IMG/VR virus record: IMGVR_UViG_3300046318_000318 | Source: a virus | Lineage: Duplodnaviria > Caudoviricetes | Reading direction: 5' to 3' (one strand) | DNA: 64,000 bases | Shown here: one piece after another, positions 1-64,000 of the stretch | Numbering within the stretch: position 1 is the first letter of the stretch | How the letters are laid out: each line of letters begins with the position of its first letter | The notes under the pieces: generated by a model | Database searches by the model: none | Told to the model about the DNA's origin: nothing | Seen by the model: only the letters and a program-made list of their open reading frames with translations | Translations under genes and position numbers: made by a program

Positions 1-189
1 CAGAGACCACAGCAGAAAAAACTTTCAAAACAGGTAACTCAGGCAATGCCATCGAGATCGCCAATGCGATTAAGATCCCTGTGTTTAACTTAGCTCGTCC
101 TGATGCTGAACAACGCATCTATGAATTTGTAGCTGCCAAAACAAACAAAGAGATTCAACGTTAATCTGAGAATAAAGGAATAGTGAAGA

Positions 190-918
190 ATGAATGCTAA
201 ATATCAACCTAAGAAACCTTACGTCAAACCTGTTCAAGAAAGCGCAAAACCCATGTCTGAAGAAAACACCCAAGCTCCTGCTGAAGAAGTAATTGAACCA
301 GCTGCAGAGACACAAGAAGCAGTTGCTGAAACTCCTGTGGTGGAACAAGTTCCCACACCTGCTCCAGCACCTGCAGTCGTACCAGCGCCTGTGGTTAAAC
401 CAGCTGTGGTTAACACAGTGGTCGCACCAGCTGCTAAACCAGCTACTGCTGCTGAATCCAGCATGGAAAATGTGTTTCAAAAAATGCGTGAGACCGGCAC
501 TGTGTTTGAAAAGATGACTATGGCTAGTCTCGACAGCTATGTGGACAAGATGAAACCAGGTTTGCCTATTCCAGCTGACGTGGGTGCTCGGAATCAATAC
601 GCTTTGTGGAAACTGTTTGAGTCTGTTATTGAAACAGCCCCAGAAACAGAATTCAAAAAATTGTGGTCTGTCATTCTGGCTTTTTTCAATGCGGACAAGA
701 CAGGCGTTTTTGGAGAGCGGTATGTTTATCGCTTTGCTGATCAGTGGGTTTGGTCTATTGACGAACTGAACTCCATGCAGCGTATCATCAATCTGGTTAT
801 CAACACCAAGACTCCAGCTACACGTCCTTTGGATATCAAACGTATCAGCATCGCTAAGACTGTTGAAGGTTTCAGTGAGAAGGCCAAAGAGCGTCTGAAT
901 AACTATTATCAATCTTGA
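190..918 (+). CDS. hypothetical protein, Pro/Ala/Val-rich N-terminal linker plus globular C-terminal domain
   Basis: 242-aa ORF with biased codon use, followed by an intrinsic terminator. Confidence 0.85.
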   Translation: MNAKYQPKKPYVKPVQESAKPMSEENTQAPAEEVIEPAAETQEAVAETPVVEQVPTPAPAPAVVPAPVVKPAVVNTVVAPAAKPATAAESSMENVFQKMRETGTVFEKMTMASLDSYVDKMKPGLPIPADVGARNQYALWKLFESVIETAPETEFKKLWSVILAFFNADKTGVFGERYVYRFADQWVWSIDELNSMQRIINLVINTKTPATRPLDIKRISIAKTVEGFSEKAKERLNNYYQS

Positions 919-929
919 TAAAGAATAAG

Positions 930-964
930 GATACAGAGAGCCTAGGCTCTCTGTATCTTTCTTT
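930..964 (+). terminator. intrinsic terminator
   Basis: 12-bp perfect inverted repeat GATACAGAGAGC-ctag-GCTCTCTGTATC followed by a T-rich run. Confidence 0.8.
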
Positions 965-975
965 CGGCAAATGTT

Positions 976-2424
976 TTGGTACAGGTTATTGACCTATCAA
1001 GGAACACCCAAATGAGAAATATCATCAATGCAAAAGCTCCTGGCTCTCATGAAGGACTTTACACATTAGACATCGGTGGTACAAGTGCTACCACCGTAGC
1101 TGTCGCTCTGACTAATTTAAACGGCGTTGAGAAAACTTTGATCAACCAAGTAGGTGGTCCAGTAAGTCTTGACGAACACGGTAATATCCCTAAGAACTTT
1201 TTACCCAAGGGGCTGAAACAAAAACCTACAGTATCTGGTCCTGCTACGCTCCCACCAGCTACACAAGGTGTTTACACCATCACCAACTATGATAGCAAAA
1301 GAACTTACGATCTAACTCTACAGGTAATAGGTGCTGGGGCTGTTTATAGAAACGACAATCAGGTTATATTCACTACACCTGATGCTTCTATAGTAGGCAC
1401 CGGTGGTATGTACGGTTTTAAGTTAAATGGATTTAATTTTCCTGTGATGGTAAATTTGGCTAATCCAATATTGCCTACTCCGTCTATACTCACACCTTCT
1501 CAAGGTTTAGTAATAAACAACAATAAGTTTACTGTTTCCTACCTGATAGCACCAGGTAACTATGCTGGTACAGCTTTCTCTCCTTTGTTTGTAGACTATC
1601 AGTTAGCTACAGACAGTCAATTCAACAACATCTTTGATTACGGAGTAGATGTGCCTGTAACAGGCAGTAGCTTTGTAGTAGAAGATATGCCGCAGAGTAC
1701 AGATTGTTATCTGAGAATCAGACAGAGAGATAATAACTTCGGTCACAGCGAATGGTCTGCTGTGCGTAAGTTTAACTCTGGTACTTATTCAGAAGCTTTG
1801 AGATCCAGGATACCTTTGATACAGTATCCGATCTATAGCGATTTGGGTATACTACCTACAGATAGATTACAGACAAGTCCTTTTGTAGCTATTAACTTTG
1901 ATGACAAACACGTCGAAACAGAATGGCATTTGGATGGTCTGTCTTCTCTTAGCAAAACCTTTCTAACCAGTGGACAGATCTTTAGAATCTTTAACTATTT
2001 AGAATCTGGTAGAACGTTAGAGCTTAAGGCTAGACACAGAGGTAGTTTGTCTGGATGGTCTGAATGGTCACAACCTGTGATCTTCACTATGATCTATCCT
2101 TATAAAGCCGAGCCTGTGTTAAAGAGCGTAAGTCAAGCTACATTCTACGCAGGTGAATACACAGTAGCTAATAACTCTGTGGTAGAGATAGATCCTCTAG
2201 ATAGTTTATGGCCAAGTGAGATCACACTAGGTGTAGCTTGGGAAGTACAGAAAGTAGGATCTACTGCTGTAACTGTGGTGAATACTTACGGTCAGTCTAT
2301 GAACGTGATCATATCTGTACTGTTAGCTGGTCAGTCTAGTGGTGTGTATTATATCAGACCTCGCATACTGACTAACTATTCTTCTGTTAAAGTAACTGCA
2401 GCTTTTAGATTAAGAAAGCTTTAA
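976..2424 (+). CDS. putative virion/tail protein with FN3/Ig-like repeats
   Basis: 482 aa; two FN3-type endings (HSEWSAVRKF, SGWSEWSQPV); fibre-like motif VGGPVSLDEHGNIP; start codon uncertain. Confidence 0.55.
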   Translation: MVQVIDLSRNTQMRNIINAKAPGSHEGLYTLDIGGTSATTVAVALTNLNGVEKTLINQVGGPVSLDEHGNIPKNFLPKGLKQKPTVSGPATLPPATQGVYTITNYDSKRTYDLTLQVIGAGAVYRNDNQVIFTTPDASIVGTGGMYGFKLNGFNFPVMVNLANPILPTPSILTPSQGLVINNNKFTVSYLIAPGNYAGTAFSPLFVDYQLATDSQFNNIFDYGVDVPVTGSSFVVEDMPQSTDCYLRIRQRDNNFGHSEWSAVRKFNSGTYSEALRSRIPLIQYPIYSDLGILPTDRLQTSPFVAINFDDKHVETEWHLDGLSSLSKTFLTSGQIFRIFNYLESGRTLELKARHRGSLSGWSEWSQPVIFTMIYPYKAEPVLKSVSQATFYAGEYTVANNSVVEIDPLDSLWPSEITLGVAWEVQKVGSTAVTVVNTYGQSMNVIISVLLAGQSSGVYYIRPRILTNYSSVKVTAAFRLRKL

Positions 2425-2436
2425 ACAAAAAAAAAA

Positions 2437-2470
2437 AATACTCCCGGCCTTTTGGCCTGGGAGTATTTTT
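2437..2470. terminator. bidirectional terminator between convergent genes
   Basis: AATACTCCC(C)GGCC-tttt-GGCC(T)GGGAGTATT hairpin flanked by A and T runs. Confidence 0.75.
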
Positions 2471-2475
2471 TGCTG

Positions 2476-4023
2476 TCATATCATGTTTGGATAGTGTAGC
2501 TCATTGATGGAAGCTACCTTAGGCTGATACAAAAGCTTTCGATTACGGTGATAACCTACTTGCTTAGGGATCTGTAAGCAATACAGGTAGTAGAACTTAA
2601 CATCTCTGTCTTTCAACTCTCTCAGTCTACCTAACGCTTGAAGATTAGATACAGGACTGTCTACGGAGACAGACATGATCGCCACTCTTAGATTAGGTAT
2701 ATCGATAGCCGTACCACCAGACTGGATCGTAGTGACTCTTATGTCAGCTTCGATCACATTCTCATAAGGGTCGTCTTCCACATACCTTCGCACATCCAGA
2801 TCAGGAAACTCTTCTTTCAAATGTTTGGTATACTCAGTACACATATCTATACTGGCACAAAAGACAACGAGTTTATCGTTTTCCATCTTACCAGATATAT
2901 ACGTGTCCTTAACCAACCTCGTAAGCATCATGAAGTAGTTATCTCTCTTCATGGTATTCTTAGTTATACTTTTCTCAAACTCTATATGGCTGTAGTTATT
3001 ACTACCAAAAGGTGAGGTTCGTATTTTAGAGGCGTTGAAATTAGAGATCTCATAGCTGATAGGGAACAGCTTGATGTATTTCTTCATTTCGATTTTGTCG
3101 AAACGGATCTGTTTAGGGAAGATGAGACTATACATCCTCTTTAGAAACGGATCTTCAGATACCAGGGTAGCTGTTAGAAATACCAAGTTGTGGATATGCA
3201 TGTGCGTTAGCGCTCTGAATACTGCATGAAAGTGCTGGTGACCTTCATCGACAATCATCGTACCTGCCTTGATCGTTCTTGCAAAGTCACAAGGTTTGCA
3301 CTCATACCCACTCATCTCAAATTCATCTACGGATCCAGAATATGCTTCTAGGTAGTACATGAATGTAGTCAAACTACAGATGATAAACTTACTGGTAAGC
3401 TGTCCATCTGCGGCTAAGGATATCAAACCCTTTAGCTGATCACCACCTTGTACGGTCATGATCTCTTTGGGCTTAACATTAACCACAGCTACTATTTCCT
3501 CAGCCCACTTTTCTATGTACTTAGGTAGAACAAGTACAAATACTCGCTCACCCATGTTCACAGCCGTGGCTAAAGAACTTATACCTTTACCTGTACCTGT
3601 CGGTAAAGACACCAATCTGCTGTTGAAATCACCTTCGTACTTGGCAGAGCAGAATTGCACCACCTCGTTTTGATAATCTCTAAGTTCCCAACCTGGGTTG
3701 AGTTTTAGATCTACTTTAGTAGCTTCATAGGAATCCGCTACTGTAACTTCATACATGCTGTCATCAAAGTGTTCATAAGCAAGAAGCTTCAGAAACTCTG
3801 AGTATTGAGCTATGTGAAATCTAAACTCTGTGCTGGCTTTGTTCTTCCAAGCATATGTCTTCTGTACTGTGTTTTGTTTATTCCCTATTTTCACATAGTT
3901 GATTTGAACAAACTTAACACAGAACTTAAGCAACATAGCCAAAGCTCTGGGTGTAGGGAAAGTGACGCTGAATGAATGTGTGTATTTGGTTACATGGAAG
4001 TGTTTGGGTATATCGATTTGCAT
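2476..4023 (-). CDS. superfamily 2 (DExH) helicase
   Basis: Walker A LPTGTGKG, motif II VDEGH, motif III LTAT, motif VI QALGRLR; follows the beta-prime gene as in phiKZ-like phages. Confidence 0.9.
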   Translation of the reverse strand: MQIDIPKHFHVTKYTHSFSVTFPTPRALAMLLKFCVKFVQINYVKIGNKQNTVQKTYAWKNKASTEFRFHIAQYSEFLKLLAYEHFDDSMYEVTVADSYEATKVDLKLNPGWELRDYQNEVVQFCSAKYEGDFNSRLVSLPTGTGKGISSLATAVNMGERVFVLVLPKYIEKWAEEIVAVVNVKPKEIMTVQGGDQLKGLISLAADGQLTSKFIICSLTTFMYYLEAYSGSVDEFEMSGYECKPCDFARTIKAGTMIVDEGHQHFHAVFRALTHMHIHNLVFLTATLVSEDPFLKRMYSLIFPKQIRFDKIEMKKYIKLFPISYEISNFNASKIRTSPFGSNNYSHIEFEKSITKNTMKRDNYFMMLTRLVKDTYISGKMENDKLVVFCASIDMCTEYTKHLKEEFPDLDVRRYVEDDPYENVIEADIRVTTIQSGGTAIDIPNLRVAIMSVSVDSPVSNLQALGRLRELKDRDVKFYYLYCLQIPKQVGYHRNRKLLYQPKVASINELHYPNMI

Positions 4024-4066
4024 AGAGAAAAAGAAAAGCCTGGTGTTAATAGGCTTTTCTTACTCC

Positions 4067-6079
4067 TTAGACAGTTAAGGTTCTTCGTTGTCGTTCAGCT
4101 TCGAGTACCTCATGAGGCATCACGAACACATCGAACGGGCTGTCGGGTCTGTCCAACTTGTAATAGCTGGCTGGATTCAGGATCACATCTTGCTGACCCT
4201 GATAAGCAAATGCCACAGAGAGACTTCGGTTCTTCATGACTCTGGCTGCGATAGACATCACAGCTTTATCAGACCCACGAGAAAGACCGAAGGTACCTGG
4301 TTCACTTACCATACTTGCGTAGATAATCACTTCAAGACAAGCTATGTTCACATTGAGTTTGGCATTCACCAACATGAACAGCTGTTGCAGTGTGTAGACA
4401 GCAGACTCTGGAGTCTGTCGATCATTCAGGTTTTCCAACTTAGACTCGATGATCTCGGCCACTTGTTTAGAGTGATCTGAGAACGAGTACTCGATGTCGG
4501 GCATCTTGAACAACGGCAGTGTATAGTTCCAGTTGGTCAACTCAAGAACAAAGTTGTTTTTGCTGTCTGTGTGCCATCCATGATCTTTAAGATAATACAG
4601 AAACTCCTGGCTCAGATTAGCTCCTCGATTACCTTGAGAAAGATCTACTGTATCAACAAGCTTGTTACCTTTGGCGTCTGTCAAACACAGATCGATCGTA
4701 GAGATGTTACTCACACGAGTCGGGTTGATCTTAGTCACATCTTGAGCAATATGCAGATCCACCAACCCAGGCAAGCAATCCCTACTGATCGTTATCGTAG
4801 GATTCATCTTCTTGAACCTTGTGTTCAGGATGTATCCAGTCTTCTCTTTAGTCAGATCAAAGAATCTTCCTGTGTTATCAGAGAGGTTGATGGTGGGTGA
4901 GACTGAACTGGCCTGATAGTGCTTGTTCGACAACACAGACTGAGAGGTCTGTTGAGTCATCGTGGCTGCACAAATATGCCCAAGGTTGGTATATGCAGAC
5001 AGGTTGTATGACAACCCACCGAAGCATACAGCACAGACACCGTGCTTGTCGTTGTGCTTACAACCCAGAACAGACCTGATTTTAAGTGTCTTCCCATACA
5101 GAGTAGAGTCGTCACCACGGATCATTTTCAGATTACCAGTTTCTTCATCCAGATAATACTTGCCAGCCATGTAAGCCAGATCACCTTGGTAGGTCGTTAC
5201 ACCAGCTTCATCTTTGGTAGGTGGAAGTATTAGCCAGTGAATGTAATCTGTAGATCCACAATCTACATAGTGAAGTCTTTCTACTGTCATGCACAACAGC
5301 TGAAGTCGCCGAGCAAAATACTCAGCATCTTCCAAAGGCGACTCTGAGAAATAGTGACTCTTAGCAGCAGAACGTGATTCAGCTGCGTAGTCGTGAAGTC
5401 TCACAAACCCTTCTGTGAAGTTGGACATGATAGGAGTAGGAAGGATCTTACCATCTACCTCTGTCAGAAACCCACGCACAGCCACACACTGGGTAACTTG
5501 GTTGGCATTCACCATCTTAGACCGAACAGCCCTAGCCAAGTTGTTGTTGGAAAACTCCTCGTTAGTCTTAAGGATGTTCAGGATCTTATTGTAACTATCC
5601 ACAATGGAATCGTTATTTGGCTGTACAGAGTCATTGATCTGTTTAACAGTCGGGTGATCCACCACTTCAATGAAGTCCAAAATGTCGATAGATGACACAT
5701 AAGCTTCTGCCTCACATGTCACCTTGTTATGAACATTGTTTGTGATTTGGTAAATCAGTTTGTTGATGTTCTCTCGATCCACTGGACTGTTGATCTTGAA
5801 GTGCCAGATCGTATCCTCAGCTATCCTTCCCAACAGCTCGATATGCGTCTCTGAACTCAAGGGTTGGTTCTTGAGCACAGTCTCAACACAATGCCTACTC
5901 GTCAAAGGCAAGCCAGCATACCTTCTGTGGAATTCCCAGAAGTGCCAACTATAGGTAGTCTTATTCCGTGTAGACGGAACGGTGTTTCCGTCGTCAAAAG
6001 TCAGAAGAAAGCTTTTGGGAAGCTCGCTCAACTGACTCTGGCTAAGGAAGCAGATTTCTCTTGCAGACAAATTGTTCAT
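4067..6079 (-). CDS. nvRNAP beta-prime subunit, C-terminal part (phiKZ gp74-like)
   Basis: bridge-helix-like SRSAAKS...EYFARRLQLL, Zn site C...GVCAVCFG, trigger-loop-like GHICAATMTQQTSQSVLSNKH; synteny. Confidence 0.88.
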   Translation of the reverse strand: MNNLSAREICFLSQSQLSELPKSFLLTFDDGNTVPSTRNKTTYSWHFWEFHRRYAGLPLTSRHCVETVLKNQPLSSETHIELLGRIAEDTIWHFKINSPVDRENINKLIYQITNNVHNKVTCEAEAYVSSIDILDFIEVVDHPTVKQINDSVQPNNDSIVDSYNKILNILKTNEEFSNNNLARAVRSKMVNANQVTQCVAVRGFLTEVDGKILPTPIMSNFTEGFVRLHDYAAESRSAAKSHYFSESPLEDAEYFARRLQLLCMTVERLHYVDCGSTDYIHWLILPPTKDEAGVTTYQGDLAYMAGKYYLDEETGNLKMIRGDDSTLYGKTLKIRSVLGCKHNDKHGVCAVCFGGLSYNLSAYTNLGHICAATMTQQTSQSVLSNKHYQASSVSPTINLSDNTGRFFDLTKEKTGYILNTRFKKMNPTITISRDCLPGLVDLHIAQDVTKINPTRVSNISTIDLCLTDAKGNKLVDTVDLSQGNRGANLSQEFLYYLKDHGWHTDSKNNFVLELTNWNYTLPLFKMPDIEYSFSDHSKQVAEIIESKLENLNDRQTPESAVYTLQQLFMLVNAKLNVNIACLEVIIYASMVSEPGTFGLSRGSDKAVMSIAARVMKNRSLSVAFAYQGQQDVILNPASYYKLDRPDSPFDVFVMPHEVLEAERQRRTLTV

Positions 6080-6085
6080 GATACT

Positions 6086-9000
6086 TTATTCTTCCACGTA
6101 CTTGGTTTTAAATCCGGTACAGGTGAACATGTGGTTGATGATCTGTATGGGTTTCGTGTTACCGTAAGTAACCAGATTCCTATCCACGATCTCTTTGATA
6201 TCAGAAGGTTTCTCAGCATCCAAGATGTTCCTTGCCATATGGCGCTGAACAAGAGGGTTACCAGATCTATCCAACATCTCAGCCACAGCTTCCCGACCAC
6301 AATACCCCACAAACAAACGACCCTCAGTCTCACCGATGGTCCTGACCGGTGTGTTGCGATAAGGTCTTGCATGCTTTTCACGACGGTTGACCTGAGCCAA
6401 CAATCCATGCAACTGAAGGTTGCCTGTGCTCACAGCTGTCCAGTCGTCAGCGATCTTTTCCAACAGCATCATGTACAGAGGAGCGATCCTTACATTTCTT
6501 TCCGTAGTCACCATTTCACCAGAATTACCACGATAGGTTACCTTACCGTAGACTGGTTTGTAAGGAGACGCCTCTATCCTTTTGACGATCTCTTTGGATG
6601 AGAGCTGTTTGTCAATAGGCACATAGGCATACGCATGGTTAGAGATGATACTGACCATGTGCTCAGCCTGACTCTCTGGTGTTACCATACTTGCGTAGTA
6701 CATGGCTTGTTTGTCTGAGAACAACTTATAGAAGTCCACGACATACTGATGCACGGCTTGTATCTTTTGGATATCGTGCTTAGCCAGTAACTGTTCTGCT
6801 GTCACAGCTGTGGGTGTCAATCGCTCATATCCAAATTGTTGTCTGACGTGCTGGGTGATGTCCCTCAGCGTAGCACTCATGTGCTGTTCATACAACCTAC
6901 CTAAGTTCATGCGGGAGATAGTAGATGCTGCGTCCATCACCACATCCGCACGATTGCCATTTTCGTCCACTGGCATGTTCTCAGGTTCCTCAGTTTTTAC
7001 AACTACGCCTTTCTTATTGTCCAGTAAAGTCGCTCAGCTTCACAGCTTACTCTCTTTACCCGGTGTGCTAAGACACCCGCCTGTACTTTCATACAGGAAC
7101 AGACTATATCTTCATCCTTCCTTTCGGTTAGGATGTCTCCCATTTCGAATCTTGCTAAGATCCTACGCCTTACGGCTAGTCGTTGGCCACACCCCATGTA
7201 AGTATATATGTACATACTTAGTTAGGAGCTTCGGTGCGGATTGCCCATATATCTTTATTAGTTTTACCTTACCTGTGTGATTAGCACAGCCGTTAACTCA
7301 TTTTCATGGTTAAGTTGGTCAATAAAGTTTTGGGGGTTCCCCGGCAATTAGAGAGATTTTTTGTATTTACATTACTGTAAATAGGTGGCAGGATTTTATA
7401 TTTCATTGGTAGTTACCAGACTTATTTCGATGTGTCGATCTAGCTAAGTCTAAAGATATTCTCTGGCCAGGTGGTAAATCCAGTCAGATATCTTAAAATG
7501 TAGTTCTCATATGGGATTTCATGATTATCATCCAAAAGCTCTATGACTTTATTTTGGTCTAGCTTAGTTTGATTTATAAAATCTTGAAAATTCCATACGG
7601 TTTGTTTACGCTCAGTGACATTGTAAACAATTATATCGAAAGTGTTGAACAACGTTTCCTTAAAACCTAAACCGCGAAGTAGTCTTGTTTTAAACTTCTC
7701 ACGGTCTATATTTAGTTGTCTTATCCACTCTTCAATAGGTTGTATTATATCACCGTACTTGACGTTTTGATGGTAGTATCTTACATTCACCATTTGCTCT
7801 CTTGGATTACTCCATTTACAATTAGCTTTGTAATAACCCTTATCGCCGTCTATTCTGTCGAGCGTTGTGTTGTCCGGTCTTGGACCCATATCGTCGTAAA
7901 AGTGCTTGAATGACTTAAGCCAGCTTTCACATATGGTGATCCCGCGTTCACCGTAAAGATGGTATTTTATGTTATTTTTATTAGTGCAACGCTGGATCAT
8001 ATTCTCCCAAGTAGAATATTCCCTGCTTTGCCATAAACCATGCTTTGTTTTATTAGCCTGACGGTAACACCCACAACTTTTATTTGTAGGTCTTTTCAAT
8101 AGAGGTAGACATATATTTTTAATTACGCCGCAATCACACTGGCATTTAAAAATACGCCCGCTCTTACCCATCGGAGCTTCTTCGAGAACTGTTAACATAT
8201 TGAAACGTTGTCCAATATCAATCTTGCTTCTGCTCATTTCATACTCACCTCTTTCTTTTAAATGATTTCAAATCGACACATCTGAAATCTAGGTTGTTGT
8301 TCTACCAATGAACTATAAATTTTTATTTACCACCATGATTATCGGTTAACTTAAACCCTTCGCATGGCTCTATGGTGTACTCAATCACAAACTGGATTTG
8401 ATATTCGTCAACAGATGTTTTCCGTGATTGGAGTTGCAGTGGTTGTTTAAAGCTACTGCTGTTGTGATTGGTTTGCACCATGGCTTCACAGACAAGCTTG
8501 TCAAACTTAGGTGTAGTCAAGATCTCATTTGTGCCAAACTTTGTTCTGTTGTCCTTGCGAAGAGAAATTTCCAGATCGATCACTTTCTTGTAAAAAGATT
8601 GATTGGCCTCATGGTACCTGTTTAGGTAGTGAGACATCTCCACCGGCATATTCTTAACAGGTGCGTTATTGCGAATGACTTTGACATCCACCACCACTCC
8701 ACCCCCACCTCGTACGTAGACAGCTTCGTCAAACATGTGGTCGACTTCCATCAGATCGATACGGGACATCTCTACAGGCGAAAGAGATGTGTTGAAATCT
8801 CTGAACGCCATGAGAATACCATCTTCACGGATCTTGTCACCAATCTCTGGGAAAGGTTTGACCTCGTTGATGGTACCGTAAAGGTTGAGCGGGAATTGTT
8901 TACTACCGAAGTTGACCACTCGGGTGTCATAGATCTTGAACTTAAGCTTAGGCAGAAAGTCCTTAGAGACCATAATACCGTCCTCAGCCACAGACGGAAT

Positions 9001-9513
9001 AGACATCAAAGCGATGTTAGCGTTGATGCCAAACATGAAGTTACCGTTGTCAGAGACAGCTGGCGTGTCCGCAAAGATTGTGTCTTTTTGGATGTAAGCA
9101 CCTGGCTGAAGCTTACCGATGTTCTTCTTGTTAACTTTGTACTTAAAGCCAAAGTTCTGATGGTATTGGGCTTTGTACGGAATGACCAGATAGTCTATCT
9201 GTTTGTTATCTTCACGTTCAAAGAACACATAAGTCTCTGGATTGAAGTTCAAAGACTTGTTACCGATACCTCTTGGGTAGCGATCCATGATGGCGATGAT
9301 GCGGCCATCTTCAGGCATCTTTACGTTAAAGGTATACTTACCGAACTCTTGTTCAAGCCCAGTCTGTACCAGTTTCTCTTGAGCGCCGTCGATCACCAGA
9401 CGCTGACCGATATGTGAAGAGAACATAACTGCTCGTGAGGAGCTGTTATGTGCACAGTAGGCATTCAGACCTTGAATACCTACGAATTCCAGTTTCAGTT
9501 CATTCTTTTGCAT
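6086..9513 (-). CDS. nvRNAP beta subunit, C-terminal part (phiKZ gp71-73-like); spliced exons 9513-8329 and 7012-6086, about 703 aa
   Basis: joining the exons restores GFKLTDNHGG|KGVV (compare GDKxxxRHGxKGV); also SRMNLG and TIGETEGR; the junction is in frame. Confidence 0.9.
7013..8328 (-). mobile_element. group I intron (1316 nt) with an HNH endonuclease ORF in the P1 loop
   Basis: 5' exon GGUGGU pairs with IGS GCCACC (7384-7389) with a terminal U.G; P AAUUGCCGGGG, Q AAUCCGCA, R GCCAACGACUA, S AAGAUAUAGUC; ends in omega-G at 7013. Confidence 0.93.
7440..8237 (-). CDS. intron-encoded HNH-family homing endonuclease
   Basis: EYSTWENMIQRC...GERGITIC...TLDRIDGDKGY...NCKWS pattern of phage HNH endonucleases; AT-rich; inside the intron. 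Confidence 0.88.
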   Translation of the reverse strand: MSRSKIDIGQRFNMLTVLEEAPMGKSGRIFKCQCDCGVIKNICLPLLKRPTNKSCGCYRQANKTKHGLWQSREYSTWENMIQRCTNKNNIKYHLYGERGITICESWLKSFKHFYDDMGPRPDNTTLDRIDGDKGYYKANCKWSNPREQMVNVRYYHQNVKYGDIIQPIEEWIRQLNIDREKFKTRLLRGLGFKETLFNTFDIIVYNVTERKQTVWNFQDFINQTKLDQNKVIELLDDNHEIPYENYILRYLTGFTTWPENIFRLS

Positions 9514-10003
9514 GATTGCTCCTTATGGTGGATATGATCCAGTGTGGTACTTTTGATGGAAGAGACCAGTGAGCAAACTTAAGTTTTTCACCGATGTAGA
9601 AGGATCTATAAGCTTGAACAAGGTCGTCTTGCTTATATTTGTCTGGCATACAAAGAGGTATGGGGGTTCTTTCTTTCTTTGTGATTTTCTCAGGTGGTAT
9701 GGATAACCTACTCTGTAATAACAGGTGAGTCAAATGTTGTTTACCGTAGCGTTCTTCGTATTCTTCTGCCATGCAGCAGAAATACTCATAGTGCCACAGA
9801 TAGTTACCTATGCTTTCTCTTGTCCAGATGGTGGATGGGTGATTAACATGGGCGGCTTTGTAAAGACCGTCTGTGTAATCTGATTCGAGTTGGTGAGCTG
9901 TGGATAACATCTGACCAGACTCAAGAACCATCTTTACGACATGTTCATTGCATAGGTATCTAGCAGAAACCTTAGGATCTAAGTCCAATAAGAATATGTT
10001 CAT
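9500..10003 (-). CDS. denV: pyrimidine-dimer DNA glycosylase (T4 endonuclease V-like family)
   Basis: MNIFLLD...HVVKMVLESGQMLSTAH...HVNHPSTIW...YRSFY signature. Confidence 0.75.
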   Translation of the reverse strand: MNIFLLDLDPKVSARYLCNEHVVKMVLESGQMLSTAHQLESDYTDGLYKAAHVNHPSTIWTRESIGNYLWHYEYFCCMAEEYEERYGKQHLTHLLLQSRLSIPPEKITKKERTPIPLCMPDKYKQDDLVQAYRSFYIGEKLKFAHWSLPSKVPHWIISTIRSNHAKE

Positions 10004-10078
10004 GTTTAGACTTTGATGGATGATACAGTCAAATAGAATATATGTGGTCTAGATGGTATAGACACAGGAACATAAACC

Positions 10079-10402
10079 ATGGACATCCTAAAACAAATCC
10101 CTAATCTAGAATCTTTCTTTTTTGAGAAAGACTTCATTAACACTTTGGAATCCCACCTGACTTACTTAAGAAGTAAGAACACCAAAGTAAAAACTATCAC
10201 TACTCATCTTCTAGATAAGTACAGTGGTGACTTCTATGGGTTGTTAGATGAACTCAACATACCTAAACAGTATCATTATGCTGTCATGAGGGTGAATGGG
10301 TTCGATAACAGTGATAATTATAGATCTACCATTACTGCTATTATCATACCTGATTTCAGTGAGATAGAGTCTATTAAAGATATCTATCGTACAAAAAAAT
10401 AA
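10079..10402 (+). CDS. hypothetical protein
   Basis: 107-aa ORF with SD (AGGA), on the opposite strand, ending at a convergent terminator. Confidence 0.8.
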   Translation: MDILKQIPNLESFFFEKDFINTLESHLTYLRSKNTKVKTITTHLLDKYSGDFYGLLDELNIPKQYHYAVMRVNGFDNSDNYRSTITAIIIPDFSEIESIKDIYRTKK

Positions 10403-10420
10403 CCCATAGGCTGTTATATG

Positions 10421-10447
10421 TCCAGAGTCCCTTGTGGGGACTCTGGA
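10421..10447. terminator. bidirectional terminator hairpin
   Basis: TCCAGAGTCCC-ttgtg-GGGACTCTGGA. Confidence 0.7.
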
Positions 10448-10463
10448 TTTTTAACCCGAGTTA

Positions 10464-11801
10464 TCAGTAGTATCCGGTTCCTGGATACCTAACGTTTCCA
10501 GCCATGGCAGGTTGCGGCCAGCCATTTTGCGGGGACGCTATCTGTTGTTGCTGCATAGGTTGTTGAAACTGCGGTGGGTAACCATGCATCTGCTGCTGCA
10601 TCGGCATCTGTTGAGGATGTCCTTGCATAGGCATTTGCATAGGTCGACCATAGCTGTCATACACAACACCCATAGGCTGCATGGGCATTTGCTGCATAGG
10701 CATGGGTTGCACAGGACGCCCATATGGATCGTAGGCCATAGGCATTTGCTGAGGTACAAATTGACCGTTACTTTGAGTAGCTTGCTCAAAGCTGACTTTA
10801 CCATTCTTATTAGCCGGAGCTTGTGGCTTTGGCTGTTGGACTGGCATTGTGCTCATCTGAGGCATCATCTGAACAGCTGTCTGTGTAGACTCTGGCTCAG
10901 TTGGTGCTTTGGGTGTCAGACTTCCGTCACTTCCATACTGCACAGGAATGCGCAATATTTCAGCTTTCAGAGAGTCAATATCCCGCATAGCGTCAAGCCA
11001 ATCAGATGCAAACATGCATTGCTCATTCTCGTCGATGTAATCTTTGTAGATCTCAACGAGGTCATTGATGCGTGCAGTTATCTTGGCTGAACCAAACATC
11101 AACACATCCAGATAAGGAATAGTGCTGTTATTGCTACCGTAGTTATAACTCTCTTGCTTCTCCAGATCAGGAAAGACAAACTCAAACATCTTCTGAAGAC
11201 ATTCTTTGTCCTTGATGCGCAGGTGATCAACAGGAAGTCCGTTAGGAGTTTCTTTCTCTTTGGTCAGTTGCTCATAGAACGGGAATGACACCACAGATAC
11301 CCGAGTACAGCGCTTGCCTTGGTAAGACGCACCGCGATTCAGATAAAGAGACACAAAGCCTTTGTCAGGCTTGTTCTTCACTGCATGTGTCATGATTTTG
11401 ACAAAGTTTGTCAAAGTCTTCATGTCAGCATCCATACCCATGTTGAACAACTCAGCTTGCTGAGGGTTCATTTGGTTATGAAGGTCTGGACTGGCCAGAA
11501 TGTTGATCAGAGTCTGAAGCAGGTAACATGTCGAGATATTGATCTTCGTCATGATCTTCTGTTTCAGCAGGCTGATCACAACAGACTCACCTTTAAAGAT
11601 GTTCTCCGCCATGGGGTGAAAGATCATCTTTTCACTGGGATTGAAGTTCCTCAACTGTTGATCATAAGGCATCACCAGTTGCTTTCCTTCAATCAGGATC
11701 GATTCATTACCTGACCCGTAGGCATTCTTAATGAACCCACTCTTGTCTACCTTCATGGTGGCGTATTCAAGAATGGCTTCGTAAACATCCAACAGTTTCA
11801 T
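10464..11801 (-). CDS. conserved core protein (position of phiKZ gp70) with a Q/M/P-rich low-complexity tail
   Basis: 445 aa; synteny between the PicA-like gene and the beta gene; tail of QQMPM/YDPYGRP repeats. Confidence 0.75.
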   Translation of the reverse strand: MKLLDVYEAILEYATMKVDKSGFIKNAYGSGNESILIEGKQLVMPYDQQLRNFNPSEKMIFHPMAENIFKGESVVISLLKQKIMTKINISTCYLLQTLINILASPDLHNQMNPQQAELFNMGMDADMKTLTNFVKIMTHAVKNKPDKGFVSLYLNRGASYQGKRCTRVSVVSFPFYEQLTKEKETPNGLPVDHLRIKDKECLQKMFEFVFPDLEKQESYNYGSNNSTIPYLDVLMFGSAKITARINDLVEIYKDYIDENEQCMFASDWLDAMRDIDSLKAEILRIPVQYGSDGSLTPKAPTEPESTQTAVQMMPQMSTMPVQQPKPQAPANKNGKVSFEQATQSNGQFVPQQMPMAYDPYGRPVQPMPMQQMPMQPMGVVYDSYGRPMQMPMQGHPQQMPMQQQMHGYPPQFQQPMQQQQIASPQNGWPQPAMAGNVRYPGTGYY

Positions 11802-11811
11802 TTTGTTACCT

Positions 11812-13266
11812 TTAAACTATGTTGTTGATGACGGACTGCTGAGATGGTGCGTAGGTTTGTTCAACCACTTTGAACATCTGCTCAAAGTTGTGAACGTTGT
11901 GGTCAAACACTTGGTTGTTAGGAGCCAATACAGGAGCCAACAACCCATCACAGAACGAAGGTGTTACATACATGATGGCAGGACCACCGTCGATACTCAC
12001 GTTGATTTTGGTTTCGCCAAAGATGTTGACGTCCATTTCAAGTGTGTACAGTTGCTGTCCACCATACGAGATATCAGAGAATACCTCAGTATCCAGACGG
12101 TTCTTAAATGTCTGGAAAGCCTGGGTCATGTCTGCTGACGTCACAGAAGAACCACCAATAAGAGTGGTGTGTACTTGTCCCATACTGCTATGGTTTGTAC
12201 TCATGAATGTTACCTTTGAGATGAAAAGTGACATCATGATAGCCGGCACTGCATTAGACAACATGGTCGCCACCACAGTTTCACGGTTGGCTGAGTTCCA
12301 GTACTCGCTTTGACCAGATTGATGAACAGCTGCTTGATGGGTGTTACCCAGTCGCAGCATGTTGGTCATAGCCACAGTGTTGCTGTCCAGTTTGATCAGA
12401 TCGCCATAGTTGAACGTCGTCGCCAAAGGCATGCCGCGAATCTGACTGATAGCCCGAATAAACGGATTCTCAGAAATCATCGTGTCCAGAGCAATCTGTG
12501 TACCCCTTGAGTAGATATCAACATCAGACTGGCCAAAGTCAGCCAGTGCGTATGCTTGACGATGAGTGTCGAACACTTTGCTGATGAACTGACCTGGTAG
12601 ATTGTTCTCACGGTTAGACCCAATAGGTTCAGTACCCAACCGCAAACGCCCATCGTTGTATCCGATTCCAGGTTCAAGATAGGAATGCGCATTTTGAATG
12701 TAACCAGATTGGATGCCTGTGAAGACTTCCTGTGGTCGCATCTTGTGTACGCCTTTGTTCACGCTGTTGGGTTCCGGGTTGATGATCTGAGAACTCTGAG
12801 TTACCAAGTCTTTACTTGTATAACCCATAGGTGTCAATTGCTCAACACGATTGACACGAATGAAACTGTTCAGGACAAAGACCATGTTAGGATCGATGTT
12901 ACCATTTGCAGTTACACCCAGGGTGTCTGTAAACCCTTGGAAGTAGTACACACACAGACTACCCGTGTTAGACACTGTGTGGATTTCCAGAATAAACCTG
13001 ATGCGTTTCTCAGTCCACCCATATGGAATATGGATCACATCGCCTGGTGTGGCACTGGGAGCCATGATGGTACTTGCGATACCACCTAACAGATTCCCAG
13101 TGATGTTACCGTTACCGACCTGTTGCAGTCGGTTACCGATAGCGTTCATTGTATCCCCACTTACGTGGGTCATGTAAGGACGCTGATGTACGGGATTGTA
13201 AGTCCCAGTCTCTTGCATGGTGAGTTTCGCAACTCTTATGGTTTGTTTCATGGCACTTTGCATCAT
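11812..13266 (-). CDS. picA: probable phage-nucleus import factor PicA/Imp1 (phiKZ gp69-like)
   Basis: 484 aa directly after the gp68-like gene; assigned by gene order and size, not by a motif. Confidence 0.6.
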   Translation of the reverse strand: MMQSAMKQTIRVAKLTMQETGTYNPVHQRPYMTHVSGDTMNAIGNRLQQVGNGNITGNLLGGIASTIMAPSATPGDVIHIPYGWTEKRIRFILEIHTVSNTGSLCVYYFQGFTDTLGVTANGNIDPNMVFVLNSFIRVNRVEQLTPMGYTSKDLVTQSSQIINPEPNSVNKGVHKMRPQEVFTGIQSGYIQNAHSYLEPGIGYNDGRLRLGTEPIGSNRENNLPGQFISKVFDTHRQAYALADFGQSDVDIYSRGTQIALDTMISENPFIRAISQIRGMPLATTFNYGDLIKLDSNTVAMTNMLRLGNTHQAAVHQSGQSEYWNSANRETVVATMLSNAVPAIMMSLFISKVTFMSTNHSSMGQVHTTLIGGSSVTSADMTQAFQTFKNRLDTEVFSDISYGGQQLYTLEMDVNIFGETKINVSIDGGPAIMYVTPSFCDGLLAPVLAPNNQVFDHNVHNFEQMFKVVEQTYAPSQQSVINNIV

Positions 13267-14813
13267 AACCAGTTCCTTTCGCCCAACTCAATGAGCAGTT
13301 TTGCAAGATCTGACCTTATGTCAGGTTTAATAACAAACACCCTACTCGTATTGCCAAGAGTTTCTCTCAGCCAACGATCTTCTGCTGTAGGTACCCAGCT
13401 GTGAGACACAAGGTCTGCAACAACTTGATCAACAGCTTCCAGGGCGTAGTTGGATACTTTGCCTGTAGACACACGACCGATAGGTTTGCTGAAAGGATAC
13501 AACAGCTCAATCTTATCGGAAAGTTCTTTAGGGATTCTGTCCTTAGAACTTTGTGGTGCCAATACGTATTCATCGTTGGAGTATCTTGGATAAGACGTAA
13601 CCAACAAAGATAAATACTTGTGTCCTCGTGCCCACAAGACACTTTGAAGAACACCAAGCAGTTGTATAATGATATCTCGATTCAAGTACGAGATACCTCT
13701 TGGTGAGATCACAGGTTTCATGACCCATGATAACAACAGCACTTGCACATCAGTGACCTGATGCGGTTGTAACAATTGACAAGTCCTCTGTGCTGAATTA
13801 AAAATGTCTTCTGACATCAGGGACGTTAGTCGAGTAGCTACATACGGCAGATCTTCTACCGAGTATTCCAACTCTACCACCTCACCCAACGACAAGTTGG
13901 TTTTCATTCGGTAGCGCTCAAGCACAGTTCCTTTGTTCTCACGACCGATGTCGTCCAGTTTGTTCTTCTGGATTCTATTGGCATGATCCGCATCAGGACT
14001 GCGAATACGCTGCATCAAGAACTTGTACAAATATTTGACAATATCTTGTTTGGGGTCTTTTGGATTGTTACCAGAGATATCTCCGATACAGAGCTTCTTG
14101 ACCACAGTCAAAGACAACAGCCACTGAGGATAGTCTTCAGTAGACAACACATTCATCAACTTCTCACTGTCGTCTTTTGACTGATTCATGAGGTTTGAAA
14201 TATATGTTCTCAGCTTCTGTACTGCCAGAGAGTTGTTGATCTCTGAATACTTCAGCAGCATGTATGCATGGAACTCTTTGTAGTAGTTACCATACGACCT
14301 GCGTGTTGAAGAGATATACTCACCCCAGATAGGGATCATGGACCTCAGAGCTAAGGACAAAGCCACCAGCTCCAGATAGTCTGACCTTGTGTAAGTCTTT
14401 TCTCTTGTAGAGTTGTTATCCATGTTAGGTACATACTCAGGCAAGAATGTCTGAGGTACCATCACACCAGAACTAAAAGACAACCACATCTGTACTTCAG
14501 ACAGCTTATGGTAAGACAACAGCTCAGCTACTGCCTTAGAGAGATTTTCATTCATATCACCCACGGTGTAGGATGAATTAATGATCTCCCTTACATTCTC
14601 ATACACCTGAAAGATCCCGTCTTGAACAGGATCGTCCAGTTGCGACCAATAAAAGTTCAGATAATGGAAGACGTCATTGCTGAGTCCGTCATCGTCACCT
14701 TCCTCGATCATGGCACCTTTTCCAAATACGGATACTTGGAATTCTACCACTTTACCCTTGTGCTCAATAATAGCTTTTGGCGATTGTTGAGCTATGCTTG
14801 TAGTTATCCTCAT
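13263..14813 (-). CDS. probable nvRNAP fifth (sigma-like) subunit, phiKZ gp68-like
   Basis: 516 aa, helical; position in the conserved core block. Confidence 0.62.
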   Translation of the reverse strand: MRITTSIAQQSPKAIIEHKGKVVEFQVSVFGKGAMIEEGDDDGLSNDVFHYLNFYWSQLDDPVQDGIFQVYENVREIINSSYTVGDMNENLSKAVAELLSYHKLSEVQMWLSFSSGVMVPQTFLPEYVPNMDNNSTREKTYTRSDYLELVALSLALRSMIPIWGEYISSTRRSYGNYYKEFHAYMLLKYSEINNSLAVQKLRTYISNLMNQSKDDSEKLMNVLSTEDYPQWLLSLTVVKKLCIGDISGNNPKDPKQDIVKYLYKFLMQRIRSPDADHANRIQKNKLDDIGRENKGTVLERYRMKTNLSLGEVVELEYSVEDLPYVATRLTSLMSEDIFNSAQRTCQLLQPHQVTDVQVLLLSWVMKPVISPRGISYLNRDIIIQLLGVLQSVLWARGHKYLSLLVTSYPRYSNDEYVLAPQSSKDRIPKELSDKIELLYPFSKPIGRVSTGKVSNYALEAVDQVVADLVSHSWVPTAEDRWLRETLGNTSRVFVIKPDIRSDLAKLLIELGERNWL

Positions 14814-14877
14814 GTTGACACTTTCGTTAAAAGAATTTGAACCTAAGCTCAGATAAAGTAAATGTTACTTAAAACAT

Positions 14878-14910
14878 CTAGACAGGCCCTTCGAAAGAGG
14901 GCCTGTCTAG
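14878..14910 (-). terminator. intrinsic terminator
   Basis: CTAGACAGGCCCT...AGGGCCTGTCTAG 13-bp stem. Confidence 0.75.
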
Positions 14911-14912
14911 TA

Positions 14913-15584
14913 TTAGAATGTCAAATCGTCAAAGTCCATGACTGGTTTAGCTGCTGCTTTTTGTTCGAAAGGTTTCTTAGCCTGGTAAGCACCAGGTGCA
15001 TTCTTATCGTAAGGCGGTTTATACACATTCACGTTCTGTGTATAGATGTTACGCAAAGCACGAATAGTAGCTGCTGCGTGTAGGCACGAAGCCTCTGATT
15101 CTGAAAGCTGTGTACCATCTGACCGATATACCTTGTGGAAATCAGACAACCGGAACGTAAACTTCAGCCTTGGGCGAGTCTCACTCTCGACAGAGATCAC
15201 AGACAACCAAGCCATACCTTGGTCATCCTTACCAAAGAAGAGTTTGGAGTTGGTGACCTTTGGTGCGTCCGGTGTCCGATCAGCTGGATTATCCGATCTT
15301 GGATAGGATAGCATGTCGATAGACATCTTCTTGTTGTTTTCCCCTTTGACGATTTCTTCAAAGAGATCTAGGAACAAGAAGAACGTCTCAGGATTCATAG
15401 GGGCTGTGATAGCCCCGCGTCCATCTTTATCACCAGGATCATTGGTCCAAATCGTGATCCTTGGGTTGCCATCACGAATAGCCCAAACCAACCTACTCCT
15501 TCGAGTAGCGTTGTTTGGATTGGGTGTAAACATCATGAACTTTGAGAGTTCATTAATTTTTGGTGGTTCTGATACGGTTGTCAT
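14913..15584 (-). CDS. chmC: probable ChmC-like nucleic-acid-binding protein
   Basis: 223 aa just upstream of the gp68-like gene (synteny); beta-rich core, disordered tail ending MDFDDLTF. Confidence 0.5.
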   Translation of the reverse strand: MTTVSEPPKINELSKFMMFTPNPNNATRRSRLVWAIRDGNPRITIWTNDPGDKDGRGAITAPMNPETFFLFLDLFEEIVKGENNKKMSIDMLSYPRSDNPADRTPDAPKVTNSKLFFGKDDQGMAWLSVISVESETRPRLKFTFRLSDFHKVYRSDGTQLSESEASCLHAAATIRALRNIYTQNVNVYKPPYDKNAPGAYQAKKPFEQKAAAKPVMDFDDLTF

Positions 15585-15635
15585 TGTGTTCCTAGTGGGT
15601 GGAGTTCATCATACATTATATACGAAAAATAATTT

Positions 15636-16493
15636 TTAGAGTTGAGCTAACATCCTAGCTACCATGGGTTCTGGAATGTCAGTGGATAAATCCATAACTA
15701 CTTTGGCTTTGGTCGTCATGGAAGTCCAACCTCTTTTAATAGATACATCGTAGACTTGTTGACGTATCTTAATAAGAGCAGGTTGAAACAGCACGCGATC
15801 ACCAAACACCATCAGAAGTTTACTCAGGAAAGGAAGATGTTTCATATCTCTTTCCCCAAGTGGGTAATACTTAGAATTCCATTCATATCTGGGTTTGAGT
15901 TTACCAGTATGACTTTCAAGTAAATCCAATCGACTGAGTTTCTCGTGTGAGAGCAGATCCCAAGGTACGTGGGATAAAATCAAAGCCCTCGTGCTATGAG
16001 GAGCTTTGATATAATCTTTGAACTTTTGAACATCTGGGCTGTCTTTGAATTTACCAAGCGTCTTTACAAGGATAGCTTTTTCATGTTTCTGAATGTCTGT
16101 TTTATCAGCTCTCAGTTCCACGATAGCTGACTTGGCTTTGGAAACAGCCTTGTCATACTCCATGATGTAAAAGACAGGAGTGGCAGTACCACCGCCTTCT
16201 ACTTTAAATAAACTTTGGATAAGTTCGATTTCTTGCTGGATAACTTCGGCAAAATCATCAGCCGTGGCTTGTAACTTAACTTCTTTATCTACAGACCCAA
16301 GTATGTTTCTGTAGAGTGTTGAAAGATTGACAAAACAGGAGTTGTAATTACTCAGTATGACCTGATTGGGTATTTCTCTTTCAGGATCATAAGGAGTCTG
16401 TCTTCCTGCAAAGACAGACTCAAAAGCCAGAGACGTACCTATGCTTAGTGGAAAAGCACTGATGTCTCTGTTAAATAAAGGGTTCATAGTCAC
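15636..16493 (-). CDS. conserved hypothetical protein, possibly PIN/FEN-like nuclease fold
   Basis: 285 aa; overlaps the nuclease gene; weak resemblance only (FVNLSTLYRN, ILSHVPWDL). Confidence 0.45.
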   Translation of the reverse strand: MTMNPLFNRDISAFPLSIGTSLAFESVFAGRQTPYDPEREIPNQVILSNYNSCFVNLSTLYRNILGSVDKEVKLQATADDFAEVIQQEIELIQSLFKVEGGGTATPVFYIMEYDKAVSKAKSAIVELRADKTDIQKHEKAILVKTLGKFKDSPDVQKFKDYIKAPHSTRALILSHVPWDLLSHEKLSRLDLLESHTGKLKPRYEWNSKYYPLGERDMKHLPFLSKLLMVFGDRVLFQPALIKIRQQVYDVSIKRGWTSMTTKAKVVMDLSTDIPEPMVARMLAQL

Positions 16494-17641
16494 CTCATGT
16501 TGGTAAGTGTGTTGGTCATGATTGTGTTAAATATGGTCTGTTGAGCGGTGTTAAGACTATGCTTTTTTTGGATCTCGTCAAATAACAAAGTTGTTATGTT
16601 AGATCTTTCTATTTGCACAGAGCTGTACTCCATCCCCAATAAGTCATTGATATACTCATTATGAACAGCTTCTTCTTCATCCTCTAAGCTTTTTTTACTT
16701 AGGTGATAGAGAGGATACCTGAGTTTCAATTCCTCAAAGGCTTGATAAACACCGTGATCTTTACGGGCCTTAATTCTAATATATGAGTTTATAGGAATCT
16801 TTAAGAGCTGTTTGTCTATGGATTCTAAACATCTATCCACATCAGCTAACTTAAGAGTGATTGTTTTGAAGATCTTGGCTTTTTTATTCTCTAGAAAGAA
16901 GAACTTATTACCATCATCAGGATCCAATATCATCAACATAGCACCCTTGGGTTCTTCTTCCCCGTGAGTAAGTCTATCAAAAGAACCTTGAGCTAAGATT
17001 CTTTCGTATGTCGAGTGGGTGTGGATATGTCCTATATTGATAAAGTACTTGACTAACTCAAGATAAGATAACTCATCATGTTTACTGGTGGTCTTACCCA
17101 CACCAGGTAACTGATAGTTAAACAAACCATGCATGATAGCTATATCCACAGTTTTCAACTGCATCTCAGCCATCAAAGTCTTTACCTGATCTAAAGTTTC
17201 TTGTGTTGTGGCAGCCCATTCATCAGGCACATAAAGAACGTGTATGTCATGTTTCTCCATGTACTCTATAGAAAGAATGTCTATGTATTTGAAATCACCA
17301 GGTGTCTGCGATATCTTCCAAACAGTTTCTGCTTGAGACGATTGATTCCAATCATGACTGGGCGTACCTTTCAGGATCCTCAGTGAGATGTTCTCTCTAG
17401 AGCAAAATCTAGATAGTCTATCCAACCACAGTTTGATAAGGTGCGTATTCTCATCATCCATGTCTAGTAATCTGTCAAACAAATCACCAGCTATGAAGAT
17501 GATATCTAGTTTACAATGATCGCTTTTAGGGCTATAGTCTTCAAAGAAAGTATCTAGATTTGCAATAATTTCCTCTGTTGGGTTATTCTTACTACCCAGA
17601 TGTACATCACTGAGAACTAAATACCTTAAACGTTCAGTCAT
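16490..17641 (-). CDS. Mre11/SbcD-like metallophosphoesterase nuclease
   Basis: SDVHLG, AGDLFD, GTPSHD, MHG and GHIH calcineurin-like motifs. Confidence 0.88.
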   Translation of the reverse strand: MTERLRYLVLSDVHLGSKNNPTEEIIANLDTFFEDYSPKSDHCKLDIIFIAGDLFDRLLDMDDENTHLIKLWLDRLSRFCSRENISLRILKGTPSHDWNQSSQAETVWKISQTPGDFKYIDILSIEYMEKHDIHVLYVPDEWAATTQETLDQVKTLMAEMQLKTVDIAIMHGLFNYQLPGVGKTTSKHDELSYLELVKYFINIGHIHTHSTYERILAQGSFDRLTHGEEEPKGAMLMILDPDDGNKFFFLENKKAKIFKTITLKLADVDRCLESIDKQLLKIPINSYIRIKARKDHGVYQAFEELKLRYPLYHLSKKSLEDEEEAVHNEYINDLLGMEYSSVQIERSNITTLLFDEIQKKHSLNTAQQTIFNTIMTNTLTNMR

Positions 17642-18161
17642 AGATCAGATCGTCTTTGTCATCATTATTAGTTACAGATCCTGAGTTTTCAGTCTTTGAA
17701 CCTAAGTTATACCTAGTAAGGATGCCTTCCCAATCTTTTTGCGCCTGGGTTAAAGGCACTTCGGTATAACCATCAGACTTATGCTCAAGAGCTTTAGCTA
17801 AAAAGTTATTGGCTACTTGAGGTAGGTTGTTGTTATACAGCTCATACTGACTGAAGATCTCCCGCATGGTTTTACCTTGCAGCATAGTCACCATGCCTGT
17901 GTCATAAAGAGCAGGCACTCTGAACAATACTTCGTTGTTATTACCGATGACATCTACAGGTGCCATGGGGTTACCAGCCACACTTACCCATTCGGCAAAG
18001 ACAGGTTGCGAAACAGTCGGAGTTTTCTCACCGGAGAAATAAGGTAGGAAGTACTGTGAGAAGATCTTCTCTGGTAGTTTAGCGACAGGGGTTTCACTAA
18101 CCAAAGTTTTATAGCTTTGATCTATGTTGTTCTGCAATTCTTGTTTAACGTCTTTATCCAT
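17634..18161 (-). CDS. conserved hypothetical protein
   Basis: 175-aa ORF coupled to its neighbours. Confidence 0.8.
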   Translation of the reverse strand: MDKDVKQELQNNIDQSYKTLVSETPVAKLPEKIFSQYFLPYFSGEKTPTVSQPVFAEWVSVAGNPMAPVDVIGNNNEVLFRVPALYDTGMVTMLQGKTMREIFSQYELYNNNLPQVANNFLAKALEHKSDGYTEVPLTQAQKDWEGILTRYNLGSKTENSGSVTNNDDKDDLIYD

Positions 18162-18165
18162 GTTG

Positions 18166-18573
18166 TCACCCGTTATTGATAGATATGATTTTGCTGATGG
18201 TTGTGTTGGTATACTCTACCATTTTACCTAAGGTATAAGTAGTACCTACTGTGTCTGTAAAGTTAATAAATAAACTTAAACTAACAGAACTGGAACCTGT
18301 TGCTGTAAGACTGTCATCTACTTCCACAACAACATTTTCAAAAAACTTACTGAAGTATTTAGCCAAAACAGATTCTAAAGACCTGATTGTAGCGGGTATG
18401 TCACCTTGGTTGGTATGGAGTATGTAAGAAAAAGAAGTTACACCTTCTGGAAAAGTGTAAGATTGACTGTGGTCAGAAGCAAAGAAATGTGAAAACAAAT
18501 AGTCTGCTGTTTTCAAACTGCCTGTGACCCAGCCGTCTGTGCTCAGACTAGGCATAGTGGCTGAAGAACTCAT
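18166..18573 (-). CDS. conserved hypothetical protein
   Basis: 135-aa ORF with SD (GAGG). Confidence 0.8.
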   Translation of the reverse strand: MSSSATMPSLSTDGWVTGSLKTADYLFSHFFASDHSQSYTFPEGVTSFSYILHTNQGDIPATIRSLESVLAKYFSKFFENVVVEVDDSLTATGSSSVSLSLFINFTDTVGTTYTLGKMVEYTNTTISKIISINNG

Positions 18574-18661
18574 ACGGGCCTCTTAAAGGTAAAAGATCAT
18601 ACCATACTACCAGCCGGTGAAAAAAGAAATACCCAGCTTTGGCCGGGTATTTCTTTATGTA

Positions 18662-19285
18662 TCACTCACCAAAGATATCGGTAGGGTCACGACCCTCAGC
18701 CAAGATCTGTTGGATCTTATCCCATGTCAACAATATATCGTGACGTTCTTCTGTTGAAAGATCTTGATGACCTTCAAATAGTTCATCACAATACTGTTTA
18801 GCCACCCACTCATACTTACCATCCACTTCAATGTCCTGGACCACACCATCCATCACCCTGCGGTAATAGTAGTGCTGATCATTACTTTGCTTAGGATCGA
18901 TATCGATATAAGTGTCGCTGTAGCCATTGACGAGTTGTCTATGGTACATGTTTCGAAGGTCCGGCTGTGCCATGATGTAGTTTTGCATCATGGGTGTAGC
19001 GCTTCTCATACCTTCGATGTCATCTATCTGGATAATGACGTTAGGTTGATATAACCCACCGGCATGTCTGATAGCAGCTTTAGCTATCCTGATAGCTGTG
19101 TTATCATGGATTCTTGCATACAACTCTTTAGCACCTTGCATAAATCTTTGACCAGTTTCAGTCAGCGCATTACTGAACGACTGCATTTGGTTTTGGAAAT
19201 ACTGCAAAGTGCTTGGAGATTGATTTGGGAATGCAAGGTAATCAAAAGCCAAAGGTGAAGCTTCGATCACATTGATTTGATACAT
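18662..19285 (-). CDS. conserved hypothetical protein (probable start MYQINV at 19285)
   Basis: ATG overlaps the stop of the spliced beta-prime gene (TAATG). Confidence 0.8.
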   Translation of the reverse strand: MYQINVIEASPLAFDYLAFPNQSPSTLQYFQNQMQSFSNALTETGQRFMQGAKELYARIHDNTAIRIAKAAIRHAGGLYQPNVIIQIDDIEGMRSATPMMQNYIMAQPDLRNMYHRQLVNGYSDTYIDIDPKQSNDQHYYYRRVMDGVVQDIEVDGKYEWVAKQYCDELFEGHQDLSTEERHDILLTWDKIQQILAEGRDPTDIFGE

Positions 19286-22200
19286 TAACTCTCCAACCAA
19301 GATGAGATTGTTGCAATATTAGGCTTTGGGATACTTACGTTACCTGAAACCTGGAACGGCTTAGTCATCTGAAATATGTTAAACTCTGGTGAGAGAGGAT
19401 ACCACATATTAGACATCTTTTCGTCAAGTGAGATAGAGACATTGAGAGCGTCCATAACTACCTCACTCTAGCTTTAACTAAGTTCGCTAAACTTATTGAT
19501 CTTGCTTAAGGATCCTGATACTTTCATATCAGATTAGACTATATCTTCATCTTTCGATGCTCTTCGTTTCCACTCGCTTGAGTGTACTCCCATGTGGGAT
19601 AGTCGTTGACCACACTCCATGTAAGTATATATGTCTATACTTAGTTAGGAGCTTCGGTGCGGATTGCCCAATCCTTGTATCTTTTACCATACCCAGATAG
19701 TTACTCTGGCCACTGCATATATTTCTATCGCAGTTTGGTGCACAAGGCTCTAAGGAGTTTCCCGCAATTAGAAGAGTTTAAACGACGGCAACACTCTACC
19801 GTCAAAATCAGCATTTGGCTTATTGTCCAGTAAAGTCGCTCAGCTTCACAGCTTACCCTCTTTACCCGGTGCGCTTACACACCCACCTGTACTTTCATAC
19901 AGGAACAGATCATATCTTCATCCTTATTAAAGGATGCTCTCCGCTTCTTCCCTGCTTAGGGCTTTACTCGGTCGCAACTCCGATGATCGTTGAACTTTAC
20001 GCATGGTTGATAAGAATCAACTTTAGCGTCTTAGCTGCTGATTACCCAATTCTTATATTTTTCAAACTATCACGCTCATCGTTTCCGATCACGTTGTAGT
20101 ATATAAGACTCTAAAGGACTTCCCAGCAATTCAAAGAGATAACTTAGTCAATTACTCAACTAAGTGCCTTATCTCATCATTATTAAAATACAATGTCAAT
20201 CGCCACACACCGCCTATCAATGCTTTTCTTCTAGCTATTGTAGGGATATATTGTCTAGCATACCCAAATTGCTGACTAATATCTATAGGACTTGTTATAA
20301 TCCTAGTTTCGCCAGTTTCAACGTTTTCGATAAAATATCCGTTACCCCTAAAAGATCTTTTATCGAGACATAATTGTTTAAAGTACCTCAGCTCCTTATC
20401 GGTAAGATCTTTAAACTGTCCGTTGAAACTAAATTGCCAACCTTTAATCGGAATGTTCTTTAATCTTTTATTTTTAATAGATAGTTGAACACCCCATGAA
20501 ACACCAGTTATTTTCTCACAAGCTGCCAGCGATTCAAATTTACGTTCTTTGCGTGTGAATATATTTCTAGCAGTAACTGGTATTTTTATTTGTAAATCTT
20601 CTAAGGATGGTTTTTCCTGAGGCCATGGTCTTGCATCTAATTTTCGTTTGAAACATAATCCGTCTGAATAGATTTTAATATCGGAAGATCTAAGTCTGAC
20701 GGACACGGTTAGTTCAGAATATCCAAGTTTCAGAGAGCAATCCCTAGCACTTTTATATTCAGTCACCTCATCCGTGATTATGTTTTTAACAAGTATTGCT
20801 GAACCATACCTGAATTGATCGTACTCATTTTCTAAATTTTCATAATTTTTCCATTCTTTTAATTCAGATAGCCATTGAAACTGCATGTAATTTTCCCAAA
20901 GTTTACAACCGGGTTTTGTTTTTAACCGATGGTAAAGTAAATCATTACTCAAGCCTAATGCAATTGCGCATTGCGTCGGGTTATCATAAATAGTGATTTC
21001 ATTGGTTTTAACATTTCTAGTTATGACGTCTATGGTATACTTTTTCTCATTTTCAAGAATTCTATTTACTTTTTCATCAGATCTATCACAATTCGAATAA
21101 ATGACATTTCCTCTAGGTGTCACCCATTCTAAATTATCTAAGGTGTCAAAGCCAGGTATCTCATTTTTATGATTTACGTACAGCGATTCAACGTTTCTAG
21201 GATAATCTAGCCATGCTAAGCACATAGCTCTGTGTCTGAAAAATTTGTAAGATGTATTCTCATTAAGGGAAACATCAGGAATACCTGAATAGGAATGGTA
21301 ACCATCTCTATCACAAAAAGCTTTTTTATCCACACCAGTTATCAAATTTCTAACTTTTCCTTCCTTTGTTATACCATATCTTGTAAAACCAGGAATATAA
21401 GCATGATCTTTGTGTACTGGATGTGATAAACCAACTGGAAATTTCCAAATCAAGTTGCTAGGATGAGAGTTATTAAAATCACCGTCCTCGAACATCAAGT
21501 GTAATAAATGCACTTGACTTTCATGAACGTGAACGGGCTTAAAAGCCGAAGCTATGATAAACTCTATTGGATATAGACCAGGACCTCTTATCCAATCTAA
21601 GAAAATCAAAGTGCTTCCTGTTTCAGTTGAGATACACTCAATCTGAATGTTCTCTCGCGATATGACATCACCTTCTGAGTTAACAGAATAACGACCGTCA
21701 GACCAGGGTAGCGAAAGATAGTTTTGGGTTTGTAAATATTTACTAAGCATATATCCTTTCTATATAGAAAGGTATGCTAAACGGCGATTGACAATAATGA
21801 TAAGAATTAAGCGCGCACTGTTAAAATGTGCATTCCAATAGTGAGGTCATTTGGGTTCTTTTTGAACTTAGTAATCTTCACTCGTTGAGCCGACCCCTGC
21901 AAAAGGCTCGGATTTCTTTGGAGACATACATACAAACCTTTATCAGGCGCTTCGTCTATCAGCTCCTGCATAAACCTTTCTAACAAGGGGTGGTGTTTGT
22001 TAGTATGTTTGTATAGGAAACCAATAGAGTCATTCAGACCCATGCCGTAACGCCGCAGCTTATTCAACATGTGGATACGGTAAGCTGTGGTGGCCATACA
22101 CCAAGGAGCTTCTATTTCATCATACTCTTTACCCGCTGTAATAGAGATGATAACTGCTCGGAATGAGAAGTTGGTTCTGGCTCCGAACATGTGTTTCCTG

Positions 22201-23051
22201 AAGTGACCGTGCTTATGAGCCATCAACAACAGGGTGTCGTTGTAGAAATCACAAAGCATGATCAAGGACTTAACTGTTCGGTTTTGCTTGGTCTTACTTG
22301 TCTGATCGTAAAAGTCTCTGTCAATAGACACCATCGTGTTGACAGCATTCACAGCCTTCATAATGGAAGGATCTGTGTATGTGCCTAGCGGTTGTGTATC
22401 AAAGATCAGGACTATCTTGTTCGGCAAAGGCAGATACTCACTGAAAATTATCTTACGATAGTCTTTTAGCAAGGATTGAAGATAGTCTATCCTCTCACTC
22501 TTAAGCTCGAACTTCTGAGTCTTAGGTGCAAACTCAGTCATGGAGAAGAGAGTATCCATGATGTAATCGAAATTAGTCACAAAGTAATTGTAACCGCGCT
22601 CGATATTGCACGTCATCAGTTTGGTCAGCACTTTGTCAGGTGTTTTAGCTGCTGTCGTATAGCTTGTGTTACAAAGCCATTCGATCACAGAGAACCCTGA
22701 TTTGGTAAACCTCTTGATGAGCATCATGAAAACCACAGGAGAAATAAGCTTCTCTACCCCTACTGGTTGTTTGAGCCAGATGACTGGTTCGATATCTGAC
22801 ACAACTGAAGCTTTAACTTCAGTGTGACAGACTGGACAGATAGTACTCTTAGAATATTCACCTTTGGTATGTCCACATTGACAACTGGGAATCAGACTGA
22901 TCTGATCACTAGAGAGATGTGTGGTAAGTTTCTCTTTGACAGCCTCACGTTCTTCAAGCGTAGAACACGCCATGTGGTTGATGAGGGTGGGGGTATGACG
23001 TAATGTATAAAACATCTCGTCGTAGTTAACCAGTTCTTGGATAACAGGCAT
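19285..23051 (-). CDS. nvRNAP beta-prime subunit, N-terminal catalytic part (phiKZ gp55-like); exons 23051-21810, 19818-19798, 19452-19285; about 476 aa
   Basis: Zn ribbon CQCG...CPVC, FRKHMFGARTNFSFRAVI, QRNPSL; splicing gives ILTVRA|PNADFDG|DALN, restoring the catalytic NADFDGD. Confidence 0.93.
19453..19797 (-). mobile_element. ORF-less group I intron (345 nt) splitting NADFDG|D
   Basis: P1 GACGGU|...GCCGUC with U.G; P AAUUGCGGGAA, Q AAUCCGCA, R GUCAACGACUA, S AAGAUAUAGUC; omega-G at 19453. Confidence 0.94.
19819..21809 (-). mobile_element. group I intron (1991 nt) with an endonuclease ORF in an extended P1 loop
   Basis: P AAUUGCUGGGAA, R GUUCAACGAUCA and S AAGAUAUGAUC (compensated P7 GAUCA/UGAUC); 3' end ...GGACAAUAAG identical to the beta intron; in-frame stop right after the 5' splice site. 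Confidence 0.9.
20152..21750 (-). CDS. intron-encoded homing endonuclease (NUMOD4-HNH type, duplicated N-terminal module, C-terminal repeats)
   Basis: HRAMCLAW...VNHKN...DNLEWVT HNH; an earlier degenerate copy (FEDGDFNNSHPSNLIW); NUMOD1-like repeats YDNPTQCA, YKSARDCS, FESLAACE. Confidence 0.85.
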   Translation of the reverse strand: MLSKYLQTQNYLSLPWSDGRYSVNSEGDVISRENIQIECISTETGSTLIFLDWIRGPGLYPIEFIIASAFKPVHVHESQVHLLHLMFEDGDFNNSHPSNLIWKFPVGLSHPVHKDHAYIPGFTRYGITKEGKVRNLITGVDKKAFCDRDGYHSYSGIPDVSLNENTSYKFFRHRAMCLAWLDYPRNVESLYVNHKNEIPGFDTLDNLEWVTPRGNVIYSNCDRSDEKVNRILENEKKYTIDVITRNVKTNEITIYDNPTQCAIALGLSNDLLYHRLKTKPGCKLWENYMQFQWLSELKEWKNYENLENEYDQFRYGSAILVKNIITDEVTEYKSARDCSLKLGYSELTVSVRLRSSDIKIYSDGLCFKRKLDARPWPQEKPSLEDLQIKIPVTARNIFTRKERKFESLAACEKITGVSWGVQLSIKNKRLKNIPIKGWQFSFNGQFKDLTDKELRYFKQLCLDKRSFRGNGYFIENVETGETRIITSPIDISQQFGYARQYIPTIARRKALIGGVWRLTLYFNNDEIRHLVE

Positions 23052-23195
23052 GAGTTTCCTTTATGGTTGGTTGATGATACATTCAGACAGCGGTCACATA
23101 AAGTATATGGTATTAGTAAAATTAACAAACAGGACAAAAAAAGATACACCAGCCGAAGCTGGTGTATCTTTATGTCAGATCCGTATCTCTACAGA

Positions 23196-25064
23196 TCAGT
23201 AGCGGTAACCACCCATGTTGATGTAGTTCTGCATATGCTGAGGAGCCATGCCGAAACCCATGAACGATTGAGTAGGTGCCAGCAGACCAGCGTTGGCGAA
23301 ACTTGCAACACCGCGTTGGTTGTTGAAGTCTGCACCAGACATTGGGCTGTTGATACGCACCATCAGGTTGCAAGCCTGAATACCCTTACGCAGAGCGTCC
23401 AGGAACGTAGCGCTGAAGGTCACTCGTTGAGCATAGCCTGTAAACACAGCGGACTCATTGGACATGCTGGAGATCATACGCTTGCGATCGGAGAGACGCT
23501 CTGCCAACGAGATGTTGGTGTTCAGGTACGTTTCGGTGAACTGACGCAATGCATGCACATTGTTGGCACCAAGGATGTTGGCAGCTGCCAAGTAGTCGAT
23601 GTCACGGATGTCACGCTGAGCACCGTTGCGATCGGTGTAGTAACCCAGATGGACACGGTTACCCACATCCACGAACATCTGTGCGTTGTTCGGGAAATAG
23701 CGACCGAAGTTGCCAGCAGTCAGTTCCTGAGCAGCTTTGTACATGATGTCGTAAGCACCACCACCGCTTGCAGCAGCTGCACTGTACAGACCAGTATACC
23801 ATGCCTGAGGACCAGCTTCTGGGCAGTCAACAGCAACCATCAGACCAGGCTGAACCAGAGTGTTCAAGAACTGACCCAAGTTCTCAGTCGTAAAACTGGA
23901 AGACTTGGTGTCGAGGATGTTGCTGATACCAGTGGGTTGATTGTCAAAGTTGCCTTCGATGTTCAACGCACCTGCATCACGCAGATCCAAATCCTTAGTC
24001 ATCTGGGGTCGGAAGATCTGGTAGTAGTTGTTGTTCAACGCCAGAGCATCCATGTTCGCCACTGCCAACAGCATGTTAGCTGGAGTGTATGCGTGAGCAC
24101 TGGACAGAGTGGTGATCACAGCACGAGCTGCAAACTTCTGTGGCAAACGCTGTTGTGCAGGCATGTAGGGGTTGACCATGGGTTCACGAGGAGCCCAGAG
24201 CATTTCTACAAAGCCGCCAACTTCACTGATGCGAGTCTCACGACCGCCGCTGTTCAGACTGCGGTTCTGATTTTGGTTCTGATTGTTCTGAGCTGCAAAG
24301 CTCAGTTGGAAGTCAGAACGAATCAAGTTACCGACATCGTCAGCCACAGGTGTCGAACCAAAGGTCATGTTGATGACCAATTGTTGACCCGTAGGGATCT
24401 GCGACAGGTTCAGATCCTGGAACGTAGGAACCAGTTGAGACAACTCAGTACCGTTAGCCAAGCCAGCGTTCAGTGCCAGCTTATACACAGCAGCTTTGTC
24501 CTTCGTATTGAAAGTAGCTGGTACGACAGTGGCGTCGGTGAACCGCAGTTCGTGCTGAGGAAACGCACGACCAACAGCCGCCTTGGCTTTTGCAATCAAG
24601 ATGTCGTCGAGAGCATCGCCCGCTACCCGATACAACTCGATTTGCTTTTGGTGGTGGTACTGCACCACAGGAGTGGGTTTGTCACCAGTTGCTTCGAGGA
24701 TCAGCACATGGAATGCTACCTTGTTAGGTACATCCTTCAGACGCATCGCCACGACCAGGCAAGAGAATGCCAGAGCCGTTTCGTTCTGGTTGTCCAGATC
24801 CAGAATGCTGATCAGACTGTCAGAACTTGCGTTCTTGTAGATCTCAATAAGTGCGGTCTTGAGGTCGTTGTAAGCCTCAGACCCAATTGAGCGACCGATA
24901 GGGGCACCGAAGATGTTACCGCCGGAACCGAAGTTCCAAGAAGATTTCACAGGTGCTTGTTGGGTAGCAGTAGCTGCTTGACCAGGAGAACCGGCTTGGG
25001 TGAAAGCGGTTGCTTCAGCAGAGGTTGCAGAAGCGGAAGAGTTGTTACCAGTATTGAGAGCCAT
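23196..25064 (-). CDS. chmA: chimallin, major phage-nucleus shell protein
   Basis: 622 aa, strongly biased codons, low-complexity N-terminus, directly upstream of the gp55-like beta-prime gene as phiKZ gp54 is; assigned by synteny and size. Confidence 0.8.
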   Translation of the reverse strand: MALNTGNNSSASATSAEATAFTQAGSPGQAATATQQAPVKSSWNFGSGGNIFGAPIGRSIGSEAYNDLKTALIEIYKNASSDSLISILDLDNQNETALAFSCLVVAMRLKDVPNKVAFHVLILEATGDKPTPVVQYHHQKQIELYRVAGDALDDILIAKAKAAVGRAFPQHELRFTDATVVPATFNTKDKAAVYKLALNAGLANGTELSQLVPTFQDLNLSQIPTGQQLVINMTFGSTPVADDVGNLIRSDFQLSFAAQNNQNQNQNRSLNSGGRETRISEVGGFVEMLWAPREPMVNPYMPAQQRLPQKFAARAVITTLSSAHAYTPANMLLAVANMDALALNNNYYQIFRPQMTKDLDLRDAGALNIEGNFDNQPTGISNILDTKSSSFTTENLGQFLNTLVQPGLMVAVDCPEAGPQAWYTGLYSAAAASGGGAYDIMYKAAQELTAGNFGRYFPNNAQMFVDVGNRVHLGYYTDRNGAQRDIRDIDYLAAANILGANNVHALRQFTETYLNTNISLAERLSDRKRMISSMSNESAVFTGYAQRVTFSATFLDALRKGIQACNLMVRINSPMSGADFNNQRGVASFANAGLLAPTQSFMGFGMAPQHMQNYINMGGYRY

Positions 25065-25364
25065 GATTTTCCTTGAGTTATGGAAGGTTAAAATTGATTG
25101 TGCACAATCAGCCTTTAGAGCTAAAGACTAAGCAGAACTACTCGTTAAAACTAATTATCGACTAGGGCCAAATAAAGTATATGAACCCTGGTTTTTTTAG
25201 AAACGGGATTTTTGCGGCCAAGAGTTTACTCAGAGGTTACCCTCTAAGTTGCACGGACGTTCAGTTCCATACTATAAGTATACTGTCTGTAAAAAATGTA
25301 CCTAACTTTTATCTTAAGTCTAATCACTATAGCAATCTTATGAATTATTTTTAAAGCCAGAACC

Positions 25365-26444
25365 ATGTACGAGCTTTTCACAAAACGTTTCGAAGAAAAT
25401 AACGATATCATACGTCCTGGTCAAATAGACCTCATCAAGAGAAACTATCAGAAACAGATCACTAAAATTGAAAACTATTACAGAGCATCTGGCTTTAGTG
25501 TAAGAAGCAAACATTTGTTCTGTAGGATCATCACGACAGCTTTATCTGGCATGTCTTTAGATATATACAGATTCAATCAGCTGAATGATCTAAGGGCCAA
25601 TAACTACGCTAGGTATTTTGAACTGACCTCAGAAGTAAGCTTTGGTAAATTCAGAAAAGACTTTCTATATAGAGGGTTGACTGGTTTGCTATCTATATCC
25701 GAATATTTCGACGTAGCTGAGGCTTATAGAGACTGGGAAAACTTAAGACCTGTGGAGGTACTTACACACAACGTAAGCAACACAAGGTTTTTACTACCTG
25801 ACAATCCAAACTACAACAGTGAAGAAGGCATCAACTACGTCAAGATAGACATACCTAAGTTATTGTTGATGTACAGAGCTTTCTATGAGAAACAGGTAAG
25901 TGCCAGAGGAGATGTTGACGGTGGTATGGTCCCCGTGGCTCAGTTTGTCATGAGGTATGTATTACCTAACATGATGAGATCTCATTTAGAGCTGGTTTTG
26001 TTTAACAGATTTAACAATTTGTTAACTGGTGAGCCTATGGGTGAGACTTATAAGAACCACCCTTTTCCTGTTCTGGATCAAGATAAGTCTTTAGATAATG
26101 TTCTCTATGAGCTGGTCAAACATGTTCAAAGAAAACCTATGCACTATTATAGTGTATTGAAGCTGATACCTTCTGTCTACTCAGAAGACTTTCAACAGTT
26201 TGGTCTGATGCCTGATTTAGCACCTACCAAACAAGTCTGGTGGTATCTGCTTATGTCTAAGAGAAGAGTTATGGAAATGTTAATGACACAGAACCCTGAG
26301 AGGGGTGAGAGGTTAAACAATTTCTATATACAGGATCTTAAAGTAGATCTGCAAAGATTGAACAGAGACAACAGTCTGAATTTCATGAAACAAGATGATT
26401 TGTTCATGGATGATATACTGTTTGCTAATGAACATTCTAAATAA
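25365..26444 (+). CDS. conserved hypothetical protein of the chimallin/polymerase block
   Basis: 359-aa ORF divergent from chimallin. Confidence 0.8.
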   Translation: MYELFTKRFEENNDIIRPGQIDLIKRNYQKQITKIENYYRASGFSVRSKHLFCRIITTALSGMSLDIYRFNQLNDLRANNYARYFELTSEVSFGKFRKDFLYRGLTGLLSISEYFDVAEAYRDWENLRPVEVLTHNVSNTRFLLPDNPNYNSEEGINYVKIDIPKLLLMYRAFYEKQVSARGDVDGGMVPVAQFVMRYVLPNMMRSHLELVLFNRFNNLLTGEPMGETYKNHPFPVLDQDKSLDNVLYELVKHVQRKPMHYYSVLKLIPSVYSEDFQQFGLMPDLAPTKQVWWYLLMSKRRVMEMLMTQNPERGERLNNFYIQDLKVDLQRLNRDNSLNFMKQDDLFMDDILFANEHSK

Positions 26445-26452
26445 GGAACCTT

Positions 26453-27262
26453 ATGTCTATACTGACTAAAGCTTTAGATGAGATAAAGTACAGGATACCT
26501 ATACAGGTACTGATGGAAGCTTTTAAACCTAATCATACCACATGGAGACCCACAGCTCCCGTGAGTATGGATTCTGAAATATTAAATAAAGTCATTAAGC
26601 CTAGAGTGGTGGTCGATACCAACATCGTAGGCGGTCAGACTGCTTTGATATCTTTAGATGGTTTAACTCCTGAGTATATAGATAGGTATAGCATGCTGTA
26701 CCATATACCACCAGAGAGATTGAACAACAGAGCTATTATGTCTGTGTTATCTGTAGGCTTAGCTCCTTATGGAGTAGGTAACAACGGATTTCCTTCTGTA
26801 GCCAGTAACTGTTCCAGTGATCTGGTGGGTGTTGGGGCCAGAGTGGGTAACTCTTTCTCATCTGTACCTATGATGTCAAATGCCACTGCTGAATTGGTAG
26901 AAAGATCTACCGTAGTGGTCAGAGACAGCGCACATCCTAATTACTATTATGTATTAAGATGTGTGGTGGCTAATGAAGCTAACATGGAAAATATAAACCC
27001 CAGATCTTGGCACGTTTTTGCTAAGCTTTGTGAATTGGCTGTAAAGTCTTATATCTACAACACCATGTTGATAAAGATGGATCAGGCTTTTCTGTCTGGC
27101 GGTCAAGAGTTAGGCGCTTTTAAGAATTACGTAGAGGGCCTGTCTGATAGTGAAGAGATGTATCAGACTCAGTTACGTGAAGTATGGCAAGCAGTTAACT
27201 TTATGAATTCTGCTTCTGATTACAGCAGGTTTATTAGATTACAGGTAAGTCCTGGGATTTAA
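26453..27262 (+). CDS. conserved hypothetical protein
   Basis: 269-aa ORF with SD AAGGA. Confidence 0.8.
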   Translation: MSILTKALDEIKYRIPIQVLMEAFKPNHTTWRPTAPVSMDSEILNKVIKPRVVVDTNIVGGQTALISLDGLTPEYIDRYSMLYHIPPERLNNRAIMSVLSVGLAPYGVGNNGFPSVASNCSSDLVGVGARVGNSFSSVPMMSNATAELVERSTVVVRDSAHPNYYYVLRCVVANEANMENINPRSWHVFAKLCELAVKSYIYNTMLIKMDQAFLSGGQELGAFKNYVEGLSDSEEMYQTQLREVWQAVNFMNSASDYSRFIRLQVSPGI

Positions 27263-27274
27263 AGTAAAAAAAAA

Positions 27275-27312
27275 AATAACACCCCTAGTCCTTACAGGCT
27301 GGGGGTGTTATT
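27275..27312. terminator. bidirectional terminator
   Basis: AATAACACCCC...GGGGTGTTATT with A and T runs. Confidence 0.75.
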
Positions 27313-27540
27313 TTACCACTCAAATCCAACATGCCAATACACGTTGCATATTTTCTCACCAGCTTTCTGATCAGAAACCCCATACAAAAGTATGGGCACG
27401 CCACTCAAATTGAGGTTCTTCCCACATGAGAACCCGGACGAGAAGTCCGTTGTGGTGGAAAGGGAAATTTTTCCTTCCGTCACATGTTTGCAACTCCGGC
27501 AAGGTAGTCCGTCGCTCATAACCATCTCCTTAGCCATCAA
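27313..27540 (-). CDS. small Cys-containing hypothetical protein (start may be at MVMSDG or MSDG)
   Basis: own promoter-like motif at 27577-27600, internal SD AAGGAG, terminator downstream. Confidence 0.55.
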   Translation of the reverse strand: MMAKEMVMSDGLPCRSCKHVTEGKISLSTTTDFSSGFSCGKNLNLSGVPILLYGVSDQKAGEKICNVYWHVGFEW

Positions 27541-27658
27541 GTATTACAGAAGTGTAACTTAAACTGATAACGATAGTCAAGTTAAGTATATATGACTGAA
27601 TTTATTTATAAGCCGAAAAAGACACTACCCAGCTCTAAGCTGGGTAGTGTCTTAAATC

Positions 27659-45935: not shown

Positions 45936-46925
45936 TTAAGGTAAGAAATCACACTTCATCAACCTCAGAAACTTTTCAGTATCTGAGATAGGAAATGAGA
46001 ACCCTGAAGCATTTTTATGCCCACCGCCGCCGTTGTGTTTAGCTATAGCTGATACATCCACATCTCCAGCAGCGTTACTACGAAGAGAAACTATCACCAG
46101 ATCTCTACCAGGGCTGACGATGAAGAAAGCACAAAACGCATACTCATCTTTAACAAGATCAGCCACGTTTGATACATACTTCATATCACAGTTCATAAGG
46201 GCTGCTTTACCCAACTTGGTTTCCACAGGAGTAATAAGTCCTTTCAGACGCTCACATTCTGCTTCGTAGAAGTCAAGCTCCAATGCTGCTTTGGTCCAGA
46301 CGGCTTTAAATTCACTATCTGACATTTCAAAGATCTTGTCCCAAGCTTCAAATGTCATCTCAGCATTCAAAACTTTGTTCCAGATCTTTGTACCGTCCAA
46401 TTTGAAAAGCCACAGATCACGATCTTCTACAGCCAACGCAGCATGGCGCAGTCTAGCAGGAACATCGATATCTTCAGAATCAATAGTTTCCAAAGCCAGA
46501 CCAGCGCCTGAACGATTCTGGATAAGTTTAGTGAAGAACTTAACATCCTTCTCACAACAAATCAGGTCAGGTCTCTGCTCAAGACAAAGATGATTGACTG
46601 TCTTTAGTTTCTCTACGTCAGAAGCACCGTAGATATCAATCGCTGTCTTGTGGTGATCAAGAAACGCCAAACACTTGAGGTTTGGGGATTCGTTGACAAT
46701 CTTAGCCAGATCATCTTTGCTGTAAGAATAGTCGATAATCCAGAACTCTTCTGCGTCTGTAGACAAAGCCTCGTCACCATACTGCACTGGTGTGTACAGT
46801 ACATCTAGACCATCCAACTCAGCTTCCTGGCTTTTAAACCAATGTCTGAGTAGATAAGCAGACATAAAACCATCGGTACAGTTCTTGTGGTACCGAACTT
46901 CAACTTTCATTTTTTCAGACATCAT
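45936..46925 (-). CDS. DHH/DHHA1 phosphoesterase (nanoRNase-like)
   Basis: YHKNCTDG, IIDYS, LDHHKT, GGGHKNASG. Confidence 0.88.
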   Translation of the reverse strand: MMSEKMKVEVRYHKNCTDGFMSAYLLRHWFKSQEAELDGLDVLYTPVQYGDEALSTDAEEFWIIDYSYSKDDLAKIVNESPNLKCLAFLDHHKTAIDIYGASDVEKLKTVNHLCLEQRPDLICCEKDVKFFTKLIQNRSGAGLALETIDSEDIDVPARLRHAALAVEDRDLWLFKLDGTKIWNKVLNAEMTFEAWDKIFEMSDSEFKAVWTKAALELDFYEAECERLKGLITPVETKLGKAALMNCDMKYVSNVADLVKDEYAFCAFFIVSPGRDLVIVSLRSNAAGDVDVSAIAKHNGGGGHKNASGFSFPISDTEKFLRLMKCDFLP

Positions 46926-47070
46926 GATACTTTCTTAAGTAAAACAAAAACAATTGAAATGACACAACATGCGCAAAAGAACCCGAGACTCAGGTATTGC
47001 ATAATGGAGAGTTCCCTACTCCACTTATCCAAATCCTCTTGTTCTTTCTTTGAAAGATTGCGGTAATCGT

Positions 47071-47484
47071 TCATTGGCTGAAGTCCGTTCTTGATTTGAT
47101 CATGTTCTTTGCTGTATCATCATCTGCATTATACAGACGGTCGCAAAAGCACTTATCTATTTCATTCACGACTTTTTCCAATTTCACCCACTGATAAAAA
47201 GCTTGACCGTAGCGCAAAGTTTTACTATCGTGTCTGAAATCCTGAATGACAGAATTGCTAAACGTTAGGCGATCTGTATCACAAACAAAATCATCTTTGA
47301 GTTCAGAGAAACGTTCGTGAGACAAACAGCGGAAATGTACATAGCGATTACCATTTCCGCTATCGTACCAAGCGGTAGTGCGAAGATGAATCAGATTTTC
47401 CACATCGTTACAAACAGGACACAACACTTCTTCATTCACAGTCGCCATTTGACCTGTGAAAATTTCTCTTACAAATTCTTTCAT
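47071..47484 (-). CDS. hypothetical protein
   Basis: 137 aa, CPVC near the N-terminus. Confidence 0.75.
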   Translation of the reverse strand: MKEFVREIFTGQMATVNEEVLCPVCNDVENLIHLRTTAWYDSGNGNRYVHFRCLSHERFSELKDDFVCDTDRLTFSNSVIQDFRHDSKTLRYGQAFYQWVKLEKVVNEIDKCFCDRLYNADDDTAKNMIKSRTDFSQ

Positions 47485-47499
47485 GATACTTCCTTTTGC

Positions 47500-47853
47500 T
47501 TAAACAGATTTATAACGAAGCAGATCCCAAATCTCTTCATCGGTGAGTATCTCATACTCTACCGGTGTGTTGATCTGAGCTTTGATCTTAGCATTTGATG
47601 TCCAGCAATTCTCTCGCTTGTGTTCATGGACACCAGGTCGTTGAAACTCAACAGCTGATTTGAGTTTCTTTTCATCGTAAATGATGGCTATCACACAGGA
47701 CTTGCCGTGCGATATGTGTTTACCCGGACCTTTCTTCGACTTGCCAGAAATTCGATCAGCCCAACAAGCTGCCTCGTTGATATCCCTGGTTACAGTACCT
47801 GGCACAAAACCAGGTTTCAAGAAAGATCGCAAGGTACCTTTATAGAATACCAT
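47500..47853 (-). CDS. hypothetical protein, weak ADP-ribosyltransferase-fold resemblance
   Basis: probable start MVFYKGT; pattern FYKGT...VTRDINEAACWA. Confidence 0.35.
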   Translation of the reverse strand: MVFYKGTLRSFLKPGFVPGTVTRDINEAACWADRISGKSKKGPGKHISHGKSCVIAIIYDEKKLKSAVEFQRPGVHEHKRENCWTSNAKIKAQINTPVEYEILTDEEIWDLLRYKSV

Positions 47854-47994
47854 TTCATAATAACCCAATAAGTTATTGGCTTTTGGGTTTGGTTTACTTG
47901 ATGAAATACCAAGTCTCAAATAAAGTAGATGTTGCCAAAAAAATTTACATAGCCTATACACCCGAGCCATATAGGCCGGGTGTATAGCTGTGTT

Positions 47995-48162
47995 TCATTT
48001 AACGTTTATATAGACCAATAGGAATAAAACCATGACTATTCCTACAGCCAGTACAAATGACTGACCATCAAGAACTATGTCTTTATATTGATCTTCTTCA
48101 GTTTCATAAGCACTCAAGGTACTTATACCAGAAGCTTCATCTTTTTCATTGTTAAAAAACAT
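47995..48162 (-). CDS. 55-aa single-TM protein (not in the supplied ORF track)
   Basis: MFFNNEKDE...FVLAVGIVMVLFLLVYINVK; lies between a gene and a terminator. Confidence 0.6.
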   Translation of the reverse strand: MFFNNEKDEASGISTLSAYETEEDQYKDIVLDGQSFVLAVGIVMVLFLLVYINVK

Positions 48163-48164
48163 GA

Positions 48165-48359
48165 TTATATTTCTGTTGATTTAACAATGATAGATAAGCC
48201 ATCTGGATGATAGCTGGAAGTGCTCTTACAAGCCATGTTGATAGATTCTTCTATAGATTCAAACAGAGGATGATTCTGTCTAAATCTAAGCTGTACGTGT
48301 TTCTCTTTACCTTCGTCATTGACGATAGTTGTATTAAAGACTATTTCGTTACCGATCAT
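48165..48359 (-). CDS. hypothetical protein
   Basis: 64-aa ORF with a 4-nt overlap. Confidence 0.65.
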   Translation of the reverse strand: MIGNEIVFNTTIVNDEGKEKHVQLRFRQNHPLFESIEESINMACKSTSSYHPDGLSIIVKSTEI

Positions 48360-48580
48360 GATTTATCAAACCTCTTTTTTATCTCTCTAAAAACTACCAT
48401 CGATAACACCAGAGCTGAAAATATATTCAGTAAAGGAGCTAAAGACACCACTATCAAAATACCACCTGTGGTAGCACTGAAGTCTACACCTCTCTCATCA
48501 TAAAAAAGATAAGCGCAGATAGCTGTTAGAACAAAACCAAAGATTACAAAAGTCAGATGTGTAGTTATAAGAAATTCCAT
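48356..48580 (-). CDS. small two-TM membrane protein
   Basis: probable start MEFLIT; hydrophobic. Confidence 0.65.
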   Translation of the reverse strand: MEFLITTHLTFVIFGFVLTAICAYLFYDERGVDFSATTGGILIVVSLAPLLNIFSALVLSMVVFREIKKRFDKS

Positions 48581-48744
48581 TTTAATACCGTTGTTGTAGT
48601 TACAGTCAAATAATTTCGGGTAAAAAAATAAGGGCGGGACAGTTTGTATCTGCTTGTGACAACCGAGTCTGGGTAGACTGATCACTTGCATCAACAAACT
48701 GTCCCTAATTAAGAACAAAGCCAACATGAATCGAACATGTTAAG

Positions 48745-49978
48745 TAAATATAACCTTCTACGCAGAATAGCACTGCTCCAGTTAATTTACTTGCCTCTAC
48801 CAGACGGCTTTGTTTCTCTATTTATTACAAGATAGAGAAGGATGTGTCAGTCACCGCATCCAAGATATTTATAACACCGACTCGTGTTACCGGTTTGTCC
48901 AAACCTGGTGAAAGGATAAGCTACATCTGTTTAACTCAATCGCCACATACCCAGTAGTTCAGGTAAGGGTTAAGATGATTGTGCTATAATAAGCACAGAG
49001 CCTTAATACGACAGTGTTTTAATTCATCAACATAACACTGAAGATACCCGAGTTCTCAATAGAGAATCTCGCTGTATTTTTGATGCCTAAGCACTCTAAA
49101 GCTATCTCTCCTAAAATAAGAGATAGCTTATAGGCTGCTCTCTGGGGTGATCAATCCCAAAGTTTACAACTTCCCAAAGATATCATTCATACAGTTCCCG
49201 ACCAAGGGTAGTCTATATAAGAGATATCCATAGGGCGTACGATTTGGCGGTTGGTTAGACCACCTTCTACTCCTTAACAAAAAGTTAAAGGCAGGCTATT
49301 ATCGTGAGCGCACCTCTTTCTATTACACACTTGTGATGTGTTTCGTCCTTGTGTTTAAAGCCTTAGGACTCATCAGATAGATAAGGCTCAAATGAAGTTT
49401 ATGTGGCCTCATTCTTTTATAAAGGGGTTTTCCCATAGCAGACTAAATGACTTCTGTCTATCTAATCTGCTACAGGCAAACACCTGAGTGCTAACTTGTT
49501 ATCATATCACAAAGGTAGATAACCACAACCTATTACAATAAAGACGTGTGAATCGCCTGCTTGCTTTGGCAAGAACAGCCCTCGAAGCTAGAGCCACATC
49601 AGGTCTGAACAATCGTCAGAACACATGATCCCAGGGGATTTAAAAAGCATCAAACACAGTTCTGGGAAACTATGTGCTAGATCGACAGTTTATATTTTCC
49701 TTGTTTTATCAACTAAGTGAAAATACCGATCACTTTATACTGCTCCATCGTGCGTGTATTTTGTTATCACGCTAACGTCCCGATAGTACGTTTACCTAAG
49801 TTACCAATGGTCAATACCTGCACCCTAGCCTTACGCCCGCAAGCGATCTATTAACTTAACTCCGTAATCCGCAATGATATACGCACATTAAGAAATGTTT
49901 ACACACTAGATTTACTAAGCAGCGACTTGTTAGTTACCATTGATACGATCAAGTCTACTCCGGTTTACTTAGGTTAAA
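48745..49978 (-). ncRNA. candidate large structured ncRNA B (about 1.2 kb)
   Basis: no ORF of 60 aa or more on either strand; many hairpins, a long-range closing helix and a 10-bp pseudoknot; starts right after a tRNA CCA. Confidence 0.62.
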
Positions 49979-50036
49979 TGGTACCAGGAACGGGACTCGA
50001 ACCCGTAAGACCCTTGCGGAAGTATTAAGTTTTTAA
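49979..50036 (-). pseudogene. 3' half of a split tRNA-Leu (anticodon loop to CCA)
   Basis: TTAAAA-ACTTA, long variable arm, ACGGG-TTCGAGT-CCCGT, TCCTGGT-A-CCA. Confidence 0.82.
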
Positions 50037-50046
50037 AGTACATGGG

Positions 50047-50355
50047 TGGCCCGCTCCGGAATCGAACCGGAACGCCCCTTACGAAAGCGTCAGATTTTAA
50101 GTCTGATCTCTACCACTGCAGTTTTCACTGCCACTTTAGTGTGTTTGTGGTCTGGACTATCCCTTCAACTACATCCTAAATGTTTAGCTGGGCGATTATA
50201 GTCTCTGCACGTCTTTCTATATTTCTATAGAAATTTCGCTCAGGATTGGCATCAGCAATTAACTGTTAAGCTTTCCCTGAATTTACGCCATTTTACTACA
50301 TTATTTCTAATGTAGGACACATCAAATATATGTCTACCTATTTCATCAGCGGGCC
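50047..50355 (-). tRNA. tRNA-Leu(UAA), interrupted at 25/26; exons 50355-50330 and 50107-50047; CCA not encoded
   Basis: spliced cloverleaf with acceptor GGCCCGC/GCGGGCC, anticodon arm UCAGA-CUUAAAA-UCUGA and a long variable arm. Confidence 0.9.
50108..50329 (-). mobile_element. group I intron, IC3-like (222 nt), at the D-stem/anticodon-stem junction
   Basis: P1 GACAU|/GUGUC with U.G; P10 UUGAU pairs with 3' exon AUCAG; GUAAAUUCAGGGAAAGC, GCCAAUCCUGAGCG, GCAGAGACUA, AAGGGAUAGUCC; omega-G at 50108. Confidence 0.92.
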
Positions 50356-50366
50356 ACCCATGTACT

Positions 50367-50867
50367 CTATTTCTTTTCTAATCTGTAGTATTCTTTCTTT
50401 ATTTCAGTTCTTTCGATGATCACGCCGCCATTTTGAACTTTGGCGCCATAAGAACCTGAACATTTTTTACTACAAAAAGGACCTGCTCTATTAGAAACAT
50501 AATTAGTTATCTGATTTTTACTAGGGGTAAATATTTCCTCACACCCAGCACACTTTACAGGATCCACCTTTACTCGTTTAGCGTCTTCACTTGCGTGAAC
50601 AGGCAGTGTTTTAACAATAAGGTTATTTAGAGAATTATTGGTGAAATTTCTATCGTGATGGTCAACAGTCTCACCGTCTTTTAACTTTTGTTTTAATTCA
50701 ATTTCTTTTAAAGCCTTGGGGTAAGAGATGGTTTTGGTCTTACCTTTAGTCCCCTTAGCAGCTTTTGAATTATTTAAAACAATATGCTGTCGACCATCAC
50801 TTCTGTGATAAGGACCTAAGACGGATGTATATTCTGGATATAATCCAAGAAGTATTTGCTTATCCAT
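50367..50867 (-). CDS. free-standing HNH endonuclease
   Basis: TVDHHDRNFTNNSLNNL HNH motif; C-terminal CAGC...FCSKKC Zn ribbon. Confidence 0.85.
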   Translation of the reverse strand: MDKQILLGLYPEYTSVLGPYHRSDGRQHIVLNNSKAAKGTKGKTKTISYPKALKEIELKQKLKDGETVDHHDRNFTNNSLNNLIVKTLPVHASEDAKRVKVDPVKCAGCEEIFTPSKNQITNYVSNRAGPFCSKKCSGSYGAKVQNGGVIIERTEIKKEYYRLEKK

Positions 50868-50871
50868 GTTT

Positions 50872-50898
50872 TCCCTTTACCGATTTGGGCATCCTGGT
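50872..50898 (-). pseudogene. 5' half of the split tRNA-Leu (acceptor and D-arm)
   Basis: ACCAGGA-TG-CCCAAATCGGTAAAGGG-A; ACCAGGA is the exact complement of TCCTGGT in the 3' half at 49983-49989. Confidence 0.8.
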
Positions 50899-50962
50899 AA
50901 TATCTATATCTCACGTTGCAGTCAGTTAGAATATTTATCACTAAATGATTCTAGAAAAGGAT

Positions 50963-51037
50963 TGGTGCCGGATGTCTGATTTGAACAGACGACCTATCGC
51001 TTACAAGGCGAGTGCTCTACCCCTGAGCTAATCCGGC
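50963..51037 (-). tRNA. tRNA-Thr(UGU), uninterrupted
   Basis: GCCGGAT...GCTCAGGGGTAGAGC...CTTGTAA...TTCAAAT...ATCCGGC-A-CCA. Confidence 0.93.
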
Positions 51038-51099
51038 TTACTCTCCGCATTCTATTACAAACACGAATAAAAAAATACCCTGTTTGACCAGGGGTATTT

Positions 51100-51648
51100 T
51101 CAATTGATACTATCGCCATTAAAGAAATTAGCTATGTGGTTATAGTGTTCTGTGATCTTGAGATTAAACACAGGTACATTATACAAACATGCCAAATCTA
51201 TAGCGATCTTAGTACCGCCAGTTCTTGTACTCGTAGTCCCTCTACCTATATAACCATCTCTGGTATAACAGATAACGAACTTACTAGGATGACTCAAATC
51301 ATTCCCTAATATCTGAAGTACATTTCTACCATAGAGCTTAAGAAGAGCTGGGGACAATTTATCCATGTAAGGACAAACGTTCTCCAGGATTCTGTAAGCT
51401 TCGTTTGGTATGTGATATTGATAATCTAAATCGTTGAAGCCTTTCCAGGGTAGATAGATTTCACAATTCAGTTTATTTCTAACACCTTGGTAGAACGCTG
51501 AGTCTGCTCCTTCAGCACCACCTGAACGCAAGATGTATTGCTTCTGCTCTAGAAGAGCAGCTACTTTAGTCATAGCGTCCAGATAGAACTGAGGAGTATC
51601 TCTGTTACCTATACCTGTGTAGGTACGGTTACTGAGTAGATCAATCAT
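51100..51648 (-). CDS. SLOG/DprA-like domain protein
   Basis: YTGIGNRDTP, LRSGGAEGADSAF, GGTKIAI and PVFNL. Confidence 0.75.
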   Translation of the reverse strand: MIDLLSNRTYTGIGNRDTPQFYLDAMTKVAALLEQKQYILRSGGAEGADSAFYQGVRNKLNCEIYLPWKGFNDLDYQYHIPNEAYRILENVCPYMDKLSPALLKLYGRNVLQILGNDLSHPSKFVICYTRDGYIGRGTTSTRTGGTKIAIDLACLYNVPVFNLKITEHYNHIANFFNGDSIN

Positions 51649-52300
51649 GACCTTCGATCTTCATCAGGATACTGGCTTGAACCATGTCGATAGAACCGTG
51701 ACAATCTATCTTGATGATTTTACCATAGTAGTTATCTGGAAGTTCATTACACAGCTTAGTCACTTTAGACATGAGAGTGCTATTAGCTTCATGGACATCT
51801 TGCTTCTTGTCTGTGTAATCACGCTGACCTTTTTGAAGTACTCGTTCAGCAGCTACTTCTTCTGACAGAGTAAGTACAAAGGTGATGTCAGCTGGTCTGA
51901 GTGCTGAGTGCACATACTCAGAATATTCAGTATACTTTTTCATGTATATAGCATCTTCAGGGTGCTCAGCCAAAGCTTGTTGATACAGAATGTTAGACAA
52001 GATGTACCTGTCTAATACCACGTAATCATTTTCTAACAGAGCCTGTTCGATTACTTTTTTGTGAGCTGCGCGATCAGCTGTGTAAAGATCGGAGATTTCT
52101 GTTCTGGACAGATCTTTACCTTCTCCGTTAAGGTAAGCTGCGATGCACTTACCTGTATCAGATTGATATTGAGGGTAACCAGACAGAAAAACCTTCAAGC
52201 CAAGCTTAGACATATTCTCAGCCAAAAGCTTAGCTTGAGTAGCTTTACCCACGCCATCGATACCTTCGATAGCGATCAACTTCCCGATCTTACTGCTCAT
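51641..52300 (-). CDS. tmk: thymidylate kinase
   Basis: IAIEGIDGVGKATQ P-loop, LDRY, PADITFVL. Confidence 0.9.
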   Translation of the reverse strand: MSSKIGKLIAIEGIDGVGKATQAKLLAENMSKLGLKVFLSGYPQYQSDTGKCIAAYLNGEGKDLSRTEISDLYTADRAAHKKVIEQALLENDYVVLDRYILSNILYQQALAEHPEDAIYMKKYTEYSEYVHSALRPADITFVLTLSEEVAAERVLQKGQRDYTDKKQDVHEANSTLMSKVTKLCNELPDNYYGKIIKIDCHGSIDMVQASILMKIEGHD

Positions 52301-52901
52301 TGATTTGTCCTTTAACAAAGTTGCGTGCTATGAATTCATCTTCGTGTTCTGAAATAGCAGAGAGAAGAATATTCCTCAGAAGCATAGGGCTTTCTGCTGT
52401 ATAGACCTTTTCAACCATATCAAAGAACCCACTTGTGGAAAGCTTATGATGTAACTGTTCAGAATTTGTAAACTCTGGATTTTCCCAGTTATTATCCACA
52501 ACTTTCTTTTTGTACTCATTACAGACCAAGAAGTTATAACGTTGGTAAGGTGACAGGTCCATGATGGGGAGTATACCTGATTTGGTATGATTTTCCCATG
52601 AGTTCATGTTGACCCACTTAGTGACTGAGAAAGTCACTTTGGTCTCACCAGTGATCCAGTCAAAGACATGATACAAAGGTGCGCCTTTGTGGTCTGTATG
52701 AACATGAGTCACGAAACCAACTAAGGGATCTTCCCACGCATCAGACTGATGATACACAGGCATGTAAAGCATATCCATAGCCAGAGTAGCAGCTACAATA
52801 TCCTTACGGGACTGAGTCTCAGTTCGTTCATGCATGACCCCATATTGCTTCCAATCAGCAAGCAGACGATCGAACGATGATTTCAGCATTATTTTGATCA
52901 T
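52290..52901 (-). CDS. hypothetical protein
   Basis: 203-aa ORF coupled to tmk. Confidence 0.75.
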   Translation of the reverse strand: MIKIMLKSSFDRLLADWKQYGVMHERTETQSRKDIVAATLAMDMLYMPVYHQSDAWEDPLVGFVTHVHTDHKGAPLYHVFDWITGETKVTFSVTKWVNMNSWENHTKSGILPIMDLSPYQRYNFLVCNEYKKKVVDNNWENPEFTNSEQLHHKLSTSGFFDMVEKVYTAESPMLLRNILLSAISEHEDEFIARNFVKGQINEQ

Positions 52902-52902
52902 G

Positions 52903-53307
52903 TTACTTTCCTTTTTTGATGATAGCCACGGTACGATCCATGACCAGGGTTTTGCTGTTGTTTGTGTGATAAAACAAACGCCAGCGAGTCGCTAACACTT
53001 TATTGTCCTTCATAACACGCATGTGTTTATCCGTAAAAGCTTTAGCAGGTTCTTCTGAAACCAGTTCAAGTCTCTTACTTTTATCAGAACGTGTCTGATT
53101 GAAGTTACTTAAAACCATGACGTCATATGTTCCATGCTGCCACAGCAATTCGTGAAACATACTTTCCATAGTTATCAACTCAGTCCTGAATTCTTCCTCA
53201 GACTGAAAGACTTCAGCGATGTCCTCAAAATCCATTAAGGAGATGGTTTTGACAAAAGGGCTGTCAACCATCTCTTCTAACAGTTTAGTTTTCTCTGCGA
53301 TACCCAT
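52903..53307 (-). CDS. hypothetical protein (probable start MGIAEK)
   Basis: promoter-leader cassette ends at the ATG at 53307. Confidence 0.75.
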   Translation of the reverse strand: MGIAEKTKLLEEMVDSPFVKTISLMDFEDIAEVFQSEEEFRTELITMESMFHELLWQHGTYDVMVLSNFNQTRSDKSKRLELVSEEPAKAFTDKHMRVMKDNKVLATRWRLFYHTNNSKTLVMDRTVAIIKKGK

Positions 53308-53419
53308 GATACTTTCCTTTTTTAAAGTTGAAATACTGTCAAGTAAAGTAAATAGGATCAAAAAATTATACACAGGCTGAAAAAAAATCCCCTCAGCTTT
53401 TGGCCTTGGGGATTCTCTG

Positions 53420-53674
53420 TCATGCCGTTGCCTTGATAGGCTCGACGTCATGGAAATACGATACTTCCATGATGATATCGCACGCGGCGAACTGACCCTT
53501 GATAGAAGGATCAGCCTTGAGACTTTCTTCAAAGTCTTTGATTAAGAGAGCGTCGACCCTCTTATCCTTAGACAATGAAGAACACATGCGCGCTATCTTT
53601 CGCGCTCGCTGGACCAGCTCAGTAGCCAAACGAGCCAGCTCAATATTGAGCTGTTGCGAAGAAAGTTCTTTCAT
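53420..53674 (-). CDS. hypothetical protein (probable start MKELSS)
   Basis: SD AAGGAG, own promoter motif and terminator. Confidence 0.75.
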   Translation of the reverse strand: MKELSSQQLNIELARLATELVQRARKIARMCSSLSKDKRVDALLIKDFEESLKADPSIKGQFAACDIIMEVSYFHDVEPIKATA

Positions 53675-53747
53675 GTTGTCTCCTTGATGTTTTAAACCAC
53701 CTGACATCTACAGGTTTTCCCAAGATCGGGAACGAACTAGCGATATA

Positions 53748-53783
53748 GCTCAAGTTAAGTATATGTCATTGAAATCTTTTACA
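53748..53783 (-). promoter_or_regulatory. repeated promoter motif (TGTAAAAGATTTCA.T.ACATATACTTAACTTGAGC)
   Basis: 36-nt copy at 63729-63764 with 2 mismatches; partial copies at 27577-27600 and upstream of the chimallin, beta-prime and gp68-like genes; TATACT core. Confidence 0.7.
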
Positions 53784-53860
53784 AAGATAGTCGGGTTTAA
53801 AAGATACACAGAGCCTTACGGCTCTGTGTATCTTAAGCTCTCAGACTCTCACGAGTCAGA

Positions 53861-54433
53861 TTACCACTGCTCAGCCAGCATCTGGGGAGCAACAGGCAGA
53901 CCGTTATACAACAGGTTGCCGGTGTCGTCGCTCAACAGATCCAGCACAGCGATGTTAGCGTGTGCATGGCGCTTAGCCACGGCATCGTCAATGTCAGCCA
54001 CCAAAGAGGTAGGCTTATTAGCGATAGAAGCCCACTCCAGGACCACATCCAGCGACTCATGTTCGCTGATCTTAGCCCAGGCCATGCCAACTGGATCATA
54101 CACGTAAGTGGCAGCGCCGATCAACACGGTGGTGTCAGCAGTAGCGTCCAACACCAAAGCCATCGTAGCGATGCTAGGTGCCAGAGCGTCACGAGCGGTG
54201 ATGTCTGCAACGACCTTCAGTGAAGAAGCAGCAGCCAGACCAGTGGTGATCTTACCGTCGACCATTGTCTCCAGTTCAGCAAACGTAGGTACGTGCTTAG
54301 CAGCGGTACCGGTGCTGTCGGAAACATAGATGTTAACGTCGTCGGTACGAACGGCGTCAGCAACCAAATACAGAGTAGAAGCTTCCAGTACGCCTGGCAG
54401 AGCTGTTACTTTACTAATTTTCAATTGTGCCAT
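53861..54433 (-). CDS. probable abundant virion/fibre-associated protein
   Basis: strong codon bias; N-terminus paralogous to 55628-56200; one HxH repeat. Confidence 0.6.
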   Translation of the reverse strand: MAQLKISKVTALPGVLEASTLYLVADAVRTDDVNIYVSDSTGTAAKHVPTFAELETMVDGKITTGLAAASSLKVVADITARDALAPSIATMALVLDATADTTVLIGAATYVYDPVGMAWAKISEHESLDVVLEWASIANKPTSLVADIDDAVAKRHAHANIAVLDLLSDDTGNLLYNGLPVAPQMLAEQW

Positions 54434-54554
54434 GTTAGGCTCCTATGAAGTTAAAGAGGAAATGAATACCTGAACTAGGTCGAGATCTTGATACTATTAT
54501 CTATAGAACTCTTTTAAGTAACCATGTTCCATATCATTGAGATAAGAATATTCC

Positions 54555-54782
54555 TCAAAAGCAATAAGCTTTAGGTTTAGACTTCTGTAACAATGTTAAG
54601 GAGTTAGGTGCGCCTATATACTTTACTGGTATTCTAACAGAACCTGGACCGCCTATCATAGACCCAGCTGCGATAACAGATTGACTGGGTGAGAAAGGCT
54701 GTAGGTTATTGGTAAGGGTAGAGAATTTTCCAGATGTTTGGTTTACGCTACCAGTTGTTTCTAAAAAGGATACAAAGGCCAT
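54555..54782 (-). CDS. small tail-cluster protein
   Basis: 75-aa ORF coupled to the upstream gene. Confidence 0.65.
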   Translation of the reverse strand: MAFVSFLETTGSVNQTSGKFSTLTNNLQPFSPSQSVIAAGSMIGGPGSVRIPVKYIGAPNSLTLLQKSKPKAYCF

Positions 54783-54785
54783 ATG

Positions 54786-55631
54786 TCACTCCCAAAGAAG
54801 TGCGCATGTGAACTGTGAGTTTAGGTTAGCAAAAGGATCATCCGCCACAGAAATGTACGTTCTAGTTACAGTACCCACAGGTTTGTAAGAAAAGATAGTA
54901 CCTTTAGGCGCTTCACTAACACAGACACCGCACATACCAATAAACGGAACAACTTCAGGCACATTCAAGAAAGATTGATATGCCTGATATTCAGCACTTG
55001 TGGTCAAAGTAGTAGGTGGAAGTCCTGGTAAACACCCATAGCCTACTAAGTGTCTATCGTAAGCTGTGTTTGTGGAGATGCGAACCGATTGCAAACCACC
55101 ACCAATAGGGATTAAGGATCCATAACCTACAGTGCTAATAGCTCCAGAAGCATCTACAGTTTTAGTGCAATTATAAATGCCTATAGGAGATGTTCCATTG
55201 GAACCAGTAGAGGCAAATATTAAGGTAAAGTGATAGCTAGTTACACTGATATAAGTCAAATGCAATTGACTTATGCTAGTGACAGGACGATTATGCGCCA
55301 CAGCTGTTTGAGCTGAAATGGCACCAGTGATGGTGCCGGTGCCACTACTACCTGTACCAGAAGTAATAAAAATCAAAGGGTAATCAAGAGCAGCGCCACT
55401 GCCGTATTCTATTTTAAAAAAGATAGAACTGTCCGGAAGTTTCCAAATTTCATAACCCGCAGCTGTGTTTATAACACTTGGTCTATTGACTGTTGTCCAG
55501 TTAATCTGACCCGTATCTGTGGTTTTGATAAGTCCAGCTGCTGTAAGATTGGAGCTAAGGCCTGATCCCCAAGCTCTAAACCCCGCAGATGTATTATGAT
55601 TAACTACCGCTGAATAATTTAAAGTTGTCAT
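54786..55631 (-). CDS. putative tail/virion protein
   Basis: 281 aa, Thr/Ser/Gly-rich beta composition, in the tail cluster. Confidence 0.6.
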   Translation of the reverse strand: MTTLNYSAVVNHNTSAGFRAWGSGLSSNLTAAGLIKTTDTGQINWTTVNRPSVINTAAGYEIWKLPDSSIFFKIEYGSGAALDYPLIFITSGTGSSGTGTITGAISAQTAVAHNRPVTSISQLHLTYISVTSYHFTLIFASTGSNGTSPIGIYNCTKTVDASGAISTVGYGSLIPIGGGLQSVRISTNTAYDRHLVGYGCLPGLPPTTLTTSAEYQAYQSFLNVPEVVPFIGMCGVCVSEAPKGTIFSYKPVGTVTRTYISVADDPFANLNSQFTCALLWE

Positions 55632-56200
55632 GTAACTATTTCCACAAAGATTCTGATTGACGTGAAGTTGGTATTTGAATCCAATTTAAATCTAAGCACA
55701 TCACCAGCCAAGACGTTTTTATTCCAACCGGTTAAAACTAGATCTTTTAACTTATAGCCGTTAGTGATAATGACTGGATTACCACCTAAGATACTATCTG
55801 CTATTACAGGCGGATAATTATCCACTGTGCTTTTCCAGATATCCATGCTTAGGGATCCAGGACCGCCTTCTGTAAGAATGACAATAGATTTAATCACACC
55901 TGTAGATTTACAGACAGTTGTAGGCATGTCTACTTCTAAAGGATCCAACAGAACTCCGTTATTTGTCCATCCGGCACCCACCATGTAGGTATTACTAGAG
56001 GTAGCTATAATAGCAGAGTTTACATAAGCTATGATGTCGCCATAGTTCAATAAACTTTTTACAGCAGTACCATCTAGATTACTCACCTTCAGTTCTAGAT
56101 CATTAGGTCGATCTATGTCTGAAGATGGTAATAAATACATGGTAGATGGCGTTAGAACAGCAGGTAGTTGGGTAACTTTACTGACGTTCAATTTTGCCAT
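55628..56200 (-). CDS. putative tail-fibre-associated protein
   Basis: C-terminal domain of the type seen at fibre ends (SLSMDIWKSTVDNYPPVIADSI...LAGDVLRF). Confidence 0.6.
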   Translation of the reverse strand: MAKLNVSKVTQLPAVLTPSTMYLLPSSDIDRPNDLELKVSNLDGTAVKSLLNYGDIIAYVNSAIIATSSNTYMVGAGWTNNGVLLDPLEVDMPTTVCKSTGVIKSIVILTEGGPGSLSMDIWKSTVDNYPPVIADSILGGNPVIITNGYKLKDLVLTGWNKNVLAGDVLRFKLDSNTNFTSIRIFVEIVT

Positions 56201-56210
56201 AAACTATCCT

Positions 56211-57317
56211 TTACCACTGAATGTCACCAATGGTGACGGCGTTAAGCACACCACCTAAACCCATAGCGTTGACAATAGTCTCTACTTGGGTTTGCAGATT
56301 TGGAACTGTAAGTTCAGAAGTGATAGCTGTTTGCAAGCCTTGGATCTGGGTAGCCGTGTGTGCGTGTGGTAATACATCATGGACACCAGAAGTGGCATTC
56401 ATGAATGTATCGACATCACGCATGATCACAGACAGAGCTGCATTAAAGTCAGTGACTTGTGCTGCCGTATGCGTGTGAGCGACTGAAGCCAAATTCATAG
56501 TAGAAACGATAGCCTGAACTTCAGAAGCGAAATTCAAGAGATCGGTTACACTATGTTGGTGGCTTGTATTTGCTTTACCAGCTACAGTAGTTTGCAAAGC
56601 TGTGATCAGAGTGCCTAATGCAGTAACATCTGAATTATTGGCTTTACCACCTAGAGTAGCAGTAAGGTTGTTAATCTCAGAGATTTCATGTGTGTGACCC
56701 ACACTAGAGAAACTAGCGATTGCGTTTGTGATCAGAGCCTGAACAAAAGCCGTCAAACCAGAAATTTCACCAGCTGTATGTGTGTGGTTAACGTCAGCTT
56801 TACCGGTAATTTGACTGGCTACATACAGATCAAGACCTGTTATGTCTGTAGTACCGTGGCTATGCACTGCAGCTGCTTTGGTGGCAAGAGCTGTGTTGAT
56901 GTTAGTCACCACAGTCGCCAGACTGTTCAGATCTGCTGCATTGGCCTTATCGGCCAGAGCAGTGACTAATCCCACCACCTCTGTGAGTTGATGAGTATGA
57001 CCTGCTGCTGACAGAGTAGCTGCTAATGCAGTTAACTGATCGGTAATATACTGCACCAGCCCTGGCACATCTGCCATGGCGTGAGTATGGCCCATATTAG
57101 ATTTACCTGCCAGTGCGGCTTGGGTAGCCGTAGAGATAGGTTTATCTGCGTCTGAAGTATTATTGACAAGATCCAGTCCCAGATCAGTTTTAGTGATCAG
57201 AGACTTGATAGCGTTCAAAGTGACACGGTGGTTGACACCACCGATGGCTACTACAGTTTGCTCAAGACCTGATGGGGTCGTAAGCATCAGAAATTCACTG
57301 ATTTTTTTACTAGGCAT
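56211..57317 (-). CDS. tail fibre protein with HxH repeats
   Basis: eight H-x-H-x(2-3)-[DE]-[VI]-x-G-L-type repeats; LGLDLVNNTSDADKPIS motif. Confidence 0.75.
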   Translation of the reverse strand: MPSKKISEFLMLTTPSGLEQTVVAIGGVNHRVTLNAIKSLITKTDLGLDLVNNTSDADKPISTATQAALAGKSNMGHTHAMADVPGLVQYITDQLTALAATLSAAGHTHQLTEVVGLVTALADKANAADLNSLATVVTNINTALATKAAAVHSHGTTDITGLDLYVASQITGKADVNHTHTAGEISGLTAFVQALITNAIASFSSVGHTHEISEINNLTATLGGKANNSDVTALGTLITALQTTVAGKANTSHQHSVTDLLNFASEVQAIVSTMNLASVAHTHTAAQVTDFNAALSVIMRDVDTFMNATSGVHDVLPHAHTATQIQGLQTAITSELTVPNLQTQVETIVNAMGLGGVLNAVTIGDIQW

Positions 57318-57360
57318 AATAACCTCTTTGTTAGTGACTTAGTCAGTCATAGCATGACCG

Positions 57361-57954
57361 TTAAGTCAATGTGCTATAATTTACCTGTAAACGATTACTT
57401 GTACCCATACCTGCTGAGACAAGTCTTTTGACATTACTAGGTAAGGCCATAAGATTTCTCTCTATTTCATAACGTTCTCTTTGTTGTCTGTAGCACAAAG
57501 CACCTGCCTTGATATAAAACAAAAGAACATCTGAAGTAGAAGCAGACTTGACTCGTTTATCGTCTAAGGTCAATAGAGGAGATGTGGCTCCTGGTATGAC
57601 CATGGTATTCTGAGCAGAGATAGTGCTGTCAAAGAACCAGAACTTACAGATGGTATCAGATATATAAGCTACCTGAGGTCTTGCTAATTGATCAAAAGCA
57701 AAAGACAATTCTCTAATATTACTATCAGAGAAAAGAAGACTTGGATTAGACTGATTATCTACCGAAGCTAAGAAAGCTGATAAACCATCTGTCCAGACTC
57801 GCCAAGGCTTAAACATCAATCCTTTTGAAAGATCGGTTAAGCTGGCTGGTCCTATTTCAAAGTCTTCTTTGTTATGTCTTCTGATATTGTTATCCGGAGC
57901 AAGCACACTGGAAACTATGGTGGTGGAGTTAAACAGTATGTTGTCAGGTAGCAT
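57361..57954 (-). CDS. putative tail/baseplate protein
   Basis: 197 aa in the tail cluster; LSFAFDQLARP and LCYRQQRERY motifs. Confidence 0.6.
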   Translation of the reverse strand: MLPDNILFNSTTIVSSVLAPDNNIRRHNKEDFEIGPASLTDLSKGLMFKPWRVWTDGLSAFLASVDNQSNPSLLFSDSNIRELSFAFDQLARPQVAYISDTICKFWFFDSTISAQNTMVIPGATSPLLTLDDKRVKSASTSDVLLFYIKAGALCYRQQRERYEIERNLMALPSNVKRLVSAGMGTSNRLQVNYSTLT

Positions 57955-57955
57955 A

Positions 57956-58894
57956 TCAGACCTTGTCCCAGTTATATCTGAAGGAAATAGTCAAGGACTC
58001 ACTGGCTGACTTAGTTACAGCCTGATCAAATTCATAAATGTGAACAGGATTATGGCCGACTACTATTGTGTCAAAACTAACAACACCTTCAGCTGGTATC
58101 AATGTTCGATAAAAATCTACAAATTTATTACCTGGGACGTATGTCTTTTCATGATCGTAAAAAGCACTACCGTAAGTTTGGAAAAGACTAGGCCAAGATC
58201 CAAGTACATCAGCATAATCCAACTTACCAGTGCAAAAACTTATAACGCCAGGTTTTTGAAATAGATCTGGCTTACCACTATTTAGTAACACATTCTCTTT
58301 ATCTATAAAAGATCTGACTCTACCTGTTCTAGCGACTCCGTTTATGTTAATGCTAAAAGGTTGATTTATGGGACTAAATGATGTTTTTAAATAATAATAA
58401 ACATCTAAGTACTCATCGTTGGCCACAGTCAGTGTGGTTGGATTTCCGTTTGTGTCTTTAATTAACGCTCTGGAAAATACTTTCATTTCCCCAGTTTGTG
58501 GATCACCTTGATATAATCCTATTTCAGTCAAATTACCCGAAACAATACCGGGTGTAAAGTTAGCAACTGCTGATATTTTGTATTCGTAGGGAAAAGTAGT
58601 TTCCTGAATAGGTGTAGGTGTACCATTCCAATTCACATACGTCCAAGCCAATTGACCAGAACCGTCTAACACAGGCTGCTCCAGTTGTAAATTGCTGGCT
58701 GCTGGTGCTGTTGTACCTGTGCCTAAAGCACAATATGTGGGTCTCCAAAAACCACCGGCATTATCTAGTGTAATGCCGAAAGTGGTAATGAGGTTATCAA
58801 AATCTGCTACTATCTCAGACACATCTGAATCTTTTTTACGTTTCGCTATGGTGTAATGTCCAGAGTAAACGTTGTTACCGGTTTTCTTTGTCAT
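57956..58894 (-). CDS. putative tail/baseplate protein, paralogue of 59355-60257
   Basis: shared DNLIT/DNMVV...GTGT/GVGN...FSRALIxDxNGNPTxLTV motifs. Confidence 0.65.
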   Translation of the reverse strand: MTKKTGNNVYSGHYTIAKRKKDSDVSEIVADFDNLITTFGITLDNAGGFWRPTYCALGTGTTAPAASNLQLEQPVLDGSGQLAWTYVNWNGTPTPIQETTFPYEYKISAVANFTPGIVSGNLTEIGLYQGDPQTGEMKVFSRALIKDTNGNPTTLTVANDEYLDVYYYLKTSFSPINQPFSININGVARTGRVRSFIDKENVLLNSGKPDLFQKPGVISFCTGKLDYADVLGSWPSLFQTYGSAFYDHEKTYVPGNKFVDFYRTLIPAEGVVSFDTIVVGHNPVHIYEFDQAVTKSASESLTISFRYNWDKV

Positions 58895-59355
58895 GATTTA
58901 ACAATCGAGGTTAGAGTTAGGGATCTGGTAACTGCATCATCAGCATGCTGATGGTGTATGACCAAGAGTTCTTGTTTTGAAACACCTGTCAATTGAAGAC
59001 TTCTGGTAACAACATCGTCATTTACAGAAGCTTCGTGGTAGGTAAATAGTTGTTTAGATATACTTATCAACTGTAAGCTAGATGTAACTTCCTCAATTGG
59101 AATATTTACCGTATGGAAGTTACTAGCCGCTATACTCACAGATGTCAGTTCAAGACTGCTACTTACAGTATCTGTTGCGCTAGGTATTATGTCTACAGAA
59201 ACATTAACAAGATTGAAACCAGGTTCTATCATGTCAAAAGTTTCTAAGCCGTATAGCTTACTCAATACCTTAGTTAAGGGCTGAGTTTTAAAAGAACTGG
59301 AAACTATGCGAGTTTCAGTATTCTTTTTCAAAGGTCCTGTTGTGTTGATTAACAT
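58891..59355 (-). CDS. tail-cluster protein with short internal repeats
   Basis: four V(T/S)xSL(E/Q/T)L(T/I) repeats. Confidence 0.6.
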   Translation of the reverse strand: MLINTTGPLKKNTETRIVSSSFKTQPLTKVLSKLYGLETFDMIEPGFNLVNVSVDIIPSATDTVSSSLELTSVSIAASNFHTVNIPIEEVTSSLQLISISKQLFTYHEASVNDDVVTRSLQLTGVSKQELLVIHHQHADDAVTRSLTLTSIVKS

Positions 59356-60257
59356 CAGACTACACCTTTCCGCATCCAGCTTGTTTCAATCGCCAAAGAC
59401 AAAGAGTTTTGATCTGTCTTCATGATAGGTGGATTGAACTCTAATTGATAAGCACCCAGAAACCTAGAACTACTTGCTATAAAAATAGTCTTGATCCCGT
59501 TAGGGAAGTTACCTCTGTCTCTATTGAACTTCAGATAGTGAGTTCTCTTATTAGACAAAGGTACGTAAGGATCAGACCTAAACTTATCAGCAGAGTAACT
59601 GGTGTTATAAACCGCAGACTCTAAGTTATCCACCATAGGTGTATCAAACGCAGTGGCGAAGTTACCTGAGTCTGTGTCCAAACCAGTCTTAAGCGGAGTC
59701 CAAGCACTACCTACGTTTAACATACTAGGTCTGATAGTGACTACGGTGTTGATGCCGTTGATCACCATGTTGACTGTAGACTCAGCTGGGTTGACATGAG
59801 TCTCTATCGTGTATGTTACGTTAAGACCTTCGTCTGGTCTTACAGTTAATACAGTTGGATTTCCGTTAAAGTCACGTATCAAAGCTCTTGAGAATATATC
59901 AGCATTAAGTGCATTACCTACTGATATTTCTCTGATAGGTTGTGTGATGTAACCAAATGGAAAAGAAAAAGAAACGTTAGTCTCTAGCACATAGGGTTTA
60001 ATCTGGGAATGACTGAAGCTTATGGCTTCAGTCACCAGACTCGTATGGCTATTCAATACTTCTAGAGATGTATCTGTCGGTAAAGCTGGATTATTACCCA
60101 CACCCACTTGACAGTCAGTAAGTAATACGTTGCTATTACCTATCTGTTCAAGTCCGTTATCGACCACCATGTTGTCGAATACGTGAGTGTTACGGATACC
60201 TTCTTTACCGACTATCTCTAGCTTGTATCTGCCTGAAAGTCGGTGATTGAATTTCAT
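59355..60257 (-). CDS. putative tail/baseplate protein, paralogue of 57956-58894
   Basis: IFSRALIRDFNGNPTVLTV versus VFSRALIKDTNGNPTTLTV. Confidence 0.65.
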   Translation of the reverse strand: MKFNHRLSGRYKLEIVGKEGIRNTHVFDNMVVDNGLEQIGNSNVLLTDCQVGVGNNPALPTDTSLEVLNSHTSLVTEAISFSHSQIKPYVLETNVSFSFPFGYITQPIREISVGNALNADIFSRALIRDFNGNPTVLTVRPDEGLNVTYTIETHVNPAESTVNMVINGINTVVTIRPSMLNVGSAWTPLKTGLDTDSGNFATAFDTPMVDNLESAVYNTSYSADKFRSDPYVPLSNKRTHYLKFNRDRGNFPNGIKTIFIASSSRFLGAYQLEFNPPIMKTDQNSLSLAIETSWMRKGVV

Positions 60258-60258
60258 T

Positions 60259-61803
60259 TTACATGTTCAAAGCGTAACCGACACAATACAGATAAGGCGT
60301 GACTCCATCAAAGGACTCCACCATAAAGCTGAATGTATCGATTTTGTTGTTGATCAAAGTAAGAGCTGGAGCTGCACCATCAGGGAACTTCACGTTAGCT
60401 GGGAATACAAGATCACCACCTTTGTGAATAATAACCACTTTGTAGTCAAAACCTATCCGTGTGAGATCTAAGTTCTGAATATTGAAGTTGGTTACGTTAG
60501 AGATTAACTCTATACGGATAACCTGATGAGTATCTAAATCCCAAGAAACAGTACCCGAAGCTGGCTGTACTTTATTGGTAGTAGAGACTTTCTGTGGTTT
60601 GGTGAAGTTATTCTCTGCGGAAGGAGACATGTAGTCTGTACCAGCAGCAGCTAAAGTCAATATGTTGTTGGTAGTCTTTAACAGACCTGTTCCGGCAACG
60701 TTGATACCACCACCCACACCGCCACCTGTGCTTATTACACTGATGGCGTCTGATAAAGCCACCATATCGGTTATGATACCGTTACCAGTAATACCTGGGG
60801 TGATGCCGTTAACTATGTCTGATAAAGCAGTTAAGCTTGTGATGTCAGCTTTTAAAACATTTATACCATTGACTGTGTCAGTCAATGCATCTAAGGCAAC
60901 CTGACTGGCTTTACTCAGAGAAAGAGCATTTACCGTATCACTTAAGACATCAAGATCTACCTGCGTAGCTTTAAGCTGATTAATTTGATTAACCAAATCA
61001 CTCAATGCATCCAAATCTACTTGACTTGCTTTACCAGCTATCAATACAGAATGCGATTGAATAAGGGTAGTCAGTGCGGTGATTTCAGCATTTATAGCTG
61101 TAAGGTCTACAGTACCGCCACCGCCACCACCGCCCCCAGCTTGTAAGTTTGTTACTGCTGTTTGCAGATTGGTAATGATAGTAGACAAACCAGAAGTGTC
61201 AGCAATAGCGTGTCCATGACCAATAGCTGATTTACCTGCTAAACTGGTTTGGATAGAACCTAAACTATCATTCAGTCCCGATATGCTAGACATGTCATGA
61301 ACATGACTAACAGCTGCTTTACCAGCCAATGCTGGTGATAATCCAGCTATAGTAGTCATGTCGTGTACATGACCAGTTTCAGCTTTCATAGACAAAGTCT
61401 GTGCTAAGAGACTGATATCATCTATAGCGTGCGTATGGCCTAAAGCAGCCTTACCAGCCAACGACAGATCAAGACCACTTATCTCAGAGCTAACGTGCGT
61501 ATGTCCAAAATTAGACTTGCCAGCCAGAGCCGTCATCAAACCTGAGATATCATCTGTAGCTAGGGTATGTGTGTGATTTGCATCAGCTTTACTTAGCAAA
61601 GCAGTCAGCACAGCAGTTGATACTGGCTTATCGGCATCACTTGTGTTGCTGACATTACCCAGACCCACATCTTGTTTAGTGAGTATAGATTTAAAAGTAT
61701 TCAGAGTCATTCGGTAATTCTGATTACCAAATATCAAAGACACTTGTTCCAGACCTGTGGCTGTGGTTAACAGCGAAAAGTCACTTATCTTTCTATTAGC
61801 CAT
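60259..61803 (-). CDS. tail fibre protein with HxH repeats, coiled coil and a distinct C-terminal domain
   Basis: MANRKIS N-terminal module, six HxH repeats, poly-Gly hinge, heptad repeats. Confidence 0.75.
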   Translation of the reverse strand: MANRKISDFSLLTTATGLEQVSLIFGNQNYRMTLNTFKSILTKQDVGLGNVSNTSDADKPVSTAVLTALLSKADANHTHTLATDDISGLMTALAGKSNFGHTHVSSEISGLDLSLAGKAALGHTHAIDDISLLAQTLSMKAETGHVHDMTTIAGLSPALAGKAAVSHVHDMSSISGLNDSLGSIQTSLAGKSAIGHGHAIADTSGLSTIITNLQTAVTNLQAGGGGGGGGTVDLTAINAEITALTTLIQSHSVLIAGKASQVDLDALSDLVNQINQLKATQVDLDVLSDTVNALSLSKASQVALDALTDTVNGINVLKADITSLTALSDIVNGITPGITGNGIITDMVALSDAISVISTGGGVGGGINVAGTGLLKTTNNILTLAAAGTDYMSPSAENNFTKPQKVSTTNKVQPASGTVSWDLDTHQVIRIELISNVTNFNIQNLDLTRIGFDYKVVIIHKGGDLVFPANVKFPDGAAPALTLINNKIDTFSFMVESFDGVTPYLYCVGYALNM

Positions 61804-61820
61804 TTTATCTTCTTTCTAAA

Positions 61821-62984
61821 TCAATAGCCCACAGGCCCTACAGTAGTAGCGTCTAACAGTATCAGATGTAACTTTAAGTTACGCACCCTAAGAAAAGGTT
61901 CCTGACCAGGAACTCTAGAAGATACAATAGCGTGTACTTCTGTATTGACATTTAAAAACCTAGGGTAAGCAACATTCTCTAAAGGTTCGGCATTATAACC
62001 TAAACCTTCAGGATCTTTAGACTGATTATAGAGAGTAGGTATAATCAGCTTACCTATATTTAAGTAATCGGGAACCGTTGATAATTCACCAGTGACAGGG
62101 TCTGTGTTATAGGACATATCACTTTGAAACAGACCCGGTACTTGGTTAAGAAGTACTTCCACTTGATCAAGACCCTCGTTACCTAATACTGGATATTCAG
62201 TTGTTATACTTGCGTCAACAACAAAACAGTCAAAAGGTATATAGAACTTATGTGTTCTATATAGAGTATCCATACTGATACCACCGTCAAAGTTTTCATA
62301 AAACTTAGGTGTCAAGTCTACAGTGTAAGGTATTCTTATCTGCTGGGTAGGGTGAGAGTGATCACCTTTAGCTGCCTCAAGTATTTCACCTGGATTAGGA
62401 TAAACATTAGGGGCGGAAGGAGTACCTGAGAAAAAGGTAACTCCAGAACCAGTGCTTAGTCCGGCTATCTGTGCTTGCAATGTGGCTATCAATGCAAAAA
62501 TATCTGCTATAGTCGTAGTCAATCCAGATACTTCAGATTGAGCGTGGGTGTGTAATACAGCAGCTTTACCCGCTAAGGCGTCCACTAAACCTACTACTTC
62601 AGACAAAGCATGGTTGTGTACAACGGGTGACTTACTAGATAAAGCTGTGTCTAAGCCATCTACTTGAATCATAGGGTGATTATGACTGACGTTAGCTTTA
62701 GTGGCTAAAGTGTCTAATAAACCTAAGATGTCTGCTACAGTGTATACATGGGTGTGATTGACATCCGCTTTATTCATTAAAGCGTTAACAACAGCTGTGG
62801 ATAAAGGTTTGGTAATATCTGAAGTGTTGTCTACATTACCCAACCCTACCATAGCCTTAGTGACTAAAGCAGCTATAGAGTTAAGTGTGACTCTATAGTT
62901 CTCATTACCATATATGACAGCAGCTTGTTCTAAACCACTTAAGGCTGTCAACATTTCAAACTGACTTATTTTTCTATTAGCCAT
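61821..62984 (-). CDS. tail fibre protein with HxH repeats
   Basis: MANRKIS module, VGLGNVDNTSDITKPLS, five HxH motifs. Confidence 0.75.
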   Translation of the reverse strand: MANRKISQFEMLTALSGLEQAAVIYGNENYRVTLNSIAALVTKAMVGLGNVDNTSDITKPLSTAVVNALMNKADVNHTHVYTVADILGLLDTLATKANVSHNHPMIQVDGLDTALSSKSPVVHNHALSEVVGLVDALAGKAAVLHTHAQSEVSGLTTTIADIFALIATLQAQIAGLSTGSGVTFFSGTPSAPNVYPNPGEILEAAKGDHSHPTQQIRIPYTVDLTPKFYENFDGGISMDTLYRTHKFYIPFDCFVVDASITTEYPVLGNEGLDQVEVLLNQVPGLFQSDMSYNTDPVTGELSTVPDYLNIGKLIIPTLYNQSKDPEGLGYNAEPLENVAYPRFLNVNTEVHAIVSSRVPGQEPFLRVRNLKLHLILLDATTVGPVGY

Positions 62985-63050
62985 GATGACTCTTTCCTAT
63001 TTCGTGTTTAATAGATACTAAGCCTTTACAGCTTAGTATCTATGTAAGAA

Positions 63051-63518
63051 TTATTCTGTTAACAGATATTCACCATTCTCGCCTAAGATAGGTGTGCCAT
63101 CTTCAGCTAGGATTAAACTCATCATTTGTTCAGGACAATCATAAAGGAACTGTTCCTTCAGGTAACCTGACTCAAGATGATAAACGTCTAAGGTACCCAG
63201 AGTCACCCAAACTTCATCTTCAGATGTGGCGTTGTGATAAGGTGCGTTTACTTCCAGTTTAAAAGGAAGTAGATTATCGGCTTTACCTATCTTTAAATAA
63301 ATCCGCAAACGTAGAAAGTCATCTGCTCTTGTGGTGTATGCTTCAAAAGCAATAGGGTAATCAGCTTTTTTAGCGATGCAGATCATATCAAAATCTGTAA
63401 CGCGTAGGTTTCTGTTAAACTGATTGTTGAACAGAGTCAACGCCATCAGTTTAATATGGTCATGTTCTTTCATCTGGACCTCTGTTAAATAAGGTTGTCT
63501 TTGACTGATTACAATCAA
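63051..63518 (-). CDS. hypothetical protein of the tail cluster
   Basis: 155-aa ORF; start uncertain (possibly MKEHD). Confidence 0.65.
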   Translation of the reverse strand: MIVISQRQPYLTEVQMKEHDHIKLMALTLFNNQFNRNLRVTDFDMICIAKKADYPIAFEAYTTRADDFLRLRIYLKIGKADNLLPFKLEVNAPYHNATSEDEVWVTLGTLDVYHLESGYLKEQFLYDCPEQMMSLILAEDGTPILGENGEYLLTE

Positions 63519-63623
63519 CTTCTGTAAACGATAAGAGTTATCGCTATAGTCAAAGGATTACTTTTTAAAGAGATGGAACAAAAAAAAAAATAAAAAAGAG
63601 GTGCCCGAATTACCGGGCACCTC

Positions 63624-63680
63624 TTAACCGAAGTAGAACAACCATTCTACTTCGGTCAGGGTGATTTCACGGACTTCCAT
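63624..63680 (-). CDS. 18-aa micro-ORF MEVREITLTEVEWLFYFG
   Basis: SD AAGGAG, own promoter motif upstream, terminator directly after the stop. Confidence 0.55.
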   Translation of the reverse strand: MEVREITLTEVEWLFYFG

Positions 63681-63773
63681 GATAACTCCTTCAGCATAGC
63701 GTATATTCGAATGAATATTTGAACCTAAGCTCAAGTTAAGTATATGTGACTGAAATCTTTTACATGAGGATAA

Positions 63774-64000
63774 TCAAGGGTAGATCCATTTATTGGCTTC
63801 CATGATACGGAAACTATAAACCACATTCTCAAATCGCTTCATGATCTGTTCATGAGTCTCACCCAGAACTTCTATGGCGGTGTTCACCCACGAGTAATCG
63901 TAAGTATTACCATTTATAAGATCAAGAGCTGCTTTCTTGATAGTTGTGTAACCTACCACAGTAACCAAGATAAGGTTATCATTGGTTTCCAGTTGCTTCA
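63774..64000 (-). CDS. 3' end of a gene that starts beyond the window
   Basis: reading frame is open to the window edge. Confidence 0.6.
   Translation of the reverse strand, partial: KQLETNDNLILVTVVGYTTIKKAALDLINGNTYDYSWVNTAIEVLGETHEQIMKRFENVVYSFRIMEANKWIYP

Follow-up and report, generated by a model that had tools for sequence, protein, structure and literature searches.

Long-range extensions of helix P1, as modelled by folding and supported by shuffled controls and covariation, loop out the endonuclease genes of two group I introns in the window (i.e., the whole 64,000-nt stretch of viral DNA analysed) and deliver the internal guide to the 5' splice site. The introns interrupt the beta and beta-prime genes of a non-virion RNA polymerase (nvRNAP). 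All four long-range pairings named in a preliminary description exist, with a probability of about 1 and better than every shuffle, and the placement of the beta guide on the 5' splice site holds as well, including a U.G pair at the site (U8329.G7389, p 0.99).

Judged by its genes, the source is a jumbo, nucleus-forming phage of the Chimalliviridae type, since both chimallin and the split nvRNAP genes are present (PF25677; PHROG 3295, 2987). DNA searches against named phages did not find a close relative. In beta, the in-frame stop of exon 1 (8325-8323) lies within the intron, and splicing yields a frame open over 703 aa with the junction HGG/KGV. The site is unsplit in 14 related loci, i.e., intron-less alleles exist. 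In beta-prime, the exon 1 stop codon occupies intron 1 positions +1 to +3. The beta intron and beta-prime intron 1 both end ...ACAAUAAG (the spliced beta-prime product reads NADFDGD), and all three introns score above the gathering score of Rfam RF00028 (Table 1). By sequence, both the beta and the beta-prime element belong to the ordinary mobile group I introns, with an HNH gene in the P1 loop and predicted self-splicing; their ORFs are predicted to be intact intron-encoded HNH homing endonucleases.

Table 1. Positions of genes, introns and RNA elements in the window; all named helices, introns and host genes are on the minus strand.
Feature	Position	Strand	Support or remark
Chimallin (phage nucleus shell) gene	23196..25064	-	Pfam PF25677, E 1e-34
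nvRNAP beta C-terminal subunit (phiKZ gp71-like), exon 1	8329..9513	-	PHROG 3295, E 2e-112; ends ...DNHGG
Beta exon 2 (gp73-like)	6086..7012	-	Pfam RNA_pol_Rpb2_6; starts KGVVV
Beta group I intron, 1316 nt, terminal G	7013..8328	-	RF00028, 81 bits at 7407-7080; splicing restores frame
Proximal P1 extension (beta), 5' strand	8302..8319	-	partner 7395-7412, p 0.67-1.0
Proximal helix (beta), 3' strand, non-coding	7395..7412	-	folding
Distal P1 extension (beta), 5' strand	8272..8282	-	11 bp perfect with 7429-7439
Distal helix (beta), 3' strand, non-coding	7429..7439	-	folding
Internal guide sequence, beta intron	7384..7389	-	pairs with exon end, p 0.99-1.0
HNH-type endonuclease, 265 aa, in beta P1 loop	7440..8237	-	phrog_374, E 3e-55
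Shine-Dalgarno of beta endonuclease, largely open	8246..8251	-	opening cost 4.6 kcal/mol, window mean 7.1
nvRNAP beta-prime N-terminal subunit (gp55-like), exon 1	21810..23051	-	PHROG 2987, E 1e-115; ends ...LTVRA
Beta-prime group I intron 1, 1991 nt	19819..21809	-	RF00028, 68.7 bits at 20196-19886
Extended P1 5' strand (beta-prime), three helices of 12, 11 and 9 bp	21774..21805	-	folding
Coding 3' strands of the two main beta-prime helices, 10-nt bulge between	20172..20204	-	folding and ORF translation
HNH endonuclease, 532 aa, in beta-prime P1 loop	20152..21750	-	phrog_59, E 9e-15
Internal guide, beta-prime intron 1 (codons R-H)	20164..20168	-	G20168 pairs with U21810; one C.A mismatch
Hairpin burying beta-prime endonuclease Shine-Dalgarno (21760-21754) and AUG	21746..21778	-	folding
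Beta-prime micro-exon, 21 nt, PNADFDG	19798..19818	-	spliced protein LTVRA-PNADFDG-DALN
Beta-prime intron 2, 345 nt, ORF-less, ordinary short P1 hairpin	19453..19797	-	Rfam, 83.7 bits
Beta-prime exon 3 (gp56.1-like)	19285..19452	-	spliced reading frame

Structure of the extended P1 helices

In the beta intron, the proximal helix (8319-8302/7395-7412) consists of 17 bp interrupted by a single G.A mismatch (-18.2 kcal/mol), while the distal helix (8282-8272/7429-7439) reaches -15.8 kcal/mol. The stop codon of the endonuclease (7442-7440) only abuts the distal helix and lies 27 nt from the proximal one. No similarity was found between the beta and beta-prime endonucleases, such that a chimeric origin of the beta enzyme was rejected; the beta-prime enzyme is related to phiKZ gp179 and PhiPA3 gp210 (tblastn, PHIKZ179 2e-29, gp210 2e-16).

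The two main beta-prime helices are formed by 11 perfect base pairs (21793-21783/20194-20204) and by 12 base pairs including one G.U (21805-21794/20172-20183). Here, the ORF ends WRLTLYFNNDEIRHLVE and its last 53 nt comprise the 3' strand of P1, the guide and half of P2, which are therefore coding. That is, 3' strand and guide are indeed the last codons of the endonuclease, as had been proposed. P1 proper is weak given its C.A mismatch, with the productive register at p about 0.4 (U21810.G20168 p 0.39); an ORF-less sister intron (L025) shows the identical guide with perfect pairing. With regard to P10, only 3 bp with the 3' exon are plausible for the beta intron and none are evident for beta-prime intron 1. 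Not noted in the preliminary description was a further beta-prime helix, the third, between 21782-21774 and 20253-20261 (p about 0.98).

Within full-length ensembles, the named pairs show mostly p 0.83-1.0, with two terminal A-U pairs at 0.67-0.74. The intron-only duplex scores -49.8 for beta (shuffled mean -21.8) and -43.7 for beta-prime (shuffled mean -22.2), and 0/500 shuffles were as good in either case. The best control windows within the ORFs reached -29.5 (beta) and -25.6 (beta-prime). Based on both types of control, chance pairing was rejected.

Conservation among related introns

At the beta site, 19/19 pairs are preserved in three further introns, with four two-sided compensatory changes (counted without phiKZ), all of which are synonymous, i.e., they fall on third codon positions of D-G-W-T/I-F-T. 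The phiKZ gp72 intron has the same build with a 14-bp version of the extended P1. Judging from these relatives, the helices are conserved under selection. Compensatory changes that link a non-coding strand to synonymous codon positions need ongoing selection and thus argue against the view that the extensions are dispensable leftovers of gene insertion, with the short guide pairing being sufficient. The same holds for the two unrelated endonucleases found at the beta site, each closed by its own unrelated helix, and for a second strain, in which 20272-20013 is unchanged and the 1007 nt upstream carry 22 changes (p 0.07 when only the 121 coding nt are counted). What such leftovers would explain is that 12 of 19 related P1-loop introns are without a significant long extension, and that among the ORF-less introns at these sites, which form short P1 hairpins in L011 and L025, L016 keeps a long P1 with a 14-nt loop, i.e., without a gene to loop out. 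Overall, we regard this view as highly improbable.

The strong extension being significant in only 7/19 other P1-loop introns tested (an HNH match in PA7 was excluded from the set for having no ribozyme core behind it), an extended P1 is not universally needed; for the introns described here, we infer that splicing needs it. The layout with an endonuclease in the P1 loop is, judged by the related sequences, common across the phage family. In the literature, we found no paper describing such a family-wide layout and, for phage introns with a P1 loop or extended P1, nothing on the phage family of these introns; Yakunina 2015 does not mention introns.

Translation and splicing

The start of the beta-prime endonuclease is buried in a hairpin with an opening cost of 14.6 kcal/mol, compared to 7.1 for the genes of the window, and its AUG has an unpaired probability of 0.01 in the nascent RNA. 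The lower arm of this hairpin competes with the third long-range helix. At 4.6 kcal/mol, the beta start shows no sequestration of the ribosome-binding site (RBS) as known from I-TevI. When related sequences from different genomes are compared with one control genome, endonuclease starts cost 11.5 vs 7.1 kcal/mol to open, and 14/22 exceed the 90th percentile of the control. The ORF stop lies at most 30 nt from the P element, or past it, in 12 of the 22 introns. A rule that guide-overlapping ORFs always have an RBS hairpin was discarded, given counter-examples both ways (Yong, L052, L053).

Closure of the long helix might pull away the strand masking the start of the endonuclease gene, such that translation would have to await synthesis and folding of the entire intron. 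Adding the 3' strand lowers the opening cost for beta-prime (12.2 to 7.8), L018 (15.0 to 8.3), L019 (12.3 to 8.1) and Kp32 (14.0 to 11.8) but has the opposite sign in phiKZ179 (8.7 to 16.6), the Kp32 vRNAP intron, PA3 gp210, HPP-Temi and L049, and no effect in phiKZ gp72 or the beta intron. Unrelated ORF windows leave the cost unchanged on average and the third beta-prime helix uses the 5' arm of the hairpin, yet the beta-prime Shine-Dalgarno itself stays paired. A general switch by which helix closure frees the RBS was rejected, since no consistent sign is observed across the 22 introns, and we consider such a switch very unlikely.

The preliminary description had instead concluded that ribosomes finishing the ORF would melt P1, such that translation and splicing compete. 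This is geometrically valid for beta-prime, where the ORF covers the guide, but not for beta, where the stop lies 50 nt upstream of the guide; a terminating ribosome reaches about 11-15 nt. Beside the position of the beta stop, the beta-prime RBS hairpin (21778-21746), ribosome-free transcription and the host-gene stop within the intron had been overlooked. The host-gene stops fall at intron positions +1 to +6; there, ribosomes run over the 5' strand of P1 in any case, and in other phages they are reported to help splicing. In its full form, the precursor would reach the cytoplasm unspliced and the endonuclease would be traded off against RNA polymerase. Among long reads from phiKZ, none was spliced at the introns (PMC10914365), and the precursor may therefore be abundant in the cytoplasm; also the beta-prime ORF spanning 3' strand, guide and half of P2, its weak P1 proper, the stop positions in 12/22 introns and the effect demonstrated for I-TevI lacking its hairpin fit such a trade-off. 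On the other hand, nvRNAP genes are early, and early vesicle and phage nucleus both separate transcription from translation (PMC12908238). Together with the hairpin, the beta stop past the reach of ribosomes and an about five-fold longer persistence of intron compared to exon RNA in published phiKZ RNA-seq data, this renders the trade-off rather unlikely.

We find it somewhat probable that the clash is avoided and not used as a switch. The non-coding 5' end of the intron would have evolved to pair with the sequence just 5' of the guide; this pairing would loop out the 0.8-1.6 kb gene and hold the guide on the 5' splice site. For beta-prime, translation of the precursor would melt P1 and be kept low by the hairpin over the RBS, while the beta gene would stop upstream of P1. 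RNA would be made without ribosomes in the early vesicle or phage nucleus, so that it could fold and splice first, and the endonuclease would then be made mainly from the excised, longer-lived intron. Given transcription away from ribosomes and the persistence of intron RNA, the latter is probably the case, based on the family and the phiKZ data. Within the source data of PMC12571901, the phiKZ gp72/gp71 read ratio starts at 0.9 and by 30 min has risen to 5 in both replicates, and gp56/gp55 goes from 1.9 to 3.5-12. For the source phage, the splicing and translation steps are predictions from sequence, folding and these phiKZ data.

The open beta endonuclease start counts against an avoided conflict. 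Furthermore, an antisense oligomer on the gp72 RBS blocks phiKZ, yet gp72 is deletable, which an avoided conflict does not explain. That this phiKZ072 oligomer breaks the extended P1 is not supported: its target starts one base past the helix, and the modelled block favours P1 (7% to 94%). Both this block and the missing spliced phiKZ reads would be explained if the extended P1 were a two-way coupler of splicing and endonuclease translation in nucleus-forming phages, i.e., with unspliced export, helix closure loosening the start and ribosome traffic setting the level of an RNA polymerase subunit. We deem such a coupler quite unlikely.

Known systems and significance

Introns in the same host genes are known for phiKZ gp71/gp72/gp73, gp55/gp56 and gp179 as well as PhiPA3 gp210 (PMC11620839, PMC10914365). 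The phiKZ gp72 intron shares the identical HGG/K site and the HNH gene in the P1 loop with the beta intron; its 3' strand is coding, and its RBS is covered by a hairpin. The HNH gene of the beta intron belongs to a different, unrelated family (phrog_374) and ends ahead of P1. Compared to phiKZ and PhiPA3, the helix sequences here are unrelated, and beta-prime is interrupted by an additional intron and includes a micro-exon of 21 nt. PhiPA3 gp210 was shown to cut the intron-less allele near the insertion site (PMC11620839), and no internal start site is reported for phiKZ gp72 and gp179 (PMC12676376). Descriptions of the RNA structure of the phiKZ gp72, gp179 and PhiPA3 gp210 introns were not found in the literature.

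In the T4 td intron, the GIY-YIG enzyme I-TevI is encoded in the P6 loop and overlaps P6a/P7, in contrast to the HNH genes in P1 here, and a late promoter lying within the hairpin relieves its repression. A sigma-70 scan of the introns here, which is not suited to phage polymerases, stayed at chance level and revealed no internal promoter; the phage here, in contrast to T4, has a nucleus. As in beta-prime, the ORF end in td overlaps the splicing structure and a hairpin hides the RBS (PMC3073962), and early I-TevI translation harms splicing (Gibb and Edgell 2010, as reviewed in PMC3073962). Genes in P1 are also found in the Synechocystis PCC 6803 tRNA-fMet intron (I-Ssp6803I; P1/P2 overlap of 61 nt vs 53 nt in beta-prime) and the Physarum LSU intron (I-PpoI; 0-nt overlap like beta), which differ in nuclease family and have non-coding host RNAs (Table 1 of PMC3073962). 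Both ORF overlap with P1 and the blocking of splicing by translation are published (PMC3073962), i.e., the competition is an established principle, already known and not new.

The structures provide nucleotide-level splice sites and P1 helices for an intron class that is studied as inter-phage weapons (phiKZ gp72, gp179, PhiPA3 gp210). With covariation linking a non-coding strand to synonymous codon positions, the introns provide a clear example from nature of the double constraint by protein and RNA that 'core creep' predicts, and they offer a simple system for asking where a nucleus-forming phage splices its RNA. Finally, when antisense oligomers against these endonuclease genes or insertions in them produce a phenotype, it may in fact stem from altered splicing of the surrounding polymerase genes.

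Intron-bearing genes and extended P1 helices

Judging from its gene content, we class the phage as a nucleus-forming jumbo phage since it encodes chimallin (PF25677, E 1e-34); a divergent family B DNA polymerase is encoded as well. Both intron-bearing genes code for subunits of the non-virion RNA polymerase (nvRNAP; PHROG 3295 and 2987), equivalent to gp71-73 (beta) and gp55-56.1 (beta-prime) of phiKZ, and lie with their introns on the minus strand throughout. Rfam identifies three group I cores in these two genes. Excising the beta intron joins HGG to KGV within an open frame of 703 aa. For beta-prime, once both introns are excised, LTVRA is followed by PNADFDG, encoded by a 21-nt micro-exon, and then by DALN, which restores the catalytic NADFDGD motif in a frame of 476 aa. 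In a closely related phage (L025), a further intron divides this micro-exon into 12 nt (PNAD) and 9 nt (FDG), and all four introns of the gene are ORF-less. The beta ribozyme is a mosaic with regard to the beta-prime introns, i.e., its 3' domain is nearly letter-identical to intron 1 and its middle to intron 2.

Coordinates of features in the window and in loci of related phages
Feature	Locus	Position	Strand
Beta intron	window	8328..7013	-
Beta guide	window	7389-7384	
Beta ribozyme part shared with beta-prime introns	window	7250-7013	-
Beta-prime intron 1	window	21809..19819	-
Beta-prime intron 2	window	19797..19453	-
Micro-exon	window	19818-19798	-
Match to beta 3' domain (intron 1)	window	19905-19819	
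Match to beta middle (intron 2)	window	19670-19598	
Beta-prime guide	window	20168-20164	
Third beta-prime helix	window	21782-21774 with 20253-20261	
Beta-prime start hairpin	window	21778-21746	-
Chimallin gene	window	23196-25064	
tRNA-Leu(UAA) intron	window	50329-50108	-
HNH gene near tRNA-Leu	window	50867-50367	
Anticodon-loop introns of two tRNA genes	window	37517-37289 and 37200-36967	-
Gene-poor stretches	window	~35700-38700 and 47970-50100	-
ORF-less intron	L006	3590-3962	
ORF-less beta-site intron with long P1 stem	L016	3555-3625	
Divided micro-exon	L025	5959-5970 and 6310-6318	
RBS oligomer target	L059 (phiKZ gp72)	687-697	

The preliminary description had proposed four long-range pairings between the intron 5' leaders and sequence before the guides, which leave the endonuclease ORF in the loop of an extended P1. 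All four were found where it had placed them, most with a probability of 0.83-1.0 when each whole intron is folded with its flanks. The duplex that the 5' leader forms with the 100 nt preceding the core (intron sequence only) has an energy of -49.8 kcal/mol in beta and -43.7 kcal/mol in beta-prime; 0/500 dinucleotide shuffles approach these values (means about -22 for both), nor does any control window elsewhere in both ORFs. As also claimed, the beta guide pairs with the exon at the 5' splice site (U.G at the splice site itself), and the 3' strands and guide of beta-prime lie in the end of its endonuclease, i.e., the last 53 nt of the 532-aa ORF comprise the two 3' strands, the guide (codons R-H) and half of P2. 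We found a third beta-prime helix in addition. The beta-prime P1 proper is weak, with one C.A mismatch and a folding probability of about 0.4 for the productive register. This register is fixed by the ORF-less L025 intron at the same site (protein 77% identical), where the same guide forms a perfect short hairpin. The comparison suggests that the beta-prime extension compensates for the distance and the weak guide.

Group I introns also occur in tRNA genes. That of tRNA-Leu(UAA) (222 nt) sits right behind the D-stem (~position 25/26) rather than in the anticodon loop; without it, the tRNA is accepted by ARAGORN. An HNH gene lies immediately upstream of this tRNA gene, outside its intron. A literature search on introns at this tRNA-Leu position found nothing. 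Two neighbouring tRNA genes carry anticodon-loop introns: that of tRNA-Arg(UCU) (229 nt) falls below the Rfam gathering score and the spliced tRNA is accepted, while the spliced form of a CAU tRNA-like gene (intron of 234 nt) is rejected by ARAGORN. Two stretches around the tRNA genes show hardly any ORF >90 aa over several kb; additional non-coding RNAs or degraded genes may be present there.

Helix closure among related phages

ORFs in P1, overlaps of ORF ends with P1/P2 and RBS hairpins have all been described (PMC3073962); the Synechocystis tRNA-fMet intron shows a likewise ORF/P1-P2 overlap of 61 nt (PMC3073962). For phiKZ and PhiPA3, introns and endonucleases of these host genes are already known. 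Among searchable papers, we found no account of how the RNA of these jumbo-phage introns is structured, nor of its covariation. In their catalytic core, U.G pair at the 5' splice site, terminal G, restored host frame and HNH gene in a peripheral loop, the window elements behave like mobile group I introns with an HNH gene.

Occupancy of the beta site varies among relatives, which show no intron, an ORF-less intron or an HNH gene within the P1 loop (L018, L019, L058, L049, L052, L053, phiKZ gp72, FBPa36 and phiKp_32). In L018, L019 and L058, the 3' strand codes for D-G-W-T/I-F-T, the 5' strand is non-coding, and 19/19 positions are paired in each of the three introns. Among them we observe four two-sided changes, all of which fall on third codon positions; a further seven changes are one-sided and convert a pair to or from G.U. 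The phiKZ gp72 intron has an extension of 14 bp and a splice site identical to that of beta. None of these helices has sequence in common with those of the window, whose beta endonuclease belongs to a different HNH family (phrog_374); comparing the beta and beta-prime endonucleases of the window gave no match either. The unrelated helix sequences and the different HNH family point to a long-range closure that has been rebuilt for different endonuclease genes.

The ORF-less beta-site intron of L011 has a short P1, and that of L016 is ORF-less, yet keeps a long P1 stem with a 14-nt closing loop. A few bases of the L016 stem agree with the codons at the HNH gene end in L018, and the intron resembles a remnant left by the loss of an endonuclease gene. 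In the closest relative (L006), an ORF-less intron is inserted three bases further upstream than the beta intron of the window (HG joined to GK versus HGG joined to K), i.e., two different introns at neighbouring positions.

Relatives of the beta-prime enzyme are found in phiKZ (gp56, gp179), PhiPA3 (gp210), Goslar, HPP-Temi and in Serratia, Vibrio, Klebsiella and Shewanella phages. In all of them, the ORF starts right behind the upstream exon and ends beside the P element, i.e., it is located in the P1 loop. A significant long extension is present in 7/19 P1-loop introns, a sample chosen by protein similarity and thus biased toward the beta-prime enzyme family; the others have shorter or no clear extensions.

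Endonuclease translation and splicing

It had further been proposed that ribosomes finishing the endonuclease ORF melt P1, such that translation and splicing compete. This interpretation is partly supported. The beta-prime geometry permits such competition, and for I-TevI, ribosomes entering the overlap of ORF and structure cause a splicing defect (PMC3073962). Against it, Shine-Dalgarno and AUG of the beta-prime endonuclease lie inside a hairpin, with an unpaired probability of 0.01 for the AUG in nascent RNA and an opening cost of the start region of 14.6 kcal/mol compared to 7.1 +/- 4.0 in window genes (n=45). For 22 P1-loop endonuclease genes, the mean cost is 11.5 and 14/22 exceed the control 90th percentile (p = 2e-5, which is overstated given that the endonuclease sequences are mutually related and stem from other genomes than the controls). 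The beta endonuclease start is open (4.6 kcal/mol), and its stop codon lies 27 nt ahead of the proximal helix and 50 nt ahead of the guide. A terminating ribosome unwinds about 11-15 nt ahead; on the beta ORF, its reach would be limited to the distal 11-bp helix. The host-gene stop codon falls within intron positions +1 to +6 in beta and beta-prime alike, thus ribosomes traverse the 5' strand of P1 regardless. In other phages, host-gene ribosomes running into the intron 5' end are reported to aid splicing (PMC3073962).

A general switch, in which helix closure frees the endonuclease start, is unsupported because the sign differs between introns: closure cuts the opening cost of the start region by 2-7 kcal/mol in a few, including the window's beta-prime, but raises it in others.

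Published phiKZ data report a strong phenotype for an oligomer on the gp72 RBS and none for one on the gp72 AUG; gp72 itself is deletable. Disruption of the extended P1 is not supported as the cause, since the RBS target (gp72 leader, inside the intron) starts one base past the helix and its blocking favours P1 in the folding model. An effect on gp71-73 splicing or on precursor stability or decay is possible.

Probable fate of the intron RNA

In both control replicates of published phiKZ RNA-seq, the gp72/gp71 ratio stands at 0.9 at 5 min and has reached 5 by 30 min; gp56/gp55 climbs from 1.9 to values of 3.5 and 11.9 (PMC12571901 source data). No internal start site is reported for gp72 and gp179 (PMC12676376). 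Given both observations, the simplest reading is that the excised phiKZ intron is stable and usable as endonuclease message. For the introns of phiKZ, long-read sequencing detected no spliced reads (PMC10914365); the 201phi2-1 intron had only two (PMC11512511).

Ribosome-free transcription in relatives also speaks against competition. In chimalliviruses, early genes, nvRNAP included, are transcribed inside a membrane vesicle, and transcription of later genes takes place in the phage nucleus; both compartments are separated from ribosomes (PMC12908238), which leaves time for folding and splicing. By analogy with these relatives, the intron RNA would fold and splice in a ribosome-free compartment before translation, and the stable excised intron may then act as endonuclease message.

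Follow-up and report, generated by a model that had tools for sequence, protein, structure and literature searches.

A 21-nucleotide exon between two group I introns encodes part of the catalytic motif of a jumbo phage RNA polymerase

A close described counterpart of the locus studied here is a split RNA polymerase gene of phage phiKZ. In that phage, gp55 and gp56.1 are separated by a group I intron (75.6 bits with the Rfam model) that lies inside the block encoding the NADFDGD motif and contains an HNH ORF, gp56. An earlier note on the present DNA had stated that the equivalent phiKZ gene has an intron, and the split between gp55 and gp56.1 indeed falls within the same motif. The joined gp55 + gp56.1 protein is present in the solved enzyme (PDB 7OGP), though Oxford Nanopore (ONT) transcriptomics of phiKZ found no splicing reads for this intron (PMC10914365). 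Introns with HNH genes are already known from RNA polymerase genes of chimalliviruses; for phiKZ gp56, gp72 and gp179, the prediction dates from 2002, as cited in PMC10914365. The two phages share the position of the gene directly downstream of the chimallin gene. However, phiKZ carries one intron, after the AAT codon (between N and ADFDGD), and has no micro-exon, whereas the phage described here carries two introns elsewhere, one preceding PN and one following DFDG, that enclose a 21-nt exon.

A second relevant system is found in phage PhiPA3, where gp210 is an HNH nicking endonuclease of a mobile group I intron that was shown to act when co-infecting phages compete (Birkholz et al. 2024, PMC11620839). 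Its intron, too, is inserted beside codons for catalytic Asp residues in an RNA polymerase gene of a chimallivirus. In contrast to the present case, it is a single intron, and it lies in the gene for a different subunit of a different enzyme, the virion RNA polymerase beta subunit; the HNH protein of the phage studied here is a predicted endonuclease.

Multiple introns per gene are found in other phages. Twort orf142, SIOphi and phiNIT1 rNDPL resemble this locus in having several group I introns in one gene (PMC11878797, PMC3073962). Small exons between introns and exon skipping are described for Bastillevirinae and Twort, and the small exon between two introns of phiNIT1 rNDPL was found only through cDNA sequencing (PMC11878797). 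Unlike the locus described here, these are tail, terminase, polymerase and reductase genes of Herelleviridae, and their small exons carry no metal-binding motif. Mini-exons of less than about four codons between group I or group II introns are routine in fungal mitochondrial genes such as cox1, where they likewise fall in highly conserved codons and are a known annotation problem (PMC10352661). These mini-exons differ in belonging to an organelle rather than a virus, in the subgroups of their introns and in their LAGLIDADG or GIY-YIG enzymes, which take the place of HNH enzymes. A literature search returned no paper on micro-exons in the NADFDGD block or on an intron hot spot there. Seen against this background, the finding is genuine and extreme, but it exemplifies something that mobile introns are known to do and is no novel type of system.

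The window, the whole stretch of 64,000 nucleotides that was analyzed (IMG/VR record IMGVR_UViG_3300046318_000318), carries the gene on its minus strand in three exons. Exon 1 (21810..23051) has 414 codons and ends in ...MHILTVRA; its last bases, GCG CGC GCT, run to 21810, and a TAA codon follows directly. The micro-exon (19798..19818), read from the sequence as CCAAATGCTGATTTTGACGGT, consists of the codons CCA AAT GCT GAT TTT GAC GGT, which encode PNADFDG, and its last base is a T. Exon 3 (19285..19452) starts with GAC GCT CTC (DALNV...) and has 55 codons and a stop. Catalytic residues Asp418 and Asp420 are thus encoded on the micro-exon, while the first codon of exon 3, GAC, supplies Asp422. 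The earlier note had proposed two group I introns around a 21-nt exon with two of the three catalytic Asp codons; its coordinates prove exact, and both introns have Rfam matches.

Joining the three exons gives a protein of 476 amino acids whose motif reads ...ILTVRAPNADFDGDALNV.... Failure of this protein to align through NADFDGD had been named as grounds for rejecting the arrangement. The alignment is gapless across the motif with both comparison proteins, Burkholderia phage FLC9 gp381 (41% identity) and Ralstonia phage RP12 ORF287, each of which is encoded without interruption. The Mg-binding motif of the spliced product is in register with its homologues, as is characteristic of phiKZ gp55-type RNA polymerase beta-prime, the double-psi beta-barrel catalytic subunit. 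Exon 1 by itself matches phrog_2987 (RNA polymerase subunit; E 1.4e-115), phiKZ gp55 (29% identity, E 5e-64) and chain A of PDB 7OGP, the phiKZ non-virion RNA polymerase (E 2.3e-54). Pfam recognizes neither exon 1 nor exon 3, whereas PHROGs and PDB did match. As identified by these sequence comparisons, the gene is the N-terminal beta-prime subunit of the non-virion RNA polymerase and an orthologue of phiKZ gp55.

The genomic context is that of known relatives. The 622-aa gene immediately upstream encodes chimallin (PF25677, scored in a near-identical contig), the same arrangement as in phiKZ. Downstream, four small genes are followed by SbcD, an order shared with FLC9 and phiKZ, and the end of exon 3, and with it of the gene, agrees with the synteny of FLC9 gp381/gp380. 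Because a chimallin gene lies upstream and the downstream order is like that of FLC9 and phiKZ, the window comes from a nucleus-forming jumbo phage. This phage is uncultured, and sequencing runs place the window's sequence in freshwater metagenomes. Its nearest isolate is FLC9, and a megablast search of the gene region against phage isolates gave a single 41-nt match and no close isolate.

The second intron (19453..19797, minus strand) is an ORF-less group I intron of 345 nt that is inserted 18 nt into the NADFDGD-coding block. Positions 19807-19515 match Rfam RF00028 over the full model (1-253) with 83.7 bits, where the curated gathering threshold is 50 bits. Its guide (19797-19784) comprises a P10 strand, AGAGUGUU, followed by a P1 strand, GCCGUC. 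The P1 strand pairs with GACGGU, the last six nucleotides of the micro-exon (nt 16-21), and places the pair U19798.G19789 at the splice site. The P10 strand forms eight base pairs with GACGCUCU, the first eight nucleotides of exon 3. Together with the terminal G19453, the above-threshold core, the U.G pair at the 5' splice site and P10 are the marks of a group I intron. A thermodynamic fold of the intron recovers P1 and P3 (z = -2.5).

These pairings covary with the exons across lineages. Among 20 introns at the same site, the guide tracks the synonymous third base of the Asp codon without exception: exons with GAC face guides of the form G(C/U)(C/U)GUC, and exons with GAU face GCCAUC in six of six cases. 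A compensatory change from G-C to A-U occurs in P10 of one relative (L003). Covariation of P1 and P10 with the exons is attributed to selection for splicing, as we see no other explanation for it.

The first intron (19819..21809, minus strand) is a group I intron of 1991 nt inserted 3 nt before the NADFDGD-coding block. Its 5' splice site follows U21810 and its terminal base is G19819. The core (20196-19886) scores 68.7 bits with RF00028, again above threshold. A long-range helix of 23 bp extends P1 and positions the internal guide, GGCAC (20168-20164), where exon 1 ends. The 5' strand of this extension occupies 21783..21805, and its 3' strand lies together with the guide in 20164..20204, within the last codons of the HNH ORF. 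Positions 21805-21793 pair with 20172-20184, and 21792-21783 with 20195-20204. The duplex has an energy of -39.1 kcal/mol; among 150 control windows within the intron, the best reached -22.6.

P1 of this intron consists of G20168.U21810 (a G.U pair), G20167-C21811 and C20166-G21812, then an A20165/C21813 mismatch and C20164-G21814. It is therefore weak in this phage, with three base pairs, a C.A mismatch and one further pair, and the 23-bp extension adds reinforcement. An alternative minimum free energy register of the duplex, which has no U.G pair at the splice site, was set aside. The canonical register was kept because L003 has a clean, unbroken 5-bp P1 at this site (GUGCU/GGCAU) and because the RNA junction falls exactly after U21810. 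The bases 5' of the guide were also checked for a P10 interaction with CCAAAUGC, and no pairing was found.

The loop of the P1 extension holds a gene for a predicted HNH homing endonuclease of 532 amino acids (20152..21750, minus strand). This ORF matches phrog_59 (HNH endonuclease; E 8.5e-15) and phrog_959 (E 4e-12). Its motif VNHKN...NLEWVT aligns weakly to residues 12-105 of I-HmuI (1U3E, E 0.3), and a NUMOD1 match is weak and below threshold. With the PHROG matches and the weak I-HmuI alignment, the protein has the HNH catalytic module and DNA-binding repeats of an I-HmuI-like endonuclease. The stop codon of the ORF lies in the P2 loop of the intron, and a hairpin read from the sequence at 21772-21755 covers its ribosome-binding site. 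I-HmuI-like enzymes have recognition sites that reach into the 3' exon. It is plausible that each of the two introns alters the homing site of the other.

Assembled contigs of two freshwater metatranscriptome runs (X20 and X24) contain parts of the locus. Run X20 provides one contig of 336 nt, at a depth of 19.8, in which exon 1, the micro-exon and exon 3 follow one another and are joined at exactly the predicted bases. Its two joints, 19452->19798 and 19818->21810, skip 345 and 1991 nt, respectively. Over 175 nt of exon 1 (21810-21984), the contig has one mismatch to this genome. Both joints are absent from DNA runs X1 and X6, where the intron-containing form is covered 82x and 27x. Depth in the RNA falls to 1.5 across the boundary between exon 1 and intron 1, with the exons and the intron interior both covered. 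Lack of junction reads at these positions had been set in advance as a test that could overturn the proposal; the X20 contig carries both. Both introns are spliced out accurately, as seen in this single contig from an environmental sample. Given the coordinates, the Rfam matches, the alignment and the RNA joints, the pattern of exons and introns cannot be a product of chance.

The other run, X24, includes RNA from a relative in which the motif has no interruption (GCG CCA AAT GCT GAT TTC GAT GGC GAC). Both positions lack the T of a group I 5' splice site, and the sequence is therefore probably an intron-less allele from the same habitat. A near-identical intron-less DNA variant contaminating the RNA library is also, strictly speaking, a possible source of the joined contig.

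Related metagenomic phages vary widely in the number and position of introns in this region. A 201-kb contig (L004) with 97% nucleotide identity has the same micro-exon and the same intron 2. Its intron 1 is at the same site and is an ORF-less form of 357 nt with a short hairpin in place of the ORF. Phages of 97% identity thus carry ORF-containing and ORF-less forms of one intron, which is indirect evidence for nicking of the intron-less allele and homing. L004 also has an additional intron further upstream, between LQRN and PS. Four other loci (L003, L007, L008 and L010), with 77-82% protein identity, have four introns. Their equivalent of the 21-nt exon is divided once more, which leaves CCAAATGCTGAT (12 nt) and TTTGATGGT (9 nt). 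Exon 3 is 89-98% identical in L003, L004 and L007.

More distant relatives were found in a metagenome scan that yielded 80 loci with 33-82% identity. The motif is contiguous in 32 of them and interrupted in most of the others. Related phages have from zero to four introns here, at no fewer than nine (at least nine) insertion points within approximately 26 nt. Numbered from the first base of the motif's Asn codon, the insertions follow positions -5, -3, 3 (the phiKZ site), 6, 9, 11, 15, 18 and 21. Micro-exons of 21, 15, 12, 11 and 9 nt occur in relatives. In lineages with only 33-49% identity to this phage, tandem introns enclose 12-nt DFDG exons (at seven loci), 9-nt FDG exons and 15-nt exons, and the combination 11 + 9 nt also occurs. 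In one locus (L013), exon 1 stops at CVKS and no piece coding for LNA was found.

Splice models were curated by hand and checked by translation, and 20 loci were also checked with Rfam. Automatic chaining of exons gives many spurious solutions built from segments of 2-4 nt. The models kept were parsimonious ones that fit the number of introns found by Rfam and translate cleanly. In the models printed, each 5' exon ends in T and each intron ends in G. From these sequences, the best reading is that introns have repeatedly invaded a hot spot, the loop of the non-virion RNA polymerase active site in chimalliviruses.

With a probability of roughly 0.9, the locus consists of two independent group I introns in a gp55 orthologue that self-splice to yield a normal 476-aa subunit. 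Intron 1 would be a mobile form: it has an I-HmuI-like HNH gene looped out of the 23-bp P1 extension, and its guide coincides with the final codons of that ORF. Each ribozyme probably excises itself, presumably in a protein-free reaction, and the two splicing events would be independent of each other. Ligation of the three exons would then produce an mRNA for the 476-aa subunit with an intact Mg-binding motif. Homing is presumably carried out by the HNH enzyme, and the whole arrangement is best explained by mobile group I introns that invaded a hot spot repeatedly. An intein or a frameshift was ruled out, because the intervening sequences are ribozymes and stops occur in all frames next to the exons.

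It is highly improbable that the X20 contig instead represents an intron-less strain, through either DNA carry-over or its mRNA, while the introns of this phage remain unspliced and break the gene. Metatranscriptomes can hold DNA, the intron regions too have depth in the RNA library, and run X24 does include a relative with an uninterrupted motif. However, 175 nt of exon 1 in the contig show a single mismatch to this genome, and two deep DNA runs from that habitat lack the joined form. Both introns also score as complete ribozymes, with P1 and P10 that covary with exons across lineages, and gp55-type genes are established as essential in chimalliviruses. Regulated exon skipping is another reading, though a very unlikely one. 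Direct joining of exon 1 to exon 3 would lose PNADFDG and yield a dead subunit that might act as a regulator or in a dominant-negative manner. The exon lengths and the joined frame bear out the earlier note's remark that such skipping stays in frame, and exon skipping by phage group I introns is documented: Twort orf142 is one case, and SIOphi, with abundant skipped forms, is another (PMC11878797, PMC3073962). Yet the only junction contig contains the micro-exon, and no 19452->21810 joint is listed among the RNA contigs of either run, contigs being blind to rare forms. The intron 2 guide, GCCGUC, is not complementary to GCGCGCU, with which exon 1 ends, and the two introns have dissimilar 3' terminal domains. 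An in-frame skip is not conserved in relatives with other sets of introns, among them out-of-frame 11-nt micro-exons. There is no sign of a regulatory role for a skipped form.

The two introns might also have to splice in an obligatory order or cooperatively, if 21 nt were unable to serve both ribozymes simultaneously. Only about 90 nt of RNA separate their catalytic cores, and where relatives have micro-exons of 9 nt, P1 of the downstream intron takes six of the nine. In this phage, however, intron 2 uses nt 16-21 of the micro-exon and intron 1 has no pairing with it. The statement in the earlier note that the introns must fold and splice in order finds no support: intron 2 needs only the last six nucleotides of the micro-exon, together with exon 3, while the pairing partners of intron 1 are exon 1 and the intron's own sequence. 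The sequence requirements of the two introns do not overlap, and therefore no order of splicing is required. Ordered splicing is thus unlikely here, and independent excision of the two introns is preferred.

A more speculative proposal, offered tentatively, concerns why introns accumulate at this site. Rather than being mere parasitism, the accumulation of introns within the NADFDGD codons may be favored by selection when nucleus-forming phages co-infect and compete. Resident introns, including ORF-less ones such as intron 2, would break the sites of rival endonucleases and so immunize the essential polymerase gene, while the HNH intron would attack intron-less competitors. The insertion points might then be a record of this arms race, and minor skipped or half-spliced forms might contribute a further, dominant-negative effect.

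The finding has unusually direct support and is of moderate interest for annotation, for the substrate limits of ribozymes and for intron ecology. An exon of 21 nt is missed by gene callers, which leaves a truncated subunit without its catalytic motif; the homologues retrieved are annotated as 'hypothetical proteins' of 380-425 aa. Group I ribozymes can work with 21-nt exons in viral mRNA and, as the relatives suggest, probably with exons of 9-12 nt, and the covariation of guides reveals which bases each ribozyme needs. The hot spot is consistent with the earlier demonstration that an intron endonuclease can serve jumbo phages as a weapon against one another. It also provides many natural combinations of alleles with which homing and immunity could be tested.

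A group I intron also interrupts the RNA polymerase beta-like gene of this phage, an orthologue of phiKZ gp71/73 on the minus strand (6086-9513) that is split into exons at 9513-8323 and 6976-6086. The intron scores 81 bits with Rfam at 7407-7080 and carries an HNH open reading frame on the same strand (8237-7440; phrog_374, E 2.7e-55). It is 93% identical over 107 nt to the 3' part of the first beta-prime intron and 86% identical over 100 nt to the core of the second. Because this one intron matches parts of both beta-prime introns, the introns of this genome look like recombinant mosaics.

Altogether, five group I introns in the 64 kb window pass the Rfam threshold. One on the minus strand (36974-37227; 87.7 bits) lies just upstream of a 212-aa open reading frame with a weak QueC-like match. 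Another minus-strand intron (50131-50339; 59.7 bits) sits just downstream of a 166-aa HNH open reading frame (50867-50367), which adjoins it on its 5' side.

Intron content varies among relatives. The close relatives L003 and L004, the latter a 201-kb contig, carry an additional group I intron without an open reading frame between the residues LQRN and PS of beta-prime (L003 7144-7513; L004 7141-7458), 102 nt upstream of the insertion point of the first beta-prime intron, and the window is without it. The 34-codon exon between these two sites differs at four residues between the window and L004; the 380 codons before it are 99.5% identical. Judged from this comparison, the exon may be a co-conversion tract. 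L004, which is nearly identical to the window, also serves to name a neighboring minus-strand gene of 622 aa (23196-25064). The L004 copy matches PF25677; the gene encodes chimallin, the shell protein of the phage nucleus, rather than a capsid protein. On the opposite strand, its G+C-rich coding region gives rise to a 617-aa shadow open reading frame.

In another relative, L013 (2040-2510), exon 1 ends at CVKS and the next recognizable piece is GACTTCGACGGT (DFDG). Codons for L-N-A were not found, although Rfam finds only two introns in this locus. The locus may contain one more very small exon or use a displaced splice site, or the copy may be defective.

An RNA contig from a freshwater metatranscriptome (run X24), ending at window position 21814, derives from a relative that is 95-99% similar and has the NADFDGD-coding block uninterrupted. 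Its codons are GCG rather than GCT before CCA, and GGC rather than GGT before GAC. Since the U required at the 5' splice site is thus absent at both positions, this allele is a candidate for a natural intron-less target.

In metagenomes, the intron cores (window 19593-20116) have two to four times the DNA depth of the flanking gene; in freshwater run X1, depth is 242-366 at the cores versus 82 for the gene. Contig breaks or rejoinings are also numerous here. The community therefore contains similar intron cores in a large number of copies or genomes.

What the first reader, a model, noticed from the sequence alone, without database searches (positions are those of the whole stretch)
48745..49978. 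Candidate giant structured ncRNA B starting at a tRNA CCA end
Seen: about 1.23 kb with no ORF of 60 aa or more in a gene-dense genome. The 5' domain is closed by an 8-bp helix (49967-49974 with 49794-49801). Inside it, hairpin GACUUG/CAAGUC (49950-49955 with 49924-49929) has a loop (49936-49945) that can form a 10-bp pseudoknot with 49802-49811, with a U.G that works only on the minus strand. Many further stems, e.g. AAGCTATCTCT/AGAGATAGCTT, TAGCAGA/TCTGCTA, TTCTCTAT/ATAGAGAA, CAGTGTT/AACACTG. Established: large ornate RNAs such as GOLLD occur next to tRNAs in phages. Inference: a member of such a class or a new one, perhaps released by processing at the half-tRNA. Some 3'-region stems fit the plus strand better, so it may be more than one RNA.
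Basis: partly seen in the sequence, partly recalled or inferred. Interest (0 to 1): 0.85.

Follow-up and report, generated by a model that had tools for sequence, protein, structure and literature searches.

The report
Phage RNA island with hammerhead ribozyme
The gene-free 1.2-1.4 kb behind the leucine tRNA of this freshwater "nucleus-forming" giant phage is a real, conserved and abundantly transcribed non-coding RNA locus that contains an unannotated self-cleaving hammerhead ribozyme, so it probably yields two long RNAs rather than one giant one; its function is unknown.

Summary
The ORF-free stretch is real. It runs from the tRNA-Leu CCA (49979) to a terminator-like hairpin at 48705-48622, about 1.36 kb.

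Six full and one partial homologues (92-97% identical) come from related freshwater jumbo-phage contigs. In all seven it starts one base after tRNA-Leu. It diverges 2-10%, against 15-36% at third codon positions of neighbouring genes. It shows no codon periodicity, and double-compensatory changes occur in several hairpins (5 observed, 0.5 expected).

Six metatranscriptome runs hold it; the adjacent coding DNA is almost absent from RNA runs.

It scores only 16 bits in Rfam, but 0.03 such motifs are expected per 64 kb.

In two relatives a tRNA-Asn gene sits in a linker just upstream of the hammerhead, so the locus is modular.

No Rfam family, including GOLLD, ROOL and OLE, matches.

Verdict: a new, clade-restricted phage RNA island. 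"Structured ncRNA" is supported; "one giant ornate RNA" is not shown.

Earlier notes of this scan describe similar hammerhead-bearing RNA islands behind tRNA genes in other phages.

The parts
49979..50037 (-). 3' half of the resident, split tRNA-Leu, ending in ACCA at 49982-49979. B begins at the next base.
   Evidence: Sequence read. Relatives carry an intact tRNA-Leu(UAA) ending one base before B.
49324..49978 (-). B-5' RNA, about 655 nt, from the tRNA end to the predicted hammerhead cut.
   Evidence: Fold z -3.66 in sense and -0.87 in antisense. RNA contigs lie at 49353-49776 and 49460-50012.
49679..49978 (-). Nearly invariant first 300 nt.
   Evidence: Divergence 0.7-2.3%, against 15-36% at third codon positions of neighbouring genes. 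Local fold z is about 0. The helices are at chance level.
49654..49675 (-). Covarying 9-bp hairpin (49675-49667 with 49662-49654).
   Evidence: Five of nine pairs vary and all are kept in six sequences.
49423..49485 (-). Long imperfect hairpin containing TAGCAGA/TCTGCTA. The tRNA-Asn(GUU) gene of relatives L005 and L007 is inserted at its foot, between 49427 and 49426.
49313..49389 (-). Type I hammerhead ribozyme motif.
- Possible pseudoknot tail 49389-49382, pairing with loop II 49365-49358
- Stem I 49381-49377 with 49323-49319
- CUGAUGA 49376-49370
- Stem II 49369-49365 with 49349-49345
- GAA 49344-49342
- Stem III 49341-49336 with 49330-49325
- A17 at 49324
- Predicted cut between 49324 and 49323
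   Evidence: Rfam Hammerhead_1 16.1 bits, E 0.23 on 161 nt. It is the only such motif in 64 kb. The null gives 0.03 per 64 kb. The core is invariant and only loop II varies.
48785..49323 (-). B-3' RNA, a string of about 14 local hairpins. Those with compensatory changes: 49071-49062 with 49057-49049; 48997-48992 with 48985-48980; 48890-48884 with 48877-48871. It also holds the 11-14-bp hairpin 49133-49119 with 49109-49096, whose loop varies.
   Evidence: z -5.46. RNA contigs lie at 48781-49070 and 49118-49306.
48740..48781 (-). 42 nt identical to the last codons plus downstream spacer of an unrelated gene in relative L005 (409-450). Probably a recombination relic. The RNA contigs stop here.
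48622..48705 (-). Terminator-like composite hairpin: 11-bp stem GGGACAGUUUG/CAAACUGUCCC, then GCCC, then U7. The stem plus GCC also resembles an RNase P minihelix substrate.
   Evidence: Sequence. Four one-sided changes in relatives all give G.U in minus sense.
51078..51093 (-). Intrinsic terminator after the DprA-like gene. It marks the upstream limit of the tRNA-Thr / tRNA-Leu / B transcription unit.

Best explanation
B is the non-coding distal part of a phage tRNA operon: terminator, tRNA-Thr, tRNA-Leu, B, terminator-like hairpin. It is transcribed on the minus strand with the tRNAs.

Its 5' end is set by tRNA 3' processing wherever the tRNA-Leu is intact. A type I hammerhead ribozyme then cuts it between A49324 and A49323. 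One product is a 5' RNA of about 655 nt ending in a 2',3'-cyclic phosphate. The other is a 3' RNA of 540-700 nt starting with a 5'-OH.

Both products are selectively constrained, hairpin-rich RNAs that accumulate well above neighbouring mRNAs. The locus is modular, because a tRNA gene can sit in the linker before the hammerhead.

What the RNAs do is not shown. My best guess is a trans-acting accessory role tied to the phage's tRNA and translation programme, like GOLLD and ROOL RNAs, which also sit in phage tRNA islands.

Shown: non-coding status, conservation, covarying hairpins, RNA presence, and a complete hammerhead core.

Inferred: co-transcription limits, self-cleavage, product sizes, and function.
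For: Context
- The window is a chimallin-encoding jumbo phage with a divergent family B polymerase and nearly all genes on the minus strand.
- The homologous sequence follows tRNA-Leu(UAA) in all seven genomes.

Constraint
- B diverges 2% (first 300 nt) to 7-10% elsewhere, against 15-36% at third codon positions of flanking genes.
- Variable sites show no 3-periodicity (42/51/41), and nearly all small ORFs are broken in relatives.

Structure
- With the structure taken from the window sequence alone, 5 double-compensated pairs are seen against 0.5 expected (P<0.0005).
- Per-helix support is listed.
- Fold z is -3.66 (5' product, sense only) and -5.46 (3' product).

Expression
- Six RNA runs hold 24-42% of B's sampled words. 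The equally long adjacent coding stretch is held by one RNA run at 5%, although the same DNA runs hold both.
- Contigs of four metatranscriptomes from three studies lie almost only inside B within a 7-kb stretch.

Hammerhead
- Every core nucleotide is present, with stems of 5, 5 and 6 bp, A15.1-U16.1, G10.1-C11.1 and A17.
- Chance expectation is 0.03 per 64 kb on both strands.
- The core is invariant in six sequences and variation is confined to loop II.
- An 8-bp tail/loop II pairing could serve as the stem I/II tertiary pseudoknot described by Perreault et al. 2011 (PMC3088659).
Against: - All homologues are at least 92% identical, so covariation rests on a few events, and the hammerhead stems and the first 300 nt have none.
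- Broken pairs in the global fold are only slightly below null (37-45 against 53-55).
- One-sided consistent changes are not enriched.
- The Rfam hammerhead score (16.1 bits) is well below the gathering score (34).
- RNA evidence comes from assembled contigs. These give no strand, no ends and no depth profile, and the runs were chosen because they hold B.
- Contig breaks near 49307-49352 coincide with strain-variable sites (49351, 49354, 49299, 49296, 49289), so they do not prove cleavage.
- In the window's own strain the upstream tRNA-Leu is split by an HNH/intron-tRNA cassette, so tRNA-type 3' processing at 49979 is uncertain there.
Confidence: 0.6

Rival explanations
1. One giant, globally folded ornate RNA of about 1.2 kb. 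Its 5' domain would be closed by the 8-bp helix and locked by the 10-bp pseudoknot. It would be a GOLLD/ROOL-like single molecule.
For: - The helices exist.
- A38G, G175A and A25G (numbered from the first base of B) all keep the proposed pairs as G.U or U-A.
- The whole 5' product folds better than shuffles only in sense.
- GOLLD also tolerates tRNAs in a linker (Kretsch et al., bioRxiv 10.1101/2024.12.08.627333).
Against: - Helices of this kind are at chance frequency.
- Local z is about 0 in that domain.
- The best long-range duplex energy is not beyond null (P 0.14).
- RNAalifold prefers different partners for the same segments.
- A hammerhead and a tRNA gene inside the RNA would cut it into pieces.
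- There is no Rfam match.
Confidence: 0.12
2. A cis-acting processing and stability module rather than a trans-acting RNA. It would be a long structured 3' trailer of the tRNA operon, and/or a leader of the small downstream genes (74, 64 and 55 aa). The hammerhead and hairpins would only define and protect ends.
For: - Hammerheads in phages are thought to process long transcripts (Perreault 2011).
- B lies between tRNAs and three tiny genes.
- Earlier notes of this scan read similar hammerhead-bearing stretches in Klebsiella jumbo phages as leaders of tiny genes (unchecked leads).
Against: - No RNA contig covers the downstream genes 48580-47995, although B is covered in the same runs.
- A hairpin plus U7 separates B from them.
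- 1.3 kb with sequence conservation as tight as first and second codon positions is far more than end protection needs.
Confidence: 0.18
3. A graveyard of mobile-element and tRNA debris (decayed tRNAs, introns, homing-endonuclease genes), transcribed passively because it lies in a strong tRNA operon.
For: - The neighbourhood is highly mobile. It holds an HNH cassette and intron-bearing tRNAs, and there are three different tRNA-Leu versions among strains.
- A decayed tRNA-Asn sits in L007.
- There is a 42-nt relic of another gene's end.
Against: - Divergence is 3-10 times lower than neighbouring third codon positions.
- Compensatory changes occur.
- No tRNA-like or intron-like match is found inside B even at E up to 10.
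- The hammerhead core is intact.
Confidence: 0.08
4. A run of small protein-coding ORFs.
For: A 37-aa ORF (49436-49323) and two plus-strand ORFs (33 and 45 aa) are intact in all relatives.
Against: - The 37-aa ORF is interrupted by the tRNA insertion in L005 and L007. Within the 29-codon stretch from its internal ATG, the only part left uninterrupted in L005 and L007, all three substitutions are non-synonymous.
- The plus-strand ORFs lie in the invariant part, so they are uninformative.
- There is no codon periodicity.
Confidence: 0.02

Closest known systems
GOLLD and ROOL RNAs (large ornate ncRNAs of phages and prophages)
   Same: They are phage-encoded and several hundred nucleotides long, sit in or next to tRNA islands, and have unknown function. 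GOLLD has two regions joined by a linker that sometimes holds tRNAs, and it was first found in lake metagenomes (Kretsch et al., bioRxiv 10.1101/2024.12.08.627333). B is freshwater-derived, directly follows tRNA-Leu, and carries a tRNA-Asn in a linker in two relatives.
   Different: B has no Rfam match at E up to 10. It contains a hammerhead, which to my knowledge is not described for GOLLD or ROOL. In B the 5' part is the most conserved, whereas in GOLLD it is the 3' region. No evidence bears on multimer formation.
Type I hammerhead ribozymes of phages and prophages (Rfam RF00163, clan CL00010; Perreault et al. 2011, PMC3088659)
   Same: The full catalytic core is present, with three stems and a GUA cleavage triplet. 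The setting is an intergenic phage transcript. A stem I/II pseudoknot is possible.
   Different: It scores below the Rfam gathering score because of a 15-nt loop II and a short stem I. It is a single copy embedded in a long non-coding RNA behind tRNAs, not flanking protein genes. Cleavage is untested.
Stable RNAs C and D (species 1 and 2) of the phage T4 tRNA cluster (from my own knowledge, not checked here)
   Same: They are non-tRNA stable RNAs co-transcribed with phage tRNAs and released by tRNA-processing enzymes, and their function is unknown.
   Different: The T4 RNAs are about 120-140 nt. B is ten times longer and has its own ribozyme.
Theta (minimal HDV-like) ribozymes directly behind phage tRNAs (PMC10879173)
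   Same: A self-cleaving ribozyme sits in the 3' trailer of a phage tRNA.
   Different: Theta ribozymes abut the tRNA 3' end and belong to the HDV class. Here the first bases after CCA have no HDV-like match and no P1 complement. The ribozyme is a hammerhead about 600 nt downstream.

Membership tests
Hammerhead ribozyme (type I) | Conserved core C3 U4 G5 A6 N7 G8 A9 ... G12 A13 A14 | tested here: met
   CUGAUGA at 49376-49370 and GAA at 49344-49342.
Hammerhead ribozyme (type I) | Three helices around the core; stems II and III closed by loops, stem I open | tested here: met
   Stems of 5, 5 and 6 bp. Such a motif is expected 0.03 times per 64 kb.
Hammerhead ribozyme (type I) | A15.1-U16.1 and G10.1-C11.1 pairs, and a non-G nucleotide at position 17 | tested here: met
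   A49341-U49325, G49369-C49345 and A17 at 49324.
Hammerhead ribozyme (type I) | Score at or above the Rfam gathering score (RF00163, 34 bits) | tested here: not met
   16.1 bits. E is 3.8 on 2.7 kb and 0.23 on 161 nt. The model also chose a register that puts G at position 17.
Hammerhead ribozyme (type I) | Covariation in the stems | tested here: inconclusive
   The stems are invariant in six sequences. Only loop II varies, at 49354 and 49351.
Hammerhead ribozyme (type I) | Tertiary contact between stems I and II | tested here: inconclusive
   An 8-bp pairing of the 5' tail 49389-49382 with loop II 49365-49358 is possible (-9.4 kcal/mol). In a nested fold the same pairing forms a rival hairpin.
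Hammerhead ribozyme (type I) | Self-cleavage giving 2',3'-cyclic phosphate and 5'-OH ends | not testable with these tools
   No RNA contig spans 49307-49352, but strain-variable sites lie there too.
GOLLD / ROOL / OLE | Match to the family covariance model | tested here: not met
   No hit at E up to 10 in four cmscan runs over B.
GOLLD / ROOL / OLE | Phage-encoded, next to tRNA genes (GOLLD, ROOL) | tested here: met
.
GOLLD / ROOL / OLE | Extensive covariation-supported multi-domain fold with pseudoknots | tested here: inconclusive
   Only local hairpins are supported. Homologues are too close to test long-range helices.
GOLLD / ROOL / OLE | Homo-oligomeric assembly | not testable with these tools
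   Needs biophysics or cryo-EM.
HDV-like theta ribozyme | HDV-type nested double pseudoknot starting at the first base after the tRNA | tested here: not met
   No Rfam hit in 49700-50000 at E up to 10. By eye, no complement to bases 1-7 (UUUAACC) lies within the next 60 nt.

The most novel reading that the evidence does not exclude
B encodes a new class of large phage RNAs specific to nucleus-forming jumbo phages. A highly conserved RNA of about 650 nt and a hairpin-rich RNA of about 550 nt would be released from a tRNA precursor by tRNA processing plus a built-in hammerhead. They would act in trans, for example as a scaffold, cage or decoy tied to tRNA supply or to anti-tRNA host defences. 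Hammerhead-bearing RNA islands behind phage tRNA genes would then be a widespread, so far undescribed type of phage locus.
Probability: 0.25. Interest if true: 0.8.

Novelty: new variant of a known kind. Interest (0 to 1): 0.6.

Why it matters
Large structured phage RNAs next to tRNA islands (GOLLD, ROOL) are among the most striking RNAs without a known function. Here is an unrelated example. It sits in a nucleus-forming jumbo phage, is visibly abundant in environmental transcriptomes, and carries its own ribozyme.

If the hammerhead is active, the two products have defined ends, and each can be tested directly. In a phage that separates transcription (inside the phage nucleus) from translation (outside it), an abundant RNA made together with tRNAs also raises the question of RNA export and of what non-coding RNA does in the cytoplasm.

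If earlier notes of this scan hold, hammerhead-containing RNA islands behind phage tRNA genes may be a recurrent design that annotation pipelines miss. The Rfam model scores this case at half its threshold.

Tried and rejected
- Rfam at gathering score and at E up to 10 on four sub-ranges: no large-RNA, intron, tRNA-like, RNase P, tmRNA or other ribozyme match in B except the sub-threshold hammerhead.
- blastn of B against 50,697 phage records: no match.
- Similarity of B to the rest of the window, including the other ORF-free stretches: none beyond chance.
- Search for more distant homologues. IMG/VR by protein and by DNA pattern, one metagenome pattern scan, and three protein searches found only one narrow clade. 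Next relatives are at or below 52% protein identity, or on contigs that do not reach B. Extra contigs were identical to known ones.
- Long-range duplex significance in the 5' product: not beyond null (P 0.14).
- A search with what I took to be the GOLLD accession turned out to be a group II intron model (RF01998) and says nothing about GOLLD. The all-family cmscans cover GOLLD.
- Strict hammerhead pattern (CUGANGAG..CGAAA) in five described chimallin-type phages (FLC9, AgentSmith, RP31, PhiPA3, MJ359): six matches, none with proper stems. I could not show the motif is shared with cultured relatives.
- Coding readings: no periodicity, and ORFs are broken.
- HDV-like ribozyme at the tRNA junction: rejected.
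- No whole genome is held for this window.

Full report
**Setting**

The window comes from a phage that encodes a chimallin homologue (PF25677, E 1e-34) and a divergent family B DNA polymerase. Its best polymerase match among 50,697 phage records is only 41% identical, so it is a distant member of the nucleus-forming jumbo phages. Nearly all genes lie on the minus strand. The DNA occurs in many freshwater metagenomes. No whole genome is held for it.

**Checking the observation**

No ORF of 60 aa or more lies between 48728 and 50366. The stretch begins at the base after the CCA of a tRNA-Leu 3' half (CCA 49981-49979).

Whether they exceed chance is another matter:
- Watson-Crick helices of 8 bp or more at any distance: 11 observed against 11.2 +/- 3.4 in first-order Markov-resampled sequences. 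The 8-bp "closing helix" therefore carries no weight by itself.
- Local hairpins with stems of 7 bp or more: 7 observed against 2.6 expected (P about 0.03).
- In 200-nt windows the proposed 5' domain (49700-49999) folds no better than shuffles, while 48600-49600 reaches z -3 to -5.6.

The ORF-free stretch is also longer than reported. The "123-aa ORF" 48356-48727 overlaps an 11-bp stem followed by GCCC and seven U. It is broken by a T7-to-T8 change in relative L007, where the gene was called as 74 aa. The real start is most likely ATG 48580.

**Homologues**

Flanking proteins and conserved DNA words retrieved six full and one partial homologue. They come from JGI freshwater metagenomes, one IMG/VR contig (120 kb, 44% complete by CheckV) and one GenBank metagenome contig: L001/L025, L005, L006, L007, L008 and L010. 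They are 92-97% identical over B.

In five of them an intact tRNA-Leu(UAA) ends exactly one base before the homologous sequence. L001 has a different tRNA-Leu with a group I intron in the anticodon loop. The window has a tRNA-Leu split by an HNH gene plus an intron-bearing second tRNA-Leu (also noted by earlier readers). The three tRNA-Leu versions differ strongly, but similarity starts sharply at the CCA.

No more distant relative could be found. The next protein relatives are at or below 52% identity or lie on contigs that do not reach B.

**Is it functional and non-coding?**

Against L005 and L007, third codon positions of the neighbouring genes differ by 15-36%. B differs by 2.0-2.3% in its first 300 nt and 7-10% elsewhere, which is about the level of first and second codon positions.

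The 134 ungapped variable columns fall 42/51/41 over the three phases. Nearly all small ORFs are broken in relatives. The one minus-strand ORF that survives (49436-49323) is interrupted by a tRNA gene in L005 and L007; within its C-terminal 29 codons, the only part left uninterrupted there, all three substitutions are non-synonymous.

I took the minimum-energy structure of the window sequence alone, so that it was not fitted to the variation. I then permuted column patterns among columns with the same window base:
- Double-compensated pairs: 5 observed against 0.5 expected (P<0.0005).
- Broken pairs: 37-45 observed against 53-55 expected.

So a set of local hairpins is under selection for pairing, while the global fold is mostly unsupported. 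The best cases are:
- 49675-49667 with 49662-49654 (five variable pairs, all kept)
- 49071-49062 with 49057-49049 (G-C to U-A)
- 48997-48992 with 48985-48980 (U-A to C-G)
- 48890-48884 with 48877-48871 (A-U to G-C and C-G to U-A)
- the 11-bp hairpin at 49129-49099, whose loop is replaced in two strains while the stem is kept

The predicted 5' product folds better than shuffles only in minus sense (z -3.66 against -0.87). The 3' product does so on both strands (-5.5 and -5.7).

**Is it RNA?**

Six metatranscriptome runs hold 24-42% of B's sampled words. An equally long coding stretch next door (51100-52350) is held by the same DNA runs but by only one RNA run, at 5%.

I laid four RNA runs from three studies on 46000-53000. 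The phage-matching contigs lie at 48781-49070, 49118-49306, 49353-49776 and 49460-50012, which is inside B and across the tRNA junction. None lies in 47200-48780 or 50200-53000. The exceptions are two 151-nt pieces in one run at 46839-47185. The short tRNA-sized matches belong to other organisms.

DNA contamination would cover the flanks equally, so B is an abundant transcript. These are contigs, so strand, ends and levels are not shown. The breaks between contigs coincide with strain-variable patches.

**The hammerhead**

Reading the alignment, I saw CUGAUGAG-UCC...GGA-CGAAAC at 49376-49340. The element has:
- stem I UCUAU/AUAGA (49381-49377 with 49323-49319)
- the full core
- stem II GUCCU/AGGAC with a 15-nt loop
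- GAA
- stem III ACACAU/GUGUGU with a 5-nt loop
- A15.1-U16.1 and G10.1-C11.1
- a GUA triplet with A17 at 49324

The cut is therefore predicted between 49324 and 49323.

Rfam's Hammerhead_1 model finds it, but at 16.1 bits against a gathering score of 34, and in a register that puts G at position 17. A scan written for this architecture finds no other case in 64 kb on either strand. Markov-simulated windows give 0.03 hits per 64 kb even at the weaker threshold of 4/4/4 bp.

The core and stems are invariant in six sequences, and the only variable positions are in loop II. The eight bases 5' of stem I (49389-49382) can pair with loop II (49365-49358, -9.4 kcal/mol). This may be the stem I/stem II pseudoknot that Perreault et al. 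describe as common in natural hammerheads, or it may be a competing hairpin. Hammerheads in phage and prophage transcripts are established (PMC3088659). Cleavage here is inferred, not shown.

**Architecture**

The unit is bounded upstream by an intrinsic terminator after the DprA-like gene (51093-51078). Downstream it is bounded by the composite hairpin 48705-48636 followed by GCCC and U7. Four one-sided substitutions in that hairpin in relatives all give G.U in minus sense.

Between these limits lie, in order:
- tRNA-Thr
- tRNA-Leu (split in this strain)
- the nearly invariant 300 nt
- a hypervariable, covarying hairpin region
- a long hairpin (49485-49423)
- the point where L005 carries a complete tRNA-Asn(GUU) and L007 a decayed copy (between 49427 and 49426)
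- the hammerhead
- about 14 hairpins
- a 42-nt piece identical to the end of an unrelated gene in L005
- the terminal hairpin

A tRNA gene and a ribozyme inside the stretch both argue for separate modules, not one indivisible fold.

The few substitutions that touch it are compatible with it:
- A38G and G175A (numbered from the first base of B) keep the 10-bp pairing, as G.U and U-A.
- A25G in two RNA contigs keeps GACUUG/CAAGUC as G.U.
- G29U in L008 breaks a terminal pair.

All of these are one-sided, and RNAalifold pairs the same segments elsewhere. The best long-range duplex is not beyond null. This part therefore cannot be decided with the sequences available. Its extreme conservation without local thermodynamic signal remains unexplained.

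**Comparison with known systems**

No Rfam family matches.

By design the locus resembles GOLLD and ROOL. These are phage-encoded, sit at tRNA islands and have unknown function, and GOLLD sometimes carries tRNAs in its linker. Membership is not met by the covariance models.

It also resembles the stable RNAs of the T4 tRNA cluster (from my own knowledge) and, loosely, the theta ribozymes behind phage tRNAs (PMC10879173). There is, however, no HDV-like element at the junction.

A strict hammerhead pattern gave no convincing hit in five cultured chimallin-type phages.

Earlier notes of this scan, which are unchecked leads, report ORF-free RNA islands with type I hammerheads behind tRNA genes or in long leaders in several other phages. 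I found the hammerhead before reading those notes. The RNase P minihelix reading of the terminal hairpin is compatible with the sequence but untested.

**Verdict**

This is a genuine, expressed, selectively constrained non-coding RNA locus, most likely two long RNAs separated by a hammerhead. It belongs to no described family and is known only from one narrow clade of freshwater jumbo phages.

Noticed in passing
window 48356-48727: The 123-aa ORF is probably a 74-aa gene starting at ATG 48580. Its first 49 codons run through a hairpin plus T7 and are frameshifted in relative L007.
   Followed up: partly
window 48740-48781 and L005 409-450: 42 nt are identical between the 3' part of B and the last codons plus spacer of a gene upstream of thymidylate kinase in a relative. 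This looks like a recombination relic or a shared signal.
   Followed up: partly
L005 2524-2599; L007 4984-5156: A complete tRNA-Asn(GUU) is inserted in B in L005, flanked by a CCCTTT repeat. In L007 the same tRNA keeps only its 5' half, followed by about 120 nt of unrelated sequence that the source called as a 66-aa gene.
   Followed up: partly
L001 5010-5596: This relative has a different tRNA-Leu, interrupted in the anticodon loop by an intron of about 500 nt. The window has an HNH plus intron-tRNA cassette instead, and L005-L008 have an intact gene. That makes three states of one locus.
   Followed up: no
window 37309-37528: A further group I intron scores just under the Rfam gathering score (49.1 against 50 bits), next to the one at 36974-37227.
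   Followed up: no
window 49776: In RNA run X22 a 446-nt contig (49353-49776, the deepest contig on B) ends at 49776 and runs straight into an Illumina adapter. This suggests many fragments end there, perhaps at an RNA end inside the conserved 5' part.
   Followed up: no
L008 1-6000 against window 51021-63521: The IMG/VR relative lacks several blocks present in the window (about 62958-61816, 61753-60563, 59980-57500 and 56213-54480). The genomes are strongly mosaic.
   Followed up: no
window 48632-48705: The terminal hairpin has an 11-bp acceptor/T-like stem followed by G-CC, the elements bacterial RNase P recognises in minihelix substrates. The U-run starts 7 nt after the stem, which is far for an intrinsic terminator.
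   Followed up: no

Follow-up and report, generated by a model that had tools for sequence, protein, structure and literature searches.

A putative homing-endonuclease cassette carrying its own intron-bearing tRNA-Leu(UAA) inside a tRNA-Leu(UAA) gene of a giant freshwater phage

Why should an HNH endonuclease gene and a complete, intron-bearing tRNA-Leu(UAA) gene lie between the two halves of another tRNA-Leu(UAA) gene, and is the divided gene still a working one? The question is raised by one locus of the window, i.e., the whole 64,000-nucleotide stretch of DNA analysed here (IMG/VR record IMGVR_UViG_3300046318_000318), which originates from freshwater metagenomes and belongs to a giant phage encoding a chimallin-type nuclear shell protein, a virion RNA polymerase beta subunit, and a family B DNA polymerase with at most 41% identity to those of the known nucleus-forming jumbo phages (chimalliviruses). 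Five group I introns were predicted in the window by Rfam, and no Rfam family was found at 48300-50000. When the locus was compared with GenBank phages by blastn, the tRNA-Thr gene alone was matched, and therefore no close cultured relative is available; an exact search of IMG/VR for the 5' piece of the divided gene gave no match. On the minus strand, the locus reads 5' piece of tRNA-Leu(UAA) A, HNH gene, complete tRNA-Leu(UAA) B, and 3' piece of A with its CCA, an order proposed in a previous sequence-only reading and confirmed here by the sequence, by Rfam, and by comparison with a cassette-free relative (L001). The features, all on the minus strand, are the following:

50963..51037, minus strand: intact tRNA-Thr(UGU), the upstream neighbour (ARAGORN; Rfam tRNA, 68.9 bits)
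50872..50898, minus strand: 5' fragment of the resident tRNA-Leu(UAA) A, 27 nt, positions 1-26, with acceptor strand ACCAGGA, D arm, and A26 (aligns to L001:6216-6243)
50013..50870, minus strand: the cassette, an 858-nt window-specific segment (blastn of the window against L001)
50367..50867, minus strand: HNH homing-endonuclease gene, 166 aa (phrog_14913, invariant residues, AlphaFold2 model)
50356..50369, minus strand: leader strand of a 13-14-bp helix extending the tRNA B acceptor stem, overlapping the HNH stop codon at 50369-50367 (complementarity and compensatory changes)
50047..50355, minus strand: tRNA-Leu(UAA) B, whole, including its intron
50330..50355, minus strand: 5' exon of tRNA B, positions 1-25, last bases GACAU (a canonical tRNA-Leu(taa) results when the two exons are joined)
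50108..50329, minus strand: group I intron, 222 nt, ORF-less, between tRNA positions 25 and 26, with its terminal G at 50108 (Rfam RF00028)
50047..50107, minus strand: 3' exon of tRNA B, from A26 to the discriminator A73; CCA is not encoded (ACCC)
50034..50047, minus strand: trailer strand of the leader-trailer helix, whose first base is A73 of B
50013..50033, minus strand: anticodon-loop-like and variable-arm-like remnant, outside the blastn alignment to L001 and placed at about positions 29-47 by the tRNA-Leu HMM
49979..50012, minus strand: 3' fragment of the resident tRNA-Leu A, with the 3' side of the variable arm, T arm, TCCTGGT, A73, and CCA (aligns to L001 from 6271)

The pieces of A belong to a class II tRNA-Leu, and their acceptor strands match over 7 bp, perfectly, as had been stated from the sequence. 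tRNAs A and B differ in the acceptor, D, and T arms. The whole arrangement is repeated identically in six further independent contigs from other samples, so it is not an assembly artefact.

A cassette-free allele was recognized in the IMG/VR contig L001, located through a neighbouring DprA-like gene that is 97% identical to that of the window. L001 is 89-94% identical to the window in both flanks. At the corresponding locus it has no cassette, and its 89-nt tRNA-Leu(taa) is continuous, the acceptor, D, and T arms being those of A. The blastn alignment of the window with L001 stops at 50871/50870 and restarts at 50012; 858 nt of the window (50870-50013) stand in place of 27 nt of L001 (L001:6244-6270), with no target-site duplication seen at the cassette borders in this comparison. 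These 27 nt comprise the anticodon stem-loop and the 5' side of the variable arm of A, and the earlier estimate that little more than positions 27-32 was missing has to be corrected accordingly. The anticodon-loop-like stretch at about 50033-50013 has no match to the intact allele, belongs to the inserted segment, and probably represents part of a previous host tRNA-Leu brought in with the cassette. The variable arm is chimeric, with 21 nt beside the cassette unlike the intact allele, and one difference lies in the D loop, a comparison made with a single cassette-free relative, in which co-conversion of flanking markers and drift would look alike.

Furthermore, one contig of the DNA run X22 joins 49982 to 50902 via 94 other letters, which fits the intact allele, and in another contig of the same run the HNH gene is present with 0 mismatches; hence, both alleles occur in one sample. 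The HNH gene is present at this locus in the window and the six further contigs and absent from L001 and the X22 contig, this one relative and one contig constituting the cassette-free evidence. Since relatives without the HNH gene have an intact tRNA A, the proposal that a cassette disrupted the resident tRNA-Leu and brought its own tRNA-Leu was upheld. In L001, a different HNH gene, a distant member of the family, interrupts tRNA-Thr, with no spare tRNA-Thr visible, and a spare copy is therefore not obligatory.

We considered whether A might be a functional split tRNA and rejected this candidate, because the anticodon arm is absent when compared against the intact allele, and the halves joined in all registers gave poor ARAGORN models with mismatched anticodon stems. 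Like the split tRNA genes of the Nanoarchaeum type (PMC4390854), A consists of two separated pieces with complementary acceptor strands; unlike them, it has no anticodon arm and no bulge-helix-bulge junction, and a close relative carries it intact. Judged by its sequence, the tRNA A gene of the window has been broken and does not work as a split gene.

The complete gene, tRNA B, contains a group I intron whose core was detected with RF00028 at 59.7 bits (gathering score 50; E 4e-14). In the predicted P1 helix, the exon bases GACAU pair with intron GUGUC, with a U.G pair at the splice site, while in P10 the first six bases of the 3' exon (AUCAGA) pair with UUUGAU, the six intron bases just before GUGUC. 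When 50355-50330 and 50107-50044 are joined, ARAGORN calls a canonical tRNA-Leu(taa) with A73 and a long variable arm. The intron site, U25/A26, thus lies between the D stem and the anticodon stem, outside the anticodon loop, and for this reason default tRNA finders miss B, as ARAGORN did in its default mode; a tRNA-Val call obtained when ARAGORN was forced to place introns in the anticodon loop was spurious and was rejected. The sequence-only reading had placed this intron in the same region in which A is interrupted, and the two points indeed agree within 1 nt (25/26 in B; 26/27 at the end of the resident 5' piece).

The 25/26 site is supported by relatives. L011 has the same exons as the window and an intron 91% identical, and L092 has a different tRNA-Leu in which P1 (GACGU with GCGUC) and P10 (AAGAG with UUCUU) have changed in step with the exons, which supports the site; P1 and P10 of L100 likewise vary with the exons. 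RNAalifold, applied to three introns, predicted 68 pairs, and compensatory changes were present in 11, including P1. Four more lineages (L095, L098, L099, and L100) came from scanning metagenomes for a conserved core word, so that the 25/26 intron was found in seven, each of which spliced in silico at U25/A26 to a tRNA-Leu(taa). Bacterial tRNA group I introns are characterized by insertion in the anticodon loop, a feature lacking in the window and the six other lineages and present in relatives with a 34/35 intron. RNA-library contigs covered the HNH gene and the unspliced exon-intron junction, although contigs of this kind cannot prove transcription, and the tRNA B seen in them was unspliced only, with no spliced form. 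Deep short contigs at 50056-50104 represent tRNA-Leu of other organisms, as is evident from their loose end, which reads GGTAGACACAAG.

In addition, the 13-14 nt upstream of B are complementary to the 13-14 nt that begin at its discriminator base, and this pairing is kept with different sequences in the window, L011, L014, L092, L098, L099, and L100. In the minimum-free-energy fold of the spliced pre-tRNA B with its flanks (-59.0 kcal/mol), one continuous helix of about 21 bp extends below the cloverleaf. Such a helix may be a processing site of the RNase III type, specific for double-stranded RNA, which would free pre-tRNA B from the HNH message.

The nuclease matched phrog_14913 (HNH endonuclease; E 8.6e-15) and, weakly, Pfam HNH_3 (E 4.5e-4; 20.2 bits, below the cut-off of 24.8). 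It consists of an N-terminal I-HmuI-like beta domain, an HNH motif (D69 H70, N82, and H91), and a C-terminal zinc ribbon with four cysteines (C106, C109, C132, and C136); at least 147 homologues were found, and D69, H70, N82, H91, and the four cysteines were invariant in 35/35 homologues compared. An AlphaFold2 model (pLDDT 94.8) had I-HmuI (1U3E) as its only clear PDB match (Foldseek probability 0.92). With VIA-align, model residues 2-97 were superposed on I-HmuI residues 2-106 (85 residues, rmsd 3.3 A, 25% identity) at a Z of 6.9, which is below the range where a fold match alone is safe. A sequence-profile search of the PDB gave zinc-ribbon matches only, and the C-terminal part of the model also resembles small zinc ribbons. 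I-HmuI is an intron-encoded, nicking HNH endonuclease of the Bacillus phage SPO1, with which the window protein shares the N-terminal beta-sheet DNA-binding part and the HNH motif, and, like I-HmuI, certain relatives of the window protein are encoded by introns. The two differ in their C-terminal domains, helical and HTH in I-HmuI versus a four-cysteine zinc ribbon here, and in their target, a DNA polymerase gene versus tRNA-Leu. The HNH stop codon lies 11 nt upstream of tRNA B and the neighbouring intron has no ORF, which corresponds to the arrangement of a collaborative homing pair, with a free-standing endonuclease gene next to an intron that lacks an ORF and lies in the target gene. Regarding translation, the D-arm sequence AAAGGGA had been read as a Shine-Dalgarno sequence for the HNH gene; it does end 5 nt before the ATG, but it is not conserved: in L011 and L092 a different sequence, AGGA, follows the D loop, and L014 lacks any such match.

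The nested layout with HNH relatives recurs in other phages. A locus search with the single HNH protein gave no match and only an alignment-based search succeeded, returning 76 IMG/VR loci, the neighbours of which were called with ARAGORN and a tRNA-Leu HMM. In about 59 of the 76 loci, genes or pieces of tRNA-Leu(UAA) directly adjoin the HNH gene on the same strand, and the 14 loci without any tRNA-Leu form one clade. Four layouts were distinguished. In the first, a tRNA-Leu intron at 34/35 contains the HNH ORF (L027, L046, L048, L050, L054, and L075), and each of these six loci has a single junction, CUU/...G/AAAA, that splices in silico to tRNA-Leu; in the second, which is the nested one of the window, a 5' piece, the HNH gene, a complete tRNA-Leu, and a 3' piece follow one another; the third has the 5' piece, the HNH gene, and tRNA-Leu with the 3' piece absent; and the fourth has tRNA-Leu, the HNH gene, and a 3' piece. 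All five lineages of the window's clade (support 97/94) are nested. On the unrooted HNH tree, the layout classes are intermingled and require 20 changes; therefore, the direction between them is not given.

Nested spare tRNAs carry a 25/26 intron (window and L011), a 34/35 intron (L010), or none (L008 and L094), and that of L090 is likewise intronless. Consequently, the intron is not required in the cassette, as the spare tRNAs of L008, L090, and L094 attest. The spare tRNA of L014 has an intron at an apparent 31/32 site, but this would put A-U, not U.G, at the splice site. Flanking 5' pieces end at about positions 22-33 and 3' pieces begin at about 32-34. In the window, L010, L008, L014, and L098, the acceptor strands of the flanking halves are lineage-specific and mutually complementary. 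The flanking halves of L011 and L094 are not complementary, so that some flanking pieces travel with the cassette or are debris.

Taken together, the locus is probably a homing-endonuclease cassette, comprising an I-HmuI-like HNH gene and its own tRNA-Leu(UAA), that was copied into the anticodon-arm region of a resident tRNA-Leu(UAA). From the sequence, homing would be the means of spread, and the cassette would carry a spare copy of the very gene that its insertion broke. During co-infection, the nuclease would cut or nick cassette-free tRNA-Leu(UAA) alleles somewhere in about positions 26-35, a region guessed solely from the ends of the flanking pieces. Repair from the cassette-bearing genome would then copy the cassette in, with the short, conserved D-arm and T-arm/variable-arm sequences of the flanking pieces serving as homology. 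Repair of this kind would account for the flanking acceptor halves being those of each recipient. Such a cut-and-copy route follows what is known of how homing endonucleases act (PMC3984707, PMC2330249). The spare tRNA B would preserve UUA/UUG decoding, and it probably escapes cutting, its target region being different in sequence and split by the intron; that the intron in B, or the different anticodon stem of B, confers immunity to the nuclease is speculative. These readings of nuclease activity, splicing, processing, and inheritance were all made from sequence alone, RNA-library contigs being taken as evidence of presence only.

An alternative is that the locus was rearranged in place, i.e., that an HNH-bearing 34/35 intron in tRNA A, of the type of L027 and L048, gained duplicated exon pieces, the A halves being the old exons. 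The same HNH family does exist as part of a composite 34/35 tRNA-Leu intron, the core of the window intron is 69% identical to that of these HNH-bearing introns, L018 and L051 resemble the 34/35 form plus a duplicated 5' exon without the 3' half, and the 3' halves start at about 32-34, beside the canonical intron site. Nevertheless, we consider this origin improbable for the window, since in a near-identical relative and a co-occurring strain the tRNA A at this place is continuous and has a regular anticodon arm, a state that deletion is unlikely to have restored precisely, and since the arms in which A and B differ also speak against it. The in-place route may explain the first origin of the cassette elsewhere, not the window locus.

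It could also be argued that the cassette did home in but is now inert, with the pieces of A as debris and the HNH gene either decaying or kept for some other reason. Cycles of invasion and decay are known for homing-endonuclease genes (PMC3984707), L098 has a frameshifted HNH gene in the layout of the window, and orphan tRNA pieces occur at many loci, all of which would suit a fossil. In the window, however, the HNH ORF is intact with all invariant residues present, and pairwise dN/dS is well below 1, at 0.08-0.26 in the window's clade and 0.18 for the least saturated pair (L008 versus L010); by this measure, the HNH family is under purifying selection. Moreover, targets are still available, because cassette-plus and cassette-minus alleles coexist in one sample, and an inert cassette is in our judgement unlikely.

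The weakest proposal, which we regard as very improbable, is that the A pieces pair across 0.9 kb into a functional tRNA-like cap, recognised by RNase P and enzymes of 3' processing, that would delimit or stabilise the HNH-tRNA B transcript: the A halves do cofold at -25.4 kcal/mol, with the 7-bp acceptor helix and an intact T arm, and acceptor complementarity is kept in five lineages, yet such complementarity would follow from recent insertion in any case and is lacking in L011 and L094, the 3' half itself is absent in L092, L019, and L081, and no RNA ends are visible in RNA-library contigs.

Returning to the homing cassette, several of its parts have counterparts in known systems. Phage T4 SegB is a free-standing GIY-YIG homing endonuclease in a tRNA gene cluster, which recognises a conserved sequence of tRNA genes and, during co-infection, spreads along with the tRNA genes next to it (PMC2330249). 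The window locus resembles it in having a free-standing nuclease gene among phage tRNA genes, and differs in that SegB is of the GIY-YIG type instead of HNH, is located between tRNA genes and not inside one, recognises a T-arm motif, and has neither nested tRNA halves nor an intron. Collaborative, or trans, homing has been described for F-CphI with the cyanophage psbA intron and for T4 mobE with the nrdB intron (PMC3984707, PMC2790892); here, by comparison, the host gene is a tRNA gene, the entire intron-bearing gene would be transported as cargo to a further copy of that gene, related cassettes exist without an intron, and both the cleavage site and immunity are putative in the window. As for the well-known 34/35 group I intron of tRNA-Leu(UAA), phage loci L010, L018, L027, and L048 use exactly that site, whereas the window intron is at 25/26, with the 3' strand of the D stem as the exon strand of P1, and its host is a phage. 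Elements that integrate into tRNA genes supply a new 3' end for the gene. The cassette is like them in carrying a copy of the displaced sequence, keeping tRNA function, and leaving a remnant at the far end; it differs in having no integrase or att sites and in supplying a whole tRNA gene, and its movement would presumably be by break repair between co-infecting phages.

A wider reading, which we put forward tentatively and hold to be possible and somewhat doubtful, is that one HNH family has two interchangeable ways of inserting harmlessly, either within a self-splicing tRNA-Leu intron or together with a complete spare tRNA-Leu, and that here the spare is shielded by a group I intron moved to 25/26, which would give the first phage tRNA introns and a selfish module of three parts, a nuclease, a spare gene, and a protective intron. 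The intron-borne and spare-tRNA forms could interconvert by duplicating or losing the 25-35-nt 5' exon. Free-standing endonucleases in phage tRNA clusters, collaborative homing, intron-encoded HNH nickases, and the 34/35 tRNA-Leu intron are already established. The phage introns known by 2014 were all in protein-coding genes, according to a review (PMC3984707), and in the literature searched we found no report of a nuclease-plus-tRNA cassette nested in a tRNA gene, of group I introns in phage tRNA genes, or of a group I intron at 25/26.

In brief, the locus adds group I introns in phage tRNA genes, at 25/26 and with the D stem as splice-site helix, and the range in which such introns are to be searched for becomes wider, as standard tRNA finders miss them. 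In the route to mobile introns called collaborative homing, an endonuclease gene passes from free-standing to beside an intron and then to within the intron. Since the same nuclease family is also found inside tRNA-Leu introns, these steps become comparable in one family and with one target, and the coexistence of cassette-plus and cassette-minus alleles in freshwater samples makes the system testable. Homing endonuclease genes are thought to persist in important genes inside introns or inteins, or else between genes; the present locus suggests a third route of survival, namely, carrying a spare copy of the target gene.

Directly 3' of the locus lies a long stretch that carries no long open reading frames:

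48728-49978, minus strand, 1.25-kb stretch without long ORFs

It is 94% conserved relative to L001, the close relative with an intact tRNA-Leu and no cassette, and when its first 599 nt were folded against 100 shuffled versions, every shuffle gave a poorer fold (z -3.6). Deep RNA-library contigs were also found inside it, at 49700-49961. Rfam returned zero matches in this stretch, which may represent a large structured RNA.

Within the HNH ORF, one contig from RNA sequencing run X16 omits 150 nt (50660-50811). The skip would remove 50 codons in frame; it could reflect either a variant carrying a deletion or an error of assembly. Elsewhere, ARAGORN called a 93-nt tRNA-Met on the minus strand at 61240-61332, inside a 514-aa tail-fibre-like ORF; since Rfam gives it no support, the call is probably spurious.

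Besides the tRNA-Leu B intron, Rfam identified four more group I introns in the window, two of them adjoining an ORF with HNH matches:

7080-7407, group I intron
19515-19807, group I intron
19886-20196, group I intron
36974-37227, group I intron
20152-21750, 532-aa ORF with HNH matches

Near the fourth of these introns, the segment 37294-37473 shares 76-78% identity with parts of the tRNA intron core.

In the cassette-free L001, the interrupted gene is instead the tRNA-Thr next to the locus (aligned to window 51020-50998):

L001:5628-6115, 488-nt insert in tRNA-Thr, directly after GCTCAGGG

The insert encodes a distant HNH-family member, belonging to the same family as the window nuclease (HMM score 60.6), and no spare tRNA-Thr is visible at this interrupted gene. 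By now the acceptor strand of the tRNA-Thr 3' remnant is mismatched to the 5' piece.

In other phages, many UAA-anticodon tRNA genes adjoining HNH genes measure only 74-78 nt and have a short variable loop; they have a class I shape, yet would read leucine codons. Some phage contigs carry genes for a bacterial-type RNase P RNA, scoring 247-304 bits, approximately 0.6-1.1 kb 3' of HNH relatives that are members of the sole clade without an adjoining tRNA-Leu:

L024, L025, L026, L028, L039, L053, L058, L063, L072, L076, short UAA-anticodon tRNA just 3' of the HNH gene
L055:3602-3945, bacterial-type RNase P RNA
L036:4074-4403, bacterial-type RNase P RNA
L064:3757-4124, bacterial-type RNase P RNA

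The nested layout of the window recurs in locus L098, with complementary halves (GCCTGAG/CTCAGGC), the 25/26 intron, and the leader-trailer helix, in which the flanks of the spare tRNA-Leu extend its acceptor stem. A frameshift disrupts its HNH gene, leaving pieces at 244-684 and 629-814 of the oriented segment; L098 is a copy in decay. At locus L095, a different HNH-type ORF lies upstream of a 25/26-intron tRNA-Leu with the leader-trailer helix, and in L099 and L100 the same tRNA and helix are present with the upstream nuclease gene absent. Therefore, the intron-tRNA unit is not bound to the family of the window nuclease alone.

Follow-up and report, generated by a model that had tools for sequence, protein, structure and literature searches.

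The tRNA-Ile(CAU) intron of Azoarcus is a compact group I intron with GNRA loops and a short P1 helix that ends in CAU.G. Structural work on this intron has been reviewed (PMC3984707). The bacterial tRNA group I introns described so far sit in the anticodon loop (PMC4033280, PMC5733544, PMC8450103), as had also been stated in the initial annotation of the DNA studied here. In phages, the group I introns known by 2014 were all located in protein genes (PMC3984707), and a preprint on Lak megaphages describes short unexplained tRNA introns, which its authors believed to be the first reported from phages (10.1101/356790). Collaborative (trans) homing links a free-standing endonuclease to an ORF-less intron and is exemplified by the cyanophage psbA gene and F-CphI (PMC3984707, figure 5). 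Introns at non-canonical tRNA positions, the D arm included, are found among the bulge-helix-bulge introns of archaea (PMC4090602, PMC4033280). A search of the full-text literature, mostly outside subscription journals, did not reveal a description of a group I intron located in the D arm of a tRNA. A group II intron was reportedly located in the D stem of chloroplast trnG(UCC) by Deno and Sugiura in 1984.

The DNA analyzed here is a stretch of 64,000 nucleotides (IMG/VR record IMGVR_UViG_3300046318_000318; the window) from a phiKZ-like jumbo phage of freshwater metagenomic origin. Among the proteins of this phage are a divergent DNA polymerase of family B and an RNA polymerase with a split beta subunit. 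[quoted passage not shown] Two tRNA-Leu(UAA) genes are distinguished at the locus, the interrupted resident gene A and the intron-bearing gene B, and its features are the following:

50898-50871, minus strand: 5' remnant of resident gene A, a tRNA-Leu(UAA), nucleotide 1 to about 27 (27-28 nt)
50867-50367, minus strand: free-standing HNH endonuclease gene (166 aa), ending 12 nt before tRNA-Leu B
50369-50356, minus strand: leader strand, which prolongs the acceptor stem and overlaps the HNH stop codon
50355-50330, minus strand: 5' exon of tRNA-Leu(UAA) B (26 nt) with the acceptor 5' strand, D-stem and D-loop, ending in GACAU
50329-50108, minus strand: group I intron (222 nt, ORF-less)
50325-50321, minus strand: P10 part of the intron guide, UUGAU
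50320-50316, minus strand: P1 part of the intron guide, GUGUC, the guide lying directly 5' of P2
50315-50296, minus strand: intron P2, 8 bp with a GAAA loop
50203-50199 and 50159-50155, minus strand: the two strands of intron P7
about 50130-50119, minus strand: intron P9.1 hairpin with a GAAA loop
50108, minus strand: omega-G, the last base of the intron
50107-50047, minus strand: 3' exon of tRNA-Leu(UAA) B (61 nt), starting with AUCAG and ending with the discriminator A
50047-50034, minus strand: trailer strand, which starts at the discriminator base
50033-49979, minus strand: 3' remnant of the resident tRNA-Leu A, from an anticodon-loop-like UUAAAA onward

The initial annotation had proposed a group I intron at position 25/26 of a tRNA-Leu(UAA) gene, the removal of which leaves a clean tRNA-Leu, and had named covariance models and a tRNA gene finder as the means of checking this. 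Both analyses bear the proposal out. When the whole window was searched with Rfam, the group I intron model RF00028 matched positions 50339-50131 over its full length (model positions 1-253) with 59.7 bits (E 1.3e-12), which is above the gathering score of 50, and six further copies at the same site (see below) add to this evidence. Neither ARAGORN nor the Rfam tRNA model called a tRNA in the unspliced genomic stretch. After in silico removal of the intron, for which the coordinates first drawn proved exact, ARAGORN reported a clean 87-nt class II tRNA-Leu(taa) with a 3-bp D-stem, an 11-nt D-loop containing GG, a long variable arm and the T-loop UUCGAUU. The 3' exon contributes A26, the anticodon arm (UAA), the long variable arm, the T arm and the acceptor 3' strand. 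The CCA terminus is incompletely encoded, with CC following the discriminator A. No sense-strand ORF was found in the 222-nt intron. Folding of the precursor gave z = -8.4 relative to shuffles, and its minimum-energy fold holds P1, P2 and a 20-bp helix made up of the acceptor stem and the leader/trailer pairing. Judged by this z value and by the compensatory changes in the homologues, the element is a conserved RNA, and a chance resemblance is discounted. The 601-nt region gave no DNA match to GenBank phages. Exact-pattern scans of IMG/VR for the 3' exon, the spliced junction and the 5' junction were equally without a match, and these scans did not uncover an intronless allele of tRNA-Leu B.

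The splice sites are defined by the guide (UUGAU followed by GUGUC), which pairs with each exon at five of five positions. P1 is formed between GACAU at the end of the 5' exon and GUGUC and places a U.G pair at the 5' splice site, while P10 is formed between AUCAG at the start of the 3' exon and UUGAU. Cuts that are shifted by 1 or 2 nt give an identical ligated sequence; only the 25/26 junction, as first drawn, has a U at position -1 together with a G at the 3' end of the intron. This U(-1)/omega-G rule and the covariation of P1 and P10 across copies sustain the earlier claim that these two helices fix the splice sites. The predicted ligated joint is ...GGUAGACAU joined directly to AUCAGACUU... 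(GACAU followed by AUCAG). In an alignment with intronless tRNA-Leu genes, the D arm formed by ligation is of normal length and in register, which places the cut between the last D-stem base, U25, and A26. As the 26-nt 5' exon comprises nucleotides 1-25 plus a numbering insert, the junction follows nucleotide 26 of the gene (standard position 25/26). It is situated 9 nt upstream of position 34/35, outside the anticodon loop that harbors the classical Leu-UAA introns.

Relatives were identified by a search with the upstream HNH protein and inspection of the genomic contexts, and by a degenerate junction pattern that was run against IMG/VR. Six more copies of the 25/26 intron were obtained from other metagenomic phages (L005, L021, L030, L095, L097 and L098; the fragment L010 is of the same kind as L030 and was counted together with it). 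One match of the junction pattern in a bacterial MAG (L099) lies between ribosomal protein genes and was rejected as a chance match. In all seven copies, the window included, the same cut produces tRNA-Leu(taa), P1 is paired at five of five positions and the terminal omega-G is present; the introns are 219-223 nt long. P10 is paired at 4-5 of 5 positions, with one mismatch in four of the seven copies. P1 consists of GACAU/GUGUC in six copies and of GACGU/GCGUC in L095. In this copy a three-way covariation is observed, as the D-stem pair U11-A24 is replaced by C-G and the U of the guide by C. The exon base thus covaries with both of its alternative partners, and L095 is decisive in its support for the predicted P1. 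P10 displays double compensations (AUCAG/UUGAU versus AAGAG/UUCUU, two changes). Five aligned copies revealed compensatory pairs in P2 (four), P3 (two), P5a, P6, P8 and P9.1 (4/4) of the intron, and likewise in the acceptor stem (7/7), the anticodon stem and the leader/trailer helix. In L097 and L098, the tRNA-Leu gene with the 25/26 intron stands alone, in one of the two behind a sigma-70-like promoter, which speaks for use of the interrupted gene.

The acceptor stem of tRNA-Leu B is extended by the leader/trailer helix, which contains 14 contiguous pairs in the window. Six of the seven 25/26 copies have the helix, paired at 9-11 of the first 11 positions and showing both compensatory and G.U changes; the exception is L098, where the gene has a promoter of its own at its start. 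The helix was not found in 37 intronless neighbors (mean 4.4, maximum 8 pairs of 11) or in the copies with introns at 34/35 and 31/32. Since the exons of a 25/26 intron cannot pair beside the splice site in the way that the anticodon stem does classically, the helix is read as an exon clamp or a processing site. Its probable role is to hold the short 5' exon to the 3' exon, or else to mark a position for processing.

The arrangement at 49979-50898 (minus strand) is that of a tRNA within a tRNA, with the HNH gene and the intron-bearing tRNA-Leu nested in the resident tRNA-Leu(UAA). The initial annotation had overlooked this setting, namely the HNH gene, the nesting in the resident tRNA and the leader/trailer helix. 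The last 34 nt of the 3' remnant of gene A (50012-49979) are identical to the intact gene in the sister contig L001. In that contig, in which the neighboring DprA is 97% identical, the resident tRNA-Leu is intact at 7216-7304 and is accompanied by neither the HNH gene nor the inner tRNA. The whole resident gene in L001 thus shows that an 833-nt cassette, composed of the HNH gene and the spare tRNA-Leu, replaced bases 28 to about 47 of gene A. Rebuilding gene A from its two halves gave only poor, mismatched anticodon stems, and the gene was therefore treated as broken. The same nesting was observed in ten other loci (L002, L004, L005, L008, L011, L013, L021, L023, L092 and L095). In the window, an endonuclease gene is found next to a gene with an ORF-less intron, which is the arrangement that characterizes collaborative homing. 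The sister phages display a reciprocal presence and absence at a further tRNA gene. The tRNA-Thr of L001 (6617-7150) is broken after the D-loop by a different, 170-aa HNH-like ORF (6660-7172), and its 3' part has no pairing to the 5' acceptor strand; tRNA-Thr is intact in the window (51037-50963).

The HNH protein matches phrog_14913 (E 8.6e-15), and Pfam HNH_3 is matched weakly, with 20.2 bits, which is under the cut-off of that model. The D-H...N...H motif is intact, and D69, H70, N82 and H91 as well as four cysteines are invariant in 44 homologues. Relatives of the protein adjoin tRNA-Leu(UAA) in most of about 90 loci, in these arrangements:

41 loci: HNH gene followed within about 150 nt by an intronless tRNA-Leu(UAA)
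11 loci: intronless tRNA-Leu(UAA) immediately upstream of the HNH gene
6 loci: next tRNA-Leu with a 25/26 intron
3 loci: next tRNA-Leu with an ORF-less 34/35 intron
5 loci: HNH gene within a 34/35 Leu intron, in the segment that separates the guide from the 5' exon
2 loci: HNH relatives with a tRNA-Leu intron near 31/32 (provisional site)

The last two loci (L014, 2544-2875; L020, 2486-2822) contain tRNA-Leu(UAA) after the HNH relatives, with 31/32 as the candidate intron site. Their introns have an A (paired to U) at position -1 in place of the near-universal U.G, and P1 and the cut are provisional. Outer tRNA-Leu remnants flank the cassette in many loci, and the cassette junctions in the resident tRNAs fall between about nucleotides 21 and 34. 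In the tRNA arrays of cultured Salmonella phages (PVP-SE1 group) and Klebsiella phages, tRNA-Leu is immediately preceded by a gene for an HNH homologue. In a Salmonella phage (L090, PQ002170.1) and in Klebsiella phage KP13-16 (L091), the HNH protein is about 40% identical and its gene abuts or overlaps the start of an intronless tRNA-Leu. These two cultured phages would offer a ready experimental system for the target of the HNH protein. One subclade of the HNH tree contains a mixture of 25/26, 34/35 and intronless partners, which indicates that turnover of the intron state in the partner tRNA outpaces change in the nuclease. The data fit a tRNA-Leu-directed homing endonuclease that would act both as a passenger of introns and as the free-standing partner of ORF-less introns.

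The 25/26 introns are 75-90% identical to the window copy and form one clade with a support of 1.0, which branches among the 34/35 tRNA-Leu introns. Their nearest outsiders are the 34/35 introns of tRNA-Leu(UAA) in L054 (63% identity) and L070 (62%), both of which are tied to the same HNH family. The 25/26 and 34/35 Leu introns share the 3' tail AGUGGUA(A)AG and the GNRA hairpin that precedes it. Two other introns of the window, in tRNA-Arg(UCU) and in a CAU-tRNA, are 60% and 55% identical to the Leu intron, respectively. From the CAU at the end of the 5' exon and from the start of the intron, the initial annotation had suggested that an Azoarcus-like CAU intron may have reverse-spliced into a new CAU site. 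This origin is not supported in the form proposed, as the closest kin are the 34/35 Leu introns (62-63%) and the CAU-tRNA intron reaches only 55%. The exon of L095 uses CGU with a matching guide, and CAU is therefore not essential. As far as the sequences tell, the simplest history would be a single relocation of a Leu 34/35-type intron 9 nt upstream, with its guide retuned, by way of either reverse splicing or break repair.

A metatranscriptome contig (X18, 50189-50403) crosses the 5' exon-intron boundary in unspliced form; rare forms are dropped from such contigs. The exon-exon joint was not found in the RNA and DNA contigs aligned to the locus; the X18 contigs are patchy and capture mature tRNAs poorly. 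Odd contig joints (37313/50142) were traced to intron-core words that are common to several introns, and a rearrangement was discounted. The lack of spliced RNA in these contigs could be taken to mean that the intron, or else the tRNA, is a relic in decay, so that a formerly mobile intron would be stranded in a defunct spare gene from which no working tRNA is made, and the resident tRNA-Leu beside it is indeed a pseudogene, so decay does occur at the locus. Yet the core helices, P1, P10 and the tRNA stems have been kept by compensatory changes in seven copies that are 75-90% identical, the Rfam score exceeds the gathering score, and two of the copies are stand-alone tRNA-Leu genes, which makes a relic highly improbable. 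A junction at another place is more improbable still. In that case the true D arm would be supplied by the 3' end of the insert (..CUGCAGUGGUAGAG), which resembles one, and splicing would remove the D arm that lies upstream, an arrangement to which a weak Rfam tRNA match at 50122-50055 (23.4 bits versus a gathering score of 29) and the tolerance of ARAGORN for several alternative cuts might be thought to point. None of the alternative cuts has a matching guide, however, a D arm that agrees in length and register with that of intronless tRNA-Leu genes arises from the 25/26 cut alone, and the covariation of P1 and P10 backs this cut. The AGUGGUA(A)AG tail also ends the 34/35 Leu introns, where no D arm is possible; the D-arm look is thereby explained and the alternative ruled out.

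It is unlikely, if less so, that a real group I intron at 25/26 depends for its splicing on a phage or host protein such as a chaperone or a maturase-like factor. P1 and the D-stem compete for the bases CAU, P10 and the anticodon stem compete for UCAG, and folding could need help for P1 and P10 to out-compete the two stems; in addition, P10 is imperfect in four of the seven copies. Against a need for protein, small tRNA introns such as those of Azoarcus and Anabaena self-splice efficiently (PMC3984707), and the core of the intron is complete and includes GNRA loops. The intron most likely self-splices. Overall, the evidence argues strongly for a functional, ORF-less group I intron at position 25/26 of a spare tRNA, which belongs to a mobile HNH cassette that has inserted into the resident tRNA-Leu.

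For this functional intron, splicing would begin in a precursor in which GACAU of the D-loop and D-stem pairs with the guide GUGUC to form P1, with U.G at the cleavage site. Free guanosine would attack after U25, the terminal G (50108) would then move into the G site in P7 and AUCAG of the 3' exon would align on UUGAU as P10, and ligation of the exons would give the 87-nt class II tRNA-Leu. The leader/trailer helix of 10-14 bp would prolong the acceptor stem throughout and either hold the exons together or mark a processing site. At the level of DNA, the cassette of HNH gene and spare tRNA-Leu has inserted into the resident tRNA-Leu gene and destroyed it. By analogy with collaborative homing, the intron may make the spare tRNA-Leu gene uncuttable by the HNH protein, for which we see a little less than an even chance; the many HNH cassettes that carry an intronless spare tRNA count against such an immunity role. 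More tentatively, the locus could be a self-contained homing element of an undescribed kind that combines a tRNA-Leu-specific HNH endonuclease with a spare tRNA-Leu and uses the resident halves as homology arms, and that could invade any phage with that tRNA. The spare gene would be immune through an intron that moved from 34/35 to the nuclease site at 25/26, and the leader/trailer clamp would have evolved to retain the short 5' exon while splicing proceeds.

Six group I introns were detected in the 64 kb. A tRNA-Arg(UCU) gene (37551-37246, minus strand) contains a 229-nt group I intron (37517-37289) at the site U34/C35, which with 49.1 bits scores just under the Rfam gathering score; the gene was missed by ARAGORN and the Rfam tRNA model. 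A tRNA-like gene at 37250-36927 (minus strand) harbors a group I intron at 37227-36974 (87.7 bits with Rfam), apparently after a CAU anticodon. The ligated form of this CAU-tRNA was rejected by ARAGORN on account of A8 and a G27.A43 mismatch. Further group I introns at 7080-7407, 19515-19807 and 19886-20196 (minus strand; 69-84 bits with Rfam) presumably reside in protein-coding genes. A 93-nt tRNA-Met called by ARAGORN at 61240-61332 is probably false, as it falls within an ORF of 514 aa, in which GH-rich motifs are repeated, and has no Rfam support. Downstream of the tRNA locus, 1.2 kb without ORFs (48745-49978) are conserved in L001 and show the highest RNA-contig depth of the region covered (105x at 49533-49776, X18). 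This segment matched no Rfam family at E values up to 1, hammerhead included; a CUGAUGA...GAAAC motif is visible.

The bias towards the anticodon loop has shaped ideas on the origin of tRNA introns and on their use of the tRNA fold. The 25/26 class suggests that bases of the D arm, too, can be recruited by a ribozyme as a substrate helix, and it provides a natural test case for the relocation of an intron within one gene. As genes of this kind are missed by ARAGORN and the Rfam tRNA model, the tRNA sets of phages are under-counted; this window alone holds three tRNA-type genes with group I introns, to be compared with the 2014 review cited above. The cassette further suggests how a selfish element can strike at an essential RNA gene and yet leave its carrier unharmed.

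In comparison with known systems, the classical tRNA-Leu(UAA) intron at 34/35 is the nearest. It occupies the same host gene, is small and ORF-less, uses a guide that pairs with tRNA bases, shares the 3' tail motif and is the closest sequence relative of the window intron (62-63%). The classical intron is inserted between U34 and A35 in the anticodon loop, whereas the phage intron lies between U25 and A26, 9 nt upstream and beside an HNH gene, and derives its P1 from the D-loop and D-stem. The Azoarcus intron resembles it in the short P1 with a CAU.G end, the compact fold and the GNRA loops, but is located in the anticodon loop after a CAU anticodon, while the window intron is located at 25/26, in a class for which L095 shows CAU to be dispensable. 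The chloroplast trnG(UCC) intron is reportedly also a ribozyme-type intron in the D-stem region, outside the anticodon loop; it is said to be a group II intron, organellar and protein-dependent, in contrast to the group I intron of a phage described here. Archaeal introns share the placement outside the anticodon loop, but have no ribozyme core and depend on a protein endonuclease and a ligase for their removal. T4 SegB and other free-standing endonucleases of phage tRNA clusters are likewise embedded among tRNA genes and spread by double-strand-break repair (PMC13096335; PMC2988022). Unlike the HNH protein, SegB is a GIY-YIG enzyme that is tied to no single tRNA species and has no intron or nested spare tRNA. 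With collaborative homing, the locus has in common that a free-standing endonuclease gene adjoins a gene with an ORF-less intron and that relatives of the endonuclease reside inside introns elsewhere. It differs in that the target is a tRNA gene and that the pair carries a complete spare gene and sits in the gene that it destroyed.
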